Source of the DNA: an uncultured Candidatus Saccharibacteria bacterium | Lineage (GTDB): Bacteria > Patescibacteriota > WWE3 > UBA101185 > UBA10185 | Assembly: GCA_964387275.1 (NCBI GenBank) | Contig: CAYLVW010000002.1 | Location: forward strand, 127,286 to 191,285 | DNA: 64,000 bases | Direction of reading: 5' to 3' | Part shown: one piece after another, positions 1 to 64,000 of the stretch | Position numbering within the stretch: position 1 is the first letter of the stretch | Layout of the letters: every line of letters starts with the position of its first letter | Position numbers and translations under genes: made by a program | Notes under the pieces: generated by a model | Told to the model about the DNA's origin: nothing | Seen by the model: the letters and a program-made list of their open reading frames with translations, nothing else | Database searches by the model: none

Positions 1-93
1 TAACGACCGATGGGGTTAAATATCTAACTACCCATGTAGTTTTCCTAAGAGTTGAAGTTTTAGGTTTGTCTTGAGTAACTGTTGGCTTTGGCA

Positions 94-2205
94 TTACTTA
101 CCTCCAGATCTCTTATCATAGTAAGTCTGACCATTAATTGGGTATACCTCCACACTCCAAGAATCAACAATAAAAAACCTGTATTGCGTTCTTGCGGTAG
201 TATCTGCGGGGACAGTGTTAACAAGAGTTGGTCTCCAACCCTGCTCATCACTACGGTAAGTAACCATAATGAACTTATCACTTCGGTTAGGGCAGGGATC
301 CCAGTAAGCGTAGCTTACAGGAACAGTGTACTCATAAGAATTAATGGAATACAAAATTCCAACCTGTTCCCATGCATAAGCTGTAATCTCATCGGCCTTC
401 AAACAATCGGCTTGATGAGGCTCAATAACAGGTGTGGGAGGCACGTCGTACATAGTTCTAACACCAACAGGAGCAATATCTACTTGATGGTTAGAAATAA
501 CAAAAATCCTGTAATTCTCTCTAGGATTTGTCCCACCGGGAACAGTGTTAACAAGAGTTGGTCTCCAACCCTGCTCATCACTACGGTAAGTAACCATAAT
601 GAACTTATCACTTCGGTTAGGGCAGGGATCCCAGTAAGCGTAGCTTACAGGAACAGTGTACTCATAAGAATTAATGGAATACAAAATTCCAACCTGTTCC
701 CATGCATAAGCTGTAATCTCATCGGCCTTCAAACAATCGGCTTGATGAGGCTCAACCGGAAATTCCGTAGGAACCGGCGTTGCACTAGGAGCAATAGTAG
801 GAGTCGGGCTAGAAGTTGGGATCAAGGTAGGAACCGACGCAAGTTGAATAACCCCTGAAAGAATGTCAGTTGAAGGCGTTGCCGTAACAACGACATCTTG
901 AATTCTTTCAGAATAAGCAGATACGAGAAGATCAAAGTAGTCGTCTCCAAGAGGTTGGTAAGTAAATGTAATAAAGGTGCTTTTACCTACGTGTTCATTG
1001 ATCTCTCTAGCAACAGCGTTTAATTCACTATAAACAGCATCCAACTGCCTTTGCCAATCCCGGGCAATACCAAGCTTATTCGTATCCCCATTAGCATCAA
1101 AAGCAGCTTTAGAAAGCTCCATATGAATACGAGAGGCTTCAACAATAAGTTTAGCGAATTTCTTGTAAAGCTCTTTCTCAGAGACTTCCAAACTAAGACC
1201 ATTAATTTGAGTCTCAAAAGACTCAATTACATAACCCTCATCACCAACATATCCAATCTGATACCAAGCATCAAGCCTCTTATAGATAGACTCGGCACTA
1301 ACTGTAGTTTCAGTACCGTTAACAAACTGTGTCCAATTAACTCTCTTAGCCTCAGTACCAGTAGCAGACATAAAAGCCTGCCGGTAGGAAAAAAGGTTTA
1401 GATTAGTCTTATAGACAAAGGCGCCCACATAGTTAAGGTGATATTCGATTAAACCTCTGCTCTGTGCATCAGTAAGTACAGGCAGTGATTCATTAAGATC
1501 CTTATCGATGCTGATGCGGGAGTCGATTTCAACGACATTACCAGGAACTTCAGACGCAACAACAGTAGGAATAGACGTAGCAACAACCTCAACAACAGGA
1601 TCATTATAACCACGAAGGGCAATAACACCAGCGCCAACCAAAACAAGAAGCCCAAAACCATAGATAGCCCCTCTCGTAGTAAGAAATCCAAATCCCTTAA
1701 CACTTCCAATAAGCGCAACTACAAGAACCCCCAAAACCAACCCAACAACAAGAAGTACCCAAAACCAAAAGAAAAATTGTGAGAAAAACTGGACAAGTGC
1801 AATAGTGGCAAGAATTACAGCAGAAACAGAACCAATAACCAAAGCATTGGTATCAAAGAATTCTTTGTAACTCCCACCAGAAACGCTACCACCACCTTTA
1901 ACCTCCCAATGGGGATTAAATTCTTGGTTAGGGTATTTAACACTAAAGCAGTAGATGGCAAATCTGTGATACAGATACAAGCCAAAAGCCAAAGTGAAAG
2001 TAATAACAACACCAAAAATAAAAACCGGATTAAGAAGATCAAAACTGTACATATCACAAATGTAGTTATTCAGGATAGAGAAAAGGCTCGAAATAACAAC
2101 CGCAACAAAGAAAGTAATGATACCAAATCCCTGCTTGTAAAAAACTGGGTTAAAATTAAACCAAGTATCATACTTATCAATAATAAGTTTCTTGAGTTGT
2201 CCCAT
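94..2205 (-). CDS. Membrane-anchored protein with several N-terminal TM helices, a Pro/Thr/Ser linker and a tandemly duplicated ~110-aa C-terminal domain; function unknown
   Basis: 703-aa ORF. Hydrophobic helices in first ~250 aa. The 73-aa block PVIEPHQADCLKADEITAYAWEQVGILYSINSYEYTVPVSYAYWDPCPNRSDKFIMVTYRSDEQGWRPTLVNTVP occurs twice, identical. Last gene of a minus-strand operon. Confidence 0.6.
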   Translation of the reverse strand: MGQLKKLIIDKYDTWFNFNPVFYKQGFGIITFFVAVVISSLFSILNNYICDMYSFDLLNPVFIFGVVITFTLAFGLYLYHRFAIYCFSVKYPNQEFNPHWEVKGGGSVSGGSYKEFFDTNALVIGSVSAVILATIALVQFFSQFFFWFWVLLVVGLVLGVLVVALIGSVKGFGFLTTRGAIYGFGLLVLVGAGVIALRGYNDPVVEVVATSIPTVVASEVPGNVVEIDSRISIDKDLNESLPVLTDAQSRGLIEYHLNYVGAFVYKTNLNLFSYRQAFMSATGTEAKRVNWTQFVNGTETTVSAESIYKRLDAWYQIGYVGDEGYVIESFETQINGLSLEVSEKELYKKFAKLIVEASRIHMELSKAAFDANGDTNKLGIARDWQRQLDAVYSELNAVAREINEHVGKSTFITFTYQPLGDDYFDLLVSAYSERIQDVVVTATPSTDILSGVIQLASVPTLIPTSSPTPTIAPSATPVPTEFPVEPHQADCLKADEITAYAWEQVGILYSINSYEYTVPVSYAYWDPCPNRSDKFIMVTYRSDEQGWRPTLVNTVPGGTNPRENYRIFVISNHQVDIAPVGVRTMYDVPPTPVIEPHQADCLKADEITAYAWEQVGILYSINSYEYTVPVSYAYWDPCPNRSDKFIMVTYRSDEQGWRPTLVNTVPADTTARTQYRFFIVDSWSVEVYPINGQTYYDKRSGGK
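207..425. repeat. Copy 1 of a 219-bp near-identical tandem direct repeat (period 330 bp) inside the 703-aa CDS
   Basis: Read directly: cgggGacagtgttaacaagagttgg...cttgatgaggctcaa matches 537..755 with a single mismatch. Confidence 0.9.
537..755. repeat. Copy 2 of the 219-bp tandem direct repeat
   Basis: Same sequence as 207..425 except one G/A difference near the 5' end; flanks diverge immediately outside. Confidence 0.9.
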
Positions 2206-2354
2206 GAGTCCTCCATATACTCTTTGGTGATCTAAGTTTTCAACGTTCTGAGGTTTCCCTCAATGAACCTACGAGACCTTCTCGTTGGCTCAATAAAGGG
2301 GAGCTGGTGTGTAACGCGTAGCGTGGAACACCAGCTCTTCCCTCTCCTTAATTC

Positions 2355-2840
2355 TTAACCAAACAACCCAAAAAATATGGGTGGAAATTCAAACTGAACA
2401 AAACACCACAAAATGACAAATGTTAGTGAAGCGTGGTAAGTGAAAAACTGAACTCTACCAAGCCTACCAGAAGACAAACCCTTTGGGGGGTATGTATAGC
2501 GGGAAACTGCAAGAAAACCCAAAGCAATAAAAGCAGCAATAAACCATTGAAGAAAATCAACCTTAGGACCCATAAAATGCCACATTGGGCCGGTATAAAA
2601 CACACTAAATCCCCATGGCAAAGCAGGAAGCCCAATGATAGGATCAGCAACACCATTAAGGTTACCCAAAATGTAAGCTGAAAGATATTGAAGTCCCCAA
2701 AGAACCGCAGTAAGAGAAATCAAACCATAAACCCTCCTATAACCAAAGCTAGTGGTATTCCACAAGCCAAAGGCAATAAAATCCAAAACTTTAATGATCT
2801 TGGTCATCACGTCCCTAAAGGAGAAACTAAACTCTCTCAT
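2355..2840 (-). CDS. Hypothetical small polytopic membrane protein (about 4 TM helices)
   Basis: 161-aa ORF, hydrophobic helices, same strand and tight spacing with neighbours (4-nt overlap with the upstream gene). Confidence 0.45.
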   Translation of the reverse strand: MREFSFSFRDVMTKIIKVLDFIAFGLWNTTSFGYRRVYGLISLTAVLWGLQYLSAYILGNLNGVADPIIGLPALPWGFSVFYTGPMWHFMGPKVDFLQWFIAAFIALGFLAVSRYTYPPKGLSSGRLGRVQFFTYHASLTFVILWCFVQFEFPPIFFGLFG

Positions 2841-3931
2841 TTAGCGCCTCCTTGGTGCGATTCCGAGGTAGGCTCAGATCGGTTAAACAGATTCCCAAAC
2901 CCTGAAAAAACTCCCTTAAACTTATCTGCAATCTCCCCAAAAGTAGAAGACCGTCTGGTATGAGTAAGGTGTTGTGAAGCAACATCAGGACTAACACCAG
3001 CATCTCTAAGCACACCAATTGCAATAGCGTCTTGCCGTGCAATACTGATGGTACGTTGATTAGCTTGAGCACTAGCATCAAGTTCTGGAGTACCTCTGTT
3101 ATTTGTAATAATCCCAATACCAAGCCTATGCTCACGGATAATTCTAGTCATCTCTTCAGTAAGACCAGCAACAAATTCATCATAATCCCGAAGGAACTTA
3201 TCAATACTAAGCCCATCATTATCGGCAGACCAGCGGGCAGAAAATTTAGCAACCTCAGATCTCAAATAAGGATCCAAAACTTCCTCAACGCGTCTGGGAG
3301 AAAAAGCCGTAGCTTCCTCTTCATCAGACAAAAGCACTCGGTACACTAGAGTCTGGGTCATACTCTGGATAACCCCAAGCAAATCAGTAAACTCAATCTC
3401 AAGCGAGTAGATCTTCTGACTTTCTTTAATCAGGGAATCAGAGAGTTTAAGCCAAACAGGAATGGTAACCAAAAACAGTAGAAGCGCGTACACACCCTGA
3501 TTAAGGCTATAGAAGAAATTGAAAAAGGCTCCAGTAACGTTACCAACGTAGTCTACACCAGGAGTGTAATAAAAATAGTAAGTGGTATTAAGATCACGAT
3601 TTGGTGCTTCTGGAAGTGTGATAATGAAAACGTTCTCAACCCCAGAGTTAAGATAGGTAACTCTACCAATGTCAAAATCTTGAAGGCTTCCGATAGGATT
3701 TTTCTGGTCAAGAGCATCCTGAATACTTCCATACACAGGATCCCCAATACCTTCTACAGGAATAACCTCATCAGATGAGGTGTCAGAAATACCCGGCTCA
3801 CCAACCGTACCAGAAGGAACACATGCAACCATAAAGATACTGGTAAATAGTGCAAGGATAAAAATCAGCGCCTTATTTACCACGATGGCCTCCTTCTGCC
3901 TTCTTCTGCGGGACTGCGGGACCACTTCCAA
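2837..3931 (-). CDS. Hypothetical membrane-anchored, possibly lipoprotein-like, protein with a large extracytoplasmic domain
   Basis: 364-aa ORF. N-terminal hydrophobic segment ending ...FMVACVPSG (lipobox-like), a second internal hydrophobic helix. Overlaps the upstream gene by 59 nt. Confidence 0.45.
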   Translation of the reverse strand: MEVVPQSRRRRQKEAIVVNKALIFILALFTSIFMVACVPSGTVGEPGISDTSSDEVIPVEGIGDPVYGSIQDALDQKNPIGSLQDFDIGRVTYLNSGVENVFIITLPEAPNRDLNTTYYFYYTPGVDYVGNVTGAFFNFFYSLNQGVYALLLFLVTIPVWLKLSDSLIKESQKIYSLEIEFTDLLGVIQSMTQTLVYRVLLSDEEEATAFSPRRVEEVLDPYLRSEVAKFSARWSADNDGLSIDKFLRDYDEFVAGLTEEMTRIIREHRLGIGIITNNRGTPELDASAQANQRTISIARQDAIAIGVLRDAGVSPDVASQHLTHTRRSSTFGEIADKFKGVFSGFGNLFNRSEPTSESHQGGAK

Positions 3932-4823
3932 AACCCTGCTCCGCCTGAGTATTGTAGAGATAAATTACAGCAGCAATAGCAATAACCCCGTAGGTCAAAA
4001 GCTGCATATCATTGACAGCAGTACTAATAGTCACGCCAATAGCCAAAATATCGTAAAAGAAAGGAATATCAAAGTTGCTCCTCATATTATTCATAACTTC
4101 AATGCCATTAGCCTTACCAATACCAACACCAACGGCAAGGATAATCAGAAAAATTAGAAAAGCCCCAAACATAGTGCTAAACACCCACCCCTTAATCTGC
4201 TCACGAGCAGCATACAAAGCAAGACCCAAACCAAGGGTAAGAACAACGGGAAATTGGCTAGTAATAAAATTCCAAAAACCAAAGTTAAGAAAAACCATCA
4301 ATCCAAAAACTACAGCCATCAAAATCCCTCCAATAGTGAGCAAATCTCTAAACTCGTAGCGACCATCAAAAAGCCCGGCAATGCTGTCTACAACTGTTCT
4401 GTACATCTTCCGTGGATTACGGAAGAACATAAACAAAAAGACAACCCCAACCAGAAAAATCCAAAAACCCAGATCAACAAAGTTATTCTGAGCAAAATTG
4501 GAAGCACTGGAAAAATAGACACTAAGAGTATCAAGATCTCCAGCATTAAAAGGCAAAAATGCCCAAACGGCATTATAGGTTTCACTGGCACTTCTAGCCC
4601 AAAGACCTACATACTTAGCGGCCAAATCACCAACTTCAGCATTACCCCCAGATACAAATTGAGCAGAATCTTTTGCCCCATTAATAGCAAGGGGGCCACA
4701 AGAGTTAAGTGACAAGCCACAAGCAAAAAATAGGAACGTAAAGGGTACGACAATCCTATAAATCAAATTCCATGCAGCTTTCATTACAGTTTCTCCCTGT
4801 TTTTTGTGGTGTTCAGTTTTCAA
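3873..4823 (-). CDS. Hypothetical polytopic membrane protein (5-6 TM helices); weak resemblance to VirB6/TrbL-type proteins
   Basis: 316-aa ORF rich in TM helices. First gene of the minus-strand operon 4823->94, preceded by a 405-nt AT-rich leader (4824..5228). Confidence 0.4.
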   Translation of the reverse strand: MKTEHHKKQGETVMKAAWNLIYRIVVPFTFLFFACGLSLNSCGPLAINGAKDSAQFVSGGNAEVGDLAAKYVGLWARSASETYNAVWAFLPFNAGDLDTLSVYFSSASNFAQNNFVDLGFWIFLVGVVFLFMFFRNPRKMYRTVVDSIAGLFDGRYEFRDLLTIGGILMAVVFGLMVFLNFGFWNFITSQFPVVLTLGLGLALYAAREQIKGWVFSTMFGAFLIFLIILAVGVGIGKANGIEVMNNMRSNFDIPFFYDILAIGVTISTAVNDMQLLTYGVIAIAAVIYLYNTQAEQGFGSGPAVPQKKAEGGHRGK

Positions 4824-5228
4824 TGTTCACGCACAACGTAACTATCACTTAATGAATAAGAAAATACTTACAGATTGTGGTTAAGAAGTGATGTGGACTT
4901 ATAGTTCCACACTATAGGACACTTTATTTGTGTTACCTACATTTACGTAGGAATAGTACACTTTGGGAGGGTATATTGCAATACATTATAGGATTATATT
5001 TTTAACCAGTAATTTACGTAAAAAGTTTTGTAAAAAATGCTTGTTTTTATTTTAATGACGTACTGATAATAGGAAATCGTTGATAATAATATGTAAATAC
5101 CTAGAGGTTATAATTCATTTCTTAAAACTTCTGTGATTTACGGGTATTTTTTTAAGATTTCTAGTAGTAGCAGGAAAACACAGTGAAAAATTAGAGCAAA
5201 CCATACACATAAGAGGGTGTTGATAATA

Positions 5229-7520
5229 TTAATGGGTTGTTGGCCATTTTTCGGCTACCAATAACGTGTTTTCAGACTCTTTAGGGATATGGTTCCAAAT
5301 CTCTTCAGTAACAAAAGGCATAAAAGGGTGAAGTAACTTAAGACAGGTTAATAGTGTGTACCTCAAAACTGCTAAAGCAACATCCTTATCGTCTCTTTTT
5401 TTAACTTGTTCTATGTATTTATCTGCTACTTCTTTCCATACAAACTGATAAATAGTGTCAGCTGCGTCAGCAAATCTAAACTTCTCGAGATTCTCCTGCA
5501 CTAACTCTACAGAGGATTTTAGTCCACTTAAAATGACTTCATCATCGCCACTTAATCTAAGATCTAGGATGACACCAGAAGAACTAGAAAAAGTGGTCCC
5601 ATTATAAAAGGGGGGCTCTTTATTACTTCTTGAGTAATATTCCTCAAACATCATCATCATAAACCTAGTCATATTCCACAGCTTATTTGAAAAATTCCTA
5701 TAAGCCAAAACCCTATCTTTAGGGAATGAAAAGTCCTTACCATTAGCAGTCCCACTGATAAGCCCCATTCTAAGAGCGTCCACACCAAACTCCTCAATAT
5801 ACTCCTCAGGATTTATCACATTTCCCAAACTTTTACTCATTTTTCTACCATCAGGGGCTTTTACTGTACCGTGTAAATACACGTTTTTAAAAGGTGGTGT
5901 GCCATTAGTAAGGTACATACCAAACATAATCATCCTACTAACCCACCTTGTAATAATCTCCCAACCAGTTTCTAACACGTCAGTTGGATAAAAATACTTA
6001 AAATCTTCGGAATCTGGATAACCCAATGTAGCAACAGGCCACTGCCCACTAGAAAACCATGTGTCAAAAGTATCTGTCTCTTGAATATAGTTATCCCCAG
6101 GACTTTCTACACTAAAAACCGGGGTTGAATTTTTTGGAACTATCATCTTTTGTAAACCCGTCTTAATAGCTGTAATACTATTTTCTTTTAATAGCTCAGA
6201 TATTTTTCCTGAAAAAACTGTACCATCTTTAATAAAAGTAACTTGTAAATCAGGGTTTTTGGTGGTGTCGTACCAAAAGGGTATTCTAATTCCCCACACT
6301 GTTTGTCTAGATATTGGCCAATCTCTCATACCTTCCATCCATCTTAAATAAGTTATTTCTCTCCACTTCGGATAAATTTGAACTTTACCGCTTTTCACAG
6401 CCTCATAAGCAGGTTCTTTTAAGGTATCTACCTTAATAAACCAGTTTGGCAACACAAGGTTCTCAATATCATGTCCTGCTCTGTAGTCCACAGGCACTAA
6501 ATGAGTGTAATCATTGTCAATCTTCTCAATAAGGCCTTTCTCTTCAAGCTCTGCAACAATAGCCTTCCTTGCTTCAAGCACTTTCATTCCGGAAAATCTA
6601 CCAGCCTTACTGTTAAGCCTACCGTTAAGATCTATTATGCTAACTACATCTAAATTATGCCTAATGCCCACCTCATAATCATTTTTATCGTGAGCCGGGG
6701 TAATTTTTACAACACCTGTACCAAAACTCATATCTACATAAGTATCGGCGATAACCTTTAGCTTAACAGGCCCTAAAAGTCCTTCAAAAGTTATATCCTT
6801 ACCAATGTAATCTTTATACCTATCATCATTAGGATTAACTGCTACCGCAGTATCTCCAAATTTTGTTTCTGGTCTAACTGTTGCTAAAACAAAGGGCCCG
6901 TACTTCAAATAATATAGTGGGTCTTTTCTTTCTACATATTGAATTTCAGCATCGCTAAAAGTAGTACCCCAATAGGGGCTGTAGTTAACAATGTAATCAT
7001 CTCTATATACTAAACCGTCTTTATAAAGTCTCTCAAAAGTCGAATAAACAACGTTTAAAACATCCTTATCTAAGGTAAACTTGTACCTAGTCCAGTCAAC
7101 ACTGGCGCCCATTATTCTCATTTGATTTTCAATATTCTTCTTATTTTCATGGACAAAGTCCCAAATTTTCTGGTATAGGGTGTCTCTGTCAAAATCAAAA
7201 CGTGATTTACCTTCTTTTTTCAGCAGTCTTTCATAGGTGGTTTGGGTTTCAAATCCCGCGTGATCTGTACCAGGAATCCATAAAGCATTAAATCCCTGCA
7301 TTCTTTTCCATCTGATTAAAACATCCTCTATTGCAATCATTAAAATATTTCCTGTGTGCATTTTTCCAGAAGCGTTTGGTGGAGGAAGCAATATCGTAAA
7401 GGGTTTAATATTTTTGTTTATTTTTGGGGTAAAAACACCTGATTTTTCCCACATCTCATAGATTCTGGACTCAATTTCTTTATAGTTAAATTTTTTATCT
7501 AATTCTTTGTATCTTGGCAT
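5229..7520 (-). CDS. valS: Valyl-tRNA synthetase (class I aaRS), compact form lacking a long C-terminal coiled coil
   Basis: PPPNASGKMHTGN (HIGH-region variant typical of ValRS PPPNVTG.LH.GH), WIPGTDHAGFETQ and KMSKSLGNVINP motifs; 763 aa. Confidence 0.8.
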   Translation of the reverse strand: MPRYKELDKKFNYKEIESRIYEMWEKSGVFTPKINKNIKPFTILLPPPNASGKMHTGNILMIAIEDVLIRWKRMQGFNALWIPGTDHAGFETQTTYERLLKKEGKSRFDFDRDTLYQKIWDFVHENKKNIENQMRIMGASVDWTRYKFTLDKDVLNVVYSTFERLYKDGLVYRDDYIVNYSPYWGTTFSDAEIQYVERKDPLYYLKYGPFVLATVRPETKFGDTAVAVNPNDDRYKDYIGKDITFEGLLGPVKLKVIADTYVDMSFGTGVVKITPAHDKNDYEVGIRHNLDVVSIIDLNGRLNSKAGRFSGMKVLEARKAIVAELEEKGLIEKIDNDYTHLVPVDYRAGHDIENLVLPNWFIKVDTLKEPAYEAVKSGKVQIYPKWREITYLRWMEGMRDWPISRQTVWGIRIPFWYDTTKNPDLQVTFIKDGTVFSGKISELLKENSITAIKTGLQKMIVPKNSTPVFSVESPGDNYIQETDTFDTWFSSGQWPVATLGYPDSEDFKYFYPTDVLETGWEIITRWVSRMIMFGMYLTNGTPPFKNVYLHGTVKAPDGRKMSKSLGNVINPEEYIEEFGVDALRMGLISGTANGKDFSFPKDRVLAYRNFSNKLWNMTRFMMMMFEEYYSRSNKEPPFYNGTTFSSSSGVILDLRLSGDDEVILSGLKSSVELVQENLEKFRFADAADTIYQFVWKEVADKYIEQVKKRDDKDVALAVLRYTLLTCLKLLHPFMPFVTEEIWNHIPKESENTLLVAEKWPTTH

Positions 7521-7553
7521 AAAAACTACGAAAGTATAGTGTAAATTAAATCC

Positions 7554-7805
7554 TTAATCAACTAACTCTCCGTCAACAACTGTAGAATGTTTCTTTCTTA
7601 CCTCATCAGGACTGGCTTTTTTTAACTGCTCTTTCCTATACTCTAAGTAACTAAGCAATAAGGTCCCCAAAAGTACAACAATGTCATCACTTAACCCTAG
7701 TGCTGGTAAAAAGTCTGGCAATATATCTGTAGGTGTGAGCACATACAAAATAGCCAACACCACTTTCCAATTTTTCTTCAAAAAAGTTTTTATATCGAAT
7801 TTCAT
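7554..7805 (-). CDS. Small membrane protein, DUF1232/YkvA-like
   Basis: 83 aa with ILPDFLPALGLSDDIVVL, reminiscent of the YkvA/DUF1232 motif. Confidence 0.4.
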   Translation of the reverse strand: MKFDIKTFLKKNWKVVLAILYVLTPTDILPDFLPALGLSDDIVVLLGTLLLSYLEYRKEQLKKASPDEVRKKHSTVVDGELVD

Positions 7806-7871
7806 AATTATTAAGTTAAATCAATTAACGTTATAGAAATTATACCAACATGTTGATAAAATAGCGTCATT

Positions 7872-9149
7872 ATGAGACAAACAAAATTATTTTCAAAGAC
7901 AACTAAAAGCAGTAAAGAATTTGATTCAGTAAATGCTACCTTACTTACTAAAGCTGGGTATATAGATCAAGTTATGTCCGGTGTTTATACATACTTACCT
8001 TTAGGATTAAGAGTTTTAAAAAAAATTGAAAGTATTGTTCGTGACGAAATGGATAAAATATCCGTGGAGCTTAGAATGTCAGCGCTATCACCAACAGAAA
8101 TATGGAATAAAACAGGTAGGCTCGATTCTATAGATGTACTCATGAAAACTCTACCTGCTAATCAATTAGCAAAAGAAAAAAATGATTCTACCTACATCCT
8201 AAACCCAACACACGAAGAAATAATCACACCACTATCTAAAATTTTTAATGTATCCTATAAGGATTTTCCAATTAGTGCCTATCAGATACTAGTTAAATTT
8301 AGAAATGAGGTCAGACCAAAATCAGGATTATTAAGAGGGAGAGAATTTTTAATGAAGGATATGTATAGTTTCCATACATCAAAAGAAGATTTTCAAAAAT
8401 ATTATGAGGATGTAAAAAATTACTATATGAATGTCTACAAAAGAATAGGTCTAGGAGAAGACACTATGATTGCTTTAGCATCAGGAGGAGATTTTGCAAA
8501 AGAATTTTCACATGAATTTCAAACTAAATGTGATTCAGGTGAAGATCTAATCTTTCATGTTCCTAGTAAAAATGTTTATTACAATAAAGAAGTTGCACCA
8601 ACAAATACAGGTAAATTAGCCGAGGAAGGAGATGTGTTTCCTGAAACAGGAGAAAAATATGAAGTTATTAAAGCTTCTGAGGTTGGGAACATATTCACCT
8701 TAAATACAAAATATACAAAAGCTTTTGATTATTTATATACAGCTCAAGATGGTGAAAAAAAAGAAATATATATGGGTTGTTATGGTATTGGTATAAGTAG
8801 GTTAATGGGAGTGGTTGTAGAAAAGTTTCATGATGAAAAAGGTATTATGTGGCCAGAATCAATTGCTCCATATAAAATTCATCTTTTAGGGCTTGGAATG
8901 GATCAGGAAGATGTAAGAAACAAAGTAGAAGATGTCTACAAAAAGTTATTAGATCTAGGTATTGAAGTTCTTTTTGATGACAGAATTGAAACAAGTGCTG
9001 GAGAAAAACTAGGAGATGCTGATCTTATAGGATGCCCATACAGAGTTGTTATTTCTAAAAAAACCGGAGAGCAGGTAGAAGTAAAAAAGCGCTCTGAAAA
9101 AGAACCATCCAGGCTAAGCGTCACTGAGTTACTCGCACATATGAAATAA
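7872..9149 (+). CDS. proS: Prolyl-tRNA synthetase (class II), short form without an inserted editing (INS) domain
   Basis: N-terminus KAGYIDQVMSGVYTYLPLGLRVLKKIESIVRDEM matches ProRS motif 1 region; C-terminal class II anticodon-binding domain (HLLGLG...GIEVLFDD...GCPYRVVIS). Only 425 aa. Confidence 0.8.
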   Translation: MRQTKLFSKTTKSSKEFDSVNATLLTKAGYIDQVMSGVYTYLPLGLRVLKKIESIVRDEMDKISVELRMSALSPTEIWNKTGRLDSIDVLMKTLPANQLAKEKNDSTYILNPTHEEIITPLSKIFNVSYKDFPISAYQILVKFRNEVRPKSGLLRGREFLMKDMYSFHTSKEDFQKYYEDVKNYYMNVYKRIGLGEDTMIALASGGDFAKEFSHEFQTKCDSGEDLIFHVPSKNVYYNKEVAPTNTGKLAEEGDVFPETGEKYEVIKASEVGNIFTLNTKYTKAFDYLYTAQDGEKKEIYMGCYGIGISRLMGVVVEKFHDEKGIMWPESIAPYKIHLLGLGMDQEDVRNKVEDVYKKLLDLGIEVLFDDRIETSAGEKLGDADLIGCPYRVVISKKTGEQVEVKKRSEKEPSRLSVTELLAHMK

Positions 9150-9193
9150 TCAAAATTTAGTGCTAGTTGGAAACAGATTTTCACCAAGACAAC

Positions 9194-10231
9194 TTAGATG
9201 ATATCTGTTACAGATAACCCTGGGTTTACTACTACTTCTGAAGTTAATAAATGGATGGGCTTAAAATATGCTGCTGAAGCTATGTAAATGGCATTATCAG
9301 TACACAATCTATACTCAGGAAAATATATTGGTACATTTATAGAGGTGTTTAAACCTTTTCTTAACTCTAAATTAGCACTAACACCCCCACCTACTAAGAC
9401 ACACTTAACTTTGTACTTATCAACAGCCTTTTTAACTTTCACAGAAACAACTTCAACAATGGAAGATTGCACCTCCGCAGAAATATCTTCAATTGGTGCC
9501 TTTGGATTATTATCATAAAGCCTCCTAACAGCTGTCTTTAGACCAGAAAATGAGAAGTCAAAATTATCCTCATTAATAAGAGGTCTTGGTAATACACCAT
9601 TTATACTACTATTATTAGATTTTCTTGCTAATTCGGATAGCAAAGAACCGCCTAAGTAATCTGATATACCTAGTAACCGTGCAGATTTATCAAAACATTC
9701 ACCCGCAGCATCATCTAATGTACCGCCTAGATATTCAAATTTATAATGATCCTTGATAAGGATTAAATCTGTATGACCACCACTTATAACAAGTCCTACA
9801 GCTGGAAAACTTGGTAAGTCATTTGCAGTTTTACCTATAAAATTTGCGTACAAATGCCCGATCAAATGATTTACAGGTATTAAGGGTTTGTTCCAAGATA
9901 GTGCCAAAGCCTTTGCACTCTCAACCCCAACAATTAAAGAACCGGAAAGCCCAGGACCAACTGTTACAGCAATAGCATCAATTCTTTCAATAACTTCAGA
10001 AATGGATCCAACACGATAATAAACCTGAGCTTTCTCTAAACACTGAGCAATAACAGGCAGTATGTATTCTAGTTGCTTTCTAGCCGCAACTTCTGGCACA
10101 ACACCCCCAGTTTTCTTATGCAATTCTTGAGAAGTAGCCAAAGCTGAAGCAACCTCAATAATACCTCCCTCAACAATTGCTACACCAGTTTCATCACAAG
10201 ATGACTCAATTGCTAATATAGTCTTGTACAT
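9194..10231 (-). CDS. tsaD: tRNA N6-adenosine threonylcarbamoyltransferase (Kae1/TsaD family)
   Basis: N-terminus ILAIESSCDETGVAIV plus typical TsaD/Gcp length and conserved His/Asp metal-binding regions. Confidence 0.85.
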   Translation of the reverse strand: MYKTILAIESSCDETGVAIVEGGIIEVASALATSQELHKKTGGVVPEVAARKQLEYILPVIAQCLEKAQVYYRVGSISEVIERIDAIAVTVGPGLSGSLIVGVESAKALALSWNKPLIPVNHLIGHLYANFIGKTANDLPSFPAVGLVISGGHTDLILIKDHYKFEYLGGTLDDAAGECFDKSARLLGISDYLGGSLLSELARKSNNSSINGVLPRPLINEDNFDFSFSGLKTAVRRLYDNNPKAPIEDISAEVQSSIVEVVSVKVKKAVDKYKVKCVLVGGGVSANLELRKGLNTSINVPIYFPEYRLCTDNAIYIASAAYFKPIHLLTSEVVVNPGLSVTDII

Positions 10232-10272
10232 ATTCGGAATATTATACTAAAAATCTAGTTATACAAATAACC

Positions 10273-11589
10273 CTACAAAGCTGTCTTAAGAGATTCTTTT
10301 AGTTTGGAGACAACAGTTTGGGAGGGAGTTCCACCTAAAACGTCATTTATAGCATCTCTTATAGGAATAACTTGCTTATCATTACCAGATCTACCAGATG
10401 TTTCCCCACCTTCAGCATATTTCGCATATTCTAAAACTGCTTTCAAATAAGGACTGTTATCTAGTTGGCCGGACATACTAACCAAGCTGTAAGGAGTACC
10501 ATACTGTCGGTATTTTGCACTTTCATTAAACATCATAAGTTGCTGATCTTGGGAGGATAAGAAATTAATAAAATGCCAAGCAACATCTGCATTTGGACTA
10601 GCCTTAGGAACAACATAAACCCAATAGGATCCCCAGGTTACTGGATTATCTGTACGTATCTGAGGAACAGAAGAAACACCGATTTCAAAGGAAAGCTCAT
10701 TAACACTCTTTAAAACATCTAATAATTTCCAGGAAGGTACAAATATCATGGAGACTTTACCCTGAACAAAAGCAGTAGTAGCTTCGGGAAACTCTGTAGA
10801 CCACACCTTATCTTTAGTTACAAAATTTGTATAAAAAACCAATGTATCTGAGGCAGCAGAAGAGTCTAAGTCCTCGGGAATGTTTAACCCAGCTTGTTTA
10901 AATAACATGCTCATGATGTCAGCGTACATCTCATTGTTGTTGGAGGTACCCATAGCAGCACCAGCCCTCACTATAGACTCATTTTCCCCTCTAACTGTAA
11001 GTTCTTGAGATAACCTTCTAAACTGCTCCCATGACGTTGGGGCTTCAGATTGACCTATCTCTTTAAAATGATTTTTATTGTACACAAGAACCAGACCATC
11101 ATAATATGTGGGCAAACCATAAATCCTACCATCTGACACCTGGTATTTTGAAACCATGGGATAATATTCAGAATTTAGAGTTTCTAAACTCATAAGACTT
11201 TCAGGCATAGGTGCTAAGTTGTCTTTTAATTTTGGCGTCCAGCTTTGATGTACTCTCATAACATCTGCTGTTTGAGACTCTCCTATTCTGGTAAATACAG
11301 TTTGCTTATAATCATTCATATTTAATACAGATCTATCATCGTAAGTTATTTTTATGTTGGGATAAGTTTCGTTGTATTTTGAAACCATCGCCTTCATGGC
11401 TTCGGGATTTTCCCAAAGACCCCATACGTTCAAAGTTACCTGTTTAGTTAGATCCACATCGGATTTTGGGGCTGGAAATAGTATTGTCCCTATCAAAGGA
11501 AGTTTGCCTAGTACCTCCTGAGGAGTACATGCAGTAAGTATCAAAGCAAGTATTGGAAGTAGGGCAAGTGTTAGTAACTTATACTTCAT
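10273..11589 (-). CDS. ABC transporter extracellular solute-binding lipoprotein (family 1, sugar/oligosaccharide type)
   Basis: 438 aa. Signal peptide with lipobox LTAC. SBP-like fold signatures. In operon with an upstream polytopic membrane protein. Confidence 0.65.
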   Translation of the reverse strand: MKYKLLTLALLPILALILTACTPQEVLGKLPLIGTILFPAPKSDVDLTKQVTLNVWGLWENPEAMKAMVSKYNETYPNIKITYDDRSVLNMNDYKQTVFTRIGESQTADVMRVHQSWTPKLKDNLAPMPESLMSLETLNSEYYPMVSKYQVSDGRIYGLPTYYDGLVLVYNKNHFKEIGQSEAPTSWEQFRRLSQELTVRGENESIVRAGAAMGTSNNNEMYADIMSMLFKQAGLNIPEDLDSSAASDTLVFYTNFVTKDKVWSTEFPEATTAFVQGKVSMIFVPSWKLLDVLKSVNELSFEIGVSSVPQIRTDNPVTWGSYWVYVVPKASPNADVAWHFINFLSSQDQQLMMFNESAKYRQYGTPYSLVSMSGQLDNSPYLKAVLEYAKYAEGGETSGRSGNDKQVIPIRDAINDVLGGTPSQTVVSKLKESLKTAL

Positions 11590-12838
11590 TAGTGAAATTA
11601 TAGGGTAATAAAATCACAACAGTCAATAAAAATAGGAGTAAGGCTTGATGAGAAGTAAGAAAAAAATGATCGAAAGCCATTAGCATCAACAACACAACAG
11701 AAACACTGGTACTTAAATTTCTAAACATAAAATGTATAAAGAAAAAAATAAGTATAGTCGCTACTATAAATCCAGTATCAGCAAAGACTAATGCTAATAT
11801 TGAATGAACAGGCTGGATAAACCTTGAATCACCTATAGCATCACTATAGTTGTTTATATACCTAATATGTTGAAATAACCCTGCACCAAAAATTGGATGC
11901 TCTGTAGCCACATTAAAAGATTCCCCAAGCATGTAAGATCTTCTTCGTATACTGATATCAAAAATCCTTGAACCAAAACTCATCTCACCAATTAAAGGTA
12001 ATAGCTGTAATAATAAAGTTAACAACAAGGAGAAAACTACCATTGGTGCTTTTAGCTCTCTTTTAAATTTAAGGATGTAAAACACACAAAACCCAAAAAC
12101 TAAAACAAACCATGAATAGTAACTTAGCGTAAAAATAAGGCAAATAATGTTCGTAATAATTACCAAGTAAAACTTTCTACTAACTAGAGATTTACTAATA
12201 AAATTAATAAGTAATGTAGTAACAACAACTAAAAAAGCAGCAAAAATATTTGGGTGCCTGAATAGACCATAAGCCGGAACTCTAGTAAAACCAAAGAAAG
12301 AATCTCTAACTACACCTACTGTAGAAAATGTGTAAGGTTGTTCACCTAAAACTAAGTAATTGTTAAAAATGGATCCTTGATTTAACCATTGTAAAATACC
12401 AATTGAACCCACTATTAAGGAAGATACGGATAAAAATTTAACTACGTCTGTAATTTCAGAAATTTTTTCTATATTTGTATACACATATAGTGATAGACAT
12501 GTATATAAAAATAACCTACCTATATTAATATATGTTGATAAGTAATTTCCGTTTATGTAACTAGAAATAAGTAGAAATGTGAAAACAACTGTTAGAGAAA
12601 ATATTAAGTAAAAAGGTGTTTTCCTCGAGTATGATAATCCTTTTACCAACCATAGGATCAATAAAGTAATAATAAGTAAATCTTGAATATATATAGTAGG
12701 GATGTAGTAATCAACAAGTAACCCGTTTACATAGTTATCAGAAAACTCAAAATGTTTCCCAAGATTTAATGGAATTAAAAATACTATTAAATATAGAAGC
12801 TTCTTTAAATTAATCTTTTGTATAATACGTTGAATCAC
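11579..12838 (-). CDS. Polytopic membrane protein (about 10 TM helices), possibly O-antigen ligase/Wzy-like
   Basis: 419-aa highly hydrophobic ORF; overlaps gatD (4 nt) upstream and the SBP gene (11 nt) downstream. Confidence 0.45.
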   Translation of the reverse strand: MIQRIIQKINLKKLLYLIVFLIPLNLGKHFEFSDNYVNGLLVDYYIPTIYIQDLLIITLLILWLVKGLSYSRKTPFYLIFSLTVVFTFLLISSYINGNYLSTYINIGRLFLYTCLSLYVYTNIEKISEITDVVKFLSVSSLIVGSIGILQWLNQGSIFNNYLVLGEQPYTFSTVGVVRDSFFGFTRVPAYGLFRHPNIFAAFLVVVTTLLINFISKSLVSRKFYLVIITNIICLIFTLSYYSWFVLVFGFCVFYILKFKRELKAPMVVFSLLLTLLLQLLPLIGEMSFGSRIFDISIRRRSYMLGESFNVATEHPIFGAGLFQHIRYINNYSDAIGDSRFIQPVHSILALVFADTGFIVATILIFFFIHFMFRNLSTSVSVVLLMLMAFDHFFLTSHQALLLFLLTVVILLPYNFTNEV

Positions 12839-13599
12839 TTTAGTGCTTTTAGGGCAGTATGGGCGGTATTTATTAAGTCATCATCTATATTAATAAGGTG
12901 GTCTATTTTTAAAGATTTGGCAATTAGATAGTCGGCTATGTGAGGATTTTTAGAAAGCAAAGGACCGTGTAAGTAGGTACCAATTATATTTTTATATAAA
13001 ATACCTTCTGTATTATCCTCACCATTATTTCCACTCCCAGACAGCACTTTCCCAAATGGAGATACAGTAGAGCCTAAGTATGTCCTACCACCATGATTCT
13101 CAAAACCAACTAAATCTGAACCTATTTTATTGTTTGCATTAAAAATGGGGTCGTGTCTAAGTTCTGGATTTATTTCACATACTATGTTTCCTATACAACG
13201 AGGTTTTTCTAAACCAAAATTCTCAGTATAAAAATCTACAAAACCAAGCCCATCTAAAATAGACCCATCAGCAGCTTTATAGTACTGACCTAAAAGTTGA
13301 TAGGAACCACATATAAACAAACCCACACCACCTGATTCAATGTAATCTTCTAAATAAGATCTTTTATTTTGAAGGAGATCTTCATACATACTCTTCTGAC
13401 TAGAATCGGGGCCCCCACCCATAAACACAAAATTTAAATCACCTGTTTCATTCGGGGTTACTAAATCCCTAACTCCAATCTCAATAACCTCAACATTGAT
13501 ACCTCGAGCTAGGCACCTTTGAACCAAAACCTCAACATTACCATTATCCCCATACAGGTTTAAATCTTCAGAGTAAAAGTAACCTATCTTAAATTTCAT
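12835..13599 (-). CDS. gatD: Lipid II isoglutaminyl synthase, glutaminase subunit (CobQ/CobB-type class I glutamine amidotransferase)
   Basis: GATase with catalytic Cys in LFICGSYQLLG and His in YLHGPLL; immediately downstream of and overlapping murT. Confidence 0.75.
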   Translation of the reverse strand: MKFKIGYFYSEDLNLYGDNGNVEVLVQRCLARGINVEVIEIGVRDLVTPNETGDLNFVFMGGGPDSSQKSMYEDLLQNKRSYLEDYIESGGVGLFICGSYQLLGQYYKAADGSILDGLGFVDFYTENFGLEKPRCIGNIVCEINPELRHDPIFNANNKIGSDLVGFENHGGRTYLGSTVSPFGKVLSGSGNNGEDNTEGILYKNIIGTYLHGPLLSKNPHIADYLIAKSLKIDHLINIDDDLINTAHTALKALK

Positions 13600-14873
13600 A
13601 GAATACTCCTTCCCACTAATATCTTACGTATCTCAAGCATAGATGAGTAATTCGGAAATATTACTACCGATTTATAACCTGATTTAATTATCTTATTAAG
13701 AATTTTCTCATGATTAATATTGATATTTAGCTTGTCTATAAAAGCTCCTGCATATTGAAGTCTAATTGCCATATCCAAGTATCTTGTACCAGAAATATAA
13801 ATAGATCTTTTACCAATAAACTTAAGTAGCATCTTTGGATCGATGTCATATATCCAAGAGACATCCCTTCCATCTGGTAATTTGTCATTCAAAATAAAGT
13901 ATATAGCATCGAAATTAGGAGCCGAGGTGATTAGATGGGATAAGTTGTTATTATAACTTGATGGATTCTTCGCCAGATAGATCTGAAACCCAACTTGCTT
14001 ATATGTAACCTCTTCGCCTCTCCCATAAGCATGCTCCATAGAATTTAGACTCACCCTGACTTCCCCCAAACTAATATTAAAATTAGAAAGAACAGAATAT
14101 GCAGCAGCAGCGTTAATACTATTATGAAGAGAATGAATTTTAGATTCAGATGTCATATTCGAGTTGGATTCAAAATAAAGTATAGGATACTTTTTACTGA
14201 TAGAAGTTCTCAAACTCATAAATTCTCTTTGATCTTTATAGCAATGTATAGTTGTATAGTAAGACGTTGGTTTAGTTGTATTAAACATATCAACCCATTT
14301 TCTTAGAATGGTGTCTGTTTCCCCATATCTATCTAACTGATCTCTGGACAGGTTAAGAAGTACGATATGATTTGCCCCAAGTTTGGAGTAGGTAATAGGT
14401 AAATTAAACTCATCCACCTCTAAAACGGCGATATCTCCTTTAAGATTTCCAAAAAAGTCTGTGTTATTTAATAAAGTAGTAACTATACCTCTTTCTAAAT
14501 TGGAACCAGAGGAATTAGAAATAACTTTATAACCCTTATCCCTCAGTATGCTTGTAATAATTTTTGTTGTAGTAGTTTTACCATTAGTTCCGGTAATCAA
14601 AATTATAGACTTAAATTTTCCCGAAAACTTAGTTAGTATTGAAGGAAAGAGTTTTAAGGTAATGTACCCAGGTAAAGTACCCCCAGACCCTATATTCAAA
14701 ACATATAGAACCTTAGATATTATTTTTGCGATTATTGAAGTTATCCATATCATGATTGTCCACATTATAATCAATAAAACTGTATATATAAATTCAGTAG
14801 TAGTAATTATAGAGATTCTGGATATGTTGGTAAGTAATGTTATTGTTGTAACTGCTTGTAAAAACACTAACAC
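13596..14873 (-). CDS. murT: Lipid II isoglutaminyl synthase, Mur-ligase-like subunit MurT (Mur ligase central domain plus DUF1727 C-terminus); annotated N-terminus probably over-extended
   Basis: ATP-binding motif LITGTNGKTTTTKII; C-terminal DUF1727-like region. The first ~60 codons are a hydrophobic, low-complexity stretch, so the true start is likely an internal Met near 14.7 kb. Confidence 0.75.
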   Translation of the reverse strand: MLVFLQAVTTITLLTNISRISIITTTEFIYTVLLIIMWTIMIWITSIIAKIISKVLYVLNIGSGGTLPGYITLKLFPSILTKFSGKFKSIILITGTNGKTTTTKIITSILRDKGYKVISNSSGSNLERGIVTTLLNNTDFFGNLKGDIAVLEVDEFNLPITYSKLGANHIVLLNLSRDQLDRYGETDTILRKWVDMFNTTKPTSYYTTIHCYKDQREFMSLRTSISKKYPILYFESNSNMTSESKIHSLHNSINAAAAYSVLSNFNISLGEVRVSLNSMEHAYGRGEEVTYKQVGFQIYLAKNPSSYNNNLSHLITSAPNFDAIYFILNDKLPDGRDVSWIYDIDPKMLLKFIGKRSIYISGTRYLDMAIRLQYAGAFIDKLNININHEKILNKIIKSGYKSVVIFPNYSSMLEIRKILVGRSIL

Positions 14874-14960
14874 CTTATGTTAATAACCGATCTTTTCTCT
14901 TTATAACCTCTGAAAACGCACTTATTTTTTTCTATTTGTTGTTTTATCAGCCTGCTTAGT

Positions 14961-14990
14961 TGTGGATTCACACTCTTTCTTGGTGGATAA
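14961..14990. promoter_or_regulatory. Two DnaA-box-like sites (TGTGGATtc, gGTGGATAA) between dnaA and murT
   Basis: 7/9 and 8/9 matches to the reverse complement of TTATCCACA. Confidence 0.35.
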
Positions 14991-15016
14991 CTTTGTTGGT
15001 AATTTGTTAGTAACTT

Positions 15017-16489
15017 TTAGTCCTCATAAATTAGTTTTTTTAGATTTTGTATATCTTTTGCAGTATTTATATCCTTTACGGACTGTGTTTCCACTTTTGC
15101 TATTCCATGCATTATAGTTGTGTGGTCTCTTCCCCCTAGAAATTCTCCTATACTCATCAATGGTGTTTGAGTTAAATCTTTTATAAGATACATTAGCATT
15201 TGTCTTGGGATTACCAATTCCTTATTTCTTTTAGGTCCCTTTAAGTCTGATGATTTAACTGAGTAATATATACAAACTTGTTTTAATATCTGATTAAGGT
15301 TTATGGGTTTGAACTTAGTTTCTTTAATTATTGACTGGCCTAAAGCTTGAGCTGCTACCTCTAGGGTTATATCAAGACCTAGTGTTTTAGAGAATGTAAG
15401 TACTTGCAAGTAGGCTCCTTCTAACTCTCGGATGTTTGAGCTAACTTTTTCAGCTATAAAATCCAACACACTATTAGGAATTTGTTCCCCAGAATTGTCT
15501 CTTTTTACACGTAGTATTGCAGTTCTTGTTTCTACATCTGGAAATTGTATATCTGCAATCACACCACTACCAAATCTTGAAGTTATACGTTCTGCTATAT
15601 TTTTTAAATCTCTCGGAGGTCTATCTGATGTAACTATTACTTGTTTCTGACTCTCTCTTAGGGCGTTAAATGTATGAAAGAATTCTTCTTGTGTAGCTTC
15701 TTTACCCGCAATGAATTGTATATCATCCACAATCAGTACATCTATTTTTCTATATTTTTCTCTAAATTCATAGGGAGTTTTCTTCCCCTTCCCTAATTTA
15801 GCATTTTGAATCTGTTCTATTAATTCATTTGTAAAAGTTTCTCCTGTACAGTACACAACTTTTATTTGAGGATTATCATCTATAATCTTATTTCCTATTG
15901 CTTGTGCAAGATGTGTTTTACCAAGACCTACATTTGAGTAAAAAAACACTGGGTTATATTGAGTACCAGGATTATTTGCTACTGCTACAGCTATAGCATA
16001 CGCAAGTTGATTGTTTTTACCCATTACATAACTGTCAAAAGTGTATCTTGGCGCTAGACCCGCTTTTACTTTTACATCATTTGTATTTACATATTTGGGT
16101 TGTTGCAGTTGTCCGAATAGGGAAGTTGGTTCTTCAAAGATATCCTTTCTTTCATCTAACCCCTCTTTTTTTATTTGATAGATGATGCTTATTGGTTTTT
16201 TTAGAATTTTCTCAGCGGTTTGTTTTATAAATGCATTTAATTTAGTTTCTAGTCTAGACCTAATAAACTCAGATGTGCATGTTACCACTAGAGTGTTAGT
16301 ATCTGCATATTCAGCCTTTGTATTAGCGACCCAAGTTTGGTAGTTACTTGGGGATAATATTATTTCAAGCTCTGATTTAATTGCTTTCCAGAGGTCTTTA
16401 GCCTCCAGTTGGTCATTGGTATTTTCCGGCATTTTGATATTACTTGGGGCAGTGAATACAAGTACAATAACTTTACACAAGTTATCCAC
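15017..16489 (-). CDS. dnaA: Chromosomal replication initiator protein DnaA
   Basis: AAA+ Walker A GLGKTHLAQAIGN; domain IV DnaA-box-binding helix (MSIGEFLGGRDHTTIMHGI). The annotated ORF starts with GTG overlapping a DnaA box; the more likely start is the internal Met MPENT... near 16432. Confidence 0.9.
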   Translation of the reverse strand: MDNLCKVIVLVFTAPSNIKMPENTNDQLEAKDLWKAIKSELEIILSPSNYQTWVANTKAEYADTNTLVVTCTSEFIRSRLETKLNAFIKQTAEKILKKPISIIYQIKKEGLDERKDIFEEPTSLFGQLQQPKYVNTNDVKVKAGLAPRYTFDSYVMGKNNQLAYAIAVAVANNPGTQYNPVFFYSNVGLGKTHLAQAIGNKIIDDNPQIKVVYCTGETFTNELIEQIQNAKLGKGKKTPYEFREKYRKIDVLIVDDIQFIAGKEATQEEFFHTFNALRESQKQVIVTSDRPPRDLKNIAERITSRFGSGVIADIQFPDVETRTAILRVKRDNSGEQIPNSVLDFIAEKVSSNIRELEGAYLQVLTFSKTLGLDITLEVAAQALGQSIIKETKFKPINLNQILKQVCIYYSVKSSDLKGPKRNKELVIPRQMLMYLIKDLTQTPLMSIGEFLGGRDHTTIMHGIAKVETQSVKDINTAKDIQNLKKLIYED

Positions 16490-16543
16490 AATTAATCAAG
16501 CAATACAAATTGCACAGTTATTAAAGCAGAAAAGTTATCCACA
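16482..16543. promoter_or_regulatory. Two perfect consensus DnaA boxes (TTATCCACA at 16482-16490 and 16535-16543) upstream of dnaA; candidate oriC/dnaA autoregulatory region
   Basis: Exact 9-mers read in the sequence; a weaker TTATCTGGA follows, with an AT-rich tract up to ~16640. Confidence 0.55.
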
Positions 16544-16601
16544 AATGCTATTATTTATTGTTGCAGCAACGTTTAAATAGAGTCTGTTATCTGGATCAAA
16601 A

Positions 16602-17099
16602 TTGTTATATATTATTTTTATGTTATTAACTCCTCATGTTTTTGTTGGAGTTGCTATTGCAACTACAGTACCGAACATAACTATTTCTGTACCACTTTCT
16701 TTTATGATGCACTTTATTGGTGATTTGGTGCCTCATTGGGATTTTTATTCAAATACAACTAAAGAGCAAAGAATTACAGGTTGGAGACCTGTAGCAGTTA
16801 TGGCTGATTTAATAATTGGTGTTGGCGTTGGGCTGACCTCTACATACTACTCTTTATGGTATCTAAATGACCCCACATTGGCTCTAAGTGTTTTTTTATG
16901 TGGAATTGCTTCTGTACTTCCAGATGCCCTTGAAACACCACACATTTTTTTAAAGAATGAGCCCAGAGTTTTGAAGATACTAAGTTCTTTACAAAGCACA
17001 TTACAATTTCAAGCGCCTTTGCCTTGGGGGATTTATTCACAGCTAGCTGTTATTGTATTCGCAAGTTATATTATAACTACTTTTTTGAGAAGCTATTGA
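16602..17099 (+). CDS. Hypothetical membrane protein (about 4 TM helices)
   Basis: 165-aa hydrophobic ORF. Converges on and overlaps the end of the MraY-like gene by 23 nt. Start may lie inside the oriC-proximal AT-rich region. Confidence 0.35.
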   Translation: MLYIIFMLLTPHVFVGVAIATTVPNITISVPLSFMMHFIGDLVPHWDFYSNTTKEQRITGWRPVAVMADLIIGVGVGLTSTYYSLWYLNDPTLALSVFLCGIASVLPDALETPHIFLKNEPRVLKILSSLQSTLQFQAPLPWGIYSQLAVIVFASYIITTFLRSY

Positions 17100-18558
17100 C
17101 GTTAAGTATTAGTAGTATTGAAGCAATAAGACCTGCAATCATTAATGTTGCTTGTACAATTATCTTTTCACTAACAACAAGACCTATTAATCCGAAGAAT
17201 AAGGTGGTTGTCCAGTAAAAAACTGCTATTTTTTGGATACCCCATCCCCTTTGCATTAATAAGTGGTGTAAGTGCCCTCTATCTCCTTTTAGTGGATTTT
17301 TTTTCTGAACAAGCCTTCTGACAATTGCAATAACTGCATCTAAGAAAGGTATGATTATAACTAAGACTGTGACATATATTTTTGATCCAATTAACAAAGA
17401 CAATACAGCTATGACAAGCCCAATAGACATCGCTCCAAATCCCCACATCACTTTAGATGGATGCCAGTTAAATGGTTGTAATCCTAAACTGGTGCCTGCA
17501 GCTATCAGTGCTATTTTTGCAACATTGATTTGTTCTATTTCGAGTGGTAAAAATCTTAATGCTAAAACCCCTATCACAATACTTGTAATGCTTACAATCC
17601 CTGAATACTGCCCGTCTATACCGTTTGACCAGGACAGTAGATTCAACACCCACACTATCCATACAGTGGTGATTACTACAGAAAGTGGGTATATTACAAA
17701 ATCCAGTATATTAACACTAAAATAATCAAACCTTATTACACCACCAAGTGGGTTTGTAATAAAGTCTATTCTTATTCCACTAAGAGCTATCATTAATGCT
17801 ACAAAGGTTAATACGGTTAGTCTTAGGGCAGGTTTTTCGACAAAAGCCAGTTTTGATCTTGGGTGAGCATTTTGATAGTCATCAACTAAACCAAAAACTG
17901 CTAATAATCCACTAGCTAAATACAGCACAAAAATCTCTTTTGTTATATTTACAAAAACTAGAGATATTAATAAAAAGCATATATAAAAAATAATTCCACC
18001 ACCTCTTGCTGAAGGTCTTGTTAAAGCCATTCCTGGGTGTATATGATCTGAGGGGTCTGTCACTATCTTTTTATTAACAAAATATTTTATAAAGTACGGA
18101 GCAACCAAATATACAGTAAAAAATCCTATGGCCGCCAAAAAAAGCAAGCCCAACACAAAAGGGTCTATCAAGTATTCAAATGGTTTAGAAGATATAGATA
18201 CTATTCTAAATAATGATATAAAAGCCATTAAATTAAAGAACAGTGACATAAAAGTTAAGCTCTCTAAGCTAAATCTCAAATAATGCTTTTTAAGCATTTG
18301 TGATAGAACTACGTATGTAATTATGTTTATTGAAGTTAGCATCGGGATTAAAAAAAGAAGAGGTTTTTCTACCATTTGAAAAGTTCCCCATGGTTTGACG
18401 TACCATAGCGGGATCAGATTACTTACGTATTGGTACCTTAATAGGAGGTATACAATTTGACTTACTAGCGAGAAAATATTTAGTGTCAGGAAAAAATTTT
18501 GTCCTTGAAAAGCTTTTACAACATATTTGATTTGTTTACTATCATAAATAGAATTCAT
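17077..18558 (-). CDS. Polyprenyl-phosphate N-acetylhexosamine-1-phosphate transferase family protein (MraY/WecA, GT4) with an N-terminal extension
   Basis: GLVDDYQ (DDxxD-like), NLLSWSNGIDGQ (NxxNxxDGxDG-like) and GHLHHLL (HHH-like) motifs in a multi-TM protein of 493 aa. Confidence 0.65.
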   Translation of the reverse strand: MNSIYDSKQIKYVVKAFQGQNFFLTLNIFSLVSQIVYLLLRYQYVSNLIPLWYVKPWGTFQMVEKPLLFLIPMLTSINIITYVVLSQMLKKHYLRFSLESLTFMSLFFNLMAFISLFRIVSISSKPFEYLIDPFVLGLLFLAAIGFFTVYLVAPYFIKYFVNKKIVTDPSDHIHPGMALTRPSARGGGIIFYICFLLISLVFVNITKEIFVLYLASGLLAVFGLVDDYQNAHPRSKLAFVEKPALRLTVLTFVALMIALSGIRIDFITNPLGGVIRFDYFSVNILDFVIYPLSVVITTVWIVWVLNLLSWSNGIDGQYSGIVSITSIVIGVLALRFLPLEIEQINVAKIALIAAGTSLGLQPFNWHPSKVMWGFGAMSIGLVIAVLSLLIGSKIYVTVLVIIIPFLDAVIAIVRRLVQKKNPLKGDRGHLHHLLMQRGWGIQKIAVFYWTTTLFFGLIGLVVSEKIIVQATLMIAGLIASILLILNVNSFSKK

Positions 18559-20099
18559 CGTGTTTTTGGTGTGTGATACAGGTCTTTCATCTTTTTTCCG
18601 AAAATCATTCTGGTTTGCGCTTCAATAAATGGGAAAAATGAAAATGTAAGCATATTAACTATAACCATAGGCCCTTCTGCTGCTCTTAGAAACTTTTGTA
18701 AGAAGTTCCATTCTTTTGGCATAGGTGAAGCGAGTTTTAACCTAAAATATGTTGTTGGTAAAAAGAAAATTAAATTAAAAGTAAGCAATGTACTCATGAT
18801 TTTTGGAAGGCTATAAGCGAAATTAGTTTGTTTTACATACGGATTAACTAGGGTGACTATACTGAATCCAAAAGTTATTAGGTACACCATGTTTAGAAGA
18901 AGAACACGTTTTTCAAAATGTTTTAATAACCAGTTGACTTTTGAGGATAGTTTTACATTTGTATTTACCAAGAAACCTTTTACTGAAAGTGGGAAATCTA
19001 TAGCTCCCCAACCCCATCTTAATAATTGTTTGTACAAACTTACGTAAGAGTTTATGTAATTTTTACCTTCTACTGCGTCTGCAGAATAGGGTATAAAATG
19101 TGGAACTCCTTCAAAATCTCCATTTCTAGTAAAAAATGCTCTCCAGTAAAACATCGTGTCATCTACACCCAAACTCACGTCCCAAAAATCAGCATCTATT
19201 AATGTTTGCAGTGATACTGCATAGGAAGAGAATGTGTCCATGGTGGATCGTTTTGATACAGTCCACGCAGATAGGGTACCTAGAGATACTGAGTCAGCCT
19301 CTATTCTCATAACCAAAGGAACTCTCCATCGGTTGTTATTAAATAAATGCACGGCGGTTGTATAAAATTTGTTGTCCCTCTTATCACTGGATAAGTATAA
19401 GTGAGTGAGTCTTGCATAGTATTGCTTATCTAGAACATGATCAGAATCTATAGTACTCATTATGTAGTTTCTAATATTCCTACCTTTAGAGATCATTTCT
19501 TCTACAGCATGTTTGGCTCCCCACGCTCTATTTGCTGCTCCCGCTCCTATTGCTTCACCTGGTATTCCTGCAGGATGGGCATATATTAAAACATCCTCAA
19601 ACTCATAATTATATTCACCTAATATTCTATTAATAGTTTCTTTAGTTTTTTCTGCAAACCTTTCTTCTATTGTATATATCAGCGTCATTTGTTTAGTTGG
19701 GAAGGTTTGATTTATTACGCTTGATAAAGAATCTTTAAGTACCTCATAAGGCTCATTAACAGCTGGTATTAGTATAAAATGTCTGACTTCTGAAAGGGAT
19801 GAAGGTAAAGTTTTTTTATCTGGTAAATCTTGGAAATTTAATTTTTGGCACTCCTCAAGCCAATTCATGGACATCTCTTCCTTATGTTTTTTATAACCAA
19901 TAAACATTCCGTAGCTGTGTTTTACACCCAGAAAGATCCAATAAACAGTTAAGAATGTAAGGATATATACAATAACCTGCGGTGCCAGTAATCCTAACCA
20001 GATAGGTGATAGTAATAATAACCAGGTAGCAACTCCTGGGATGGATTCTAAAATTCTATGGACTTTTTTGTCGTTTTTTAAAACATATTCTCTAAACAT
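18555..20099 (-). CDS. Membrane-bound processive family-2 glycosyltransferase (cellulose/chitin/hyaluronan-synthase-like)
   Basis: DSDH (DxD) and QLLRWGWG (QxxRW) motifs; N- and C-terminal TM helices; 514 aa. Overlaps the MraY-like gene by 4 nt. Confidence 0.6.
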   Translation of the reverse strand: MFREYVLKNDKKVHRILESIPGVATWLLLLSPIWLGLLAPQVIVYILTFLTVYWIFLGVKHSYGMFIGYKKHKEEMSMNWLEECQKLNFQDLPDKKTLPSSLSEVRHFILIPAVNEPYEVLKDSLSSVINQTFPTKQMTLIYTIEERFAEKTKETINRILGEYNYEFEDVLIYAHPAGIPGEAIGAGAANRAWGAKHAVEEMISKGRNIRNYIMSTIDSDHVLDKQYYARLTHLYLSSDKRDNKFYTTAVHLFNNNRWRVPLVMRIEADSVSLGTLSAWTVSKRSTMDTFSSYAVSLQTLIDADFWDVSLGVDDTMFYWRAFFTRNGDFEGVPHFIPYSADAVEGKNYINSYVSLYKQLLRWGWGAIDFPLSVKGFLVNTNVKLSSKVNWLLKHFEKRVLLLNMVYLITFGFSIVTLVNPYVKQTNFAYSLPKIMSTLLTFNLIFFLPTTYFRLKLASPMPKEWNFLQKFLRAAEGPMVIVNMLTFSFFPFIEAQTRMIFGKKMKDLYHTPKTR

Positions 20100-20105
20100 A
20101 TCTAA

Positions 20106-20894
20106 TTAGGGTAGGTTGAAAAAGCAGACGGTGTTTTCGTACGTTTTTTGACATACATATTCAATCGGTTGATTTATTGTTTCGGCAACCTTTTGTGCCA
20201 CAATTTTAACATACTTAGGTTCATTAATCTCTTTTCTGAAGGGGTTTGGGGTAAGGTATGGGGAATCTGTTTCCAGCATTATTTTATCTAAAGGAATCAT
20301 CTTTATTACCTCCAACAGATGGGATTTAGTTTGATAAGTTATCATACCTGTAAACGATAGATAAGTTCCAAGTTTGATAAACCTTTCTGCTATTTCTTGT
20401 TCTGAAGAAAAGCAGTGGACAACAGCTTTAAGGCTTCTGTCAACCAGTCTATCTCTATACGCTTCTAATATTTTTAGTATTACTTCATCTCCACCTCGGT
20501 TGTGGATAATTAAAGGCAGTTTATTGTATATTGCCAATTCTATTTGCATTTTGAAAAGTTCCACTTGTCTCTGAAGAGGAGTATTATCATAATTTTCTTG
20601 TATATCTATTCCACACTCTCCAATTGCTATTGGGCGTGGCTGTGAATTTATTAAGTTTTGTAACTTTTCTTTTAATATTTCTATGCTGAAATGCCTTTCT
20701 TCTTGTGGGTAAATACCCACAGTATGAAGCGCTTCTTTATAAATTGAGTTTAGTAGCTTCGCCTCTTCTGAATCTTTTAAGCTTGTTCCAACATTTACTA
20801 CTTTTTCTATGCCTTCTAATTTAGCGCGTTCTAATGTAAGTTCAGCTTCTCTGAGATTTGTTGGTAAATGACAATGAGAATCAATCAATTTCAT
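20106..20894 (-). CDS. tatD: TatD-family metal-dependent hydrolase (DNase)
   Basis: N-terminal LIDSHCHL motif and TatD-length TIM-barrel hydrolase pattern; 262 aa. Confidence 0.8.
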   Translation of the reverse strand: MKLIDSHCHLPTNLREAELTLERAKLEGIEKVVNVGTSLKDSEEAKLLNSIYKEALHTVGIYPQEERHFSIEILKEKLQNLINSQPRPIAIGECGIDIQENYDNTPLQRQVELFKMQIELAIYNKLPLIIHNRGGDEVILKILEAYRDRLVDRSLKAVVHCFSSEQEIAERFIKLGTYLSFTGMITYQTKSHLLEVIKMIPLDKIMLETDSPYLTPNPFRKEINEPKYVKIVAQKVAETINQPIEYVCQKTYENTVCFFNLP

Positions 20895-20963
20895 TACGCA
20901 ATATTAAAATTTTTTAACTGTATTTCCAATAACAAGGTAATTTTTTGCTAAAATGAATATAGC

Positions 20964-21554
20964 ATGAATATTAAAACTACCATTCCTCCCTTTATCTTAA
21001 TACTTGTCTCTTTACTTACGGGGTTAACCATTGGTTTTGGTATATTTTTTTATCTCATACTTAAACAACCGCAGGTTTTTCAGATGAATAAACAGCAACC
21101 CGGTTCCAGCACAAAGGATTTGTCCACTCAAATAATTGCTCTGGAGGCAGAGGTATTAAGACTAAAAGCACTTACTTCTGAAGAACCCTCTAGTAACGCT
21201 ACTGCAGACGACTCAACACATCTTTTAAGAAAGCCTTTGGTTATTTTTAAACCAGCTAACTCTTTTTCTTCTTCTGAGAAAGAAGTATTAGTTGAGCGTT
21301 TAATCAATCCTTATTTTGATTTTAATAATGAAGAGGAGATGAATTTTTTGGTTATGGTTGTGAGCAAAAATACACCACCTGTTAGTGGTTACTATTACAC
21401 TATTAACACCCAAACTGCTAGTGGTGCTACCGCGGAATTTTTATATAGTGCTTCCAATACAAACCAGGATTGGTGGTTACCTGAATGTTCTCAGGCGTGT
21501 AGTTTCACCGACTCTTTTAAAGCTAAATATCCTAATATAGTTTCACAATATTAA
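20964..21554 (+). CDS. Hypothetical N-terminally membrane-anchored protein
   Basis: 196-aa ORF with one N-terminal TM helix. Stop overlaps the start of pgi by 1 nt (TAATG). Confidence 0.4.
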   Translation: MNIKTTIPPFILILVSLLTGLTIGFGIFFYLILKQPQVFQMNKQQPGSSTKDLSTQIIALEAEVLRLKALTSEEPSSNATADDSTHLLRKPLVIFKPANSFSSSEKEVLVERLINPYFDFNNEEEMNFLVMVVSKNTPPVSGYYYTINTQTASGATAEFLYSASNTNQDWWLPECSQACSFTDSFKAKYPNIVSQY

Positions 21555-22783
21555 TGAAATATAACAAAAACTACACATTTAATAATTTAACTGCCACAGA
21601 AGAGGATAATTTAACCCTTCTTAATGATTACGCACTTTCTTTAAAAGAAGATCCAGAAAAGTATTTAAATGAGCTAGCAATTTTATCCACTTTTACCTCG
21701 ATATTACAAAAAGACATAACAGTTTTAATAAAAAAAACCAAAGAAATTTCTTATAAAAACGTGATTTTAGTGGGAATTGGTGGCTCCAGTATGGGGGTTA
21801 AGGCAGTGTGGGATTTTCTTGGGAAGAATTCTACAAAAAAATTAACTGTATTAGATACTGTAAACACAGATTTACTTACTAGTTTGAAAGATTCCAAAGA
21901 ATTTACTCCAGAGAATGCTGTTGTTATTTTTGTTTCTAAATCTGGCACTACACTTGAATCTATAGTGAATTTAGAGATATTAAATCAATATGGTTACCTA
22001 ACACAAGATAGGTTTTTTGCAGTAGTATCAGAAAACTCAGATATTAAAGACTCCTTAACAGAAGTTTCAAAAAATATATACTACATATCAGAATACTTAA
22101 GTGGAAGATACTCTATTTTTAGTTGGGTAGGTATACTCCCTCTTACCTTACTTGGTATTGATACTAAGGACTTTTTGCAATCAGCTGAAGAAACATTAAA
22201 AAGTTTCTACAGAGACATTAAATCTTCTGAGGCAATAGAGACATCAGTGATGCTTCACAGGTTTTTTCTTGAACAAAGATATATTTACAACAATTTTTCA
22301 CTAGACCCTACCTTAAATAGTTTAATGTTTTGGTATAGGCAACTTTATAGCGAGAGTGTGGGAAAAGATGCGAATAGATATCAGTCTTATTTTATGCCTA
22401 ATATAGCAACTGCAGACTACCACTCTGTTTTACAAATGTATTTTGCAAGTCCAAAGAATCAAATATTTAGTTTTCTTTCTACACCAATAAATACAGAACC
22501 TATAAAAATTACAGACCCTAGGTTTTACTCCAACCTAGATACGCAAACCACTTCTTTTATATATGAAACTCTAAATATCAGTGTGGCAAAAACGGCAGAT
22601 GAATTAAGTATTCCTTGTATAGATATTTCTATTAATAAGACTGAACGCGACCTAGCACATTTTTTAGTGACAAAAATTTTAGAAGTAATGTTTCTTTGTA
22701 GATTGCTTGGGGTAAATGCCTTTAATCAACCAAACATAGAATCATATAAGAAGAATGCTAAAAACATTATTGAAAGTAATTAA
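21554..22783 (+). CDS. pgi: Glucose-6-phosphate isomerase (short SIS-domain type)
   Basis: VILVGIGGSSMGVKAV resembles the PGI SIS-domain motif (I/VGIGGSxLG); 409 aa. Confidence 0.6.
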   Translation: MKYNKNYTFNNLTATEEDNLTLLNDYALSLKEDPEKYLNELAILSTFTSILQKDITVLIKKTKEISYKNVILVGIGGSSMGVKAVWDFLGKNSTKKLTVLDTVNTDLLTSLKDSKEFTPENAVVIFVSKSGTTLESIVNLEILNQYGYLTQDRFFAVVSENSDIKDSLTEVSKNIYYISEYLSGRYSIFSWVGILPLTLLGIDTKDFLQSAEETLKSFYRDIKSSEAIETSVMLHRFFLEQRYIYNNFSLDPTLNSLMFWYRQLYSESVGKDANRYQSYFMPNIATADYHSVLQMYFASPKNQIFSFLSTPINTEPIKITDPRFYSNLDTQTTSFIYETLNISVAKTADELSIPCIDISINKTERDLAHFLVTKILEVMFLCRLLGVNAFNQPNIESYKKNAKNIIESN

Positions 22784-24395
22784 TTTATTTTTTCCCGAGG
22801 GAGACAGAGCTACCCCGTTACTTGATCTTACTTCTTTTGAGCACTCAAGAAGTTTTAAACATTTTATTAAGACTCACTACAAAGATCTTTTAATATTATT
22901 TATCCTATTTTTTGTTGGATTAGTTTTTAGGTTTTACTACATAAATTTTGGATTGCCTCATAGCTTTCATGCTGACGAGCCTGAGATAGTTGAGCCTGCT
23001 ATAAAATACACATTTGAATTAAAAAATATTGTTCAAAATAGTGATTACTACAAATTTATTCCTGTTTCTTTTGTTTATGGAACATTTCCTACATATGTAA
23101 ATACTATGTTGGTTATGTTGTATTCAAAATCTGCAAATTTACTTGGATTAGCTTTTGATAAATCCACTCTTTATGTTTTATCCAGGGGTTTTGTTGCCTT
23201 GACAAACGCTTCTTTAATTTTTCTTACCTATTTTTTATATGTAAGAGTTACTAAGGTGTATAAGGGGGCGTTACTTGCAGCGCTATTATTTGCCCTAAAT
23301 TGGAACCAGATTGTACTATCTCACTACGTTAATCAAGATGCTTATACTGTTTTTCTCCAACTACTTGCTCTGTATTTTGGGTATAGATTATTTGACTCTA
23401 AAATTAAGACCTTAACGGTGGTAATTTTAGGTGTGTTAGTGGGGTTTTTAATAGGAACTAAAATAACAACAGTTATAGTTCTACCTCTATTTTTATTGCC
23501 TTTTATTGCCAAGAAAGATATTAGATCTCTAGTTGCATTTTTATTTATAGTCTTTGGATCCTTTTGCTTAAGCAACCCTTTTTCCATAATATTTTTTCAA
23601 GATTTTATGTTAAGAATTGTTGAAATGTTTACCAAGGAAGCTGGTGTAGTTATTGATAGTTATGATCCTACAATATTTAAGTACTTTTTAAGTTTGGAAA
23701 ATTTAATAACAAGCTTTTTATTAATACTAAGTCTATTAGGCATGGTGCACTTTGGTTTTAGGAACGAAACGACAGGATACAAAAAAATTTACCTACTTGG
23801 TTTTATAGTAATCTATGTAGTGTTTTTTTCTATCTCATCCAGAAGAATTGATAGATGGGTTGCGCCTATAGTTCCACTATTACTAATTTTTTCTTCATAT
23901 TATTTAGCACATCTTTCTAAAAAAATTGGGTTATTTTTGGTACTTGTATCAATTTCTGTTTACTTGTACAAACCTGCTTTGTTGCTGTATCAATACCAAA
24001 GATTTACTCCAAAGTCAGAGGCTTATCTTTGGTTGCAAAAAAATACCAACGCGGTGGATAGAAAATTCGTATTGACTGAGGAGGGATTAGACCCTATAAA
24101 TAAGCTACCAAACTCTTCCTCTTTGGTGTTTAATCAGTATGAAAGTGAGGGGGCTTTTTTGACTTTCCCCCCAAACCCTTATTTATACGACTATATTATC
24201 CTTTCATCAAAATCACTGGATTCTTATAAGAAAGATTTTATACAGAAAGAGCACCCATATTATTTTGAAAAGTGGGAACGTTTTGAATCTTTGGTAACTA
24301 CAAGTAAGGATTTTGAAAATGTTTATGAGAAATCTATCTCAAAACCAAATTTGATAAATGTGTCTGATGTTTACGTGTACAAAAGAGTTAGATAG
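22755..24395 (+). CDS. Polytopic membrane protein, GT-C-fold glycosyltransferase-like (ArnT/PMT-like, family 39/83)
   Basis: 546 aa, >10 TM helices. Early loop with HADEPEIVE (DE-containing loop as in GT-C enzymes). C-terminal soluble domain. Confidence 0.4.
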   Translation: MLKTLLKVINLFFPEGDRATPLLDLTSFEHSRSFKHFIKTHYKDLLILFILFFVGLVFRFYYINFGLPHSFHADEPEIVEPAIKYTFELKNIVQNSDYYKFIPVSFVYGTFPTYVNTMLVMLYSKSANLLGLAFDKSTLYVLSRGFVALTNASLIFLTYFLYVRVTKVYKGALLAALLFALNWNQIVLSHYVNQDAYTVFLQLLALYFGYRLFDSKIKTLTVVILGVLVGFLIGTKITTVIVLPLFLLPFIAKKDIRSLVAFLFIVFGSFCLSNPFSIIFFQDFMLRIVEMFTKEAGVVIDSYDPTIFKYFLSLENLITSFLLILSLLGMVHFGFRNETTGYKKIYLLGFIVIYVVFFSISSRRIDRWVAPIVPLLLIFSSYYLAHLSKKIGLFLVLVSISVYLYKPALLLYQYQRFTPKSEAYLWLQKNTNAVDRKFVLTEEGLDPINKLPNSSSLVFNQYESEGAFLTFPPNPYLYDYIILSSKSLDSYKKDFIQKEHPYYFEKWERFESLVTTSKDFENVYEKSISKPNLINVSDVYVYKRVR

Positions 24396-24603
24396 TTTTT
24401 GACTCCCCTCCAAGCCTTTGATAACCTATTTGTATGGAAATACTTTGGATAGTTGCATTTTTATACTTGCTTGTAGGGATTGTTTACGCTTTTTATATTC
24501 TATTTTTTGGGTATGATCGGTGGTATTGGTTTCCTGTTAATGTCCTGGGGGGTCCTATCGTTTTAATTTATTTGGTTTTACTAAGAAAACAAACTTACAG
24601 AAG

Positions 24604-25335
24604 ATGATAACACTAAGGAAACATCTTGAAGGTAAGAAGTTGGTAATTTTTGACTTAGATGGAACTATAATCAATACACATTCTCTAGTACTGGATGCAT
24701 TAAACGCGACGTTATTAAACTTACATGCCTACCCAATTGATTCGATGCCAGAGGGTATCTATATGCAGGATTTAATTACTTCTACCCTAGCAGTACAGGG
24801 AATAAAAACAAAAATTAAACCCAAAGAATTATCCTCACAAGTATTTACTAAATATCTTGAAATACTGGATACCACTAATTTAGAAGTAAAAGCAGGGTTT
24901 TGGGAAGCAGTGTTTCTTTTTAAAGAGCAGTTTAAATTACCAATTGCTTTATGCTCTAATACAGAGAGGGCTGCAGTATCAAAGCTGCTAAATAAGTTAA
25001 ATATTAAGAATACCTTTGATCTTGTTTTATGTGGTGACGACGTTCCAAGACCAAAACCCAGTCCCGATATTTATAAAAAGGTTTTAAACCACTTTAAGAT
25101 TCCAGCCCACAAAGCTCTGGCGTTTGAAGATTCTCCAAGTGGCGCAGCATCTTCAGTTGGTGCTGGTATCGAGACTTTTGTTATTTGGGATTCTATTACA
25201 AACAAAAATGAGTTTCCTCAAGAAGTGGAATATTTTTACCCCGACTTTACACTTTTTAAATCCCGTCTGGACTTTGATATAGATAAAGACTTGAAATATT
25301 TTAAAGAGAGATTTGGATCCCGAGTAGGGCTTTAA
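24604..25335 (+). CDS. HAD-superfamily hydrolase, subfamily IA (beta-phosphoglucomutase/phosphatase-like)
   Basis: Motif I VIFDLDGTIINT, motif II LCSNT, motif IV FEDSPSG; PRPKPSPDIY loop. Confidence 0.8.
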   Translation: MITLRKHLEGKKLVIFDLDGTIINTHSLVLDALNATLLNLHAYPIDSMPEGIYMQDLITSTLAVQGIKTKIKPKELSSQVFTKYLEILDTTNLEVKAGFWEAVFLFKEQFKLPIALCSNTERAAVSKLLNKLNIKNTFDLVLCGDDVPRPKPSPDIYKKVLNHFKIPAHKALAFEDSPSGAASSVGAGIETFVIWDSITNKNEFPQEVEYFYPDFTLFKSRLDFDIDKDLKYFKERFGSRVGL

Positions 25336-25358
25336 TTGCCCTACAGTGCATCTCGAAT

Positions 25359-25610
25359 TTAATCAGCAAATTTGAACACCACTTCTTCCACAAAGAAGAA
25401 TACATAACCCTTTTTTGACCAGTTAATCATGCCCCAAAGTTTGTCTACATATCCTTGAACAACAAGTTCTACTGTGCCGTCTGACTTTTGGGTAAAACCA
25501 TGCGTTTTAAGTCCTAGTGATTTTGCTTTTGCAAAAGCAAACACTTTATATAAGTGATTTTTTATTTTACCTTTGATGTTTATATGTACTTTTTTCTGTT
25601 TGTTAGTCAT
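25359..25610 (-). CDS. Acylphosphatase-like small protein
   Basis: 83 aa; pattern HINIKGKIKNHLYKVFAFAKAKSLGLKTHGF...DGTVELVVQG loosely matches the acylphosphatase V.G.VQGV...G..G.V.N..DGsVe..vqG signature. Confidence 0.35.
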   Translation of the reverse strand: MTNKQKKVHINIKGKIKNHLYKVFAFAKAKSLGLKTHGFTQKSDGTVELVVQGYVDKLWGMINWSKKGYVFFFVEEVVFKFAD

Positions 25611-25707
25611 GAGTACTCACCACCTAACTTAAACGTTCCTTTTCTTGGGGAACCCATAATCTTAACCTAATAATGTCCAAGTGTCAATACTATAAGATGT
25701 AAGGCTC

Positions 25708-25962
25708 TTGTGTGGGATAAATCTAACAATGTATATTTATAATATGAATACAACACAACCTAATACCCATATAACTTTTGAGTGCCCTAATTGTGGGCCT
25801 ATTTCCAGAGATGATGTGATTTTTTTGTGTAATACCTGCAATCAAGAAGATGTTGTATATAAAGATGGAGTTTATATGTGCCCCGCATGTTTCACAAAAG
25901 GTGAGAATTTCCAATGTATGGTTTGTGATTCAAAGCAAGTAGTTCTAAAAAAGACAAAATAA
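25708..25962 (+). CDS. Small zinc-ribbon protein with four CxxC pairs
   Basis: CPNC...CNTC...CPAC...CMVC in 84 aa, followed by an intrinsic terminator. Confidence 0.5.
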   Translation: MCGINLTMYIYNMNTTQPNTHITFECPNCGPISRDDVIFLCNTCNQEDVVYKDGVYMCPACFTKGENFQCMVCDSKQVVLKKTK

Positions 25963-25987
25963 ACGCACAATCCGCCTTTCTAATAAA

Positions 25988-26012
25988 CCCAGACAGCCTA
26001 GTCTGGGTTTTT
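25988..26012 (+). terminator. Rho-independent terminator (7-bp GC stem cccagac/gtctggg plus T5)
   Basis: Hairpin and T-run read directly downstream of the zinc-ribbon ORF. Confidence 0.55.
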
Positions 26013-26119
26013 GTGTGCGCCCCGGGTACTATAACTACAGGTTAGTTGTATATCAACACTATAAGTCTATCTTACAAATAATGTTGATGTGACAACAAAA
26101 AAGACTCTGTGGATAACTT

Positions 26120-26794
26120 ATGGAAATCTTGCTAAATTTATTATTACCCCAAAAATGTGTTGTTTGTGGTTCTATCAGCGACTCCATTTGTACAGAGTGT
26201 TTGTTGAAAACCAAACCCTTAGAAGGGGTTATTTATTACGATTTAGAAACTAACAAATTTATAGATAAGAAAAACACAAAAGAAAATATGCTTATAAATT
26301 TTATGTTTAATTACTCTGATGTTGTGAGAGATGTGATTTTAAAATCTAAGTATTCTCCAAAAAGCTTTAATGCTTTAAAAAAATTACTTTGTTACTACTA
26401 CAAAACACACAATTATTTACTTAATGACTGTATATTAGTACCCGTTCCTTTGAGTTCTCCTAAATATAGGGAAAGGGGTTTTAATCAATCTCTACTTATC
26501 GCTAATTATTTAAAAAACCTATATAGGGGTATTTCAGTATCAGATATTTTAGTGAGGGGAAGGGACACTACGGCTCAATTTAAAAATAGTAGGAATGAGC
26601 GTTTTAAGAATATTAGGGGTTCTATCAAAGTTTCAAAACATATTCCACCAAGTATGAAGACTTGCAAAGTTTGTATAGTAGATGATATCTGTACAACAGG
26701 ATCTACATTATCTGAGTGTTACAAAATACTTCAAAAAGTGGGATTTAGCCAGATCTTTTGTGTCTGTGTTTGTAGGTCTGTAGAGAGATTTTAA
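26120..26794 (+). CDS. comFC: ComF-family protein (ComFC-like phosphoribosyltransferase with N-terminal zinc finger)
   Basis: N-terminal CVVCGS...CTEC zinc finger; C-terminal PRTase motif VCIVDDICTTGSTL. Confidence 0.7.
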   Translation: MEILLNLLLPQKCVVCGSISDSICTECLLKTKPLEGVIYYDLETNKFIDKKNTKENMLINFMFNYSDVVRDVILKSKYSPKSFNALKKLLCYYYKTHNYLLNDCILVPVPLSSPKYRERGFNQSLLIANYLKNLYRGISVSDILVRGRDTTAQFKNSRNERFKNIRGSIKVSKHIPPSMKTCKVCIVDDICTTGSTLSECYKILQKVGFSQIFCVCVCRSVERF

Positions 26795-26799
26795 AAAAT

Positions 26800-27040
26800 C
26801 CCCCACAAAACCTATGCGCTATGCCTGCTCTCGTTGTCAGCACATAACTTGGTTCTGTGGGGGCAATGTCACTAATCTGCTTGGATTGTGCAACGCAATT
26901 TTTGCAGAAATACAGTGACAAGGTTTCGTCGAACGCCTCCCCATATTTAACTAACCCTTGTTGCCAGGGCAACCGCCTGTAACGTGCAGCGATTTTTGGG
27001 CGAGGGATCCTCAACTTGAAAACCAGTATACATAACTATA
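26800..27040. other. GC-enriched intergenic segment with extensive potential secondary structure; candidate structured ncRNA or leader, class unknown
   Basis: Locally higher G+C than surroundings. Hairpin ttgcc-ag-ggcaa and long-range complementarity tgggggcaatgtcact / agtgacaagg...gcctcccca. The only ORF here (26745..27014, minus) overlaps comFC and looks spurious. Confidence 0.2.
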
Positions 27041-27046
27041 GGTCAT

Positions 27047-27961
27047 TTGTCAAGCTTAGTAGTCACCAATATACTTAAAGAAATGCGTAAAGAATCTTCT
27101 TATATACATCACAAAAATTCTGATATTACAAAACTTGAGATAATTGCTACAGAGCTTAGAGAAATGGTAATTGAGATGTTAGTTGAAGCAAAATCTGGTC
27201 ACTCAGCCGGATCATTGGGTGCAGCAGATATTATTACATCACTATTTTTTAATATTTTGGATATAGACTCAAAGGATCCAAAATTTGAGAAGAGAGACAG
27301 ATTTTTACTTTCTAATGGACATGTGTGCCCAATTTATTATGCTGCATTAGCAAAAAGAGGATTTTTTGATAAAAGTCTTTTAAAAACTTTTAGAAAAGTA
27401 GACTCAACTCTGCAAGGACATCCTCATTTTGGAAGTATCGCCGGTATTGAGAATACTAGTGGTCCTTTGGGACAGGGTTTATCTCAGGCTGTGGGCTTGG
27501 CTTTAGCACTTTCTATGGATACTAATAGTTCTAGAGTGTATTGTTTGGGAAGTGATGGGGAGTTGCAAGAAGGGCAGACTTGGGAGGCTGCAATGTTTGC
27601 AGCAAATAACCATTTGACTAACCTTACCTGGGTAATTGATAGAAATGGTATACAAATCAGTGGTAACACCGAAAATATAAATGGAATAGAGCCTCTTAGG
27701 AATAAGTTAGAGGCATTCGGGTGGTATGTTATAGAGGTTGATGGCCATAACATCGAAGAGTTGATTAACGCTTTTAATTTGGCAAAAACTATCACACAAA
27801 GGCCGACTGTTTTGATTGCTCATACCATACCTGGTAAGGGTGTAAGTTTTATGGAGGGTAAATACCAGTGGCATGGTAAGGTTCCAAATACGGATGAGGG
27901 AAAGGCTGCTTTGAAAAGCTTACGGACTTTGGAAGGACGTCTAGAAGTTACTGAGTACTAG
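27047..27961 (+). CDS. Transketolase, N-terminal (TPP-binding) subunit
   Basis: GHSAGSLGAADII (GHxGxxLS-type TPP motif), GDGELQEGQTWEA; 304 aa, typical of the split-transketolase N-half. Confidence 0.85.
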   Translation: MSSLVVTNILKEMRKESSYIHHKNSDITKLEIIATELREMVIEMLVEAKSGHSAGSLGAADIITSLFFNILDIDSKDPKFEKRDRFLLSNGHVCPIYYAALAKRGFFDKSLLKTFRKVDSTLQGHPHFGSIAGIENTSGPLGQGLSQAVGLALALSMDTNSSRVYCLGSDGELQEGQTWEAAMFAANNHLTNLTWVIDRNGIQISGNTENINGIEPLRNKLEAFGWYVIEVDGHNIEELINAFNLAKTITQRPTVLIAHTIPGKGVSFMEGKYQWHGKVPNTDEGKAALKSLRTLEGRLEVTEY

Positions 27962-27998
27962 TATTGATATTTTGATTGTTTTTTAGGAGAATAAGGTC

Positions 27999-28577
27999 AT
28001 GTCTAAAACAAAATCACAAATGAATTTATTGCCTGTAGCTTTATTGATTTTACTCATAATAGGTGCGGGGTATTTATTACTTAAAGGTGAAGTTAAGTTA
28101 CCTGATTTTTTTAACACCGAGCCTCAGGTTAGGAGATTAAATGGTTTCCCCACGGTTTTATACACCTCAGAAAAATTAGAAAAGCAACGATTGGTGATAA
28201 AAACCCAAGAGGATTTACAGACATTTTTACAAACTGTAGATAAAACAGGAATTCTTCAGTTGCAAGAAAAGATCGACTTTAGCAGAGAGTATTTATTGGG
28301 TGTTTCTTCTGAAACCGTAGATTTTACAGGCTCTACTATGAAGATTAGAAAAGTCTATCAGGATAAGGAGAACAAAAAACTAATAGTAGAGTTACGTCAA
28401 ACCCTAAACGATGAGGAATGTCCTGATATTGAAAAGGACCCAAACATAGCCGTTGATGTTGTTGCAATAAACAAAACAGATTGGGATATTGAATTTGAGC
28501 TTGTTAAAGATAAAAAAACTTGTGAGAAAGATGATAACTCCTCTGAAAGTTCTTCCAGCACAGACACAGGCAATTAA
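27999..28577 (+). CDS. Hypothetical secreted/membrane-anchored protein inserted between the two transketolase halves
   Basis: 192 aa with an N-terminal signal/TM segment and a Ser-rich C-terminus. RBS-like GGAG upstream. Confidence 0.4.
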   Translation: MSKTKSQMNLLPVALLILLIIGAGYLLLKGEVKLPDFFNTEPQVRRLNGFPTVLYTSEKLEKQRLVIKTQEDLQTFLQTVDKTGILQLQEKIDFSREYLLGVSSETVDFTGSTMKIRKVYQDKENKKLIVELRQTLNDEECPDIEKDPNIAVDVVAINKTDWDIEFELVKDKKTCEKDDNSSESSSSTDTGN

Positions 28578-28592
28578 GTTTGTTAAACTGCC

Positions 28593-29573
28593 ATGCTTAA
28601 TAAAAAACTATTTTTAAACCAAGAGTTTTTTTCAGACAGGTGTGAGCTTTTACCTATCAGAGAAGGTTTTGGTTTGGGGTTGCTAGATGCTGGAGATGAC
28701 AAAAGAGTGGTTGCTGTATCAGCAGATTTATCTGAATCTGTTAAGGTAGATGGCTTTGCTAAAAAAAATCCTGAAAGGTATGTTGAGGTGGGTGTAGCAG
28801 AGCAGAATATGGCAGGTATTGGAGCAGGTCTTGCTTTGGGTGGAAAAATTCCTTTTATTACCTCATTTGGTGTGTTTAACCCTATGCGCAACCTTGATCA
28901 AATTCGAGTGTCTGTTTGTTATTCGAATCTAAATGTAAAGATTTTGGGTTCTCACGCTGGTTTTTCAAATGGTAGAGACGGGGCTACTCATCAAGCGTTA
29001 GAGGATGTGGCTATTACACGGGTTTTGCCTAATATGTCTGTTGTATGCCCTTGCGATGCATTGCAAATGAGAAAACTTATTCCTATTGTGAGAGACCACT
29101 TTGGGCCTGTTTATATAAGGTCTTTTAGAGAGCCGACAAAAGTTGTTACTACAGATAAGACTCCTTTGAGGTTTGGTAAAGGGCAGATTTTTATTGAAGG
29201 CACCGATATAACTTTAATATCATCCGGACCTATAATTACCAATGTACTGGATGCGGCTAAGGTATTACAAAGCAAACATAATATAAATGTTGAAGTTATA
29301 AATATTCACACGATAAAACCAATAGATTCTGAATTGATTACCGAATCTGTTAAGAAAACAGGTAGATGTATTGTGGTTGAGGAGCATCAAGTTTCTGGTG
29401 GGTTGGGTGGTTTGGTTTGTGAGGTGTTAGCACCTTTTGGTAAGTATCCTGTGGAGATAGTGGGGGTTTTAGATAGTTTTGGTGAATCAGGTTCATATGA
29501 AGAACTGTTGGATAAATATGGCCTTAGTACAAACACTATTATTGAAAAAGTATTGAAATTTCATCAAATCTGA
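28593..29573 (+). CDS. Transketolase, C-terminal (pyrimidine-binding plus C-terminal domain) subunit
   Basis: AEQNMAGIGAGLALGGKIPF and SHAGFSNGRDGATHQALEDVA motifs; 326 aa. Confidence 0.85.
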   Translation: MLNKKLFLNQEFFSDRCELLPIREGFGLGLLDAGDDKRVVAVSADLSESVKVDGFAKKNPERYVEVGVAEQNMAGIGAGLALGGKIPFITSFGVFNPMRNLDQIRVSVCYSNLNVKILGSHAGFSNGRDGATHQALEDVAITRVLPNMSVVCPCDALQMRKLIPIVRDHFGPVYIRSFREPTKVVTTDKTPLRFGKGQIFIEGTDITLISSGPIITNVLDAAKVLQSKHNINVEVINIHTIKPIDSELITESVKKTGRCIVVEEHQVSGGLGGLVCEVLAPFGKYPVEIVGVLDSFGESGSYEELLDKYGLSTNTIIEKVLKFHQI

Positions 29574-29585
29574 TAATATTTAAAT

Positions 29586-29840
29586 ATGATGGAAGAACTT
29601 ACAAGATATCAACAAGTTGACCAGATTCTTAACTCTTTTGCACTAACACCAGTTATTGAATTTGCTGCTATAGCTTTTTTAGTAATTATTACTTACCTTG
29701 CAGTACATAATATGAGCTCTCATTGGCACAACCTGGTTAAGTTTACTATTGCTATTCTTTTTGGGACCATGGGTTACGTTGTTGGGAAGTTTTGTTTAAT
29801 CATTATTCTTGTAAGCCCTTTATTGACTTTGTACAACTAA
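29586..29840 (+). CDS. Hypothetical small membrane protein (2 TM)
   Basis: 84-aa ORF with two hydrophobic helices. Confidence 0.3.
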   Translation: MMEELTRYQQVDQILNSFALTPVIEFAAIAFLVIITYLAVHNMSSHWHNLVKFTIAILFGTMGYVVGKFCLIIILVSPLLTLYN

Positions 29841-29857
29841 AATCTTCATAATGATTC

Positions 29858-30832
29858 ATGCCCCAATTTGATTTGTTTTGTATAGGTGATAGTGCAATTG
29901 ACCAATTTTTACGAATCGATCCTTTGAGCTTAGAAAGCTCCACAGGGAGATTTTGTTTTACTCACGGGGCAAAAATACCGGTAGATTCCTTTTCTACCTC
30001 TATTGCAGGAAACGCTATTAATGTTTCTGTGCACGCTTCTTTTTTAGGAATGAAGGTAGGTGTGTATACAGTTGTTGGTAAGGATCCTAATGGTGAGAGG
30101 ATAAAAACAGAACTGTCTGCTAGAAATATTGATGTGGGTTTAATAGATATTATGCCAGGGGCCAATACAAATGTGCACGCGGTTATATCTGCTAATGAGG
30201 AGAGAACTATTTTTTCTTATCACGAGAAGCGGGATTACAATGTTAGTATATGGCCAAAAACAAAGTGGTTATTTTATTCATCTTTAGCGAAAGGTTTTGA
30301 GGTTTTTCAAGAAAAAATTGTATCTCATATTAAGGACAATCCTGATGTGGGTGTAATATTTAATCCTGGTACTTTGCAGATGCAGGCTGGGGTTTCAAGA
30401 CTTACCAATGTTTTATCAGTAACGCATGTTCTATTTGTTAATGAAAATGAAGCAATGAAATTGGTTGAGGCAGATATAGCCGGATTTAGTCTAAGTAATG
30501 AGTATCTCTTGGATTTGCATAAGAAATTAAACAATCTAGGTCCAAAAGTCTCTGTTATTACCTTGGGTTTGTATGGGGCTTCTTGCTACGATGGTAAAGA
30601 CTTTATTAGGATGAAAGCTTTTGATGATACTAGACCTGTTGTTGATAAGACAGGGGCCGGTGATGCCTTTACAGGGGCGTTTATTGCAGGAATGTACCAC
30701 AATAAATCTCTAAAGGAATGTATGAAGTGGGGCAGTATTAATTCCTCGGAGACAATTCGTGTTGTTGGTTCCATTAATGGCACTTGTAACCTTAATACCC
30801 TAGAAACTTTATCCAAGAGTATAGAGTTTTAG
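29858..30832 (+). CDS. PfkB-family carbohydrate kinase (ribokinase-like)
   Basis: C-terminal DKTGAGDAFTGAFIAG (PfkB signature 2) and an N-terminal GG-containing motif region; 324 aa. Confidence 0.8.
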   Translation: MPQFDLFCIGDSAIDQFLRIDPLSLESSTGRFCFTHGAKIPVDSFSTSIAGNAINVSVHASFLGMKVGVYTVVGKDPNGERIKTELSARNIDVGLIDIMPGANTNVHAVISANEERTIFSYHEKRDYNVSIWPKTKWLFYSSLAKGFEVFQEKIVSHIKDNPDVGVIFNPGTLQMQAGVSRLTNVLSVTHVLFVNENEAMKLVEADIAGFSLSNEYLLDLHKKLNNLGPKVSVITLGLYGASCYDGKDFIRMKAFDDTRPVVDKTGAGDAFTGAFIAGMYHNKSLKECMKWGSINSSETIRVVGSINGTCNLNTLETLSKSIEF

Positions 30833-30834
30833 TT

Positions 30835-31347
30835 ATGAAGTACTTTATTGTTTTTGCAACACTAATAACATTGTTTTTTACAAAAACTGTTTACTCCCAA
30901 GAATACTACTGTGAAGTGAGAGGTCGGGTTATGATGAAGACCTTTGCAAGCCTAGATAACAGGGTAGTAGATGAAATAAATTTGCGTGTAATAGAATCAA
31001 AAAAGGCTAATGTTTTGGGCATAGTTTCAGAGGAAGTCTTATGTAAGGAGGGTTTCAATCAAGGGCAGGTTGTAGTAGTAGCTTATCCAAAAAGAGAATT
31101 GGATATTTCTTCTGGAGATATTGTAACTGCTGTTGTTAGATCCAGTAGTTACGGAGGTACATTCGGTCTCTACAAAGAGAGTGATGGTATTAAAGTAGTA
31201 GAAGATATAGGAAAAACCAATATTGATATATTAAGTTTAACCCAAGACGCTTTATTCTTGTTCTCTTCGTTTGTAGAATTTAGTTTTGAAAAAATCGCAG
31301 ATACTATAATTGCTGCTGAAATTGTTATTTTGAGTCTAAAGAAGTAA
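30835..31347 (+). CDS. Hypothetical secreted protein
   Basis: 170 aa with an N-terminal signal peptide; 3' end overlaps the convergent MNT-HEPN gene by 23 nt. Confidence 0.35.
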   Translation: MKYFIVFATLITLFFTKTVYSQEYYCEVRGRVMMKTFASLDNRVVDEINLRVIESKKANVLGIVSEEVLCKEGFNQGQVVVVAYPKRELDISSGDIVTAVVRSSSYGGTFGLYKESDGIKVVEDIGKTNIDILSLTQDALFLFSSFVEFSFEKIADTIIAAEIVILSLKK

Positions 31348-32194
31348 TTTTATCCAAGCAAGTTTTACGCACAGCTTTTTCTAATTCGGAAATTTTTTCT
31401 GCTAAGTATTCTAATTCTTCAAGGGTGATTTCGTAATCGTGTCTATATCTCGCATCAACATACGCTCTAACTAATTTATCAAAAACAACTCTATCTTCTT
31501 GAGACTTTACTCTGAAGATATTTTCTAAGCCTTTTATTTCTTGAATTACTAAAGATCTTAGCTTTTCTAAGTTGTGGGTTTTTGGTTTGTAGCCTGTAAA
31601 TACCAGCAAAGTAGCAACATACAGTGTTTCTGCAACTTGATGTAGATGAAAAGCCGCATTACTAAATTCTTTATCTTCAATGTTATGGTTGAAATCTTTT
31701 AAAAAGCTTTGCGATTTTTTGAACCAGAAATCAAAATCTCTTTTAGCATTTGCAGAAACCTCGGAAGCTGTGAGCTTTTTTGGCTCTGTTAACTTGTACT
31801 CGCCTGAGTCATATAACAAAAGTCCTTCGTTTTTTATATCAATATAGAAATAGTTTCCTTCCTTGAGCTTTTCATTTACAAAGTGGATAGTGTCTATTAC
31901 CAAACTGACCGGAGTTTTTATAGTTAGGGAGGTTTTAATTTTTTGCTCTATATCGTTCCACAGACCAAAATTCTTACTAATTTTTTCTCCTTTAACTACA
32001 ACTAATATATCGTAATCACTAATGTATTCATAAGTAATGTGACCTTCTTTGTACCTGTCAGAAACCCAATCACCTCTAGCATAGCTGCCGAAAAGTAATA
32101 TCAGTCCTACATCTGCAGAATCTCTAATTATATTAGTTATAAGCTTTAGTTCATCTTGTTTTTCTTTTGGCAAATATATGAGTTCTGTTTTCAT
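31325..32194 (-). CDS. Fused minimal nucleotidyltransferase (MNT) plus HEPN-domain protein (kanamycin-nucleotidyltransferase-like architecture)
   Basis: N-terminal LILLFGSYARGDW...DYDILVVV (GS...D.D NTase motif). C-terminal helical domain with FHLHQVAETL...PKTHNLEKL (HEPN-like THxL motif). Confidence 0.65.
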   Translation of the reverse strand: MKTELIYLPKEKQDELKLITNIIRDSADVGLILLFGSYARGDWVSDRYKEGHITYEYISDYDILVVVKGEKISKNFGLWNDIEQKIKTSLTIKTPVSLVIDTIHFVNEKLKEGNYFYIDIKNEGLLLYDSGEYKLTEPKKLTASEVSANAKRDFDFWFKKSQSFLKDFNHNIEDKEFSNAAFHLHQVAETLYVATLLVFTGYKPKTHNLEKLRSLVIQEIKGLENIFRVKSQEDRVVFDKLVRAYVDARYRHDYEITLEELEYLAEKISELEKAVRKTCLDKITSLDSK

Positions 32195-32398
32195 ATGAGG
32201 TTAGTGTAGCATAGGGATGTTTTGATTTGGAGGGCGGGGAGTCTACGTCAATATCTTATAGGGTGTCTGTTGTAACTACTTTATATACCCAACCAATTGT
32301 TTGGGAAGTCTCATTATGTTGATAAGCACAACGGTTTTATTTGGCTCATAAAATTGTCCCCAACCGTAGAGAGTTCTCAATGGTTGGGGTTTATGAAA

Positions 32399-32695
32399 CT
32401 ATATTTGCGTAACCAAGAAGGTATTTTTTAGATGTACTTCTAGTTGGTGCATGTCTCCATTAAATTGTATTACTTCTCTCCATCTTCCAGGGCTTGTGTT
32501 AATTAAAGTTTCTGGAACACCATCTTTAATAATCTTTTGCGTGTTTGCATTATCACAAAGTACAAATGTAACTCCATACACCGCATCATAGTAAGCCGCA
32601 ATAATAGATCCTTCAGGTCTATCGGTTCTTAGCATTTTTTCCCAACATCTATAAAAATCAGTACCGACATACAGATTGATTGTTGGTTTACTCAT
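32399..32695 (-). CDS. Hypothetical protein
   Basis: 98-aa ORF, no recognisable motif. Confidence 0.3.
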   Translation of the reverse strand: MSKPTINLYVGTDFYRCWEKMLRTDRPEGSIIAAYYDAVYGVTFVLCDNANTQKIIKDGVPETLINTSPGRWREVIQFNGDMHQLEVHLKNTFLVTQI

Positions 32696-32762
32696 TTCTC
32701 CTCCATTTTTCCTGATAATTTATAGCAAAAATAAATCAATTTGCCTATCTTAGAAAATACCT

Positions 32763-33554
32763 TTGACTATTTTAAATGATGGAACTACTATTAATAGTTC
32801 ATATAGCTACTTAGAAAGGACACTTGTGTTATCTGCTCAGATTGAAGTAAATCAAAGTGAAACTGGTAAAAATCTAACTGCTCTTGCCTACGCAAAAAGT
32901 ATAGGTTTTTCTATGCTAGAAAAATTACCAAAATCTACAGGATTGTCTCAGACTTTGAATTATCTGGGTGAGATTGGGTCAGAACTATTTCATAGAGCAA
33001 GGAGATTGGGTGAGACTTTCAATTTTTCTTTTGAAACCCTATCTAGAGATCCTCAGATCCAACTATTTAAACAAAACGAACAAACTCTTCTAGACTATTT
33101 ATCTAGGGAGGTATTAGATCCTTGTAATAAAGATGAAATATCACGTCGTCTCAAGGGTGTTATAGAAAACTACCTACCATTAGATACTAGGGAACATGGG
33201 TTATCTAGAGAAGCTTATAGAAGTTTTATATGGCCAACATTTTGTACAAGAATGGCTGCTATTGCTGGGGTTGGTGTTTATGTTGCTGTTGAAGCTGGTA
33301 GTATTGAAAGAGGTGTTAGTTTTGTCCGTGAGCAGCTGCCTGGGTTGAGTTTTGATACCCTTGGGTTACTTGGCACCCCCTGGCTGTCTTATGGTGAGTT
33401 GGGTCCTAACCTTTTGTCACACTCTTTTTTGCAAAATTCTCCAAGCGGTGAAAACGCTTCTCATAATAAAGAACTTTCAAATATGCGGAGTTATTTGGAG
33501 TCATTGGGGGTATTGGAACCCGATTACTCTATAAAATATGCAGTACGTGGTTAG
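32763..33554 (+). CDS. Hypothetical protein
   Basis: 263-aa ORF, first of three co-directional unknown genes. Confidence 0.4.
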   Translation: MTILNDGTTINSSYSYLERTLVLSAQIEVNQSETGKNLTALAYAKSIGFSMLEKLPKSTGLSQTLNYLGEIGSELFHRARRLGETFNFSFETLSRDPQIQLFKQNEQTLLDYLSREVLDPCNKDEISRRLKGVIENYLPLDTREHGLSREAYRSFIWPTFCTRMAAIAGVGVYVAVEAGSIERGVSFVREQLPGLSFDTLGLLGTPWLSYGELGPNLLSHSFLQNSPSGENASHNKELSNMRSYLESLGVLEPDYSIKYAVRG

Positions 33555-33915
33555 ATTACAGAAAATTATTAATATGTGTTTAGAGTTAAGTTCTTTATCT
33601 AAGGAAGAAAAAGCCGATCTATGTTACGAGTTGCATAACCATATATTATCCTCAGCTATATTCTCCTTAGAAAGCAGCTTGAGTTCTACAGAGCGGGAAG
33701 AGCTCGCCATCTTACTGTCGTCTGATATTTCACCAGAATCCATGGTATCAAAATTGAACGCTTTGTTTAGCAAATCTATAGCTTCAGAAAAACTGTTAGG
33801 TACATTGATACTAGAATATGAAAAGGCTGCTAAAGACTTACTATCTGTTACTTACAAAATACTGCCTTTAAAGGCCCAAGACGAAGTTTCCCATTTGGTT
33901 GAGAGTTGGTTTTGA
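33538..33915 (+). CDS. Hypothetical protein
   Basis: 125-aa ORF overlapping neighbours by 17 nt on each side. Confidence 0.35.
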   Translation: MQYVVRLQKIINMCLELSSLSKEEKADLCYELHNHILSSAIFSLESSLSSTEREELAILLSSDISPESMVSKLNALFSKSIASEKLLGTLILEYEKAAKDLLSVTYKILPLKAQDEVSHLVESWF

Positions 33916-35056
33916 TAAGCACTCTGTTTATGTGTATATTATCTTTATGCCCATAAAAACTAAAAAAATATTGAATTCTGAACTTAGTAAGTCCTTAGTT
34001 TTATATTCGATTCATATACCCATATTACTTTTATTATTAGCATTCGTTGGATCTTTTACGCTTGCTCAATATTCTTCAGAAGACTCACTGGTTGGTCAGG
34101 TTTTAGGTAAAGATAGTGATGATAACGACGACGAAGAAGATAAAGATGAAGATGAAGACAGGGATAGAGAAGACTCTGATGATAATGAAGACGAAAAGGA
34201 CTCTGATGAGGATCGTGGTTCCAATAGCAACTCAGGGTCTGGTAGTTCGAGTAATTCCTCAGTCAAACCCGCAGTTAAAAATAATGAAGTAAAAACAGAG
34301 GAAAGGGTGGAGAATACAGATGGAACGTACTCTATTATTGAGACTAAAGAGAAAGATGGTGAGGCAGAGGTTGAGATAATAACATATAACCAGAATGGAG
34401 ATAAATTACGAGTTGAGAAATATGAGAATAAAGAAGGAGAAGAAGAAGCCCGGGTTTCTGTTTATGATGGATTAGGCAATAAGATTAGTGATTTTAGATT
34501 AGAAACTGAAGATGGTAAGGAGCTTGAGCTAAGGCTTAAAGAAGGGGAGACTGAGCTATCGAGAGTGAGATTTGATGTTGAAAAACAAGAGCTTTTAGTA
34601 AAAACTAAGGAGTCCAGTGGTTCTGATGGTTCAAATAGTAGTAGTGATTTAAGAATAAGGTTATTAGGAAACGACTTTGTTTTAACTAGGTCTGGTATTA
34701 ACGCTCTTTCTAGATTTCCCCTTGTTGTAGATGATGCAACCGGAGAGATTGTTGTTCAAACCCCTGTTGGAGAAGTTAAGCTGGGCGCTATGCCAGATTC
34801 TATAGTTGAGAAAGCAAAGGCATCTAGTGGTGTTGATGATGTTTTAGATCTTGAACTCCAAACAACCTCGGAATCTACCTCTAGTTCGTCCTCATCTTTA
34901 GAGTTTAAACTAACTGGCACAAAAACTGAGAAACTTTTAGGATTGTTTAATTTACAAATACCTACGACACTAATATATGATGCTAATACAGGCGGGTTTA
35001 TTCGTTCAGAGGAACCAACCTTTGTAACCAAGATATTGGACTTGTTTAGTTTCTAA
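33899..35056 (+). CDS. Hypothetical membrane-anchored protein with a highly acidic D/E-rich low-complexity region and Ser-rich tracts
   Basis: 385 aa; N-terminal TM; DSDDNDDEEDKDEDEDRDREDSDDNEDEKDSDEDRGSNSNSGSGSSSNSS. Confidence 0.45.
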   Translation: MRVGFDKHSVYVYIIFMPIKTKKILNSELSKSLVLYSIHIPILLLLLAFVGSFTLAQYSSEDSLVGQVLGKDSDDNDDEEDKDEDEDRDREDSDDNEDEKDSDEDRGSNSNSGSGSSSNSSVKPAVKNNEVKTEERVENTDGTYSIIETKEKDGEAEVEIITYNQNGDKLRVEKYENKEGEEEARVSVYDGLGNKISDFRLETEDGKELELRLKEGETELSRVRFDVEKQELLVKTKESSGSDGSNSSSDLRIRLLGNDFVLTRSGINALSRFPLVVDDATGEIVVQTPVGEVKLGAMPDSIVEKAKASSGVDDVLDLELQTTSESTSSSSSSLEFKLTGTKTEKLLGLFNLQIPTTLIYDANTGGFIRSEEPTFVTKILDLFSF

Positions 35057-35062
35057 ATAAAA

Positions 35063-35093
35063 GTGCCTGTAGGGCAAGATACCTTACAGGCAC
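35063..35093. terminator. Bidirectional hairpin terminator between convergent genes
   Basis: Stem gtgcctgtagg/ccttacaggcac with A/T-rich flanks on both sides. Confidence 0.45.
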
Positions 35094-35100
35094 ATAGTGT

Positions 35101-35346
35101 TTATATTCCTCGACCTCTTCTTAGCATCATAACAATAACCAAAACAACAAGTACAATTACTCCAATTATAGTTGCAGGACCTGTAATCATAGATAAACTT
35201 CCCAGAAAATTACTCAACATACTCTGAAAGTTAACTCTCATAAGATTAGGGCCAAGTAAGCTTAATACTACAACCACAGAAATCAAAATAAGGACCAATA
35301 TGAGGATATATTCTAATAGACCCTGACCTCTTTCTCTTTTGTTCAC
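35101..35346 (-). CDS. Flp/class-III-signal-peptide pilin-like small protein
   Basis: N-terminus MNKRERGQGLLEYILILVLILI fits the G-x4-EY prepilin processing motif followed by a hydrophobic helix; 81 aa. Confidence 0.45.
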   Translation of the reverse strand: MNKRERGQGLLEYILILVLILISVVVVLSLLGPNLMRVNFQSMLSNFLGSLSMITGPATIIGVIVLVVLVIVMMLRRGRGI

Positions 35347-35552
35347 GCTTGACCAATACCCCGGTTACTATTAGCAGGTCGCAACTTATAGTAGACGGGT
35401 TTATTTTCTTGCAGAACACGCCCTGTAACAATGTAAATCACATTCTTTATTTGAATTTCGTCTCGTTCTACAGGCTCTACCGGAAGATTAATCATACCTT
35501 TCTCTATGGTATCTCCGTAGGCATCCACAATAATATATCCAAATTTTGTCAT
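35343..35552 (-). CDS. Hypothetical small protein
   Basis: 69-aa ORF overlapping the pilin-like gene by 4 nt. Confidence 0.3.
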   Translation of the reverse strand: MTKFGYIIVDAYGDTIEKGMINLPVEPVERDEIQIKNVIYIVTGRVLQENKPVYYKLRPANSNRGIGQA

Positions 35553-35665
35553 ATTTTCTCCTTGAGAGGTTTATACACCAAAAGATCTTCAGAAGTCAAC
35601 CTATAGGATTTGATATGAAAATGCCGATTGAGAAACTTAAAGTTTTCCAATCGGCAGGCTTTTGC

Positions 35666-35923
35666 CTAACGCTCTCTAATACTAATCCCAACCCAAAGCA
35701 GGAAAAACAAAAGAATAAAGTTTCTGGTCATCCCGGCAAGCCAGTACCCATTAGCCACTTCCCAAGACAAATAGTGTTGGGTAGTGAAGAAGTTAACCCA
35801 GGTAAATTGAGCAGTAGCAACCCATGGATTAAACAACAGATCAACGTAAGCTGCTACTGTTGCTAAGATACTAACGAGGACAGATACTATTAAAGCTTTA
35901 ATTGCATTGGATTTGATTCCCAT
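35666..35923 (-). CDS. Hypothetical small membrane protein (2 TM)
   Basis: 85-aa ORF with two hydrophobic helices. Confidence 0.3.
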   Translation of the reverse strand: MGIKSNAIKALIVSVLVSILATVAAYVDLLFNPWVATAQFTWVNFFTTQHYLSWEVANGYWLAGMTRNFILLFFLLWVGISIRER

Positions 35924-36009
35924 CTTTTACAGCCTCTTTCTCCAGGTTTTGTTTCCTTTTGGGCGTATGATACGAGCTTTTTTGTTGTTACGCAATCTAG
36001 GAGATATTA

Positions 36010-36558
36010 CTATACTAAGAGTATTCCACGAAATCCTCGCGCAGCATAATAGGAGGATGCTCCATTGTGGTATACAAAAATACTGTTGTATCTACGATCT
36101 GCAAACAAAGCCCCTCCGAGATCTCTTATAGTTTTAGGAGTGGCTATCCAACTTGATGTTTTAGTGTCAAACTCTCCTAGTGTCTGCAGATGTCTGTATT
36201 GAGACTCTGTAAGAATCTCAATACCTATTGTGCCTGCTACTTCCAGGGCGCTGCCTGAAGGTTTTGCTTCTTTTCTGTCGTCTAGTGATTTTTGGTCGTA
36301 ACATAAGCTTCTTCTACCACTAGGGCTTTCAGAAGAGCAATCACAGTAGATAAACTTCTTTTTTTCTTGATCCCAACCTATCACATCTGGTTCACCTCCA
36401 GTTTCTTCCATTTTTATTAATATTTCTATAGAGTGTTTATTACCCTCTAAGGCCTTAAGTATGTCTAGCCATTTTATACTTTTGTGCCTGTCTACATTTT
36501 TTTCAAAACGTTTTTGTAGTATCTCTATTTGTTTTTCTATCTGTGATTTATTAAGCAT
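36010..36558 (-). CDS. Conserved hypothetical protein, DUF4256-like
   Basis: 182 aa. The motif block GGEPDVIGWD...FIYCDCSSESPSGRRSLCYD...SWIATPKTIRDLGGALF...YHNGASSYYAARGFRG resembles a conserved domain of unknown function, recalled from memory. Confidence 0.35.
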   Translation of the reverse strand: MLNKSQIEKQIEILQKRFEKNVDRHKSIKWLDILKALEGNKHSIEILIKMEETGGEPDVIGWDQEKKKFIYCDCSSESPSGRRSLCYDQKSLDDRKEAKPSGSALEVAGTIGIEILTESQYRHLQTLGEFDTKTSSWIATPKTIRDLGGALFADRRYNSIFVYHNGASSYYAARGFRGILLV

Positions 36559-36656
36559 ACGGAGATTATATAAGATTTATTACCAAATAAAAAAAATCTC
36601 ACAGTAGTTTCAGGAAGTTTTGACTTCTCAGAACCTGACTGTGAGAACCATATTTT

Positions 36657-37031
36657 TTACGACGCCATTTGTTTCATAAGATTAAGAAGAAAATGAGCGG
36701 CTACAACCCCCGCAATTACGCCAAACGGTGTTAGCATTACCGTAATTATCGAAATACTGATAAAATCGATAAAGCTATAATTTTTCGTATAAGCCTCCAT
36801 AAACGCCGGATCCTCTCTACGCAGTAATTGTTCAACCCTATCTTCTTCCACTCTATCGTCAAGATCCACCTTAGCAAATACCCTTGCTCGCAGTAACTGG
36901 TATTTATTACTCATGTTGGCCCAGAAATAGTATCTATAGATTGGAACTAAAGTTAGACCTACAGTCCAAGCCATAAGAAATCCCAAAAAAGCCATAAGAG
37001 CATAGATAATAGTTTCAATATGTTCGATCAT
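36657..37031 (-). CDS. Hypothetical membrane protein (2-3 TM)
   Basis: 124-aa ORF; hydrophobic N- and C-termini with a charged middle. Confidence 0.35.
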   Translation of the reverse strand: MIEHIETIIYALMAFLGFLMAWTVGLTLVPIYRYYFWANMSNKYQLLRARVFAKVDLDDRVEEDRVEQLLRREDPAFMEAYTKNYSFIDFISISIITVMLTPFGVIAGVVAAHFLLNLMKQMAS

Positions 37032-37049
37032 CTCTTTCTCCCTGTTTTT

Positions 37050-37451
37050 CTAAGCTTTTTTGTATAGCATTGTCACTGCTACATGGTATCCTGCAGCAGT
37101 AGCTTTTCTTTCACGTTTTAGATCATCAGCATCCTCAGGAGATTTAATAATCTCAAAAGCCACCACTTGACTTAATAGCTCTTCAGGTATTTGGGCAATT
37201 ACTTCTGCTATTGATGGCTTAAAGAGGCCATAGAAGCCGAATGTGTGGTACGTAGTTATAGATTGTAGCTCAGCAATTCCCTCAACAGCTTCATTAGTAG
37301 CTGTTGGGTCCCATATATATGAGACATTTCTAGGATCCACAGATCTAATATAGCGTTTTCCTAGGTCTGGAAAGGTTACAATAGGTCTGATTCTAGCGCA
37401 TAGATCAGCCAACTTCCTATTTGAGATAGCAGGAATCCAACTTTTTCCCAT
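37050..37451 (-). CDS. Hypothetical protein
   Basis: 133-aa ORF, 18 nt upstream of the next gene. Confidence 0.35.
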   Translation of the reverse strand: MGKSWIPAISNRKLADLCARIRPIVTFPDLGKRYIRSVDPRNVSYIWDPTATNEAVEGIAELQSITTYHTFGFYGLFKPSIAEVIAQIPEELLSQVVAFEIIKSPEDADDLKRERKATAAGYHVAVTMLYKKA

Positions 37452-37590
37452 CTTGTTCCTCCTCCTAAAGACTTGCTATAGGACTATATAGTATTTACGC
37501 TGTAAATTCAACCTGCCTCAGAAAAGTACCTATTGCGTTCGGCTGGGTGCGTTTTAGTACTATATTTGTGACTATTGTTCTGTAGTGGCT

Positions 37591-37950
37591 TTATATTAAA
37601 CCGGTAAAAAGTAAAATAAGTGCACACAGTGTGACTATTGCAAATACACCTACAGTTCTTCCGAAAAGACTAAGAGCCTCTTTCTTTTTGCCCTCAATAA
37701 ATAATTGAAGCGGTTGATAGAAGAACAAAAAAGCCATAACCGATACTGAAAGGGTAAGTACTGATAAGAAAACTATTGGAGCGAAAAAGGTGTCTGGTTT
37801 GTTTCTAAGTGGTGCTGTAGCAAAGCTCATTGTTGAGACAACGAGAACTATGTAAGCCGAGGCGGAGACAGCATTTATTATAGGGTTTTTAGACATACTC
37901 TTATTGTACCAGAGTGTTTTTGTGTTTGATTTTTGGTAGGATTTGGCCAC
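37591..37950 (-). CDS. Hypothetical membrane protein (3 TM)
   Basis: 119-aa hydrophobic ORF. Confidence 0.35.
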   Translation of the reverse strand: MAKSYQKSNTKTLWYNKSMSKNPIINAVSASAYIVLVVSTMSFATAPLRNKPDTFFAPIVFLSVLTLSVSVMAFLFFYQPLQLFIEGKKKEALSLFGRTVGVFAIVTLCALILLFTGLI

Positions 37951-38122
37951 ACGTTCTTGCCTACTGGCAATATGCGTGACTTCGGATTGTCACAACCGCG
38001 GTTTTATCTTTTGAATACCCAAGTAATATAAAAATACCCGCAATTCTTGCGGACTTACAAAGATTTTTATGGCTCTACATAGCAGAAGATGTTAGAAAGT
38101 GTTTTGTTTTACAGTAAGGATT

Positions 38123-38485
38123 TTAAAGCTTTGATAGTTCTTTTATCACGTCACTCACAAGAATATAAGACATTGATACAGCTAGAGCTGCTGTAACATA
38201 GGTTAACAGTTGTCTAACTTTTCCTCTAATAAATTTTGGCAGTAAATTTTGATATTTAAGTGTCCACAAGTTTTGCTGAATAAAATTATATAGAAAAAAC
38301 CAAGAGATAAAATTAACAAGACCTAAGTATCGGTTGGTAGTTTTGGTTGTAATGAACTCTAAACTGCCGAGTATCAATAACCACTCCATGTACTCAAACC
38401 ACACCTTTGCATATTTGCCATATTTGAAATATTCCTTAGCCTCAGTTTGCCAAGAATATTCTGAAGTATCTTTTATCTTTTGCAC
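38123..38485 (-). CDS. Hypothetical membrane protein (2-3 TM)
   Basis: 120-aa ORF, 62 nt downstream of the KAP NTPase gene on the same strand. Confidence 0.35.
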   Translation of the reverse strand: MQKIKDTSEYSWQTEAKEYFKYGKYAKVWFEYMEWLLILGSLEFITTKTTNRYLGLVNFISWFFLYNFIQQNLWTLKYQNLLPKFIRGKVRQLLTYVTAALAVSMSYILVSDVIKELSKL

Positions 38486-38546
38486 GTTTTAATTATAACT
38501 TAGTAAATTGAGCTCAGGACGGTGAATACTCAAGTATTCGTTACAG

Positions 38547-41474
38547 TTAGCTCTCCGTTATCTCTTCAGGTTGGTTTGTTAAAACTCTAATTTGCGATTC
38601 ATTGAATAATGATGATGCTTTGTCAGTATATTTTTCTATAACATCGGCACCAATTCCTGATTCTTTTAGGCTTAATAAATGTTGATAAAATCTCTCAACT
38701 AGTTGTGGATCATCTGCTCCCTTAGTTTTATGGGACATTTCTAGTAATTTCAACTTATGCTCTCCTGATATCTGTTCTTTTTTATCATAAAAGCTAGTCA
38801 GTATTTGTTTGTTATTATTAAATTTATAGTTTCTATCCTCAGCAATAATTATGGCGTTATCTAAGTGATTAGAACTTATAAGCCTTTCTATAATGATGTC
38901 TTTAATGGCTTCATCAAAATGTTCCTTCATGAGATTGTAGATTTCCAAAGACCTTATCGAGGCACTCAAAACATTTTCACTGTTTTTTGTAACGACTTCT
39001 TTTCTCTCTTCCTCATCGAATAAAGCATAGCCTGTTGCATAGTCTGCATCAGAAGCAAAATTAGTAAATATGGATGCCTCTAATTCGTTTGCTCTTGAAT
39101 TATGCGGATAGAGAGATATTAGTCTTGCTAATCGGTAGATATCTTTTTTTTCATTCCAAACACCTGCTTGTTTATAAAATGTGCCTATTGTTAAGGTTAA
39201 GTTTTCCATTTGCGGTTGTAGTACCACATCTAAAGTTGGGACAATCCCTTTAAAGTTCTTAAGTATCTCATATGCAAATACGATCAACAGTTTCCTTTGC
39301 TCTCTCATAGGGTTGCTAGATTCTGTAGAAAAGATTTCATCAATCTTCCTAATAAATGTTTCAATAGATTTTTTATCAAAAATCTCTAAGAACTTTTTGA
39401 TGATTTGTATCTTATTTTCGAGTAAGGATATATCATCTATGTCGGTGTTTTTAATCCCTGCAATGAATTTAATCAATGTGTCCTCGAGTATAAACTCTCT
39501 CCTATCGGAATTATCTGCAAAGATTTCTAAGTACTCAGTTTGATAGTAAGCATTATTCAGTAAGTTCCTGATTTCACTTAAATATAGTTTAAAATAATCT
39601 TTGTTTGTGGAAATATATTGGAATATGTCTACAGCATTATCTTTCGTTATAGTAGGTTCCTTATCAGGTTCTTTTGCTCTGAGTATGTCAACATATTTTG
39701 CTGCTAAAAGGTTGTTTTGGTTTGGATTAATATTATTTTTTATTGTATCGACCGTTGGTTTGATTCTAAAGTTAGGATATGTGGCTAGATTATCTAGAGC
39801 CTTAATTATGGCGTGGTAAAGCTCATTAGCTAAACGATTGTTAACATTAACAGTTTCATCTCTGTAAAAAATTTCAATACAGCACGAACTTACAGGTTCA
39901 TATCGAGTCTTTTCACCCGCTGTTCTGTTTTGCTTAACATATTCGGCAGCCAATTCAAGGAAAATGTCCAAATTCTCCTCTTTTACAAAAGATTTGAATA
40001 ACTTCTCAGCACTTTCAACATCTCTATCTTGTGCAAAGGTTATAAATTGATCCCATCCATTTAGTCTTTTTTCTTCTGCAGATTGCTTAAACGTAATAAA
40101 CAATACTAGGTTTGAGCCATACGGAACTATAGACTCAGTATCTACAAGAAACTTTTCGCCTCTTTCATTAATTATTCCGTTATCATTTTTTGCATCTTCA
40201 ACAAAACTATTCCATGAGGTGGCTTCATATAATGCTTTCTCTTTTAACTTTGCATAAGTTGCAGGGAACTTCTCTTTGATAACTAACAGTTTAGCAATGA
40301 AAGCAATATTATTTTGATCTGCGATAAAGTTAAGGTCTTCAATATTGCCTTTTGCTATTCTGCTTTGCACAAGTAGTAGTTCTGCAATTAAGTTGTTTAT
40401 AAACTGTTTTATTTCCCTAGGGCTATTTCTGTAGGAGCTTGTAATAACTGATACTAGTTGAGAGTTGTTTTGAAGTAGTGGGAATTTTGAATTCTCAATT
40501 TGTTTTGTAACAAAATGGTCAAATTCCAAACTGTATGGTTTAGGAATTCTCAAAGTCAAATTAAAGAATTTTTTCAGATACTCGTTTGCATAGTCGTTTT
40601 GTTTTGTAGAATCTTTGTTATTTCCAAGGTAAACCTGTTCTATGTGTTCCTTTATAGCCTCTTCATCACAAGGTATTAGAAATACACAGTTATTTTCTCC
40701 TAAAAAAGTTTTTATCGTTGTAAGAAATGCTGACGCTTTGTGGTGAGCAGTTCTGTCTAGGTTGTCTAGTATAAATAATATCTTCTTATTTCGTAGCCTT
40801 TTATCTGAAATCAATTTTTTGAATTCCTTTTCGAATTCATCGGGCAATGATAGTTTGTCTTTTGTTAGAGTAATTTCATCCACTACCAAAACTTTATGTG
40901 GTAAGTCAATTAATATTGGTTTGAGTAAATGTAACTCTAGTACAGATAGTGCCCCCGAAATTAGTGTTATTAGTCCCCAATTATCAGCATTTTTAAAAAA
41001 GTAATTAAAAATTAATATTACAATTACTAGAGTTAGAACAAAAAATGGTGTGAGTAAGTATAGGCTTCTTACTAACTCATGTGAACGGAACTTGATCCCG
41101 ATATCCTCTTTTTTCTCGATTGAATAGGCAAATGCTTTACTAAGTTCTTTGGCTTTTTTTTCTCCCAAAAGTTCAGTAGCCGCTGTTAGTAAAAATTGTC
41201 TTCTTAAGGAGTCATTCTCATACTTCCATACGTCAAAGTACACGACTTTTATATCTGAATTCCTTAGCTTATCCTCGATAAGCTTGGCTATTATTGTTTT
41301 GCCTGTACCCCATTTACTAAATAATCCTATGGTAAATGGAGGCTTTGCTGAAGATACTATTTTCACTAATGTATCTGCTACTTCCTCATGCCCAAAATCT
41401 ATATCTGTTAATGAAGGATCATCGGGTAATAGTTCAAAGTCTATTGTATTCTCATTGCTGTTGGATTTTTTCAT
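38547..41474 (-). CDS. KAP-family P-loop NTPase with TM helices inserted in the NTPase domain, plus a ~700-aa C-terminal helical extension
   Basis: Walker A GLFSKWGTGKT; KAP-signature YFDVWKYEND; two hydrophobic helices (LYLLTPFFVLTLVIVILIF..., LITLISGALSVL) between Walker A and B; Walker B ILFILDNLDR followed by a conserved Cys-containing segment. Confidence 0.8.
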   Translation of the reverse strand: MKKSNSNENTIDFELLPDDPSLTDIDFGHEEVADTLVKIVSSAKPPFTIGLFSKWGTGKTIIAKLIEDKLRNSDIKVVYFDVWKYENDSLRRQFLLTAATELLGEKKAKELSKAFAYSIEKKEDIGIKFRSHELVRSLYLLTPFFVLTLVIVILIFNYFFKNADNWGLITLISGALSVLELHLLKPILIDLPHKVLVVDEITLTKDKLSLPDEFEKEFKKLISDKRLRNKKILFILDNLDRTAHHKASAFLTTIKTFLGENNCVFLIPCDEEAIKEHIEQVYLGNNKDSTKQNDYANEYLKKFFNLTLRIPKPYSLEFDHFVTKQIENSKFPLLQNNSQLVSVITSSYRNSPREIKQFINNLIAELLLVQSRIAKGNIEDLNFIADQNNIAFIAKLLVIKEKFPATYAKLKEKALYEATSWNSFVEDAKNDNGIINERGEKFLVDTESIVPYGSNLVLFITFKQSAEEKRLNGWDQFITFAQDRDVESAEKLFKSFVKEENLDIFLELAAEYVKQNRTAGEKTRYEPVSSCCIEIFYRDETVNVNNRLANELYHAIIKALDNLATYPNFRIKPTVDTIKNNINPNQNNLLAAKYVDILRAKEPDKEPTITKDNAVDIFQYISTNKDYFKLYLSEIRNLLNNAYYQTEYLEIFADNSDRREFILEDTLIKFIAGIKNTDIDDISLLENKIQIIKKFLEIFDKKSIETFIRKIDEIFSTESSNPMREQRKLLIVFAYEILKNFKGIVPTLDVVLQPQMENLTLTIGTFYKQAGVWNEKKDIYRLARLISLYPHNSRANELEASIFTNFASDADYATGYALFDEEERKEVVTKNSENVLSASIRSLEIYNLMKEHFDEAIKDIIIERLISSNHLDNAIIIAEDRNYKFNNNKQILTSFYDKKEQISGEHKLKLLEMSHKTKGADDPQLVERFYQHLLSLKESGIGADVIEKYTDKASSLFNESQIRVLTNQPEEITES

Positions 41475-41567
41475 ATTAATATTAATTTCTATTCATACTA
41501 ACCGATATTATAACTCCGTTAGGTATTTTTTACTTATAAATGGCAGTTTTGGCAGGTTTACGTCTGT

Positions 41568-41984
41568 CTATAGTAATGAGGACAGTCTTCTTAGATCCTT
41601 AAGGCTTTCACAAAAAGCTCCATAGCGTTTTTCGAGCTTTGGATCGTCTTCAATAATGCTAGAAATTTCTGATGCTAATCTATCTCGCCATTTCTTTAAT
41701 TCATTCCAATCTTTCGTATCGAAATGATCTGCAACTCTCCAATCAGTAGAATTCCCAAACATATTTAGAAGAAAGTTAAAACTTCTTTCAGCAGTACGCA
41801 ATTCGGCTAACTGCTTTGCATCCAAGTGTTTTTGACTAGTTATTTCTTCTAACAAATCATCTAGAAGTTCAATATAATTAAGCAAAAATTGTTTGTATGC
41901 TATTGGGTTTTTATACATTCTAAATTCATTATAGTACAAGCATATCTGCTGTCTATCTAGGCTATAATGTAAGTATGTCAACAA
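41568..41984 (-). CDS. Hypothetical protein upstream of the KAP NTPase gene
   Basis: 138-aa ORF, 93 nt upstream of the KAP gene; diverges from the terminase-small-like gene. Confidence 0.35.
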   Translation of the reverse strand: MLTYLHYSLDRQQICLYYNEFRMYKNPIAYKQFLLNYIELLDDLLEEITSQKHLDAKQLAELRTAERSFNFLLNMFGNSTDWRVADHFDTKDWNELKKWRDRLASEISSIIEDDPKLEKRYGAFCESLKDLRRLSSLL

Positions 41985-42424
41985 TAAGACAAAGGAAAGC
42001 CATTCAAAAATTATCTGAAAACCTACGAAATGTAGATAATAAACCTATTTCTATGGGAAAAATTTTACGAGAGTCAGGTTATTCAGAGGCAGTATCAAAG
42101 AAACCGAAGCTAGTTACAGAAAGCTTAGGGTGGAAAGACCTCATAGAGTCCTACCTTCCTGACGAAAAACTGTTACAAAGCCTTGTAGAGATGCTAAACA
42201 TGCCTTCTATTACTACTGTCCGTAACGACAAAGGTAAAGTGATTAGAGAAGTCACTGAAACAAATGGGTCAATCAAGGCTAGAGGGTTGGATATGATTTT
42301 GAAAGTAAAAGGTAAGTATGTAGCGGAAAAGGTAATAACAGAAGATCCTTATGCAGACATGAGTGACTCTGAAATAGAGGCTAAGATCAACAGATTGCAT
42401 CAGGAACGCAACTCATTTAATTAG
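41975..42424 (+). CDS. Phage terminase small-subunit-like HTH protein
   Basis: N-terminus RQRKAIQKLSENLRNVDNKPISMGKILRESGYSEAVSKKP follows the terminase-small pattern (...kq..f...y.......a...AGYS..tA...). Confidence 0.35.
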   Translation: MSTIRQRKAIQKLSENLRNVDNKPISMGKILRESGYSEAVSKKPKLVTESLGWKDLIESYLPDEKLLQSLVEMLNMPSITTVRNDKGKVIREVTETNGSIKARGLDMILKVKGKYVAEKVITEDPYADMSDSEIEAKINRLHQERNSFN

Positions 42425-42964
42425 GTTATAGTTCTTGTACACATTTTCCCAATAGCCTGAAAGTTTATTTAGAAACATGGAAACTATGTCTGTGGCAATT
42501 GGATTTATAAAAAATGGCTTATCCTTTGTTCCCTTTATCAGTATTTTATCAATGTTTTTACCTAGCCATTGATTGAGAAGTATTATTGCAACTCCCTCGA
42601 GTCCTTTTTGGCGGTTACCACCGTTTTCATATGCTTCCAAGTAATCTATAACTTCTTTTACTGCATAATTCTCAGTACTCTCGGTTCTTAGACCACTCAT
42701 TATATGAAGGGCTAGTCTTTTACTTTGCTCCTGAGGAAAAAAGCTTTCTACTGAGGCTATTCCTAAAGCAATAAGAGCAAAGCTTAAGTTTAAAGCACAA
42801 AGGTTATCATCAAGGAAAACAAAGTTGTTGTTGTAAAAATTATTTTGAAAGTGTTTCTTTATTTCTAGCCATGCTTTGTCACTTCCTTTTACACAATCTA
42901 ATACAAAAGAAGCGGACGCTACTTTTTCATCTAGATTTTTCTTAGATACCAAAAAATTAAGCAT
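42413..42964 (-). CDS. Hypothetical protein
   Basis: 183-aa ORF. Confidence 0.35.
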   Translation of the reverse strand: MLNFLVSKKNLDEKVASASFVLDCVKGSDKAWLEIKKHFQNNFYNNNFVFLDDNLCALNLSFALIALGIASVESFFPQEQSKRLALHIMSGLRTESTENYAVKEVIDYLEAYENGGNRQKGLEGVAIILLNQWLGKNIDKILIKGTKDKPFFINPIATDIVSMFLNKLSGYWENVYKNYNLIK

Positions 42965-43192
42965 ATTTACATTTCCATAGTTAGGGGATTAGCAAAACAA
43001 TAAGAGCTCCCCACTAGTCTGAACCCTTTCGGGCTCACATAATCGTTTCCGACTATGACCTGATCAAGTAACTAAATGGAGAGCTTCCATTTCTTGATCA
43101 GGTTTTATCGCCATGCCTTAGACGAATCTAAAGTTTAGGCAACATTAAGTTGTGTGCTTATTTTACTACAGAATGCTTTAGAATAAAGAAGT

Positions 43193-43846
43193 ATGAAGGA
43201 TAGATATGGAAAAATGATGAAAATAGTATATACGCCTGATTTCAAGAAATGGCTTGATAAATGGAAAGCTTTTGTATCTAGTAAAAACATTCCTAGCAAA
43301 AAAGATTTACCTAACAAGTGCGAAAGTGAGTTATTAACTTTGCTTAAATCTCACAATATCGGCTATTCATGGAAAGACCCGCTGATAAATTCCCTGTTTC
43401 TTGAATTACTTGATTTACCGTTGGATGATGGTATTCACATAGAAGTAGGCGGTACGGCGATTACAGAAGTGTCTTTAACAGCTAAAACTTTTGTGGTTGA
43501 TGAGGGTAGAAAATTGGAAGGTGTGCGTATTGTTATTACTAAGGATATATCCCCTCATGAACTTAGTAGTTTCATTAAAAAATACCAAACGTTGTTACAT
43601 GGACTTTATAAGCACTTAGGATTACCTGCTTCTGTGAAAGAGGGTTATGATGTGAACATCGTTAATGCCATAGTGACTATGCGGGATAAAAAGAAAATGA
43701 AATTCAAAGATATTGCTACGTTTCTATACGACGCATATTCAGAGCAGGAAAAACCCAAACAATCCCTCGAAAGATTTAATGAAACTAATGTTCAGAAAAT
43801 ATACAGCGATTTTAAGAAGTCCCTACCAAAAACCAACAAAAAGTGA
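43193..43846 (+). CDS. Hypothetical protein
   Basis: 217-aa ORF. Confidence 0.4.
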   Translation: MKDRYGKMMKIVYTPDFKKWLDKWKAFVSSKNIPSKKDLPNKCESELLTLLKSHNIGYSWKDPLINSLFLELLDLPLDDGIHIEVGGTAITEVSLTAKTFVVDEGRKLEGVRIVITKDISPHELSSFIKKYQTLLHGLYKHLGLPASVKEGYDVNIVNAIVTMRDKKKMKFKDIATFLYDAYSEQEKPKQSLERFNETNVQKIYSDFKKSLPKTNKK

Positions 43847-43898
43847 ACTGCTTTTTGTTGTGTAGTTAACAACATCTTGCACATAACATTGCATCAAT

Positions 43899-44162
43899 AT
43901 GAAAGATGCAATGGAAATCACACAGAAAAATATTCCCGTTTCAGACTTAGGTTTAGTAGCTGCCCTGTCCTTGTCATTCCAATATGAAGCTTATAGGCAA
44001 CCAAACGACGCAAAAGTTTATTTCCTATTTGAAAATGTACTCTCGGTAAGGAAAGCTATCGAGGACTATTGGGAAGGAAATCTTATAGTTAGTGCTAGGG
44101 CTTATTCGGAACAGCTTAAAAACACTAAATCTAAGATTTATGGTGGAGCATGGAGAAACTAA
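43899..44162 (+). CDS. Hypothetical small protein
   Basis: 87-aa ORF. Confidence 0.3.
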   Translation: MKDAMEITQKNIPVSDLGLVAALSLSFQYEAYRQPNDAKVYFLFENVLSVRKAIEDYWEGNLIVSARAYSEQLKNTKSKIYGGAWRN

Positions 44163-44294
44163 GCAAAAATGCAATAGTTTCATATAGATCCATATATCAA
44201 AAAAAGTATGGTGTGTTACTACCTTTTGAAGTAGCGAGAACACAAGCTGAAAATTTATTAACCTTTCTATTTCTTAAAGCCAAGTTGAATGTAA

Positions 44295-44768
44295 ATGAAT
44301 ATGTACGAGAACCTAAAAACACCCAATAACATTAAAGAATACCCATTTACACCTATACCGCATGTGATTTTGGATGTACTTATAGCAGATAAGAGGTTTG
44401 ATAAAAATTGCCAAAAGGTCTTATTACTTATAATTCGGCTGACGTACGGTATTGACCTCAAAAAAAAGAGAAGGGGTAGGTGGGCAGATATACGTAAAAG
44501 CCAATTTAGAGCCTGTGGTATTTCCTCAACGCATATAGATCCAATTTTAGAAAAACTTCTCGCTATGGAGGTGATTAGAAAAGAACCGCCAAATTATTAT
44601 TCGATAAATGTAGATACCTTTGAAAGTTCTTTAGAGGGCTATCTGCTGTCAGATTTGTTGTGTCTGCATATTAGTCAACCGAAAGCAACTGCGGATACAT
44701 CTAGTGAAAGGCTTATAAACTTGAGTTCCCAAAATGGTATCTATTTAGAGAAGTCAGATGTGGGATAA
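44295..44768 (+). CDS. Phage replication-organiser-like protein (lambda RepO N-terminal-like winged helix)
   Basis: KVLLLIIRLTYGIDLKKKRRGRWADIRKSQFRACGISSTHIDPILEKLLAMEVIRKE parallels the Phage_rep_O N-terminal pattern (vLlaIirkTyG....w..is.sq.ae.tGls...v.ra...L...gli). Confidence 0.45.
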   Translation: MNMYENLKTPNNIKEYPFTPIPHVILDVLIADKRFDKNCQKVLLLIIRLTYGIDLKKKRRGRWADIRKSQFRACGISSTHIDPILEKLLAMEVIRKEPPNYYSINVDTFESSLEGYLLSDLLCLHISQPKATADTSSERLINLSSQNGIYLEKSDVG

Positions 44769-44907
44769 ATGTAATATTGTCAGTCAGAAATAGGTGTCGA
44801 TCCTGTTACTAAAGAAAGAAATAAATAAAAAAATAAATAAATCAAAAAAAAGTGGAAACAGTCCAACAATATTTGAACTTTTGTATTCTTTAGTATTTAA
44901 TTAATCT

Positions 44908-44985
44908 GATAACCACAATACATTAAAGTCAGGAATGACCGTTCTGTCATGCCTTTAATGGTGTGGTTATCAACAGAACGGTCAT
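44908..44985. repeat. Nested inverted repeats directly upstream of the serine recombinase start
   Basis: gataaccaca (44908-44917) / tgtggttatc (44962-44971); cattaaag / ctttaatg; aatgaccgttctg (44934-44946) / cagaacggtcatt (44973-44985). Confidence 0.6.
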
Positions 44986-46624
44986 TTTTATGCAAAGATC
45001 TAACAACAAGTATTTCTTATATGTGCGAAAGTCGTCAGAGTCCGAAGATAAACAAGTTCTTTCTATCGATTCTCAAATAAATGAACTAACAGAATTAGCT
45101 AGAAGACTTGGTTTGGATATTGTTGAAATCTTTAAGGAAACCAAGTCAGCCAAAGCCCCCGGAAGACCCGTATTTAATGAAATGATAGAAAGACTTAAAA
45201 GAGAGCATGTAGCAGGGATTCTATGTTGGAAAGTGGATAGGTTAGCGCGAAATCCTGTAGATGGAGGAACAATCATTTGGGCTATTAAGGAAGATGGTAT
45301 TTCTATAGTCTCATCATCTCAAACCTATACCCCCGACTCTGATACAAGCCTTTTGATGTATGTAGAGTTTGGCATGGCTCAAAAGTATGTCGATGATTTA
45401 TCTAAAAATGTCAAAAGAGGATTGAAGATGAAACTAGAACTTGGATGGTATCCTTTTGTCGCTCCCCAAGGCTATCTTAACACTCCCGATAGGCAAAAAG
45501 GATACAAAATTATAGTTAATGATTCTGAACGCTTTCACTTGGTAAGAAAGATGTGGGATTTAATTCTCACGGGGAGTTATACAGTGCCTCAAATACTTTT
45601 TATCGCAAACAACGAGTGGGGGTATAGAAGCATCAAGCGAAGGAGGAGTGGCGGAAATCCAATTTCTAGAAGCTGTCTTTACGAAGTTTTTACTAACCCT
45701 TTCTATTATGGTGAATTTGAAGTGAATGGAACTTTTTACAAAGGTAGTCACAGTGCAATGATAAGTTATGAGGAGTTTGAAAAGGTTCAAGTGCTCTTGG
45801 GACGTAAGGGAAAACCACGTCCGCAAAAGCACCTTTCGGCTTTTACGGGGTTTTTAAGATGCAGTGAATGTAACTGTTTTGTAACAGCAACTCACAAAGC
45901 TAAATTTTATGAGAAGACCAAAAATTTAGCTCACTACGATTACTACCATTGCACAAGAAAGAACAAATCTGTGAAATGCACTCAACCAACTGTAAAAGAG
46001 TCTGATATGGATAACCAAATGTTTGAATTACTTATGAGTGTCAGGGTTGACCCTGCATTCAAAGATTGGGCACTTACATACCTCTCAGAAATATTCAAAT
46101 ATGAAAATAAGAATAATGAGCAAGTACATGAAAACTTATATAAAGAGGAAAAAGCCATCAAATTTAGGTTAAATACTCTGTTTGAAATGCGTTTGAATGG
46201 AGAGGTTACGGAAGATGAATACAAAGAAAAGAAAGTCGAACTAGAGGCGACTCTCAAGTTTTGTAGGGAGAAAATAGGTGATTCTAACCATCAATTTGAC
46301 TCTTGGTTAAAGAAAGTAGAGGAAGCATTTAATACTGCTGAAAGAATACAAAAGGTGGTCGACGATAGTGGTAATTTGAGTCTGTCAAAAACAAACCATA
46401 CAAAGCTTTTAGAAATCAAAGAACTAATCCAACGAACAGGCTCGAACTTCTTCTTAAACTATGGGAAAGTGCAGTATGAACTGAAAAAACCCTTTTATGT
46501 ATTCAAAGATGTTTCAGATGGAAAGTATACTGATACAAGTCGGCTAGAACCTTTAGAATATGCTGATATGGTAATGAAAAGTGGACTTGAAAAACCTGAA
46601 AGTCTTTCATGGCTCCTCCGGTAG
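44963..46624 (+). CDS. Large serine recombinase (resolvase catalytic domain, recombinase domain and zinc-ribbon domain); probable true start at the ATG at 44990
   Basis: YVRKSSESEDKQ (catalytic Ser region), ...ILCWKVDRLARN, Cys cluster CSECNC...YYHCTRK, coiled-coil C-terminus; 553 aa. Confidence 0.85.
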   Translation: MVINRTVIFMQRSNNKYFLYVRKSSESEDKQVLSIDSQINELTELARRLGLDIVEIFKETKSAKAPGRPVFNEMIERLKREHVAGILCWKVDRLARNPVDGGTIIWAIKEDGISIVSSSQTYTPDSDTSLLMYVEFGMAQKYVDDLSKNVKRGLKMKLELGWYPFVAPQGYLNTPDRQKGYKIIVNDSERFHLVRKMWDLILTGSYTVPQILFIANNEWGYRSIKRRRSGGNPISRSCLYEVFTNPFYYGEFEVNGTFYKGSHSAMISYEEFEKVQVLLGRKGKPRPQKHLSAFTGFLRCSECNCFVTATHKAKFYEKTKNLAHYDYYHCTRKNKSVKCTQPTVKESDMDNQMFELLMSVRVDPAFKDWALTYLSEIFKYENKNNEQVHENLYKEEKAIKFRLNTLFEMRLNGEVTEDEYKEKKVELEATLKFCREKIGDSNHQFDSWLKKVEEAFNTAERIQKVVDDSGNLSLSKTNHTKLLEIKELIQRTGSNFFLNYGKVQYELKKPFYVFKDVSDGKYTDTSRLEPLEYADMVMKSGLEKPESLSWLLR

Positions 46625-46684
46625 GATTCGAACCTACAACCTCGAAGTTAACAGCTTCTTGCTCTACCATTGAGCTACAGAGGA
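46610..46684 (-). tRNA. tRNA-Asn (anticodon GUU)
   Basis: Reverse complement tcctctgtagctcaatggtagagcaagaagctgttaacttcgaggttgtaggttcgaatcctaccggaggagcca. Acceptor 7 bp (one G-U), D-arm gctc/gagc, anticodon loop cuGUUaa, T-arm gtagg-ttcgaat-cctac, encoded CCA. Confidence 0.8.
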
Positions 46685-46812
46685 TTAGTGACTCTAAATA
46701 TTGTTTTAAAGCAACGCTATGTTACCAAAAAGACTTTGTCGGATCAATTAGTTTGCACCACAAATTTTTAGCTTTTCTGCCTTTTAAGCATAAATAAGAC
46801 CTATAGTTTGCA

Positions 46813-47295
46813 TTGTTGACTACGTTTGGTTATAATCATTCCAGCAATCTTTTCAAGGAGAGAGAGATCGTGCCAAAGTTTTTGAAGGCTGCTGGGATGG
46901 CTTTATTTTTACTGATTTGTGGTATCACTTATTCTGAAGGTTTTGAACTGTCTCTTAGTAATCCGGAGTCAGTTAATTTAAACGCTTTGATTATTCTGAA
47001 TATCTTAGTGATATCTCTTATGCTTTTGGGATCTTACGCCTATGGAATCAAAATACGAGTCTTGTTATATGTGATAGCTATTTCCTTTGGCGTGCTTTTT
47101 GGTACTTCTTTTATTGGGCAGTTTTATGGCATGTATGTAAACTCTAATGTAAGGGTTTTGATAATCGAGGGCGGTTATTTGGGGTATTTTTTGGCTATGT
47201 TTAGTACTTTATTGCTATACATTCTTCCTTATTTAGTTGCTGTACTAAGTGTGTTTGCTGTTTACGATAGTACTTATAGGGCTGTTTCTGTTTAA
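46813..47295 (+). CDS. Hypothetical membrane protein (4-5 TM)
   Basis: 160-aa hydrophobic ORF. Confidence 0.4.
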   Translation: MLTTFGYNHSSNLFKEREIVPKFLKAAGMALFLLICGITYSEGFELSLSNPESVNLNALIILNILVISLMLLGSYAYGIKIRVLLYVIAISFGVLFGTSFIGQFYGMYVNSNVRVLIIEGGYLGYFLAMFSTLLLYILPYLVAVLSVFAVYDSTYRAVSV

Positions 47296-48227
47296 AGGTT
47301 TTGGGTCTGTTGCACTTCTGTGTTTTTGTGTGTCAGACCCTTTTTGTTTAGTTTGTATATTACAAAAATAGCAAGACCAATATTTATTACAAATAAGATA
47401 CTTTGGTAGTTTGGGACGTTTGGCTTAAGTATGATAATGAAACTTTCTAGAATATACGGAAGAGTTGTTGTATGGAGAACTATCTTTAAAGTGTCCATGA
47501 ATGAGTAACCAGTCTTAATAACCGAAGAGATTATGAAGACTACCACCGCACTAAACAAAGCATCTAGAAATTTTATAGATATATAAAAAACAAAACTTAT
47601 TCCAAGTACAACGAACAAACCTACAGTAGGTATGATGTAAGTTAATTTTTTTAGATTTTGGATTTTTTCTTCTACTTTATTTTTGTCCAACATAAAATCA
47701 GGAACATTCCTTGTTGGTCTGGTTTGTATTTTTGATGGGTCTTTCACAAGAATATTGGTTGAGTTTATTAGAATCATGGTATTGTACTTTTCCATGTCAT
47801 CAATAGTGCCTTTCTTATCAAACACTATTAAGTTATCAGGGAATTTCGTATTTTGCTCAGTCTCATACGACAGACCAGATTCTTTTATATAATCAGGCGT
47901 TTTTATTATGTAGGGGTCCTCCATGTTTGTTGTGATAACCCCATCCACAGATGTTATTACCAGGCTATCCGGATAAAATTTTGACACTTCCTGTAATGTG
48001 AGGTTAATTTTGTCGGTTATTCTATTTGCATCAAATGCCATGAAAGACCCTGCATATATGAATGCAATAATCATGCTTAATCCAACAAAATATTTATATG
48101 AGAAGCTAAATTTTGTTTCTAATATCTCGCTATAGTAGTCTACTGATACTAAGCTTTTTTTGAACGAATAAAGTAATGCCTTTATGTATTTCATATATGG
48201 TATGAGAGTCCATGTGCTATAAGGCAC
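47292..48227 (-). CDS. Hypothetical membrane protein with a large extracytoplasmic domain between TM helices (DUF1189-like topology)
   Basis: 311 aa: N-terminal TM, ~150-aa soluble domain, C-terminal TM bundle. Confidence 0.35.
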   Translation of the reverse strand: MPYSTWTLIPYMKYIKALLYSFKKSLVSVDYYSEILETKFSFSYKYFVGLSMIIAFIYAGSFMAFDANRITDKINLTLQEVSKFYPDSLVITSVDGVITTNMEDPYIIKTPDYIKESGLSYETEQNTKFPDNLIVFDKKGTIDDMEKYNTMILINSTNILVKDPSKIQTRPTRNVPDFMLDKNKVEEKIQNLKKLTYIIPTVGLFVVLGISFVFYISIKFLDALFSAVVVFIISSVIKTGYSFMDTLKIVLHTTTLPYILESFIIILKPNVPNYQSILFVINIGLAIFVIYKLNKKGLTHKNTEVQQTQNL

Positions 48228-48384
48228 ATATCTTCTCCAATTTCTTTGCAGTGGTATCTAAGCTTACCTCCAAAATTGTATAACTGCCTGTTTAACTTTA
48301 TTATATCCTATAAACTGTAGGGCGCAGGCAATAGGTTGATTGTAACATGTCTGATATAATTTTTTTGTTGATGTTAAGGATTTT

Positions 48385-51300
48385 ATGCTGAACTTTCGTT
48401 TGAAGTTCATACCACTCGCTGTGTTTATAATAACGGCTTTTTCAGTCGTGTTTCCCCGTGTAACTTTCGCTGCTTACGATGTTGCATGCGTTGCTGAAGG
48501 GGTTGCTGACTATATGGATGGAGTTCTAAGTCGTGCCACTCCTGGTAAGTTTAAAAACATTAGGTTTTTGACTCCAGCATTTAATATGACAGAGCCTCAG
48601 TTTGAAGAATTAGTCAGCGAGATTTCTGCTCTGTCCGGCACTTTTGCCAGATCAGATGTGGTAGTTAGTGGTAATGCTTACAATGTGGATGGGGCAAGTG
48701 TAGTTGATTGGATGGAAAGGGTACGTTCTACAGAAATTGCTAATAGGCCTGTTATCCTTACTGAGACCGGTTGGTATCCGCATGCAGCAGGCCAGGGTTA
48801 CACAAATGAGCGCGGTGAATCCTTACGTGATGCTTTGAACCAGGCTCGTAGCTCTCAAGGCCCTCTCGTTGGTGCTTTAATTTTTAACGGCTTTGGTACA
48901 AATCCTGATATTAATTTTGCAGGTCAGGTAATGAGTAATGAACAATTCAATGTTGTTTGTAACAGCGGAGCATGTGGTTTTATTGGCGTAAATTCTGCTG
49001 CAGGATTATTTGATAATTCTAATAATGATAGAGCTGCCGGCCTTGGAATGAAGATGACACTGGGGATTATAAATAATGATCCATCAGGGGTTGCCAGTGG
49101 TTCTAATAACGCATTAGCTAAAGGTATTACCCCAGTTCTTAGAATCGGTGTTGGAGATTCTAGCGGTGGTTTCGACACACCAGCAGCTCTATATAGTTTT
49201 ATGGAAGGATTGGACCCATTGTTAACCGGTGTTGTTTACATCATAGTAGGTCCTAACGAGCCTAATGCAGAGGGTTGGGCTGATCCTGACGGCCCTGGTA
49301 CTTGTGACAGGGACCAGCCAGATACCGGAGGCACTGCCGGATTTGTAACTGTAAGAGGAATGTTAAGAGCCATGAAAGGAACCCGAACTTTAAATGACGG
49401 TACTACCGCTCCTGTGACAAATCTTGGTGTTAAGAATGCGGCAATAAAAATTTATGAAGGTGTTCCTGATAGTCAAACTGGGAAGAGAAGGGGGGATTTA
49501 GTGAATCCTCCTGATGTTGCGACTTCCGGGGTAATCAATTTGACCCGAACTGATGAAGACGGATTTTTTGAGATACAAATGAGGCGTGGAAGTGGTAGAA
49601 ATAGAATGAATTACTTAGTAGTTTTTTGTCAAAATACAGGCACCCCTTCAGATAATATAACTACAATTTATGCATTAGATTCTACAAAAAATCTCGACGG
49701 ACTTATGCTTTATGAAGATTGTCCTCAGGATGTAACTACCCCAGATCCTCCCGATGAACTTCCTTACGTGTCACAAACAGATTTCTTATCTTGTGATCTC
49801 CCTAGTGTCGGAGATGAATTGTACAATTTATACAAAGGCTTTAACCAAGTTGCAAAAGGTTTGAGAACTTTTATTAATCTTGACGGTGTTACTGATGGTT
49901 GGTGGGTTGGTAAGGATTTGGATACTGTTCCAAATCCAAATGATGGTGTTCGTCAAGATGAAGAACTTACGCATGCCGAGATTGATGGGAGATATAACAC
50001 AAATCAATTTGCTTTTGATGTGAACTCCATATATGGGGCGTTAACATGTTTGACTGTGGGTTGTTTAGATGGTGATCAAGTGTTGAAAAGAGGTAATGGT
50101 GGTGTATTGCCATCATGTGATGTTTACAGAACTGGAAACGAAGCTTTAAACGCAAGGAATATGTATGGATTTGCAGAAAGTTTAGCTTCTCCAAGTTTTG
50201 GTATTCAAAGTGACGATGTAAAAAGATACATTTCTGTACGTCTTGACGGTACTTTAAGAAATAGAGAGATTTGTAATATTGATGGCCATAATTATACTTT
50301 TAGAGAATTTGCTATACCAACACAGTGGAATCAGGATGAAATTGCAGCTGCTATAGGAGATCATGTGTGTAGTGAGGGTGAACTTTTTTGTTTACCAGAA
50401 GAATACTTCCCTTGGAATAAATTAATCAATTTTTATAACGAATCTTTAGAGGCAGATACCAGGACAACAACCGAGAGGGATTCCTTTAACTCAGTTGAAA
50501 GGGATCGCGTTTTTGATGAAGCTAACAAGGGTTTGGCTCTAAGCTGTGACGGTCCTACTACGGATGAGGGTGCTTGTGCTACACCACCAAAAGCTTTTGC
50601 AGGCAGGGATGCTGTAGTATTACCAAAAGGCAATTTAACTTCCCCAATTGCGGCTGCAAATTCTGTTACCAGAGGAGCAAAAACTCCCGGAGTTGCTTCT
50701 CCCCTGGAGCTTATTTATGACCCAAAAACTGATGAAGATGAACAAAGCCTGGCAGAGGGAAAAATTACAAAGAAATTTACTACAGTTAGCTCTAGCAGTA
50801 GGGGTATCCTACGAATTGGTAAACCAAAATCTCTTTGTATTTGTCCTTGGCCCCTTAGAATCTTGGATTTATGCGGTAGTGCTACAAACGATCAACTTAT
50901 GAACTTTTTTGATACTAGTGTTACAGGGTATCTAGACACTTCTGCAAATTCATTAAGAACCTTTTTATACGGTGCTGGCTATTCTTATGTAACTAAGAAT
51001 ACCCTTGTCTCCGTAGGTACCGACAGTTTGGGTCAGTTTTTTGGTTACAACGTAGATATACTTACCGCAATTGTGCAGCAGATTTACGACAATATAATTG
51101 CACCATGGTTTGTGGGTTCTGACAGGGTGCCTTATCAGTATGGGGCTCAGTGTCAGGGTCAGTGGGTAGCAGCTTCCGAAGAGCAGGCAGCTGCATGCGC
51201 CCCTAATTGGCCTGATGACCCTGCTTGTATAACTCAAAATGGCTGCGGTGGTTGTAAATGTGTTGGTTCAAGTGCTACAACTTGCTCACAGTGGCAAGTA

Positions 51301-52431
51301 CTCGTAGATGATTATACTTGTTCGCCCTCTGTAGATGTACCACCAATTGACCCAGAGGTCTCTACCTCCATTCCACTTAGAAATCTAACTAATGCAGCGG
51401 GTAATTTTATGGCTGCCTTTAGAGGTCCTATAGATCCAAACCCAAGAATCCGAGATGCTGCTGCGGTTGGCACTGAAGCTACTGGTGTTACTACTACTAA
51501 TCAGGCGAAGGGTAACGATTTAAGTCTGGGGGAAAGTATTGTTGATTATTGGGATCAGTTGTCTCAATCTGTTTCTGATCCTAATTTTTCAAATAAGTTA
51601 TTTACATGGCGTAAGGTAATCAGAAATAGAGCGGCGCCTATAGCAATGCCTACAATAGAAGATACCATGTGTCAATTTGGTACCAACGATTCCTACAGAA
51701 GTATTCCAAACCTTCCAGATAATCTTATTGAGGTGTTAGAGGTAGCCGGAGATGCCTATCATGTACCTGCTCCACTTATACTCTCGTATATGTATGCAGA
51801 GGGTAGTTTTAACCCCACCTCCTCCAATCCCTTAAATGGCATGTGGACTGAGGATAATGTAGATTCTTGGATCAACGAAGGCATGGAAGAGATAAACGGT
51901 GGGGAGTACTGTGATCCTAATTCGGCTTCTCCGAATAATCCCTACAACCTAATCAGATCCAACTGGGATGCAGGATTAGGAAATGCTGTTTTGATAGACT
52001 TTCCAAATAGATCCCCTAACATATGTAATTTCTTAGATCAGACATATGCTGTCGCTCAGCTTATTTCCCGGATGAGTTATGTGGTCACAGAAGATCCTAT
52101 TTGTTTTGGGATTAATCTTGGTGAAGGGCTTCCTTGGCCAACTTCTTGCTCTGATTGGACAAAACAAAGACTAGTTATCGCTGCTAAAGATTACACAGCC
52201 TATGGTTATTGTTATGATAATATCGAGAGTGGATTTAGAGGTTCCGGGTGGAAAGAAGGGGACAGGCAAACCTTTGATCAGTGTTTCCCAAATACTAACA
52301 GTTGCAGGACAGTGTCTCTAAATGACCCCAATATACCAGATGCTAGTTACATTTTTAATGTTATAGATGTGTTTTGGCACTATACTCTCCCATCAATGCG
52401 TAACAGGATTTTAGGTTATACGTACCCATAG
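48385..52431 (+). CDS. Giant secreted cysteine-rich multidomain protein; N-terminal glycoside-hydrolase-like (clan GH-A-like) domain, possible lysozyme/transglycosylase-like segment near the C-terminus
   Basis: 1348 aa. Signal peptide MLNFRLKFIPLAVFIITAFSVVFPRVTFA. VILTETGWYPHAAG resembles the catalytic-nucleophile motif (ETGW) of GH-A enzymes such as GH17. Dozens of Cys. The segment YAEGSFNP...GMWTE is weakly SLT-like. G+C visibly higher than neighbours. Confidence 0.65.
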   Translation: MLNFRLKFIPLAVFIITAFSVVFPRVTFAAYDVACVAEGVADYMDGVLSRATPGKFKNIRFLTPAFNMTEPQFEELVSEISALSGTFARSDVVVSGNAYNVDGASVVDWMERVRSTEIANRPVILTETGWYPHAAGQGYTNERGESLRDALNQARSSQGPLVGALIFNGFGTNPDINFAGQVMSNEQFNVVCNSGACGFIGVNSAAGLFDNSNNDRAAGLGMKMTLGIINNDPSGVASGSNNALAKGITPVLRIGVGDSSGGFDTPAALYSFMEGLDPLLTGVVYIIVGPNEPNAEGWADPDGPGTCDRDQPDTGGTAGFVTVRGMLRAMKGTRTLNDGTTAPVTNLGVKNAAIKIYEGVPDSQTGKRRGDLVNPPDVATSGVINLTRTDEDGFFEIQMRRGSGRNRMNYLVVFCQNTGTPSDNITTIYALDSTKNLDGLMLYEDCPQDVTTPDPPDELPYVSQTDFLSCDLPSVGDELYNLYKGFNQVAKGLRTFINLDGVTDGWWVGKDLDTVPNPNDGVRQDEELTHAEIDGRYNTNQFAFDVNSIYGALTCLTVGCLDGDQVLKRGNGGVLPSCDVYRTGNEALNARNMYGFAESLASPSFGIQSDDVKRYISVRLDGTLRNREICNIDGHNYTFREFAIPTQWNQDEIAAAIGDHVCSEGELFCLPEEYFPWNKLINFYNESLEADTRTTTERDSFNSVERDRVFDEANKGLALSCDGPTTDEGACATPPKAFAGRDAVVLPKGNLTSPIAAANSVTRGAKTPGVASPLELIYDPKTDEDEQSLAEGKITKKFTTVSSSSRGILRIGKPKSLCICPWPLRILDLCGSATNDQLMNFFDTSVTGYLDTSANSLRTFLYGAGYSYVTKNTLVSVGTDSLGQFFGYNVDILTAIVQQIYDNIIAPWFVGSDRVPYQYGAQCQGQWVAASEEQAAACAPNWPDDPACITQNGCGGCKCVGSSATTCSQWQVLVDDYTCSPSVDVPPIDPEVSTSIPLRNLTNAAGNFMAAFRGPIDPNPRIRDAAAVGTEATGVTTTNQAKGNDLSLGESIVDYWDQLSQSVSDPNFSNKLFTWRKVIRNRAAPIAMPTIEDTMCQFGTNDSYRSIPNLPDNLIEVLEVAGDAYHVPAPLILSYMYAEGSFNPTSSNPLNGMWTEDNVDSWINEGMEEINGGEYCDPNSASPNNPYNLIRSNWDAGLGNAVLIDFPNRSPNICNFLDQTYAVAQLISRMSYVVTEDPICFGINLGEGLPWPTSCSDWTKQRLVIAAKDYTAYGYCYDNIESGFRGSGWKEGDRQTFDQCFPNTNSCRTVSLNDPNIPDASYIFNVIDVFWHYTLPSMRNRILGYTYP

Positions 52432-52473
52432 TTACTTTTTGACAACTAATAACATATAGATTATGATCTATAT

Positions 52474-52806
52474 GTGATTGATGGAAGATCCAAACATTTA
52501 GATAAATTTGTGTGCACTCATTGCTTTAGAGCACTTGGTGTGCCTACAAAGCTCGAGCTTTATACTTTTATTAAAGAACAAGGTAGGGTTAATGTAAAAA
52601 CTTTAGTTGAGTTTATTCACCTTACACAGCCCACTGTTTCCCACCATCTTCACGAGCTAGAAAACAGCGGACTTCTTAAAAGTGAGAAGGTCGGTAAAGA
52701 GGTATTTTTTCAAGTTACTGGTACTTGCAAAGTGCATAATTCTACATGCATTTTAAATGATATTAAAATTCCAATGAAGGATTCCACGGATGTTAAAAAT
52801 AGCTAA
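52474..52806 (+). CDS. ArsR/SmtB-family winged-helix regulator with Cys pairs; putative suf-operon regulator
   Basis: HTH LTQPTVSHHLHELENSGLLKSEKVGKEVFFQV; Cys motifs CTHC and CKVHNSTC; immediately upstream of sufC. Confidence 0.55.
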   Translation: MIDGRSKHLDKFVCTHCFRALGVPTKLELYTFIKEQGRVNVKTLVEFIHLTQPTVSHHLHELENSGLLKSEKVGKEVFFQVTGTCKVHNSTCILNDIKIPMKDSTDVKNS

Positions 52807-53512
52807 TCTTAAAGTATCTATTCCAGAAAAAGAAATTTTAAAGGGTGTTAATCTGACCGTTGGCGAAGGTAAGACCGTAGTGTTGATGGGGCAAAATGGA
52901 TCTGGTAAGAGCACTCTTGCCCAAACAATAATGGGCCACCCTTCTTACGAAATTACTCAAGGTACAATTACTTTTAATAACACTGTGCTAAATGATCTAG
53001 AGCCTGATGAAAAATCTAAACAAGGAATATTTTTGTCATTCCAGTATCCAAGTGAGGTTCCAGGTGTGACAATTTCAAGTTACTTGAGACTAATTTATAA
53101 TAAATCCCACAATACCAAACTATCTCCTGCACAGTTTAGAAAAATCCTAAGTGAAAAAATGGCTTTTTTGGAAATGAACGATGATTTTGCAACAAGATAT
53201 TTAAATGAAGGTTTTTCTGGGGGAGAGAAAAAAAGAATGGAAATGTTACAGCTACTTATACTTGAGCCTAAACTTGCAGTTTTGGATGAGGTCGATAGCG
53301 GGCTTGATGTAGACGCTTTAAAAGTAGTTTCTAAATCTGTGAACTTTTTAAAAGAATCTACAAACATGTCTGTGTTAATAATTACTCACTACACCAGAAT
53401 TCTAAAACACATTGAAGCAGATGAAGTCCACATAATGAAAGAGGGTAGGATCATTAAATCTGGAGACAAAAATTTAGCTCATGAACTTGAGGAAAAGGGC
53501 TATATTTATTAA
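52790..53512 (+). CDS. sufC: Fe-S cluster assembly ATPase SufC
   Basis: Walker [14 protein letters not shown] signature FSGGEKKR, Walker [11 protein letters not shown]; 240 aa; precedes sufB. Confidence 0.9.
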
Positions 53513-53520
53513 CTAATATT

Positions 53521-54972
53521 ATGGGTAAGAAGTTAGATGATTTAAAAAAGCGCCCTGTAGTTGCCTCAAAATCTAAGCAGATTTCTGTTAATTCCAATTA
53601 TGAAGAGAAGTATGGTTTCCACATGCCTGAGAACTTTGTCTTTAAATCTAGAAAAGGCATTGATGAAGAAATTGTTAAGGAGATCTCCTTCCACAAAAAT
53701 GAACCTGAATGGATGACTCAGTTTAGACTTAACGCTTACGAAATTTTTAAGAAAAAACCAACTCCTGAGTGGGGAGGTAATTTAAAAGATATCAAATATG
53801 AAGAAATTTACTATTATTTGAAACCCACTGAAACAGAAGAACGAAAATGGGAGGATGTGCCAAAGGAAATGAAGGAAACTTTTGATAGACTAGGAGTTCC
53901 AGCCGCAGAAAAAGAGTACTTAGCTGGGGTAAAAGCTCAGTATGATTCAGAAGTTATATACGGATCTTTACGAAGTGAGCTTGAAGAAGAAGGCGTGATA
54001 TTTTTAGGAACAGATGAAGCTTTGAAAAAATATCCACATTTTTTTGAGGAGTATTTTGGTAAAGTTATTCCCCCACATGACAATAAATTCGCCGCATTAA
54101 ATAGTGCTGTCTGGTCTGGAGGCTCTTTTGTATACATACCAAAAGGAGTCCATGTCAAAAGACCCTTACAGGCATACTTTAGAATTAACGCCAAAAACAT
54201 GGGTCAGTTTGAAAGAACATTAATTATTGCTGACGAGGGTAGTTATGCTCACTACGTTGAGGGGTGTACCGCACCCGTATATTCTTCGAACTCATTGCAC
54301 TCGGCAGTTGTGGAGGTTATCGTTATGCCTGGGGCAAGGTTTAGATATACTACTATCCAAAATTGGTCCCCGAATGTCTATAACCTGGTAACTAAACGAG
54401 CCCGAGTTGATAAAAACGCCGTTATGGAGTGGGTTGATGGAAATCTTGGATCAAAACTTACTATGAAGTACCCAAGTTGTTACCTGGTTGGGGAAGGTGC
54501 AAGAGGCGAGGTTTTATCTATAGCTTATGGTGGGAAAAACCAGCATCAAGATGCTGGCGCTAAAATGGTCCATATAGCTCCAAACACATCAAGCATTATC
54601 ATTTCAAAATCTGTAAGCGCAAACTCCGGAAGAACCAGTTACAGAGGTTTAGTTGAAGTGTCTCCTTCTGCCCACGGTGTTAAATCTAGAGTTGAATGTG
54701 ATGCATTGATTTTGGATTCAGAATCAAGGTCAGACACCTACCCTGTTATGAAAATTAATAATTCTACTGCAAATATTGAACATGAAGCAACAGTCAGTAA
54801 GATAGGTGAGGAGAAGTTATTTTATCTTATGAGTAGAGGATTAACTGAAGCTGAGGCGATGGGCCTAATTGTCTCTGGTTTTATAGAACCTATTGTAAAA
54901 GAACTCCCTCTTGAATATGCAGTCGAACTAAATAGGTTGATTGAATTAGAAATGGAAGGGTCTGTAGGATAA
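53521..54972 (+). CDS. sufB: Fe-S cluster assembly protein SufB
   Basis: 483 aa, SufB/SufD beta-helix family with typical SufB length and the conserved C-terminal region ...SRGL.E.EA..L... Confidence 0.85.
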
Positions 54973-55562
54973 TGAAGTCTTTATTAATAAATTCTAATGA
55001 AAAACCCCACGTTAGTATTAGTGTTGTGGAAGATACGCAATATATTATTAGCCCTACTTCATTAAATCTTAATTTGGAACTAATTTTTGAAAAGAGTGAC
55101 ATTTCTGCGGAGATAATTTTTTTAGGAAAGCTTGGAGGTTCTGAAGAAAACTCCATAGTTACAACAACTGATCATCGTGTTCCAAGAACCTCATGTAATA
55201 CATTTGTTAAGAATGTTTTAATGGATTCTTCAAAATCAAAGTATGTAGGAAAGATTTTAATTAAAAAATTAGCACAACAAACAACTTCTTTTTTGCAAAC
55301 TAACACCTTAGTTATTGGTGATAAGACTTCAAACAACTCCCAGCCTATTTTAGAAATAGAGGCTGATGATGTTAAAGCGTCTCATGGATCTACCACAGGT
55401 AGGGTAGACTCTTCTATGGTTTATTATCTGCAAAGCAGGGGCTTTTCAAAGCAAGAAGCAGAAAGTCTTATAGTTGAAGGTTATTTTGCAGAAACTCTAA
55501 ATAAGATTTATGATCCAACTATAAGAAAAGAGGTAGCAGAAACCCTTGGTATTATTTTATGA
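54972..55562 (+). CDS. sufD: SufD-like protein, truncated (C-terminal SufBD domain only)
   Basis: 196 aa; C-terminus YYLQSRGFSKQEAESLIVEGYF parallels SufB/SufD C-termini. 1-nt overlap with sufB, 4-nt overlap with sufS. Confidence 0.5.
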   Translation: MKSLLINSNEKPHVSISVVEDTQYIISPTSLNLNLELIFEKSDISAEIIFLGKLGGSEENSIVTTTDHRVPRTSCNTFVKNVLMDSSKSKYVGKILIKKLAQQTTSFLQTNTLVIGDKTSNNSQPILEIEADDVKASHGSTTGRVDSSMVYYLQSRGFSKQEAESLIVEGYFAETLNKIYDPTIRKEVAETLGIIL

Positions 55563-56794
55563 GCAAGATTTTAAATCCAGAAAAAATTAAAAAAGACTTT
55601 CCTATACTTGAAAGAGTCATTAATGGAAACAAGTTGGTTTACCTAGATAATGGGGCAACCACACAAAAACCAAAACAGGTAGTTGAGGCTATTTCTGAGT
55701 ATTATTTAAATCACAACGCAAATGTTAACAGAGGAGTGCATACATTAAGTGATGAATCCACAGAGCTTTATGAAACGGCTCGTCAAAAAGTAGCAACTTT
55801 TATTGGTGCTAGAAAGACCACTGAAATCATAGTTACAAAAAATTCCACTGAGGCTCTTAATTTGGTAGCTGGGGGATGGGGATTGAGGAACCTAAATAGA
55901 GGGGACATAATTTTGATCTCGTCTCACGAGCACAATAGTAATATTTTACCCTGGAATGAGGTGGCTAAAACTACAGGTGCTGTAGTTGAAACATTTGATA
56001 TAGATGAAGATGATTTTCAAACCCTCTCGCAACTTCGAGCGCGTTTATCAAAAAAAGACGTTAAGGTGTTTGTTTTTTCGCATGCATCTAATGTTTTGGG
56101 CAATATCTCTCCAGTTAAAGAAATTTGCACTATAGCTAAAGAAAACGACGTAGTCTCAGTAGTAGATGGTTCTCAAGCAGTTCCTCACCTCCCGATTAAT
56201 GTAATATCGCTTGGGTGCGATTTTTATGCATTTTCTTCACATAAAATGCTTGGGCCGATGGGTGTCGGAATTTTGTATGGCAGGGAGAGGCTTTTAGAAG
56301 TAATGTCACCTATAAACTTTGGTGGTGGTATGGTATTAAATTTTGATTTGGAAAATCCCACTTGGCAAAAAGTTCCGGAGAGGTTTGAAGCAGGTACCCC
56401 CGATGTTGCCGGACTGGTGGGGTTAGGTGTTGCCATTGATTATTTATCTAAGCTTGGGATGGATGTTATACGGTCTCATGAAATAAAGTTATCTACGTAC
56501 CTTATTGAAAAATTAAGCCGTATCAAAAATTTACACATTTTAGGTACATTAGACCCGGAAAAAAGATGCGGGTTAGTATCATTTCATATTGATGGAATAC
56601 ATTCCCATGATATAGCTGCTGTTATGAATGCTAACGGAGTGGCTGTAAGATCCGGAATGCATTGCGCTATGTATTTACACAAAAAACTAAGCATACCTGC
56701 TTCAACCAGAATTAGTTATTACCTATATAATTCCAAAGAAGACTTAGACAAGGCTTTAGTATCTTTGGAGAAGTGTATAAAAATTTTAGGATAA
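55559..56794 (+). CDS. sufS: Cysteine desulfurase SufS (class V aminotransferase)
   Basis: PLP-Lys motif FSSHKMLGPMGVGIL; active-site Cys loop RSGMHCA; 411 aa. Confidence 0.9.
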   Translation: MSKILNPEKIKKDFPILERVINGNKLVYLDNGATTQKPKQVVEAISEYYLNHNANVNRGVHTLSDESTELYETARQKVATFIGARKTTEIIVTKNSTEALNLVAGGWGLRNLNRGDIILISSHEHNSNILPWNEVAKTTGAVVETFDIDEDDFQTLSQLRARLSKKDVKVFVFSHASNVLGNISPVKEICTIAKENDVVSVVDGSQAVPHLPINVISLGCDFYAFSSHKMLGPMGVGILYGRERLLEVMSPINFGGGMVLNFDLENPTWQKVPERFEAGTPDVAGLVGLGVAIDYLSKLGMDVIRSHEIKLSTYLIEKLSRIKNLHILGTLDPEKRCGLVSFHIDGIHSHDIAAVMNANGVAVRSGMHCAMYLHKKLSIPASTRISYYLYNSKEDLDKALVSLEKCIKILG

Positions 56795-56797
56795 TTT

Positions 56798-57184
56798 ATG
56801 TCAGTTGATTTTTACAGAGAAGAGATAATGGACCACTTTAAGCATCCTAACAATCGTGGAAGATTGCAAAATCCAACAGTGCACGTTAAGGAAACTAATC
56901 CAATGTGCGGAGATGAGATAGATCTGGATCTTGTTATAAATGATGGTCTAATTCAGCAGGTTGGTTTTGAAGGTCAGGCTTGCTCTGTTTCCGTTGTTTC
57001 ATCCTCATTTCTAACAGAGTATATAAAAGATAAGCCTATTTCTGAGCTAAAGAAATTAACTAAAGAAGATTTACTGACCATGATGGATTTAAATTTGTCT
57101 ACAAGTAGGATTAAATGCGCAACATTAATTCTTGAGGCATTATATAATGCTATTAATAAGTATGAAGAAGCAAACAAACACTAA
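56798..57184 (+). CDS. sufU: SufU/IscU-like Fe-S scaffold / sulfur acceptor protein
   Basis: HFKHPNNRG..., NPMCGDEIDL, and a C-terminal LSTSRIKCATL motif with conserved Cys residues. Confidence 0.7.
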   Translation: MSVDFYREEIMDHFKHPNNRGRLQNPTVHVKETNPMCGDEIDLDLVINDGLIQQVGFEGQACSVSVVSSSFLTEYIKDKPISELKKLTKEDLLTMMDLNLSTSRIKCATLILEALYNAINKYEEANKH

Positions 57185-57413
57185 AAACTTAAAAGAAACA
57201 CCAAAGATAGCTAAGGATATGAACTTAGCTAAGGTTATAGATCTCTATCCTGATACAGCCGAGGTATTGTTGGATTATGGATTACACTGTGTTGGATGTT
57301 TTGCAAATACCTTTGATACAATAGAGATGGGCGCAAAGATACATGGTATGTCTGATTCTGAGATTGCTGAAATGGTAGATCGCCTCAACGAAGTAGTTTT
57401 ATATAATGAGTAG
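57132..57413 (+). CDS. DUF1858-like small protein (possible Fe-S/disulfide-associated); real start probably the internal Met near 57222
   Basis: MNLAKVIDLYPDTAEVLLDYGLHCVGCFANTFDTIEMGAKIHGM resembles the DUF1858 pattern (..hP.t.evf...G.hC.GC..a.feslE.gA..HGi). The upstream 30 codons overlap sufU. Confidence 0.45.
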   Translation: MRHYIMLLISMKKQTNTKNLKETPKIAKDMNLAKVIDLYPDTAEVLLDYGLHCVGCFANTFDTIEMGAKIHGMSDSEIAEMVDRLNEVVLYNE

Positions 57414-57803
57414 TTGAATCTTTTAACAAATTCTATAAGAAAGGATCATATGAAATATCAAATTCAGTCCGACAATATGGAATTAACTCCAAGTATGTCA
57501 GAACTAGCTAAGTCCAAGTTAGAAAAACTTTCCAAGCACTTTCAAACTGCTGGAGATAGTTCATACGTAAGAGTTGTTATGAATTCTGCACCGGTTGATT
57601 CTTTTGAAGTAAAGATAAACATCGAGATAAATGGTAAAACTTTTTTTGGTGACGATACAAATTACTCCCTAGAATCGGCACTTATAAATGCGGTAGATGA
57701 ACTGGGCAGGCAATTAGATAAGAGTAAGGACTTAGAAGAATCTGAGTGGAAAGACAAAAGAGAGGCTAAGAGATCTCTTGATGTGCTTGAAGAGTTGGAG
57801 TAG
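57414..57803 (+). CDS. hpf: Ribosome hibernation promoting factor (HPF/RaiA/YfiA family, short form); likely start at the internal MKYQIQ near 57450
   Basis: MKYQIQSDNMELTPSMSELAKSKLEKLSKHF...VRVVMNS...EVKINIEINGKTFF...SLESALINAVDELGRQL matches the HPF beta-alpha-beta3-alpha pattern. Confidence 0.75.
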   Translation: MNLLTNSIRKDHMKYQIQSDNMELTPSMSELAKSKLEKLSKHFQTAGDSSYVRVVMNSAPVDSFEVKINIEINGKTFFGDDTNYSLESALINAVDELGRQLDKSKDLEESEWKDKREAKRSLDVLEELE

Positions 57804-57873
57804 GAAAGATATTGCTAGAAAACTCATAATACTGATAGAATCACCGGCGTGTGGTAAAATCTCACTACGATTT

Positions 57874-57949
57874 GGGTGTTTAGCTCAGCTGGTAGAGCAG
57901 GCGTCTTATACACGCCCGGTCCTTGGTTCGAGTCCAAGAACACCCACCA
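57874..57949 (+). tRNA. tRNA-Ile with anticodon UAU (tRNA-Ile2 type)
   Basis: gggtgtttagctcagctggtagagcaggcgtcttatacacgcccggtccttggttcgagtccaagaacacccacca. 7-bp acceptor, D-loop with GG, anticodon stem ggcgt/acgcc, loop cuUAUac, T-arm cttgg-ttcgagt-ccaag, encoded CCA. Confidence 0.8.
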
Positions 57950-58013
57950 GTCACTTAGCGAATAAAATGAGCTTAGTGAAATGGGGTGCAAGGCCACCAG
58001 TCACTTAGCGAAT
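57944..58013. repeat. Two perfect 20-bp direct repeats (ccaccagtcacttagcgaat) 50 bp apart, the first overlapping the 3' end of tRNA-Ile; att-like or recombinase-site-like
   Basis: Copies at 57944-57963 and 57994-58013 read directly; flanking bases differ. Confidence 0.6.
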
Positions 58014-58037
58014 GGCTAATCTTTACATATATCAAAA

Positions 58038-58075
58038 AAGCGCCGTGGTTATTAATCACAGCGCCTTCGTTTTTA
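58038..58075. terminator. Bidirectional hairpin terminator between the hpf/tRNA-Ile unit and the convergent recombinase gene
   Basis: gcgccgtgg...ccacagcgc stem flanked by A-run and T-run. Confidence 0.4.
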
Positions 58076-58093
58076 TTCACTAAATTGATTTGT

Positions 58094-58987
58094 TTATAGA
58101 ATACCAAACTCAGTCTTTTCTTCTTCCGTTGTTTTCTTTATATATTGTAAATATCTCTCAGTTGTAGACACTCTCTTGTGGCCGGCTACTTTTGAAACTA
58201 AGCTTAAGCTTGTACCTTGTGATAAGTGAAATGCAACAAAAGTATGTCTTAAGTCATTAACCTTAGCACTTTCAACACCAGCTAGTTTAAAAAACCTGTC
58301 AATGGTTGATCTTATATTTCTGATAAGAAGTGCTTTACCTGTTTTTGTAGTAAATAGGTATTCGGTAGGCTTGTCTGTTTTTTCGGCAAGATACTTGTTT
58401 ATGGCTTCTACCACAGCTTTATTTAAAGGTATGCTTCTCGATTCTTTACCGTTTTTCTTAGGTATAAAAAGGTTACCCAACTCTTTATTAATAGTAAGGT
58501 CAGAGATTTTTATTTCAGCAACTTCAGATATTGTAATACCTGTCTGTAACAAAACTTCAACCATCGCGAAAGTTCTTGTATCGTCTTTTGCGGCATCTCT
58601 TAAAGCTCCATATTCCATTCTTGTTAGAATTCTAGGTGCTTTTAAATCGACCTTAGGATGTTTTAACTGATCTGCAATATTTATGCTAATGTGACTGGAT
58701 TCTACTAAATATCTAAAGTAAGTTTTAGTAGAGTTAGTCTTTCTGGAAATAGACTTAGGCGTGTAGTTTTCCTTAGCCAATTTAGCCATGAATTCTTCTA
58801 GGTGTTCTATGGCAATTTCAGTTACCAAATTTACTCCCTTATTAGAAAGGAATTTTGTAAGTTGATCTATATCTTTACCGTATGCAGTCAATGTAGACGA
58901 GGATTTACCCTTATCTTCTAGGTGCTTGATAAAGTTTTTATGTGCTATATCGAGTTTTATCATAAAATATGGGGTTTTTAGGGGCAA
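58094..58987 (-). CDS. Tyrosine site-specific recombinase (XerC/XerD-like / phage integrase family)
   Basis: N-terminal SAM-like core-binding domain; C-terminal catalytic residues in ...DLRHTFVAFHLSQG...AGHKRVSTTERYL (R..H..R..Y). Confidence 0.8.
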   Translation of the reverse strand: MPLKTPYFMIKLDIAHKNFIKHLEDKGKSSSTLTAYGKDIDQLTKFLSNKGVNLVTEIAIEHLEEFMAKLAKENYTPKSISRKTNSTKTYFRYLVESSHISINIADQLKHPKVDLKAPRILTRMEYGALRDAAKDDTRTFAMVEVLLQTGITISEVAEIKISDLTINKELGNLFIPKKNGKESRSIPLNKAVVEAINKYLAEKTDKPTEYLFTTKTGKALLIRNIRSTIDRFFKLAGVESAKVNDLRHTFVAFHLSQGTSLSLVSKVAGHKRVSTTERYLQYIKKTTEEEKTEFGIL

Positions 58988-59138
58988 GGCTACAAACCTA
59001 TAGTGTAGGATACCAGTTTAGTTTTTACTTGTCAATGTTTGCTTATTTTACTAGTTTTAAGACCTTATAGGATTGTAGGTAAATTTTTTGAGTTTTTAGC
59101 CCCATTTTTTGATCTGCTCCTAGTGTTAGAATACACTT

Positions 59139-59534
59139 ATGCGGTCAATATCAAACCTGAAGTATATAGTAGGGGGTTTTGTACTTTTGCTTATATCAAT
59201 AAGCTATATAAAAAAGACATTTGAGATTCTCAAAAGCGGTGAAAGACTGGCCGAAGTAAGAAAAGAGGTGGTAAATCTTAGCTCTGAAAAAGAAAATTTA
59301 GAATTTGAACTTTCCTACATGCAAAGCCCTGAGTATATTGAGAGGTCTGCCCGAACTGAGCTAAACATGGTAAAACCTAATGAATTAGTTTTTGTGCCTG
59401 AAACATCTCTCAAAGAAGATCCAAAGACTTTAGAATCAACTTTAGTTGTGTCTCCAGAACCTGATAAGAGTACCAAAGATATAAGAAAGAAAGATTCAAA
59501 AATTGGATTATGGTTAAAGTACTTTTTGTATTAG
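59139..59534 (+). CDS. ftsB: Septum formation initiator family protein (FtsB/DivIC-like)
   Basis: N-terminal TM (YIVGGFVLLLISISYI) followed by a coiled-coil segment and the conserved ...SPEYIERSARTELNMVKPNELVFV tail. Confidence 0.55.
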   Translation: MRSISNLKYIVGGFVLLLISISYIKKTFEILKSGERLAEVRKEVVNLSSEKENLEFELSYMQSPEYIERSARTELNMVKPNELVFVPETSLKEDPKTLESTLVVSPEPDKSTKDIRKKDSKIGLWLKYFLY

Positions 59535-59603
59535 ACGTGGTTGATATAAATTCATGCCTCTGCTATCATGCAGTAGCTTCTTAACTAATATCTAGTTTTC
59601 TGA

Positions 59604-59677
59604 AGCGGGGTGGAGGAGTAGTACCTCGTCAGGCTCATAATCTGAAGACCCCGGTGCAAATCCGGGCCCCGCAACCA
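59604..59677 (+). tRNA. Atypical tRNA-like element with CAU anticodon (Met or Ile-lysidine type); D-loop lacks GG and T-loop is TGCAAAT
   Basis: agcggggtggaggagtagtacctcgtcaggctcataatctgaagaccccggtgcaaatccgggccccgcaacca. Folds as a cloverleaf (A1-A72 mismatch, D-stem gagg/cctc, anticodon loop cuCAUaa, T-stem cccgg/ccggg, CCA end) but with non-canonical D- and T-loops. Confidence 0.4.
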
Positions 59678-59807
59678 AATAAATCCCCCACCAGCAAAAT
59701 ATTTTTACCAGTAGGGGAAGGGTTGTTAGATTTTTCCGCCAGTTATATCTTTTATCCAGTTTGTAAGTGAATCCTTAGCCTCTTTACCCAAGATTTTGAT
59801 TAGATCT

Positions 59808-60182
59808 TTACCTGTTTGTAAAGTTTCTATAACTAAAAATCCTGTAAATGCCCAGACAATAAATCCATTCCATAAACGCTCCTATCAATATGTAGTAAAG
59901 TCTTTTTCGTTCTCCAATCTCCTTACCCCTCATTATTTCTATAAGATCTAGGCATAGCAGCGCTAATTCTTCAAACTTGCCATCTTCTAAGGCAATTAGA
60001 ACTGTAGCGATAAGGGTTAGTCCCTCTACCACAATAGTTATGTAGATAGGTATTGCCCAGAATGGGTTTTGTATGAGTCCAAGAGAGTTTATTAGGAGTA
60101 TAACTAGCCCTAATTTGACTACCGCACTAGTGACCATCCCAAAAGTTACCAGTCTGGTAATAACACGCAGTTTTTCGCTCAT
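59808..60182 (-). CDS. Hypothetical membrane protein (3-4 TM)
   Basis: 124-aa hydrophobic ORF between two tRNA genes. Confidence 0.35.
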   Translation of the reverse strand: MSEKLRVITRLVTFGMVTSAVVKLGLVILLINSLGLIQNPFWAIPIYITIVVEGLTLIATVLIALEDGKFEELALLCLDLIEIMRGKEIGERKRLYYILIGAFMEWIYCLGIYRIFSYRNFTNR

Positions 60183-60407
60183 ATCCCTTCTCCCGAGAGG
60201 ATAATACCAGATTGTGGTTGCATTATAAACTCATGTTTAGTAGCATGGTGTCGTTGTGTGGGTCCTACAGTATAATTTGATATAATTCAACTTGTTTCAG
60301 AGGTTACTGCTTTGTTTAAATACACCAATGTAGTTTTTGGTTGTTTTTAAGGGTAGTGTGTGTCTGTTTGGGCTAGTAAATAGTCACGTGTGTTTGTAGG
60401 TTTTTTA

Positions 60408-60483
60408 GCCAACGTAGCTCAGTGGTTAGAGCGGGCGTTTCATAAGCGCTAGGTCGGAGGTTCAATTCCCCCCGTTGGCACCA
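60408..60483 (+). tRNA. tRNA-Met (anticodon CAU; elongator-like)
   Basis: gccaacgtagctcagtggttagagcgggcgtttcataagcgctaggtcggaggttcaattccccccgttggcacca. Acceptor gccaacg/cgttggc, D-loop with GG, anticodon loop uuCAUaa, T-loop ttcaatt, CCA encoded. Confidence 0.75.
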
Positions 60484-60555
60484 TAATTTTTTCCAAAACA
60501 TCATTAGAATATTGCTTATTTTGATTAGGGGTTTTTCATAATATAATCAATAAAT

Positions 60556-61560
60556 ATGTCAAAACGAATTCTTACAGGAGATAACACTACAGGCAAATTA
60601 CACCTCGGTCATTACGTTGGTTCTCTCGAAAATAGGGTTAAGCTTCAACACGAATACGATACTTTTATCATTTTAGCTGATATGCACGCTATGGCATACC
60701 CAAAGTATATTGGTGCACCTGAGATTGTTGCAACCTCTGTGCTGGATGTTGCTCTTGATAATCTTTCCGTTGGTCTTGATCATAAAAAAGTTCATATTTT
60801 CTCTGAGTCATCAATACCTGAGATATTTGAGTTAGCTTTAATATTTAGTATGTTGGTTAGCCATTCCAGGGCTCTTAGAAACCCTACTATAAAGGACGAA
60901 ATCCGTGATAAGGGTTTAGGAGACAACTTTTCTTTAGGATTTGTAAATTTTCCAATAATGATGTCTGCTGATATTTTAAGTGTAGGTGCTGATTTAGTGC
61001 CTGTTGGGGAAGATCAACTTCCTCATATTGAGCAAACAAATGAAATTGTTCGTAGATTTAATTTGCTATATGGCGAAGGTGCTCTAAAGGAAGTGCGAGG
61101 TTTAGTTGGTAGGGTCAAAAGACTGGTTGGTACAGATGGTAATGCTAAAATGACCAAGTCTTTAGGAAACTGTATATTTTTGTCAGATGACACTGCTACA
61201 GTTAGGAAACAGGTCATGGGTATGTACACAGATCCTAATAGAATAAGGCCTACCGATCCTGGAAAGGTAGATGGTAATCCAGTTTTTATATACCATGAGG
61301 CCTTTAATACCAATGTTGAGGAAGTGGAAGATTTGAAAAAACGCTATCTCTTGGGTAAGGTGGGGGATGTTGAGGTCAAAGAAAAATTATTTATTGCAGT
61401 TGAAAAATTTCTAGAGCCTATTAGAGAACGAAGGGCTATATATGAACGTGACTTAGGTATGGTAAGAGATATTATTAATGAAGGTAACATCTACACTCAA
61501 GCCATCGCTAGGGATACTTTAGAAATGGTTAAAGCTAAGATGAAATTGAGTCTTAAGTAG
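60556..61560 (+). CDS. trpS: Tryptophanyl-tRNA synthetase (class I)
   Basis: HIGH-type motif TGKLHLGHYVG near the N-terminus and KMTKSLGN (KMSKS) motif; 334 aa. Confidence 0.9.
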   Translation: MSKRILTGDNTTGKLHLGHYVGSLENRVKLQHEYDTFIILADMHAMAYPKYIGAPEIVATSVLDVALDNLSVGLDHKKVHIFSESSIPEIFELALIFSMLVSHSRALRNPTIKDEIRDKGLGDNFSLGFVNFPIMMSADILSVGADLVPVGEDQLPHIEQTNEIVRRFNLLYGEGALKEVRGLVGRVKRLVGTDGNAKMTKSLGNCIFLSDDTATVRKQVMGMYTDPNRIRPTDPGKVDGNPVFIYHEAFNTNVEEVEDLKKRYLLGKVGDVEVKEKLFIAVEKFLEPIRERRAIYERDLGMVRDIINEGNIYTQAIARDTLEMVKAKMKLSLK

Positions 61561-61584
61561 TATATAATCCCTAGGCAAAAAATT

Positions 61585-63504
61585 ATGACTATAATGTACA
61601 CAGAGAAATCCAATATAGATACTTCACAAAAAGACTCCAAAAAGAATTTGAGTAAGGGTGGGTCTTTTAGTAAGAAAAAAGTTAATAGTAATTCTCCTTT
61701 GGGTCCGTTTAATAATCCAAGGCAGTTTTTTGTAGACAACTTATTTTATCTTGTTTTGATAGTAATAGCTTTAATGGCTTTTGATTTTTTTGGCAGTGGG
61801 GGTATTGGTGCTGAAACCAAGCCGATAAGTGATGTTTTAAGACTGATAAATGATGATAAGGTCCAAAATGTTGTAGTAGATGGAGATACAATTAAGGTTC
61901 AGTTGAAAGATGGTACAAACATTAAAACTGATAAAGAATCTGGTGTAAGTTTTGATGAGGTGTTAAAAAACAACGAGATAGACCCAAAAAAAATTTCCGG
62001 TGAGATTAAAGTAGAACATAGTATATCTTTCGATCAAGTGATATTACCTTTACTTAGTTTAGCTATTCCTGTTTTAATTTTATTTTTTATTTTTAGACAG
62101 ATGCGTTCCAGTAGTGGTGATATTTTTTCTTTTGCTAAATCAAAAGCCAAGATGTTTAACAAAGAGAGCTCCAAAATTACTTTCTCTGACGTAGCTGGAA
62201 ACGAAGAAGCTAAGAAAGAAATGGTTGAGATAGTGGATTTTCTCAAAAACCCAGAAAAGTATAGAAAACTAGGAGCTCGTATTCCAAAAGGAATTCTTCT
62301 TGTTGGTCCCGCTGGTGTTGGTAAGACCTTACTTGCTAAAGCAATTGCTGGTGAGGCCGGGGTGCCCTTTTTTAGTGTTGCTGGTAGTGAGTTCATGGAG
62401 ATGTTAGTTGGTGTTGGTTCTGCTAGGGCAAGGGATTTATTCAAAATGGCAAAATCCAGCCAACCAAGTTTAGTATTTATTGATGAGATTGATGCAATTG
62501 GTAGGCAAAGGGGCATGGGTATAGGTGGGGGTCACGATGAAAGAGAGCAAACCTTAAACCAGATTCTAGTTGAGATGGATGGTTTTGATCCAAGAACCAA
62601 TGTTATTGTTTTGGCTGCTACAAATAGACCCGATATGTTAGATCCAGCTTTAGTTAGAGCTGGTAGATTTGATAGAAGGGTTAGTATATCCCTCCCTGAT
62701 CTAAATGATAGGAAGATGATTCTTGAGATTCATTCAAAAGGTAAGCCTCTTGCTTCTGATGTAAATTTTGAGAGAGTTGCAAAAAAGACTGTAGGATTTT
62801 CTGGAGCTGATTTAGAGAACATGCTAAATGAAGCAGCAATACTAGCTGCAAGAGCAGGTAGGGATTCTATTCAAAACATTGATTTGGAAGAAGCTGCCTT
62901 AAAGGTTACTATTGGTGCTGAGAGAAGAACACTTCAAACTGAGGCAGAAAGAAGAATGACTGCCTACCATGAAGCAGGTCATGCCTTAGTTGCTACTTAC
63001 GTAAAAGACATGGACCCTGTTTATAGAATTTCTATTGTTGCAAGAGGTGGTTCTTTGGGTCATACAAGTTTTCCTCCAGAGAGAGATCGTTACAATGAAA
63101 CTAAAACAAGAATACTATCGTTAATTTCTACAATGCTTGGTGGTAGAGCAGCTGAGGAAATTATTTTCAATGAGTTAACTGTTGGCGCATCCGATGATAT
63201 TGACAGAGCTACTAAACTTGCAAGAAAAATGGTCACAGAGTATGGTATGAGCTCACTAGGGCCTATATCTTTTGATGGTAGGAATGGTAGTTTTTGGTTA
63301 GCAAGAGAGATGGGCGAAATGCCTCACTATAGCCAGGATGTGGCTTCAAAAATTGATGCAGAAATAAATGAGATCATTTCTTCTTGCTATACAGAAGCTA
63401 AGAGAATTCTCACAGAAAAAAGAGCTGTATTGGATAAAGTATCCGAGGCTCTACTTACTAAGGAAACTATCGATGGGGATGAGTATAAAGCCCTGTTAAG
63501 CTAG
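61585..63504 (+). CDS. ftsH: ATP-dependent zinc metalloprotease FtsH
   Basis: Two N-terminal TM helices; AAA module GPAGVGKTLLAKAIAGEAG with Walker B LVFIDEIDAIG; zinc motif HEAGHAL; 639 aa. Confidence 0.9.
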   Translation: MTIMYTEKSNIDTSQKDSKKNLSKGGSFSKKKVNSNSPLGPFNNPRQFFVDNLFYLVLIVIALMAFDFFGSGGIGAETKPISDVLRLINDDKVQNVVVDGDTIKVQLKDGTNIKTDKESGVSFDEVLKNNEIDPKKISGEIKVEHSISFDQVILPLLSLAIPVLILFFIFRQMRSSSGDIFSFAKSKAKMFNKESSKITFSDVAGNEEAKKEMVEIVDFLKNPEKYRKLGARIPKGILLVGPAGVGKTLLAKAIAGEAGVPFFSVAGSEFMEMLVGVGSARARDLFKMAKSSQPSLVFIDEIDAIGRQRGMGIGGGHDEREQTLNQILVEMDGFDPRTNVIVLAATNRPDMLDPALVRAGRFDRRVSISLPDLNDRKMILEIHSKGKPLASDVNFERVAKKTVGFSGADLENMLNEAAILAARAGRDSIQNIDLEEAALKVTIGAERRTLQTEAERRMTAYHEAGHALVATYVKDMDPVYRISIVARGGSLGHTSFPPERDRYNETKTRILSLISTMLGGRAAEEIIFNELTVGASDDIDRATKLARKMVTEYGMSSLGPISFDGRNGSFWLAREMGEMPHYSQDVASKIDAEINEIISSCYTEAKRILTEKRAVLDKVSEALLTKETIDGDEYKALLS

Positions 63505-63543
63505 CATCCGTTATCTCTAAACCTGCTAATTACAAGAATGCTG

Positions 63544-63975
63544 TCACTTTTTCGGTGTGTATTCTGTGGTATATCCTGGATTTTCTGATGGCCTGAGCTT
63601 ATTTGGGTACTCTATGTCAGTTTTTACATCCATTGAAACACCTTTAAGCATTTTAAATATCTCATAGGGGCTCTCAATATTTGCAAGTGCATAAGGCTTT
63701 GATGCTATACCATTTTTAGTAGTTACAAATGTGCCTGCACTGGAGATTTTTATTGTACCTGTTTTGCCTCCCATTAGTATGGTATCTAGTATTCCAACGT
63801 TTACCTCAGCATTTGTTATTTTATCGAAGTCGATCATTTGGAAATCTCTACCAATGACACCTGTTTGTAAAAGGACTCTCCTGTCTGTAATAGCATATAA
63901 GACATGTTTATAAACCAGTAGGTTGTATATAATAGGTCCAAAAGTCATAAGAATGCCTACCCAGAAGTGTGGCAT
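63544..63975 (-). CDS. Hypothetical membrane-flanked bacterial PH-like (bPH_2/YdbT-like) domain protein; N-terminus may extend beyond the window
   Basis: ITDRRVLLQTGVIGRDFQMIDFDKITNAEVNVGILDTILMGGKTGTIKISSAG resembles the bPH_2 pattern, preceded by a TM helix. Confidence 0.35.
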   Translation of the reverse strand: MPHFWVGILMTFGPIIYNLLVYKHVLYAITDRRVLLQTGVIGRDFQMIDFDKITNAEVNVGILDTILMGGKTGTIKISSAGTFVTTKNGIASKPYALANIESPYEIFKMLKGVSMDVKTDIEYPNKLRPSENPGYTTEYTPKK

Positions 63976-64000
63976 TAGAAAAATTGCTACTCCCGGGTTT

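What the first reader, a model, noticed from the sequence alone, without database searches (positions are those of the whole stretch)
35101..41984. KAP-family P-loop NTPase heading a minus-strand string of small membrane proteins in a mobile-looking region: candidate uncharacterised defence/abortive-infection-type module
Seen in sequence:
- A 975-aa protein has all KAP NTPase hallmarks: Walker A GLFSKWGTGKT, the YFDVWKYEND signature, two TM helices inserted inside the NTPase domain, and Walker B ILFILDNLDR.
- It is followed on the same strand by 120-, 119-, 133-, 124- and 182-aa genes (the first, second and fourth are predicted TM proteins; the 133- and 182-aa genes are not), then a DUF4256-like gene and pilin-like/small ORFs.
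- It is flanked by phage-like genes and a serine recombinase.

Established knowledge:
- KAP NTPases (Aravind et al.) are sporadically distributed, often horizontally transferred, and functionally uncharacterised in prokaryotes.
- NTPase-plus-membrane-effector modules are a recurring architecture of anti-phage systems.

Inference: this may be a novel NTPase-triggered membrane-effector defence or exclusion system. No experimental characterisation of this arrangement is known to me.
Basis: partly seen in the sequence, partly recalled or inferred. Interest (0 to 1): 0.8.

Follow-up and report, generated by a model that had tools for sequence, protein, structure and literature searches.

The report
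Stand-alone membrane KAP NTPase on integrative element
The 975-residue protein is a genuine membrane-anchored KAP-family NTPase, most likely a single-gene anti-phage protein carried on a small integrated mobile element, while the small membrane genes behind it are ordinary chromosomal neighbours and not part of a new multi-gene system.

Summary
The 975-aa protein (38547-41474, minus) passes Pfam KAP_NTPase (E 2.8e-31). It has two transmembrane helices between Walker A and Walker B, followed by a confidently modelled all-alpha solenoid of about 500 aa.

The proposed "NTPase plus string of small membrane effectors" module does not hold:
- None of the small genes has a homologue near any of 84 loci encoding KAP relatives.
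- A congener carries s119-s133-s124-DUF4256-s85-s69-s81 collinear with housekeeping genes and no KAP gene.
- Other relatives carry the 120-aa gene next to tRNA-Asn without KAP.

KAP is instead the outermost cargo gene of an ~8.1-kb element (~38526-46605). The element also carries a large serine recombinase and a RepO-like gene, and it lies between tRNA-Asn and the 120-aa gene.

KAP relatives sit in restriction-modification islands; in 10 of 31 loci an RM or RM-type gene lies directly upstream on the same strand. Others lie beside large serine recombinases.

Stand-alone KAP/YobI-type transmembrane NTPases (Tmn, EF_KAP) are already validated defence proteins. This is therefore a distant new member of a known kind, from candidate-phyla-radiation bacteria. 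Its function is inferred, not tested.

The parts
38526..46605 (.). Integrated element of about 8.1 kb (approximate limits), lying between tRNA-Asn and the 120-aa gene
   Evidence: Similarity to relatives L085/L086 stops about 5 nt past the tRNA-Asn 3' end. It resumes about 35-40 nt upstream of the 120-aa gene start. Those relatives have a single 215-219-aa gene in this interval.
38547..41474 (-). 975-aa KAP-family P-loop NTPase, the outermost cargo gene of the element
41295..41318 (-). Walker A motif, S53-KWGTGK59-T60
   Evidence: W55, G56, G58 and K59 are invariant in the 27-sequence family alignment. Position 53 is Gly in at least 90% of relatives but Ser here.
40890..41084 (-). Transmembrane helical hairpin (residues 131-195) inserted between Walker A and Walker B
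   Evidence: Hydropathy. AF2 helices 131-160 and 167-195, flanked by strands 118-129 and 196-206. Two transmembrane segments are predicted in 21 of 27 family members.
40752..40778 (-). Walker B motif, LFILDNLDR (residues 233-241)
   Evidence: D237, N238, D240 and R241 are invariant.
38577..40109 (-). C-terminal all-alpha solenoid (residues ~456-966), the putative sensor arm
   Evidence: All-helical in the AF2 model, mostly pLDDT above 90. Foldseek hits to importin and HEAT-repeat proteins. Only 48 representatives among 1.84 billion proteins match it; the long ones match at the same C-terminal position as in full-length family members, the rest are shorter sequences.
41568..41984 (-). 138-aa orphan ORF upstream of KAP on the same strand, part of the element
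   Evidence: No Pfam, PHROG, PADLOC or NCBIfam hit. No homologue in the 84 loci with KAP relatives. A promoter-like site at 41955-41928 matches 11 of 12 positions.
41975..43846 (.). Three orphan element ORFs: 149 aa (+), 183 aa (-) and 217 aa (+)
   Evidence: No family hits. Absent from the loci with KAP relatives.
43899..44162 (+). DUF5659 protein, 87 aa
   Evidence: PF18903 at E 5.7e-6.
44295..44768 (+). Replication-initiator-like protein (RepO / DnaD-like N-terminal domain)
   Evidence: PF04492 at E 2.5e-9. phrog_16826 at E 3.7e-9.
44963..46624 (+). Large serine recombinase, 553 aa. Its last 15 nt overlap the tRNA-Asn 3' end.
   Evidence: Resolvase, Recombinase and Zn_ribbon_recom domains. 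phrog_95 integrase at E 9.4e-65.
46610..46684 (-). tRNA-Asn(GTT), which marks the insertion site
   Evidence: ARAGORN. The same tRNA sits at the syntenic place in L085-L088.
38123..38485 (-). 120-aa membrane protein. It is a conserved flank of the insertion site, not a KAP partner.
   Evidence: Homologues at 81% and 75% identity occur without KAP upstream.
38036..38054 (-). Terminator-like hairpin plus U-run after the 120-aa gene
   Evidence: Synteny with congener L091 ends at 37931.
35101..37950 (-). Chromosomal backbone genes (119, 133, 124, 182 = DUF4256, 85, 69 and 81 aa). Not part of the KAP unit.
   Evidence: Collinear at 77-84% nucleotide identity with congener L091, which lacks KAP. 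The 133-aa family has at least 150 homologues, and the two distant members whose contexts were read sit among housekeeping genes.
36585..36646 (-). Intrinsic-terminator-like hairpin plus U8 after the 124-aa gene
   Evidence: Minimum free energy -22.8 kcal/mol, z -2.77.

Best explanation
The 975-aa gene encodes a self-contained, membrane-anchored KAP-family P-loop NTPase. It has a cytoplasmic NTPase core, a two-helix membrane hairpin inserted between Walker A and Walker B, and a long C-terminal alpha-solenoid arm.

It is the distal cargo gene of an ~8.1-kb integrative element. The element is built around a large serine recombinase and a RepO-like gene, and it is inserted next to the 3' end of tRNA-Asn.

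By analogy with Tmn and EF_KAP, the most likely role is single-gene anti-phage or anti-mobile-element immunity. In that model the variable solenoid binds an invader protein, which switches on NTP turnover in a membrane-embedded oligomer. The hairpin then perturbs ion or membrane homeostasis so that the infection stalls.

The small genes downstream (120, 119, 133, 124, DUF4256, 85, 69 and 81 aa) are unrelated chromosomal genes that lie beside the insertion site.

Shown here: family membership, architecture, the element and its limits, independence from the small genes, and defence or mobile neighbourhoods of relatives.

Inferred only: the defence function, the trigger, oligomerisation and the membrane effect.
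For: Identity and architecture:
- Pfam KAP_NTPase hit.
- Invariant Walker A and B residues and the PREIKQFIN motif across 27 relatives.
- A transmembrane hairpin conserved in the family.
- AF2 model with pLDDT 85 and an all-alpha C-terminal solenoid.

Defence context:
- PADLOC partial hits to PDC-S20 (1.5e-23), QatA (1.2e-21) and PifA (3.4e-8).
- Pfam families most frequent among 124 neighbours of 31 relatives: N6_Mtase 8, Eco57I 7, N6_N4_Mtase 5, ResIII 5, Resolvase/Recombinase 5, HSDR_N 3, Methylase_S 3, GmrSD_N 3.
- An RM or RM-type gene lies directly upstream on the same strand in 10 of 31 loci. One relative is embedded between hsdM and hsdS.
- A homologue of the recombinase lies within 10 kb in about 9 loci and adjacent in 4.

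Element:
- tRNA-Asn, recombinase and the synteny breaks.

Independence from the small genes:
-.

Precedent:
- Tmn is a self-contained transmembrane P-loop NTPase with a solenoid sensor arm and no conserved operon (PMC13001434).
- Stand-alone KAP NTPases fused to unknown C-terminal regions protect against phage and need Walker B and the C-terminal region (PMC13552941).
Against: - No experiment exists on this protein or on any relative above 33% identity.
- It does not hit the PADLOC Tmn model at E <= 0.1, and QatA scores 92 bits against a cutoff of 600. The analogy is therefore architectural, not a family assignment.
- The first Walker A glycine is replaced by serine.
- No att repeats were found. 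The related genomes carry a different gene rather than an empty site, so the element limits are approximate.
- No terminator separates KAP from the 120-aa gene, so co-transcription is possible.
- Neighbourhood enrichment was not compared with a matched background.
Confidence: 0.65

Rival explanations
1. KAP and the following small membrane proteins (120, 119 and 124 aa, plus the 133-aa and DUF4256 genes) form one new NTPase-triggered membrane-effector defence system.
For: All genes are on the same strand. Three of the small products have predicted transmembrane helices. The region is mobile-looking.
Against: - Zero homologues of any small gene occur in the 84 loci with KAP relatives.
- No analogous run of small transmembrane genes follows the relatives.
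- Congener L091 keeps the 119-aa to 81-aa string without KAP, collinear with housekeeping genes.
- The two distant 133-aa family members whose contexts were read sit among housekeeping genes.
- Terminator-like hairpins and a GC step split the string.
- The small proteins have no PADLOC or PHROG hits.
Confidence: 0.03
2. A two-gene unit. The 120-aa membrane protein is a conserved partner, and exchangeable upstream genes (KAP here, a 219-aa gene or a third gene in relatives) are plugged in front of it at the tRNA-Asn hotspot.
For: In all three versions the upstream gene is co-directional and 28-61 bp away. There is no terminator between KAP and the 120-aa gene, whereas a hairpin plus U-run follows the 120-aa gene.
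Against: - Only three arrangements are known, so shared orientation could be chance.
- No KAP relative elsewhere has a 120-aa homologue.
- The 120-aa family is tiny, with 3 homologues in 5.8 billion proteins.
- The upstream genes are unrelated to each other.
- The simpler reading is that the 120-aa gene is the fixed flank of an insertion hotspot.
Confidence: 0.06
3. KAP serves the mobile element itself rather than protecting the host against phage. Possible roles are element maintenance, exclusion of competing elements, or control of a membrane-associated transfer complex.
For: - It sits at the edge of a recombinase element.
- One relative lies next to T4SS pilin and TrbC genes.
- In E. coli, tmn lies in the leading region of conjugative plasmids (10.1101/2022.08.21.504612).
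Against: - Many relatives lie in chromosomal RM operons with no recombinase homologue found within 10 kb.
- None of the other element genes co-occurs with the relatives; only the recombinase type recurs.
- Validated KAP and Tmn proteins act against phage (PMC13552941, PMC13001434).
Confidence: 0.15
4. A non-defence, housekeeping membrane-associated NTPase of candidate-phyla-radiation cells.
For: Function is untested, and the protein is intact with conserved motifs.
Against: - Distribution is patchy across CPR bacteria, Omnitrophota, archaea and Proteobacteria.
- It is absent from congeners.
- It sits on an inserted element, and neighbourhoods are variable and rich in RM genes.
Confidence: 0.04

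Closest known systems
[quoted passage not shown]
   Same: - A single self-contained gene.
- Two transmembrane helices between Walker A and Walker B.
- A long, variable C-terminal alpha-solenoid.
- No conserved operon partners.
- Carried on mobile elements and in defence islands.
   Different: - No hit to the PADLOC Tmn model at E <= 0.1; the best Pfam family is KAP_NTPase, not YobI.
- 975 aa against about 1270 aa for E. coli Tmn.
- The loop between the transmembrane helices is about 6 residues, against about 20 in Tmn.
- Hosts are CPR bacteria, Omnitrophota and archaea rather than Proteobacteria and Firmicutes.
- The decamer, the RIIB trigger and Mg2+ export are all untested here.
[quoted passage not shown]
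   Same: - A KAP NTPase domain with membrane helices plus a C-terminal region of no known domain.
- A single-gene unit.
- Genetic linkage to a serine recombinase.
   Different: - Those proteins were found next to small serine recombinases in Firmicutes and gut metagenomes, whereas here the recombinase is a large serine recombinase in a CPR genome.
- EF_KAP has a 322-aa C-terminal region, whereas here there is a ~500-aa solenoid.
QatA of QatABCD
   Same: KAP-type ATPase. PADLOC gives E 1.2e-21 and NCBIfam NF041923 gives E 2.9e-26, both over the Walker B region.
   Different: It scores 92 bits against an equivalog cutoff of 600. No Pfam family matched any of the element's other genes except DUF5659, Phage_rep_O and the recombinase domains, so no QatB, QatC or QatD neighbour was found. 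QatA lacks this C-terminal solenoid.
RdrA of RADAR (PDB 8fnt, 8fnu, 8hr8)
   Different: RdrA is soluble, forms heptameric rings and works with the deaminase RdrB. Here there is a transmembrane hairpin, and no family assignable to RdrB was found among the element's genes. The Foldseek TM-score is only about 0.25.
PifA (F plasmid) and PADLOC candidate PDC-S20
   Same: KAP-family relatives implicated in phage exclusion, with partial HMM hits (PifA 3.4e-8 over residues 27-117; PDC-S20 1.5e-23 over residues 200-436).
   Different: The hits cover only parts of the NTPase domain. The C-terminal half is unrelated.

Membership tests
KAP family P-loop NTPase (Pfam PF07693) | Profile match above the curated gathering score | tested here: met
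   109.3 bits against a cutoff of 20, E 2.8e-31, residues 31-362.
KAP family P-loop NTPase (Pfam PF07693) | Intact Walker A GK[ST] and Walker B acidic residues | tested here: met
   G58-K59-T60 and D237/D240 are present and invariant in the family. The first Walker A Gly is Ser here.
KAP family P-loop NTPase (Pfam PF07693) | Transmembrane helices inserted within the P-loop domain | tested here: met
   Two helices (131-160 and 167-195) lie between Walker A (53-60) and Walker B (233-241).
Tmn defence system | Match to the PADLOC Tmn / YobI-type NTPase profile | tested here: not met
   Tmn is not among the PADLOC hits at E <= 0.1. No YobI Pfam hit was found for this protein.
Tmn defence system | Single gene with a transmembrane hairpin in the NTPase and a C-terminal ARM/HEAT-like solenoid, without conserved operon partners | tested here: met
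   AF2 model, importin/HEAT matches and variable neighbourhoods.
Tmn defence system | Decameric membrane complex; phage-protein trigger; ATP turnover with Mg2+ export and plasmolysis | not testable with these tools
   Requires biochemistry, cryo-EM and infection assays.
QatABCD | QatA equivalog score | tested here: not met
   NF041923 scores 92.3 bits against a cutoff of 600.
QatABCD | Adjacent QatB, QatC (QueC-like) and QatD (TatD-like) genes | tested here: not met
   Pfam, NCBIfam and PADLOC scans of all neighbours found none.
RADAR (RdrAB) | RdrA-type ATPase with an adjacent RdrB adenosine deaminase | tested here: not met
   Structural similarity to RdrA only. No deaminase-type family appeared in the Pfam or PADLOC scans of the neighbouring genes.
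Large-serine-recombinase integrative element | Recombinase with Resolvase, Recombinase and Zn-ribbon domains at one end | tested here: met
   The gene ends inside the tRNA-Asn 3' end.
Large-serine-recombinase integrative element | Insertion relative to related genomes | tested here: met
   In L085-L088 tRNA-Asn and the 120-aa gene are about 0.9 kb apart with one unrelated gene between them. In the window they are 8.1 kb apart.
Large-serine-recombinase integrative element | Identifiable attL/attR sites or a true empty site | tested here: inconclusive
   No direct repeat or duplicated tRNA fragment was found. Serine recombinases need only a very short crossover core. No exact empty site was found.
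   0 of 84 loci. The small genes occur without KAP in L085-L088, L090 and L091.

The most novel reading that the evidence does not exclude
This clade is about 950-1100 aa long, has a transmembrane hairpin, and carries its own rare and fast-diverging solenoid. It is found mainly in CPR bacteria, Omnitrophota and archaea. It may be a distinct membrane sensor-effector family that is functionally coupled to restriction-modification operons. In 10 of 31 loci it lies directly downstream of an RM or RM-type gene on the same strand, and once it is embedded between hsdM and hsdS, as PrrC is. It could then act as a back-up that fires when restriction is evaded or inhibited, in cells with minimal genomes and few other known defences.
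Probability: 0.12. Interest if true: 0.6.

Novelty: new member of a known kind. Interest (0 to 1): 0.3.

Why it matters
If the inferred role is right, it extends the recently validated class of single-gene, membrane-embedded KAP/YobI-type NTPase defences to candidate-phyla-radiation bacteria and archaea. The immune repertoires of these organisms are poorly known. It also suggests that large serine recombinases and RM operons could serve as search markers for such genes.

The finding does not reveal a new multi-gene architecture. The main practical value is the correction: the small membrane genes should not be annotated or cloned as part of the system.

Tried and rejected
- **att sites.** Searches for direct or inverted repeats and for a duplicated tRNA-Asn 3' fragment found only chance-level repeats.
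- **Small downstream proteins.** PADLOC, PHROGs and NCBIfam gave nothing.
- **Other element ORFs and the 219-aa gene of L085.** PADLOC and PHROGs gave nothing useful.
- **Solved structures by sequence.** A family-profile search of PDB sequences gave no hit.
- **AlphaFold database fold search.** The library was unavailable.
- **Viral contigs.** Only 7 distant matches confined to the NTPase domain.
- **Phage genome collection.** No match.
- **Plasmid collection.** Only NTPase-domain matches at 21-28% identity, none full length.
- **Genes upstream of the 120-aa gene in L090 and L085.** Tested whether they are cryptic KAP relatives; no significant similarity.
- **Cluster look-up for organism names.** The window's contig carried no name.
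- **RADAR and Qat membership.** Considered and rejected because partner genes are absent and scores fall below cutoffs.

Full report
**1. Observation**

The 975-aa ORF at 38547-41474 (minus strand) matches Pfam KAP_NTPase PF07693 with E 2.8e-31, scoring 109 bits against a gathering score of 20. The three quoted motifs are present in the translation.

Hydropathy places two hydrophobic segments at about residues 133 and 166, between Walker A (53-60) and Walker B (233-241). The 120-, 119- and 124-aa products have predicted membrane helices. The 133- and 182-aa products have none.

Two details need correcting:
- The 182-aa gene is itself the DUF4256 protein (E 9.8e-81).
- The first glycine of the Walker A consensus, present in at least 90% of relatives, is serine here. 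The G-K-T core is intact.

**2. What the large protein looks like**

A 27-sequence alignment of full-length relatives (21-34% identity, 908-1112 aa) shows these invariant residues: W55, G56, G58, K59, D81, W83, K84, D237, N238, D240, R241, and a P352-R-x-I-K-Q-x-I-N360 motif.

AlphaFold2 with this alignment gives a mean pLDDT of 85. The model has three parts:
- an alpha/beta NTPase core;
- a helical hairpin (131-160 and 167-195) mounted on two strands (118-129 and 196-206), joined by a loop of about 6 residues;
- an all-helical solenoid from about residue 456 to 966, mostly above pLDDT 90.

Structure searches gave the following:

| Search | Best matches |
|---|---|
| Foldseek vs PDB | importin and HEAT-repeat proteins for the C-terminal half |
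| Family profile vs PDB sequences | no hit |

The C-terminal half on its own finds only 48 representatives (E <= 1e-3) among 1.84 billion proteins. The long ones match at about residues 435-995, the same C-terminal position as in full-length family members, and the rest are shorter sequences. The domain is therefore rare, fast-diverging and, as far as these matches show, specific to this family.

**3. Is there a module with the small genes?**

No, on four independent lines of evidence.

(a) tblastn of all eight downstream proteins and seven upstream element proteins was run against 84 loci (80 from one-genome-per-species contigs) that encode KAP relatives. It gave zero hits, except for the serine recombinase.

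(b) Gene maps of 33 such loci show no recurrent run of small transmembrane genes after the NTPase.

(c) The small genes occur without KAP:
- A congener at about 80% nucleotide identity (L091/L092) is collinear with window 37931 down to 25948. This span runs from the 119-aa gene through the 133-, 124-, DUF4256, 85-, 69- and 81-aa genes, on to the HEPN-NTase fusion, PfkB, transketolase and phosphoribosyltransferase genes.
- L091 has no homologue of the window's KAP, 120-aa or recombinase genes, and no KAP_NTPase family among the genes called upstream.
- The 133-aa protein belongs to an unannotated family with at least 150 homologues. The two distant members whose contexts were read sit beside housekeeping genes.

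(d) The 120-aa gene has homologues at 81% identity in L085-L088. The order there is DUF1189 gene, tRNA-Asn, an unrelated 215-219-aa gene, then the 120-aa gene, with no KAP. In L090 it is preceded by a third, unrelated gene.

Within the window the string is also broken physically:
- A hairpin plus U-run follows the 120-aa gene.
- A strong hairpin plus U8 follows the 124-aa gene (z -2.77).
- GC content steps from 0.32 to 0.37-0.40 between the 120-aa and 119-aa genes.

**4. What KAP belongs to**

tRNA-Asn(GTT) lies at 46610-46684. A 553-aa large serine recombinase (Resolvase, Recombinase and Zn-ribbon domains; PHROG integrase E 9.4e-65) ends 15 nt inside the tRNA's 3' end.

Alignments with L085/L086 show that similarity ends about 5 nt beyond the tRNA 3' end. 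It resumes about 35-40 nt upstream of the 120-aa gene. The interval of about 38526-46605 (8.1 kb) is therefore an insertion. In order it contains:
- the recombinase;
- a RepO/DnaD-like gene and a DUF5659 gene;
- five orphan ORFs;
- KAP at the far end, with its stop codon about 20 nt from the boundary.

No att repeats were found. This is not unexpected for a serine recombinase, but it leaves the limits approximate. The element has no phage structural genes, so "prophage" is not justified.

**5. Context of relatives**

Full-length relatives occur patchily in several CPR lineages, Omnitrophota, several archaeal groups, Atribacteria and some Proteobacteria.

The Pfam families most frequent among 124 neighbouring proteins (within three genes, 31 loci) were:

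| Pfam family | Members matching |
|---|---|
| N6_Mtase | 8 |
| Eco57I | 7 |
| N6_N4_Mtase | 5 |
| ResIII | 5 |
| MmeI_Mtase | 5 |
| Resolvase / Recombinase / Zn_ribbon_recom | 5 each |
| HSDR_N | 3 |
| Methylase_S | 3 |
| GmrSD_N | 3 |

In 10 of the 31 loci the gene directly upstream, on the same strand, is an RM or RM-type component:
- HsdR in L030 and L032;
- hsdM in L004, where the KAP gene lies between hsdM and hsdS;
- type IIG or type ISP enzymes in L010, L013, L017 and L022;
- GmrSD in L041;
- an SNF2 helicase in L009;
- DUF4391 in L072.

A homologue of the window's recombinase lies within 10 kb in about nine loci and is adjacent or nearly so in L007, L019, L029 and L044. The family is absent from the phage genome collection. 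It appears only as distant NTPase-domain matches in viral contigs and plasmids. No matched background was computed, so these enrichments are descriptive.

**6. Mechanism**

The following are shown here: KAP membership, the hairpin-plus-solenoid architecture, carriage on an integrative element, and defence or mobile neighbourhoods.

The rest is inferred from published systems:
- Tmn is a YobI-family P-loop NTPase with two transmembrane helices between the Walker motifs and an ARM/HEAT-like solenoid. It acts alone and forms a decameric membrane complex. It recognises phage T2 RIIB through its arms, raises ATP turnover and exports Mg2+, which causes plasmolysis (PMC13001434).
- Stand-alone KAP NTPases fused to C-terminal regions of unknown function protect Enterococcus from phages. 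They need both Walker B and the C-terminal region (PMC13552941).

I therefore propose that the solenoid is the sensor, the NTPase is the switch, and the membrane hairpin in an oligomer is the effector. My confidence in the whole statement is about 0.65. My confidence that the small genes are not part of the system is about 0.9.

**7. Comparison and membership**

| Family | Result |
|---|---|
| Pfam KAP_NTPase | member; all three defining features met |
| QatA | not a member: 92 bits against a cutoff of 600; no QatBCD genes |
| Tmn | not demonstrably a member: no PADLOC Tmn hit |
| RADAR | not a member: no deaminase-type partner found, and the protein is membrane-anchored |
| PifA, PDC-S20 | partial NTPase-domain hits only |

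It works like Tmn and EF_KAP in architecture and genomic behaviour, but it is not shown to belong to either family.

**8. Verdict**

The proposed multi-gene arrangement is an accident of insertion next to unrelated chromosomal genes.

What remains is a distant, uncharacterised member of a known class of single-gene membrane NTPase defences, in a CPR genome. The recurrent attachment to RM operons is worth a follow-up. Novelty: new member of a known kind. Interest: about 0.3.

Noticed in passing
window 37050-37451 (-): The 133-aa protein belongs to a well-conserved but unannotated family. It has at least 150 homologues, the listed ones at 38-60% identity apart from two near-identical relatives, in CPR lineages, Bacteroidota and Nitrospirota. 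The two distant members whose contexts were read lie next to housekeeping genes: PRTase, NUDIX, RNase Y and ClpP in one, glycolysis genes in the other.
   Followed up: partly
window 38486-46609; L085 5872-6768; L090 1-151: The interval between tRNA-Asn and the 120-aa gene is an insertion hotspot. The window has the 8.1-kb recombinase/KAP element there. L085-L088 have a single orphan gene of 215-219 aa. In L090, whose 1.4-kb contig ends before any tRNA, a third unrelated gene lies just upstream of the 120-aa gene.
   Followed up: partly
window 33899-35056 (+): A 385-aa protein with an N-terminal hydrophobic segment and a long Asp/Glu/Ser-rich low-complexity stretch. It is absent from the otherwise collinear congener L091, whose synteny skips window 33914-35058.
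   Followed up: no
window 31325-32194 (-): A fused nucleotidyltransferase plus HEPN protein of 289 aa (HEPN E 1.1e-15, Polbeta E 2e-6; PADLOC PDC-S09 E 2.1e-6). It is conserved at 90% identity in the congener. It looks like a single-chain MNT/HEPN toxin-antitoxin-like unit.
   Followed up: no
L004 7344-12038; L030, L032, L010, L013, L017, L022, L041: KAP relatives are often the gene immediately downstream of RM genes on the same strand. In L004 the relative lies between hsdM and hsdS, the position PrrC occupies in the prr locus.
   Followed up: partly
window 41316-41318 (codon for residue 53 of the KAP protein): The first Walker A glycine, present in at least 90% of the family, is serine in this protein. 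The effect on NTP binding is unknown.
   Followed up: no
L090 vs window 37276-38512: L090 matches the window at about 95-96% amino-acid identity across the 119- and 133-aa genes, but only 72-75% across the adjacent 120-aa gene. This suggests a recombination breakpoint near 38032, at the terminator-like hairpin.
   Followed up: no
window 35101-35346 (-): The 81-aa product has a weak match to the class III (archaeal/type IV pilin-like) signal peptide, E 0.0023 and below the curated cutoff.
   Followed up: no

Follow-up and report, generated by a model that had tools for sequence, protein, structure and literature searches.

An intact 8.5-kb element probably integrated by its own large serine integrase at the 3' tip of tRNA-Asn

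The window, the 64,000-nucleotide stretch of DNA analysed here, carries an intact tRNA-Asn(GTT) on the minus strand at 46610..46684 (ARAGORN; Rfam, 68 bits), and a large serine recombinase (LSR) gene on the plus strand at 44990..46624 runs into its end. The TAG stop codon (46622-46624) lies 15 nt within the tRNA's 3' end, as the original prediction had stated. Domain, PHROG and profile matches identify the LSR. All three domains expected of it, Resolvase (5e-23), Recombinase and Zn_ribbon_recom, were detected with Pfam, and it matches PHROG 95, ‘integrase’, at 9e-65. The protein is 544 aa from the ATG at 44990, the start in public gene calls; the 553 aa first proposed do not hold for this start, GTG 44963 being an alternative. 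Catalytic residues R13 and S15 are invariant. Alignments of the family profile cover 9-479 with SprA and 210-460 with A118 Int, which puts the tail past about residue 480 outside the known fold; single-sequence detection of solved LSRs reaches the catalytic domain only, identity being too low beyond it. A grouping with resolvases or invertases had been named as evidence against mobility, but the LSR falls among integrases, with PHROG 95, SPbeta SprA and A118 Int. Judged from its sequence, the LSR is intact and its gene is under clear conservation.

The genes preceding the LSR form a backbone shared with a sister element in another host, L091. Homology with L091 begins at 41578, in a minus-strand ORF of 138 aa (41568..41984) that has no match in Pfam, PHROG or PADLOC. 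The next ORF (149 aa, 41975..42424, plus strand) has a helical N-terminus, which had been read as terminase-small-like. This reading found no support: there was no Pfam, PHROG or PDB match, its five homologues are all unannotated, and its AlphaFold model (pLDDT 61) gave no Foldseek match at E<=1e-3. A 183-aa ORF conserved in L091 (42413..42964, minus) lies just 3' of, and on the same strand as, a LOOT RNA (Rfam RF03000; 43021..43141, minus), which matches at full length, its 86.9 bits well above the gathering score of 46.4, and sits between diverging gene arms. On the other arm, all on the plus strand, are a 217-aa ORF conserved in L091 (43193..43846), an 87-aa DUF5659 protein (43899..44162; Pfam 5.7e-6, above cut-off), a 59-aa ORF also conserved in L091 (44150..44329) and a 157-aa winged-helix protein (44295..44768). 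The last had been called lambda RepO-N-like, and the matches bear this out: Phage_rep_O, which passes the Pfam cut-off at 2.5e-9, and PHROG 16826, ‘DnaD-like helicase loader’, at 3.7e-9. This protein is the candidate for initiating replication once the element is excised.

Two of these components recur with related LSRs. By tblastn, 17 further loci have DUF5659 5' of their LSR, and it is also present in L091 and in L089, a relative of the window. LOOT is a strongly covarying structured RNA family (PMC7657543) for which we found no function or genetic context in the literature searched. In LSR loci, every one of the 31 LOOT matches lies to the element side of an LSR, so these elements carry this orphan RNA recurrently.

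To the left of the backbone are two minus-strand genes, a 975-aa KAP-family P-loop NTPase (38547..41474; Pfam KAP_NTPase 2.8e-31; PADLOC PDC-S20 1.5e-23, QatA 1.2e-21, PifA 3.4e-8) and, adjoining it, a 120-aa predicted membrane protein with no family match (38123..38485). Both lie in the segment that is replaced in L091. As the KAP NTPase is inside the mapped ends of the element, and an OLD/AriA/GajA-like ATPase-TOPRIM protein (PADLOC) occupies its slot in L091, it is cargo, as originally proposed. The family matches suggest a defence role for this cargo.

Comparing the four junctions of the window element and L091 located both ends. The 6-bp sequence TGGCTC, the reverse complement of the last bases of the tRNA, GAGCCA, is present at all four, in the window at 38070..38075 and 46610..46615 (both plus strand). 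To the left of the elements the two host sequences are unrelated, and beyond the right-hand core each retains its own host tRNA, while the element-side arms are common to both. The P arm (46585..46609, plus), inside the LSR coding sequence, ends at the core and differs between the two by only two substitutions. The P' arm (38070..38107, plus; TGGCTCTACATAGCAGAAGATGTTAGAAAGTGTTTTGT) is 94.7% identical over 38 bp to positions 4072..4109 of L091, with homology beginning exactly at TGG. This shows that the crossover lies inside TGGCTC, placed to the core as a whole rather than to one dinucleotide within it. The original prediction held that boundaries could not be read from repeats alone; here they are readable from the recognisable P' arm at the far end together with the 6-bp core repeat. 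The B' arm consists of the acceptor 3' strand and T-arm of the tRNA-Asn, and the P' arm mimics this tRNA 3' end, with a T-loop-like GTTAGAA 5 bp farther from the core. Because the exchange is at the extreme tip of the tRNA, the tRNA is left intact with no duplicated fragment, and its 3' part occurs only once in the window.

From a crossover in TGGCTC it follows that attP extends across the integrase gene's 3' end and that the LSR tail changes with integration state. The P arm supplies the codons just 5' of a conserved TGG (Trp), which is complementary to CCA, and the P' arm comes after it. In the integrated gene, the codons past ...SW and the stop are within or beyond the core, antisense to the host tRNA. 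The window LSR ends in ...SWLLR and that of L091, which was fetched from the same protein cluster of at least 90% identity, in ...SWLPRVDSNHRP; the two tails split exactly after the core, each following its own host tRNA. Fused to the P' arm, the gene would instead encode ...SWL-YIAEDVRKCFVLQ and a stop.

Relatives of the window show that the tRNA-Asn site is variable. L090 (81% nucleotide identity) aligns to 48779..46610 and to 37931..35618, with 457 bp and no element where the window has 8.7 kb. The alignment of L089 runs to exactly 46610, beyond which this relative has a different element at that tRNA. With both relatives, homology to the window stops exactly at 46610. L090 is not a clean version of the empty site that the original prediction had looked to for boundaries: a HIT gene and a P'-like scar are retained, and the 138 bp that contain the terminator described below are missing. 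The L091 backbone is 91.8% identical over 5.1 kb. Since the element is 92-95% identical to that of the window in a host whose flanking SUF genes are only about 66% identical, a recent transfer is implied. The same genes with the same flanks in relatives had been named as evidence against mobility; one relative has no element, another a different one and the third other cargo, and this polymorphism of presence and content favours mobility.

We therefore consider it very probable that 38070..46615 is an intact integrative element of about 8.5 kb, plasmid-like or of defence-island type and not a phage, inserted by its own LSR at the extreme 3' end of tRNA-Asn. The mapped ends and the LSR at the tRNA end agree with the earlier view of an integrated element with its recombinase at one end beside a tRNA. 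The accessory block of 35-52 kb is real as an integrated element, but not in that extent. The 1348-aa secreted protein suggested as further cargo is a host-side gene, syntenic in relatives regardless of element content.

Just left of the left end, in host DNA, is a terminator-like hairpin (38036..38054, minus strand; GTCCGCAAGAATTGCGGGT, then ATTTTTATAT). It is 16 nt from the 38070 junction and on the tRNA strand, one site being seen where 0.1 was expected, and none was found 3' of the tRNA-Asn in 46400..46609. This is probably the native terminator of tRNA-Asn, now 8.5 kb from its tRNA.

The arrangement is not peculiar to this genome. LSR homologues end inside a convergent tRNA in 53 of 75 cases in genome contigs, where tRNAs make up 0.6% of bases, and in 37 of 61 in metagenome contigs, the tRNAs covering 17 anticodon types. 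Their C-termini are the antisense reading of the tRNA (W-L-x3-D-S-N), and a repeat of the tRNA 3' end within 10 kb was found at none of 54 loci. Hundreds of related integrases, mostly from ultra-small (CPR) bacteria, abut a tRNA end in the same way, an arrangement for which we found no description in the literature searched. In about eight loci the P' arm was located 7.7-11.5 kb upstream, in frame with TGG; the motif W-x5-[DE]VR[TK] gave nine matches upstream on the plus strand against one across three control classes. Its codon usage is skewed to GTT-MGA-ACY, which points to constraint at the DNA level. As homologues with such ‘free-type’ tails also occur without a neighbouring tRNA, on large contigs from other phyla, the motif may be a protein feature as well. 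The eight delimited elements form a consistent size class (7.7-11.5 kb) and contain methylases, restriction, E1/E2, Prim-Pol, HTH and toxin-antitoxin genes. Carriers of related LSRs are mostly CPR/DPANN-type MAGs; relatives number more than 570 in the genome scan and more than 570 in the metagenome scan, with only seven among 2.9 million viral contigs.

These counts bear on the alternatives. Were the LSR-tRNA overlap a chance adjacency or an artefact of ORF calling, it would say nothing about the recombination site, and at 15 nt the overlap in the window is short. But 53 of 75 homologues overlapping at 0.6% tRNA coverage is not chance; the reading is refuted by the overlap counts, and the break in homology at the tRNA 3' end and the host-specific tails past the core leave it next to no probability. 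The other alternatives accept the site. The original prediction was a degraded prophage, once a temperate phage but now stripped of its structural genes and immobile. A RepO-like domain with an LSR is common in temperate phages and LOOT is carried by two of the seven IMG/VR matches, yet a search with Pfam and PHROG turned up no virion genes: capsid, portal, terminase, tail and lysis families were all lacking, both here and in the seven other delimited elements. With no virion genes, the element is not a prophage. Its intact LSR, the near-identical copy in a distant host, the uniform size of the delimited elements and the rarity of relatives among viral contigs further argue against decay, and we regard a prophage remnant as highly improbable.

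The excised form has not been seen: there was no exact match to the circle or the attP junction in JGI metagenome contigs, and no circular contig among 80 metagenome loci. This is in keeping with a remnant and also with a fixed, no longer mobile island, whose LSR would now act in something else, inversion or resolution for instance, and whose overlap with the tRNA would be only a relic. An integrated-state LSR without its predicted native tail would fit a fixed island too. The island would, however, have to account for a near-identical element with other cargo in the distant host of L091, a polymorphic tRNA site and an LSR conserved to the point that the sister copy shares its cluster, and no inverted repeats that could serve for inversion turned up; we think it very unlikely. 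A phage satellite of the PICI kind would be the same integrative element, spread in helper-phage capsids rather than as a plasmid-like circle. Small size, an integrase with a replication initiator and small ORFs, and the lack of virion genes would fit, defence cargo is typical of satellites, and no conjugation genes were found in this or the delimited relatives. As no small-terminase, capsid-remodelling or helper-sensing gene is recognisable, with the one terminase-like candidate unsupported, we consider a satellite unlikely.

For the intact, self-integrating element we propose the following. The LSR may recognise the acceptor and T-arm of the tRNA as the B' half-site, with the P' arm presenting the same GTTMGAAC-type motif 5 bp farther from the core. 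In A118/LI integrases the outer motif of an attP-type arm lies 5 bp farther out than that of an attB-type arm, and the P' offset appears to match this geometry. Integration moves what is probably the native terminator of tRNA-Asn 8.5 kb away and swaps the C-terminal tail of the LSR. The prediction for the excised form is an LSR ending in ...SWLYIAEDVRKCFVLQ, with attP and attB junctions of ..GAAAGTCTTTCATGGCTCTACATAGCAG.. and ..AAGATTTTTATGGCTCCTCCGGTAGG.., respectively. The backbone (RepO-type initiator, DUF5659, LOOT and small ORFs) could maintain the excised circle, and the slot adjoining P' may hold exchangeable defence cargo, the KAP NTPase here and the OLD-type nuclease in L091.

The LSR resembles known large serine integrases (SPbeta SprA, Listeria A118/LI Int, phiC31, Bxb1 and TP901-1) in its resolvase, recombinase and zinc ribbon domains, in its short att sites with a small common core and no long direct repeats, and apparently in the A118 half-site rule. 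It differs in targeting a tRNA 3' tip rather than a protein-coding gene, in having attP inside its own 3' coding end and a P' arm that mimics a tRNA T-arm, and in being carried by 8-12 kb elements without virion genes instead of phages or ICEs. Islands and phages of the P4, P22 and pSAM2 type likewise insert in a tRNA that stays functional, with the integrase at the tRNA-proximal junction and accessory cargo. Their tyrosine integrases are an unrelated family, however, exchanging in the anticodon or T loop and leaving the flanking duplicate of the tRNA 3' segment that is missing here, where exchange is in the last 6 nt.

SCCmec islands, with their CcrAB-type serine recombinases, insert at the very 3' end of rlmH/orfX, a conserved gene that stays active, and form tandem arrays. 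The elements described here are similarly cargo islands at the 3' end of a housekeeping gene, and tandem arrays occur among them, but the target is a tRNA, a single LSR replaces the CcrA/CcrB pair and attP overlaps the recombinase gene. In fusellovirus SSV1 (int) and in the integration-dependent immunity of mycobacteriophage BPs, attP is within a gene and integration alters the C-terminus of its product, as is the case for the LSR, where attP is also within the coding sequence. Those systems use tyrosine integrases, SSV1 int being split in two and the altered BPs gene being the repressor, whereas the gene affected here is that of a serine integrase, of which only the final ~10-40 codons give way to codons antisense to the tRNA.

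The gene for the large serine recombinase (LSR), at 44990..46624 on the forward strand, ends inside a host tRNA gene. Its protein has the domains originally assigned to it: Resolvase at the N-terminus (PF00239, 5.3e-23 in Pfam) and, towards the C-terminus, Recombinase (PF07508, 8.2e-7) and Zn_ribbon_recom (PF13408, 9.3e-9), both above the Pfam cut-off, together with a match to PHROG 95, 'integrase' (9.4e-65). R13, S15, R59, R84 and R87 are invariant in 29 homologues including the window LSR. The family profile aligns with residues 16-511 of SprA and with the C-terminal domain of A118 Int, and the known LSR fold stops near residue 480 of 544, so the part overlapping the attachment site is a C-terminal extension. 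The protein had been described as 553 aa long. Its end at 46624 holds but its length does not: public gene calls start at the ATG at 44990, giving 544 aa, and an exact look-up found no record of the 553-aa form with a GTG start. The junction with tRNA-Asn(GTT), at 46610..46684 on the reverse strand, reads ...tca TGG CTC CTC CGG TAG..., and the TAG stop lies 15 nt inside the tRNA 3' end, as first described. The CCA encoded by the tRNA is thus a Trp codon (TGG) on the LSR strand. LSRs integrate by recombining attP with attB and require a recombination directionality factor for excision; none was recognised for this element.

The tRNA overlap is a property of the whole LSR family. There are thousands of homologues at 36-50% identity, and their aligned C-termini (...S-W-L-P-x-x-D-S-N-x-Q-P) are an antisense translation of a tRNA 3' end, in which TGG is the complement of CCA and GATTCGAAC that of the T-loop. 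Of 75 LSR genes that could be evaluated in 80 genome loci, 53 stop within a convergent tRNA gene, overlapping it by 11-102 nt; tRNAs cover 0.6% of the DNA of these loci as background. The tRNAs overlapped are Asn (18) and His (15), followed by Trp, Gln, Leu, Ser, Tyr, Ile(TAT), Asp, Glu and Lys. Metagenome contigs supplied 80 further, independent loci; these gave an overlap in 37/61 and added Ala, Val and Gly. Going by record titles, the carriers are chiefly MAGs of Patescibacteria/CPR, plus Pacearchaeota. Members without a tRNA come largely from other phyla (Omnitrophota, Eisenbacteria, Zixiibacteriota, Bacteroidota and Ignavibacteriales), and chromosomes of other phyla also hold the 'free-type' tail, W-x5-[DE]-V-R-T-[FY], that we predict for the LSR of an excised element. 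The wider result is a large clade of LSRs that inserts at the tips of tRNA genes, has its attP within its own gene and carries a LOOT RNA. We found no earlier description of this clade in the literature searched, although the search was incomplete and does not prove the clade new.

The boundaries of the element could not be drawn from gene content, as only DUF5659 recurs when its ORFs are compared with the 80 loci by tblastn. Two relatives with the same tRNA-Asn, L089 and L090, were informative; they were reached through a homologue (83% aa identity) of the flanking DUF1189 gene, and both alignments break exactly at the tRNA 3' end. L090 aligns with window 48779..46610 and 37931..35618. Between these blocks it has 457 bp, including a HIT-family gene (L090 2237..2614) between a P'-like scar and the tRNA, against 8.7 kb in the window. 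The 138 bp at window 37932..38069, where an orphan terminator lies, are missing from L090 as well, and its site is remodelled rather than simply left empty. L089, 86% identical in nucleotides, matches the window from 58014 up to 46610 precisely; beyond that point a different element occupies the same tRNA-Asn (about 11577..17300). This element has DUF5659, HTH_36, DUF6884 and an LSR of 25% identity, which gene calling splits into fragments and which stops about 160 nt short of the tRNA.

A third locus provided a sister element. The second protein in the LSR's 90% cluster, P0125, ends in ...SWLPRVDSNHRP where the window LSR ends in ...SWLLR, and its contig is L091 (GCA_964606045.1). L091 6509..11628 is 91.8% identical to window 41578..46687, and a 38-bp left arm (L091 4072..4109, window 38070..38107) is 94.7% identical, the match beginning exactly at TGG. 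The host SUF genes flanking the two elements are only about 66% identical, the pattern expected of horizontal transfer. The site beside DUF1189 is thus polymorphic at a fixed tRNA-Asn, with no element in L090, a different one in L089 and a sister with other cargo in L091. This is what a mobile element predicts, and with the element closer between genomes than the flanking chromosome, the proposal of an integrated mobile element stands.

The four junctions of the window and L091 elements locate the crossover. TGGCTC is common to all four. To its left, the P arm of the element is common to both LSR-side junctions, and the host DNA at the far junctions is unrelated; to its right, the far junctions share the P' arm (38070..38107 in the window) and the LSR-side junctions have each host's own tRNA-Asn (CTCCGGTAGG and CCCCGGGTGG). 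This pattern places strand exchange within TGGCTC, the complement of the tRNA-terminal GAGCCA. The element is 38070..46615, 8.54 kb between core copies, and the final codons and stop of the integrated LSR gene are host tRNA DNA. The extent of 35-52 kb first proposed was too wide. The 1348-aa protein then put forward as possible cargo is encoded by a host gene, like DUF1189 and the SUF genes, with synteny kept in L089, L090 and L091.

Islands of the tyrosine-integrase type that target tRNA genes pair a tyrosine recombinase with direct repeats from a duplicated tRNA 3' segment. Here the recombinase is of the serine type, and a second copy of the 25-30 nt at the tRNA 3' end is absent from the window and, within 10 kb, from 54/54 loci, so the tyrosine-integrase style of boundary does not apply. 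A model in which such a duplicated fragment marks the far end was considered and, with zero copies found, dropped for a crossover at the tRNA tip. A generic search for repeats that might mark the boundaries gave only chance-level ones. As expected of LSR attachment sites, which are short and lack long direct repeats, the ends share the 6-bp core TGGCTC, with arms conserved over about 25-38 bp, and no longer repeat was found.

The far end has the layout of an LSR C-terminus. At 38070 the window reads TGGCTCTACATAGCAGAAGATGTTAGAAAGTG, that is TGGCT, 12 nt and then GAYGTTAGAA, the same arrangement as the C-terminal coding end of homologues away from tRNAs, such as TGGCTCCCCATCGTGGAAGACGTTAGAACC in L004 (W-L-P-I-V-E-D-V-R-T). 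Joining the P and P' arms gives a predicted attP of ...CCTGAAAGTCTTTCA|TGGCTC|TACATAGCAGAAGATGTTAGAAAG..., and the corresponding predicted attB is ...GGACTTACAAAGATTTTTA|TGGCTC|CTCCGGTAGGATTCGAACC.... The joined LSR gene is predicted to end in ...ESLSWLYIAEDVRKCFVLQ*, which fits the free tail. The free protein would finish ...SWLYIAEDVRKCFVLQ, and the integrated form is the one of 544 aa.

We searched for an in-frame P' motif in six frames at 54 integrated loci, upstream on both strands and downstream. There were nine matches upstream on the LSR strand, one upstream on the other strand and none downstream. Eight of the nine open with the first bases of their own locus's tRNA 3' end, with locus-specific starts such as TGGCAGG (Trp), TGGGGT (His) and TGGCGCGAC (Asp), and these eight delimit elements of 7.7-11.5 kb. 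The in-frame search replaced a looser DNA composite (core plus GTWMGRA), which was too permissive: it gave 9 matches against 4-7 in controls and missed the true site in the window.

The spacing within the arms differs in a consistent way. Counted from TGG, the T-loop-like motif begins at base 22 in the P' arm (GTTAGAA) and at base 17 in the tRNA (ATTCGAA). The same 5-bp offset occurs in about eight delimited elements. The motif in P' here is GTTAGAAC. In A118-type integrases the zinc-ribbon motif reportedly lies further from the centre in attP than in attB, by 5 bp (the 4KIS work), and the offset seen here matches that rule. Codon use at the motif is strongly skewed: Val is GTT in 26/33 (background in the same LSR genes 29%), Arg is AGA or CGA in 25/33 (40%) and Thr is ACY in 27/33 (55%). 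This points to constraint at the level of DNA, beyond the peptide alone. A second T-arm-like DNA motif, GGCTAGAACCT, lies at 46535..46552 in codons S-R-L-E-P, about 65 nt upstream of the core. It coincides with the conserved 'RLEP' in the tail of the LSR and is too distant for the mapped att site.

Insertion also seems to have affected transcription termination. A terminator-like hairpin and T-run at 38036..38054 on the reverse strand, the strand of the tRNA, lies 16 nt outside the left junction and looks like the native terminator of tRNA-Asn, stranded by the insertion. No terminator was found after the tRNA on the LSR side of the element, so transcription continuing past the tRNA would enter the integrase gene in antisense. 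The last 15 or so LSR codons (..KAKTEAL.SVR..W) of many homologues form, when read on the other strand, a strong hairpin with TTTTT after it, directly 3' of the tRNA. Such hairpins, clear to the eye in many homologues, lie in the 10-45 nt before the tRNA 3' end in L003, L008, L010, L016, L019, L022, L025, L031, L035, L061, L064, L074 and other loci. Under a loose scoring rule they occur in 38/54 loci against 42/162 controls; the signal is weak in this window, where a terminator search found none. It seems that the element brings a replacement tRNA terminator hidden in its integrase gene.

The genes of the element suggest what kind of element it is. The RepO-like winged helix of the original prediction was recovered, as the product of ORF 44295..44768 has a Pfam match (2.5e-9) to phage replication protein O, in its N-terminal domain. 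Pfam also identified DUF5659 at 43899..44162 and a KAP NTPase at 38547..41474, which matches PDC-S20, QatA and PifA in PADLOC. In L091 the slot holding the 120-aa ORF and the KAP NTPase is occupied by a 133-aa ORF and an ABC-ATPase/OLD-TOPRIM protein, which matches Old, AriA and GajA (PADLOC). We also ran Pfam on 76 non-LSR ORFs from the eight delimited elements. The 25 most frequent of 46 matched families include DNA methylases, ResIII, E1/E2/multiubiquitin, Prim-Pol, DUF5659, HTH_3, M78 peptidase, SocA/Panacea, HTH_17 and HTH_36. Outside the element, in the unannotated stretch between it and the transketolase/PfkB block, 31325..32194 on the reverse strand encodes a fused nucleotidyltransferase-HEPN protein (Polbeta/NTP_transf_2 plus HEPN) that is toxin-antitoxin-like or defence-like.

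The island had been read as a degraded prophage, and its genes argue against this. Pfam and PHROG found no capsid, portal, large terminase, tail or endolysin/holin gene in any ORF of the window element, and virion and lysis families were equally missing from the 25 most frequent of 46 families in the 76 ORFs of the eight delimited elements. The 2.9 million contigs of IMG/VR contained only 7 LSR relatives; genome contigs gave more than 570. A phage satellite (PICI-like) would depend on a helper and carry genes that redirect packaging, such as a small-terminase homologue or capsid-size factors. ORF 41975..42424, first called 'terminase-small-like', was the candidate for the small terminase. This ORF has no Pfam, PHROG or PDB match and only five homologues, all unannotated, and its low-confidence model (pLDDT 61) has no match in BFVD. 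Neither sequence nor fold thus backs the terminase label; a satellite lifestyle is a less likely alternative. Relaxase, coupling protein and type IV secretion were likewise absent from the element's Pfam matches and from the 25 most frequent of 46 families of the delimited elements. The junction pattern of an excised form had 0 matches in JGI metagenome contigs, and none of the 80 metagenome contigs was circular. We read the element as a small integrative one that is probably self-replicating, with RepO-type or Prim-Pol initiators and an exchangeable slot for defence genes beside P'.

A structured RNA accompanies these elements. Rfam places a LOOT RNA (RF03000) at 43021..43141 on the reverse strand, covering model positions 1-121 with 86.9 bits against a gathering threshold of 46.4, in the gap between diverging gene arms. 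Searches with Rfam and with a model built here (R1) found LOOT in 16 further genome loci and in 14 loci of a second set (metagenome, IMG/VR and L091). All 31 matches lie on the element side of an LSR (the window, L003, L008, L013, L015, L020, L027, L035, L039, L044, L047, L049, L058, L062, L064, L069, L076, L083, L085, L091, L100, L107, L119, L123, L136, L141, L143, L152, L154, L161 and L168). They are mostly on the strand opposite the LSR, 1.8-8.7 kb upstream, and usually intergenic between two gene arms. No conserved gene was found downstream of them, and the literature searched gave no function or genetic context for LOOT. LOOT is a recurrent component of these serine-integrase elements.

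Some sites seem to have been used more than once. L012 (LSRs at 446..2077 and 9566..11062) and L076 (10001..11611 and 18506..20194) hold tandem arrays, as L039 and L050 probably do. In an array the tail of the upstream LSR is 'free-type', its own P arm being joined to the P' arm of the next element. This implies that insertion took place at a hybrid site that was already occupied. Such entry is unusual among serine integrases. Beside targeted tRNAs there are also P'-like scars in strings (GAYGTTMGAAC with a degenerate core), in L009 (310-1500), L090 (about 2197-2225 and 2625-2657), L091 (about 359), L018 (5921) and L078 (6210 and 7919). They look like fossils of earlier insertions, by analogy with the arrays of tRNA fragments left by tyrosine-integrase islands. 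Together, arrays and scars suggest that occupied sites can be entered and that the tRNA half is what chiefly determines entry.

We can propose a scheme for these observations. The clade would read essentially one half-site, the tRNA acceptor and T-arm, which would open to it the 3' tips of many tRNA genes, occupied sites included, and would explain both the tandem arrays and the P' scars. An attP inside the integrase gene would make the C-terminal tail a built-in sensor of integration state, with the full W-x5-DVRTF... in the free state and a stub encoded by the tRNA after integration, and this swap would bias the direction of the reaction with no need for a classical control circuit. In the element's replication or control region, the LOOT RNA would be a working part. 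One-half-site targeting, the tail as sensor and a functional LOOT RNA, taken jointly, make a tentative reading that is rather unlikely to hold in full.

The main tools for inserting large DNA are serine integrases, which in nature mostly target protein-coding genes. A natural clade at the conserved tRNA 3' tip leaves the tRNA intact and has a site logic that can be read: the core GAGCCA, the T-arm motif and an attP offset of +5 bp. Targeting of tRNA tips would offer predictable landing sites in many organisms, including CPR/Patescibacteria and DPANN, for which, to our knowledge, few genetic tools exist. These small-genome hosts gain a defined vehicle by which defence genes can be exchanged, such as the KAP NTPase of this element and the OLD nuclease of its sister. 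The orphan LOOT RNA gets a first genetic context, and the LSR is a natural case of integration rewriting the end of the integrase itself.

The window also encodes a tRNA-Ile with anticodon TAT, uncommon in bacteria, at 57874..57949 on the forward strand. The same tRNA is present in L015, L025 and L089, and in two loci it is itself targeted by this LSR family.

Follow-up and report, generated by a model that had tools for sequence, protein, structure and literature searches.

A secreted, cysteine-rich protein of a probable Patescibacterium with a predicted, circularly permuted clan GH-A barrel and a probable lysozyme-like domain

Described enzymes with comparable architecture

Glycoside hydrolase family GH128 belongs to clan GH-A and has a TIM barrel in which two Glu residues are catalytic (PMC13413497). 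Together with Pfam PF11790 (Glyco_hydro_cc), it appears to be the nearest described relative of the barrel family analysed here. Both have a compact (β/α)8 barrel of ~250–300 aa, in which an Asn-Glu acid/base follows β4 and the nucleophilic Glu lies where β7 ends, and both are secreted, with disulfides. PF11790 is the sole Pfam family with significant matches to members of the barrel family, and the GH128 structure 6uav had the highest identity among the structural matches (19%). However, the strands run β5–β8 and then β1–β4 in the query protein and in 72% of the sampled family (109/152), and the query itself has no PF11790 match. The family also has invariant motifs of its own (IGVNSA, RIGVG, GGF, SPAFN and GNAYN), and its barrel is embedded in multidomain proteins of 500–2300 aa that are confined, almost without exception, to Patescibacteria.

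Other clan GH-A families, namely the GH53 galactanases, the GH26 lichenases and mannanases, GH5, GH1 and GH30, share the fold and the 4/7 catalytic topology. Their best Foldseek entries in the PDB were 1ur0 (4e-7), 2bv9, 1np2, 5xrc and 3kl3, but identities to these families were only 10–16%, and the query order is permuted relative to them. A permuted catalytic (β/α)8 barrel is known among glycoside hydrolases from the GH70 glucansucrases and GH13 (PMC6274110), which likewise represent a natural circular permutation within one clan. In contrast, GH70 and GH13 are α-glucan enzymes of clan GH-H and their permutation separates two families, whereas the barrel family holds at least four break points within one sequence family. 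No earlier report of a permuted clan GH-A barrel was found in a literature search.

PrgK (pCF10) and TraG (pIP501), VirB1-like multidomain hydrolases that act on the cell wall in monoderm T4SS, are also large secreted proteins in which a lytic-transglycosylase- or lysozyme-like domain is joined to a second hydrolase (PMC12102498). Members of the barrel family are likewise encoded inside T4SS-type pilin operons, where local wall opening would fit. Here, however, the second domain is a GH-A-type barrel rather than CHAP, NlpC-P60 or LytM, the query locus is devoid of T4SS genes, and the likeness does not include profile homology to VirB1, TrsG or CD419. Pilin arrays and a generally missing VirB1 have been reported for Patescibacterial T4SS (PMC12102498).

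Gene, export and chromosomal origin

The window, the whole stretch of 64,000 nucleotides that was analysed, contains the following features at the locus:

47292..48227, minus strand: DUF1189 membrane-protein gene, a divergently transcribed neighbour (Pfam PF06691, E = 1.4e-21)
48352..48380, plus strand: putative expression signals read from the sequence, an extended -10 TGATATAAT (48352-48360) and a Shine-Dalgarno AAGGA (48376-48380)
48385..52431, plus strand: complete ORF with ATG start, 1348 aa and stop (ORF listing)
48385..48471, plus strand: Sec-type signal peptide, aa 1-29, predicted cleavage TFA|AYD (charge and hydrophobicity analysis; homologs have equivalent N-termini)

The ORF is probably monocistronic; a strong promoter-like site (11/12 matches in the consensus scan) lies at 52439-52467, between it and the downstream HTH and suf genes. 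The putative Shine-Dalgarno is spaced 4 nt from the ATG, and the same scan found no full -35/-10 pair in the upstream region. All sequence features that a sequence-only reading had listed for the ORF were found where it had placed them. Among these, the signal peptide has an n-region MLNFRLKF with two basic residues, an h-region at residues 9–23 (mean Kyte-Doolittle 2.59) and the cleavage site after residue 29; no further hydrophobic segment was detected by hydrophobicity analysis of the whole protein. The many cysteines noticed earlier amount to 34 (2.5%, against 0.74% pooled over 44 other window ORFs; binomial p = 1.6e-9), distributed as 4 in the barrel, 22 in the middle region and 8 in the C-terminal domain. 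The 64%-identical ortholog keeps 34/34 of them, and 20/34 are kept across four proteins ~30–64% identical to the query. These features support a secreted and disulfide-rich protein.

The G+C content of the gene is 0.416, compared with 0.352 ± 0.030 in the other ORFs (z = 2.1). The surplus is confined to codon positions 1 and 2 (GC2 z = 3.0), and GC3 is ordinary (0.295 vs 0.285 ± 0.039 in the neighbours, z = 0.26), which indicates an atypical amino-acid composition and not an atypical codon usage. High GC1 and GC2 follow from a protein poor in Lys (2.5%) and rich in Gly, Ala and Pro (22.7%). The earlier description of the gene as compositionally atypical thus holds for G+C and amino acids but not for codons; with GC3 the same as in the neighbours, there is no foreign codon usage.

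The gene had also been placed next to a recombinase and a tRNA. These are nearby, but at a distance of 1.7 kb with two genes between. A large serine recombinase (44963-46624), a Phage_rep_O protein and a DUF5659 protein are encoded 1.7–4 kb upstream beside tRNA-Asn, with the gene and the recombinase on opposite sides of the tRNA. The DUF1189 gene adjoins the barrel gene in five loci (the window, L002, L007, L008 and L036) and is a conserved neighbour within a syntenic block; a role in barrel function is not implied. The contig of the 64% ortholog also carries the recombinase 3' end, tRNA-Asn, DUF1189, the gene and sufCBDS, and that identity falls inside the neighbours' range of 50–94%. The order DUF1189, gene, suf is kept even in MAGs distant enough for SufC identity to be only ~69%; L036 additionally has a recombinase homolog upstream. 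In distant loci the gene is 24–32% identical, as against ~70% for its neighbours. It is single-copy and chromosomal, near the replication-origin region (dnaA at 15–16.5 kb).

Judged from sequence, the gene is an old, vertically inherited and fast-evolving resident with native codon usage, not a recent import. The horizontal acquisition proposed earlier is unsupported because GC3 is native, the G+C surplus is driven by amino acids, ortholog divergence resembles that of the flanking core genes and synteny is conserved in distant MAGs. An origin as recently acquired island cargo, a foreign enzyme brought in with the serine-recombinase element at tRNA-Asn, would agree with the raised G+C and with the phage-like genes upstream. 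It is largely refuted by GC3 and synteny, and the position of the gene beyond the tRNA, away from the recombinase side, also argues against it; such an origin is scarcely credible.

A predicted permuted barrel linked to clan GH-A

The N-terminal part of the mature protein contains the following features:

48472..48957, plus strand: barrel half A, aa 30-191, topological strands β5-β8 (AF2 model, motif positions)
48763..48765, plus strand: codon of E127, predicted catalytic nucleophile at the end of topological β7 (98% conserved)
48958..48975, plus strand: permutation junction C192-N-S-G-A-C197, linking the positions that form the C- and N-termini in family members of canonical order
48976..49305, plus strand: barrel half B, aa 198-307, topological strands β1-β4 (AF2 model, motif positions)
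49258..49260, plus strand: codon of E292, the NEP-motif residue following topological β4 and predicted general acid/base (99% conserved)

Residues ~30–310 are confidently predicted to form a (β/α)8 barrel whose catalytic pattern is that of clan GH-A; the AF2 model (pLDDT 82.4, pTM 0.85) has 8 strands and 8 helices. Half A carries TPAFN (63-67), GNAYN (96-100), LTETGW (125-130), IFNGFG (166-171) and a conserved C35, and E127 sits at the end of model strand 96-101. Half B carries IGVNSA (200-205), LRIGVG (252-257), GGFD (261-264), GPNEPN (289-294) and a conserved C307. Asn-Glu-Pro is a classical motif of clan GH-A. Across 152 family representatives, conservation is 0.98 for N67, 0.97 for N97, and 0.98 for Y99 and E127 in half A; the values in half B are 0.95 for N203, 0.99 for R253, N291 and E292, and 0.98 for W298. 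The glycoside-hydrolase-like N-terminus recognized in the sequence-only reading is therefore borne out, and the TETGW Glu that it noticed in VILTETGWYPHAAG (aa 123-136) is the predicted nucleophile; the second motif, GPNEPN with E292, and the permutation had been missed.

The barrel is circularly permuted, since β5–β8 with TETG precede β1–β4 with NEP. BLAST of the query against family member P0007 aligned the two halves in swapped order. Half-domain HMMs assigned the query order to 109 of the 152 representatives, the canonical order to 29, a start from β8 to 7 and a start from β3 to 6, and a signal peptide of its own and the complete motif set are present in every form. C192 and C197 are both invariant, and canonical-order members have equivalent cysteines near the domain termini (C22 and C293 in P0010).

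The link of the query to clan GH-A is transitive, via family members: neither the native nor an artificially re-ordered query sequence gave a significant match in Pfam, NCBIfam or PDB sequences. PF11790 was reached by a minority of members (5/19, these of canonical order, best E = 9e-8; 2/50), and one canonical-order member matched PF00150. P0076 aligns to PF11790 profile positions 70–226 of 237, and P0008 passes the 21-bit cutoff with a score of 24.9 bits over the E127 half of the barrel. No profile-level sequence match of the family to clan GH-A structures in the PDB was obtained. With the permuted query model, Foldseek returned 28 generic TIM barrels. The canonical-order model was that of P0010, a 31%-identical homolog and not the query itself (pLDDT 90.7); it gave 177 PDB matches at E<=1e-3, headed by GH53, GH26, GH1, GH128, GH5 and GH30. 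Scores were moderate (best E = 4e-7, TM 0.5–0.65), and from E ~1e-5 onward the matches include TIM barrels that are not GHs (sugar epimerases, old yellow enzymes). GH5-annotated proteins led the matches in a viral structure library (E = 1.3e-7).

The barrel family comprises about 350 cluster representatives in four permutation forms, almost all from Patescibacteria, and is an undescribed enzyme family. Its members also contain SLT_3, Peptidase_C39_2 and C70, and GDSL domains. T4SS_pilin-family (VirB2-like) genes lie beside the barrel gene in 22/36 loci, about 14 of which have tandem arrays of 7–11 pilin genes directly upstream of it. A polytopic membrane protein is encoded just downstream in 17 loci.

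C-terminal domain and proposed function

The remainder of the protein contains three further features:

49321..51636, plus strand: middle region, aa 313-1084, 22 Cys, no recognisable family (profile search)
51637..52428, plus strand: C-terminal domain, aa 1085-1348 (~260 aa), 8 conserved Cys (profile and HHalign comparisons)
51799..51801, plus strand: codon of E1139 (YAEGSFNP), predicted catalytic Glu of the C-terminal domain (invariant in alignment A3)

Profile searches of the central ~770 aa against PDB and Pfam found nothing meaningful. This region is common only to P0002, P0003, P0043, P0057 and, in part, P0004; its first ~100 aa may form a β-sandwich, with a CarboxypepD_reg-like hint below significance. 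The C-terminal domain, present in 14/152 barrel-family proteins (N-terminal in P0006), is probably lysozyme-like and resembles family-3 (MltB-type) lytic transglycosylases. YAEGSFNP occupies aa 1137-1144, followed by GMWTE at aa 1152, and in alignments E1139 falls in the region of the catalytic Glu of MltC and Slt35/MltB. Weak PDB matches of the domain, at marginal E-values (0.02–0.035), were lytic transglycosylases in 6/6 and 4/5 cases, aligned on catalytic motifs. Some domain members matched Pfam SLT_2, SLT and SLT_4. HHalign against E. coli MltB gave 82.5% probability (E = 1e-5, over 100 columns) for a sub-profile and 40% for the profile including the query. The alignment to Slt35/MltB (SLT_2) covers the catalytic-Glu helix 'VP..IL..I..vE(G/T)', the G-x-M-G-x-x-Q-F motif and the next helix. 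Unlike Slt35/MltB, the query has NNPYNL in place of GPMQF, and its domain has the eight conserved Cys and a ~100-aa C-terminal extension. Despite marginal sequence scores, the weakly SLT/lysozyme-like stretch noted earlier thus probably belongs to a genuine domain with a conserved catalytic Glu.

The analysis shows the ORF, its signal peptide, Cys and motif conservation, the barrel as a predicted fold, its permutation, the GH-A link at family level, synteny and native codon usage; how the enzyme would work, on which substrate, as a lytic transglycosylase too, and in what role is inferred from these data. A probable Patescibacterium (CPR), presumably ultra-small, is indicated as the source by the distribution of the family and by synteny with labelled MAGs. 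It is moderately probable that the protein is a three-part, Sec-exported, disulfide-stabilized extracellular glycan hydrolase of vertical descent, with a permuted GH-A barrel, an orphan middle and a lysozyme-like end. In the barrel, E292 as general acid/base and E127 as nucleophile would support the retaining double-displacement mechanism of clan GH-A on a β-glycan, most likely an envelope or secondary cell-wall polysaccharide. The pairs C35/C307 and C192/C197, at the old and new termini, would probably staple them. The middle region presumably serves spacing or substrate binding, and E1139 would cleave peptidoglycan glycan strands.

A phage- or prophage-derived lysin or tail-associated depolymerase, as the earlier suggestion of a phage-tail-like lysin had it, would explain the GH5-like phage barrels in the viral structure library, the small phage-like element close by and the architecture, since multidomain glycosidase plus lysozyme-like proteins are typical of phage tail lysins. 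However, viral structures matched no more closely than cellular GH-A enzymes, and the gene is flanked by DUF1189 and the suf operon, with no genes for phage structural proteins, holins or terminases around it. The recurrent neighbours of the family are T4SS pilins instead of phage genes, and a Sec signal peptide, 34 conserved Cys and chromosomal synteny over distant genomes likewise make a phage source highly improbable. A non-catalytic adhesin or S-layer-like protein, its two domains being glycan-binding pseudo-enzymes, is nearly as hard to accept. Its size, Cys content, fast evolution, orphan middle and lost GPMQF would suit such a role, but E127, E292 and the GH-A constellation are 95–99% conserved in 152 diverse representatives, and the C-domain Glu is invariant.

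An autolysin for growth, division or septum splitting of the cell's own wall, with no host or secretion link, is unlikely. Secretion, the probable lytic-transglycosylase-like domain and a single-copy gene near the origin region with old synteny agree with it. Against it stands the divergence of the gene, much faster than that of its neighbours; housekeeping autolysins seldom diverge in this way, whereas surface and interaction proteins typically do. Moreover, the family is restricted to Patescibacteria, with most members in pilin-array operons, and no clan GH-A family is known to cleave peptidoglycan. Rather doubtful, too, is a nutritional GH128-, GH53- or GH26-like β-glycanase that feeds a fermentative auxotrophic cell and has no secretion or envelope role. 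The nearest relatives of the barrel degrade polysaccharides as endo- or exo-glycanases, the query locus is free of T4SS and pilin genes, and another part of the window encodes an ABC solute-binding protein. But sugar transporters, kinases and regulators do not adjoin the gene (the downstream regulator is that of the suf operon), fusion to a probable peptidoglycan-cleaving domain and the lysozyme-like and peptidase partners suggest cell walls, and the majority of the family is in pilin-array operons.

For the three-part extracellular glycan hydrolase, a role in T4SS is a family-level association and not the query's own, because the 64-kb window contains no T4SS_pilin or associated genes and cultured Southlakia has a pilin array with no barrel protein after it. 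The query stands alone in another locus, itself conserved. Its two catalytic ends together would open a cell envelope, its own or that of a host, and a function as host-envelope attack factor is possible, with some indirect backing from the association of the family with T4SS pilin operons. Since the barrel gene usually follows VirB2-like pilin arrays, a plausible role of the family is to provide the glycosidase with which the Patescibacterial T4SS/pilus breaches the wall, and its members qualify as candidates for the "missing VirB1-like glycosidase" of these systems.

Coding sequence, composition and chromosomal setting

The open reading frame at 48385..52431 on the plus strand was confirmed, with an ATG start and a product of 1348 aa (the query). 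Its Sec signal peptide has the n-region MLNFRLKF and an h-region at residues 9-23 with a mean Kyte-Doolittle value of 2.59, and is followed by a cleavage-type site between TFA and AYD, after residue 29. Hydrophobicity analysis of the whole protein revealed no second hydrophobic segment. The query contains 34 cysteines (2.5%), a higher share than the 0.74% of 44 other window ORFs taken together (p = 1.6e-9). All 34 are kept in its 64%-identical ortholog, P0002, and 20 of the 34 across four proteins that are approximately 30-64% identical to the query. This enrichment and conservation fit a disulfide-bonded extracellular protein. Thus the ORF, signal peptide, motifs, cysteines and higher G+C listed in the sequence-only reading were all found in place. 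The motifs are as follows.

Sequence motifs of the query
aa 123-136: VILTETGWYPHAAG
aa 1137-1144: YAEGSFNP
aa 1152: GMWTE

That reading had also called the gene compositionally atypical and horizontally acquired, and had proposed a windowed G+C and codon comparison as a check. Overall G+C is indeed higher (0.416 versus 0.352 +/- 0.030 for other ORFs of the window), yet GC3 matches that of the neighbours (0.295 versus 0.285 +/- 0.039; z = 0.26), so that codon usage is native. GC2 lies 3 sd above the neighbours. The protein is poor in Lys (2.5%) and rich in Gly, Ala and Pro (22.7%), and it is this composition, not foreign codon usage, that accounts for the raised G+C at positions such as GC2. 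Judged from its upstream sequence, the gene appears to have its own extended -10 element and Shine-Dalgarno sequence, and a strong promoter-like site lies between it and the suf regulator. No paralog was found within the 64-kb window.

The contig carrying P0002 (locus L002; GCA_020049755.1) is collinear with the window over the 3' end of the serine recombinase, tRNA-Asn, DUF1189, the target gene, an HTH regulator and sufCBDS. Identities between the two are 50% for DUF1189, 64% for SufD, 73% for SufS, 85% for SufC and 94% for SufB; the 64% of the target gene product falls inside this range. The order DUF1189 (-), barrel protein (+), sufC-sufB recurs in two Saccharibacteria-labelled MAGs (L008 and L014), in which SufC is only ~69% identical, and DUF1189 adjoins the barrel-protein gene in a WWE3 MAG (L007) and at locus L036. 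The gene is therefore present at the syntenic position in L002, L008, L014, L007 and L036. At distant syntenic loci the barrel protein retains 24-32% identity, and the adjacent housekeeping genes have diverged far less. Conserved synteny and GC3 together identify the target gene as an old positional ortholog and not as recent cargo of the recombinase element. Recent horizontal acquisition is thus contradicted both by codon usage and by a gene order kept in distant MAGs. Carriage by an integrated mobile element was rejected on GC3 and synteny and, with gene context also against it, cargo of the recombinase island is essentially excluded.

The window is core chromosome, encoding aminoacyl-tRNA synthetases, DnaA, FtsH, TsaD and Suf proteins. 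The presence of dnaA and a minimum of the cumulative GC skew near 22 kb (profile over 1-64000) indicate that it probably spans the replication origin, which would place the target gene ~26-32 kb away on the leading strand. T4SS genes of Patescibacteria are often found near dnaA (PMC12102498).

Other features of the window
94-4823 (-): four consecutive ORFs of 703, 161, 364 and 316 aa
15017-16489 (-): dnaA
26120-26794 (+): 224-aa ORF with 5.8% Cys, the only window ORF to exceed the target gene in Cys
38547-41474 (-): KAP-family P-loop NTPase, 975 aa (PF07693, E = 2.8e-31), just left of the phage-like group
42413-46684: small phage- or plasmid-like gene group with a DUF5659 protein, a Phage_rep_O protein and a 553-aa large serine recombinase
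43021-43141 (-): LOOT RNA (Rfam RF03000), full length, 86.9 bits against a gathering threshold of 46.4, flanked by two small ORFs on the left margin of the phage-like group
46610-46684 (-): tRNA-Asn, overlapped by 15 nt by the 3' end of the serine recombinase
46813-47295 (+): 160-aa multi-TM ORF between tRNA-Asn and DUF1189, with no Pfam match
57874-57949 (+): tRNA-Ile, anticodon TAT (UAU)

The recombinase end and tRNA-Asn are kept in L002 (76% nt identity), and a recombinase homolog lies upstream of the barrel locus in L036 at the same relative place as in the window, so the element has the look of a long-standing resident rather than of a new insertion. The 160-aa ORF has no counterpart in the collinear L002, where a ~600-bp indel is found. 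The four ORFs at 94-4823 share the unusual composition of the target gene (G+C 0.40-0.43, Lys 2.5-3.8%), with GC3 slightly raised (0.33-0.35). None of the four matched Pfam; they may likewise be secreted or surface proteins. A tRNA-Ile(UAU) is an uncommon bacterial means of reading AUA codons.

The permuted barrel and its family

The full query gave no match at E<=10 in Pfam, NCBIfam or PDB sequences. Among 5.8 billion proteins, a word-indexed search detected no more than 8 relatives, which share aa ~30-320, and a similar search with the barrel alignment added only 2 proteins. Since word-indexed searching was nearly empty, the family became visible only when 1.84 billion cluster representatives were searched exhaustively by HMM. 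At E<=1e-3 this returned 350 members, of which 219 reached E<=1e-30; the size of about 350 refers to clusters at 50% identity. An AF2 model of the query barrel, built from the 8-sequence alignment, predicted eight alternating strands and helices, a (β/α)8 barrel (pLDDT 82.4, pTM 0.85). Foldseek comparison of this permuted model with the PDB yielded only generic TIM barrels (E ~1e-4, TM 0.3-0.5), including PEP mutase, ornithine decarboxylase and BHMT, which are uninformative on clan; a permuted chain order would be expected to give such matches.

The two halves of the barrel stand in opposite order in the relative P0007 and in the query. The strands of the query run β5-β8 and then β1-β4, and so depart from the sequential β1 to β8 of clan GH-A. 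Half-domain HMMs applied to the 152 best representatives resolved four chain orders.

Chain orders among the 152 best representatives of the barrel family
β5-8 then β1-4 (query order): 109 of 152
β1-8 (canonical): 29 of 152
β8, β1-4, β5-7 (starts at β8): 7 of 152
β3-8, β1-2 (starts at β3): 6 of 152
A-B-B (unresolved order): 1 of 152

Every permutation form has its own signal peptide directly before its start and carries the full motif set. The forms were compared between the query barrel at window 48472-49305 and the family proteins P0010, P0038/P0033 and P0077/P0075, with conserved Cys pairs at the junctions. In the query, the ends of the canonical form are connected through C192-x4-C197, both residues being conserved, and conserved C35 and C307 mark the new termini.

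Asn-Glu-Pro is the acid/base signature of clan GH-A, and in retaining enzymes of this clan two catalytic Glu residues face each other about 5.5 Å apart across the cleft. GPNEPN (query aa 289-294) comes after a strand equivalent to β4 of the canonical-order relatives, which places Asn-Glu where the acid/base residue is expected; as a result of the permutation, it follows the eighth strand of the query's own chain. E127, in LTETGW, ends model strand 96-101 (domain numbering); in canonical-order members this strand is β7, the position of the nucleophile, and the residue matching E127 in the P0010 domain is E226. The sequence-only reading had proposed a GH-A-like nucleophile motif, and the TETG Glu bears this out; it had missed the second motif, which lies downstream of TETG instead of upstream, and with it the permutation. 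Over the 152 representatives, conservation was 0.99 for R253, N291 and E292, 0.98 for N67, Y99, E127 and W298, 0.97 for N97 and 0.95 for N203. The query barrel thus resembles clan GH-A in its predicted (β/α)8 architecture, β4 Asn-Glu and β7 Glu, and differs in strand order.

The link to clan GH-A was clearest in canonical-order members. PF11790 (Glyco_hydro_cc) was matched by 5 of 19 such members (best E = 9e-8) and GH5 (PF00150) by one of the 19. P0076 aligned to positions 70-226 of the 237 in the PF11790 profile, and P0008 scored 24.9 bits, above the 21-bit gathering threshold. The query did not match PF11790 at E<=10, either natively or with its halves re-joined in canonical order; among the query and seven relatives re-joined in silico, only P0008 matched Pfam. 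Since some relatives pass the threshold and the query does not, these proteins are best regarded as a related family and not as members of GH128/PF11790. GH128 itself belongs to clan GH-A, as a TIM barrel carrying two catalytic Glu residues (PMC13413497). A profile search of PDB sequences with the canonical-order barrel alignment gave no matches.

An AF2 model of the canonical-order homolog P0010, from a Dojkabacteria MAG (pLDDT 90.7, pTM 0.89), gave 177 Foldseek matches at E<=1e-3, with moderate scores. Its closest structural neighbours, in contrast to the generic TIM barrels returned by the query's own model, were GH-A enzymes: GH53 1ur0 (4e-7), GH26 lichenases, GH1, GH128 6uav (19% identity, TM 0.64), GH5 and GH30. 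In a viral structure library, GH5-annotated proteins independently ranked first. Homology to clan GH-A therefore holds at the level of the family, as judged from profiles, models and motifs. Other domains in barrel-family proteins are lysozyme-like SLT_3, Peptidase_C39_2, Peptidase_C70, GDSL and β-helix. Many members (P0033 from aa ~305-330 onward, P0005, P0008) also carry a post-barrel module, absent from the query and without Pfam match, with the signature 'PEFHSLRPYPASPC ... PI(M)GNT ... YVSWYLNG ... GPLxKLLP ... NPGD'.

The C-terminal domain and middle region

Residues ~1085-1348 of the query form a mobile module. An iterative HMM search within the family located it in 14 of 152 members, including P0006, where it is N-terminal; a word-indexed search with the alignment of this domain found no additional homologs. 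E1139 is invariant across 13 C-domain sequences. In alignments it falls on the catalytic-Glu region of MltC, Slt35 and SltB, the position expected at the end of the helix that follows a 'VP..l...i..vE' segment. Profile searches of the PDB returned the lytic transglycosylases MltC, Slt35/MltB and SltB as 6 of 6 and 4 of 5 matches, all weak (E = 0.02-1, best 0.022-0.035), with alignments on the catalytic-Glu helix and on GxMGxxQF where members keep that motif. Pfam SLT_2 was weakly matched by 3 of 8 members (best E = 1.1e-3) and not by the query, and SLT and SLT_4 were also weakly matched by some members. HHalign against E. coli MltB gave 82.5% (pairwise E = 1e-5, 100 columns) for a sub-profile of GPMQ-bearing members without the query, and 40% for a profile including it.

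The SLT/lysozyme-like stretch suggested by the sequence-only reading is therefore probably borne out in its predicted catalytic-Glu segment, which resembles MltB/Slt35 (SLT_2), and not in the second motif. G-x-M-G/Q-x-x-Q-F is degenerate in the query (NNPYNL) and close relatives (KNPFNF, QGPFSF), and is kept in distant C-domain relatives (GPMQF, GMMQM, GAMQL). On these alignments, a lysozyme-like fold is considered probable for the query domain, and its activity uncertain. The middle region (aa 313-1084) contains 22 Cys and is common only to a handful of full-length relatives; its profile gave only chance-level matches in the PDB and Pfam (riboflavin-binding protein, ANP32A, HAD_2).

Pilin neighbourhoods and the proposed role

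A scan of GTDB species representatives identified 34 barrel loci, almost all in Patescibacteria (Saccharibacteria, WWE3, Woesebacteria, Dojkabacteria/WS6, Microgenomates, Gottesmanbacteria and Paceibacterota). Loci L009, L010, L012, L013, L017, L018, L020, L024, L025, L028, L029, L030, L031 and L037 come from MAGs titled 'uncultured Gammaproteobacteria', 'Pseudomonadales' (TPA assemblies) or 'Limisphaerales'; as they have the pilin-array architecture of Woesebacteria/Microgenomates loci, these labels look unreliable.

When the flanking ORFs of 36 loci were clustered, the barrel gene adjoined small two-TM proteins matching Pfam T4SS_pilin (PF18895; 29.5 bits versus a 26.6-bit cutoff) at 22 loci. 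About 14 of these 22 have tandem arrays of 7-11 pilin genes that share the strand of the barrel gene and lie immediately 5' of it, and at 17 of the 36 loci a 540-610-aa polytopic membrane protein is encoded immediately downstream. At L010, L012, L015, L018, L021, L023, L024, L028, L029, L031, L032, L034, L035 and L037 an operon runs on one strand from 7-11 T4SS_pilin genes through a ~1000-1700-aa barrel protein to this membrane protein, which has no Pfam match and is possibly a VirB6 analogue; a ~270-aa opposite-strand protein sometimes lies between the last two. P0003, a full-length homolog of the query, also has an adjacent T4SS_pilin gene. No T4SS_pilin or operon-neighbour protein, cluster-3 proteins included, is encoded in the 64-kb window.

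Patescibacteria carry arrays of 2-11 VirB2-like pilins; VirB1 is missing from most of their genomes, and other glycosidases have been suggested in its role (PMC12102498). In Southlakia, Tn-seq showed the T4SS and VirB2-like pilins to be essential for epibiotic growth (PMC10633639). The pilin array of Southlakia ML1 is followed by Hsp20 and no barrel protein, and neither paper on Patescibacteria T4SS (PMC12102498, PMC10633639) describes the operon of pilin array, barrel and membrane protein.

An envelope hydrolase is a plausible but unproven function for the query. Retaining hydrolysis of a cell-envelope β-glycan would use E292 as acid/base and E127 as nucleophile, E1139 would cut peptidoglycan strands, and the two domains together could open a cell wall: the cell's own, for a surface machine, or that of a host. 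Alternatives are a nutritional glycanase and a housekeeping autolysin, in which the same putative chemistry would serve feeding or the cell's own wall, and a pseudo-enzyme adhesin; the near-invariant GH-A constellation, as read from the alignments, argues for an active enzyme. A phage lysin, phage-tail-like in the sequence-only reading, is essentially excluded, with gene context, the viral fold search, codon usage and synteny all against it.

Within the envelope-hydrolase reading, a more specific proposal is put forward tentatively and, taken whole, is rather doubtful. The barrel would represent an undescribed, Patescibacteria-restricted family of clan GH-A type with three or more permutation events behind it, and would act as a VirB1-analogue glycosidase of the T4SS/VirB2-pilus, encoded after pilin arrays and breaching the wall or host envelope. 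The query itself would then be a paralogue that stands alone, evolves fast and, joined to a lytic-transglycosylase-like domain, opens the host envelope in episymbiosis. The T4SS-associated role is suggested by association at the family level and is not tied to the query's own copy.

The fold and chemistry, clan GH-A with a probable lytic-transglycosylase-like domain, are already known. New with respect to the libraries and papers searched are a family that sequence searches of Pfam, NCBIfam and the PDB fail to recognise, a permuted dominant form with four permutation forms in one family, and a conserved place of the family where the pilin arrays of Patescibacteria end. A permuted GH-A barrel was not encountered in the literature searched. 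These family-level findings are where specialists may be surprised, and they can be tested. Permuted enzymes escape sequential profile and structure searches, and four break points within one family would suit study of how permutations of TIM barrels are tolerated and fixed. The conserved operon that unites pilin array, barrel and polytopic membrane protein offers a concrete, testable candidate for a VirB1-like role. As for the gene itself, a GH-A-type barrel, a probable peptidoglycan-cleaving domain, secretion and a divergence far above that of housekeeping neighbours make the query a reasonable candidate for an enzyme of the host interface.
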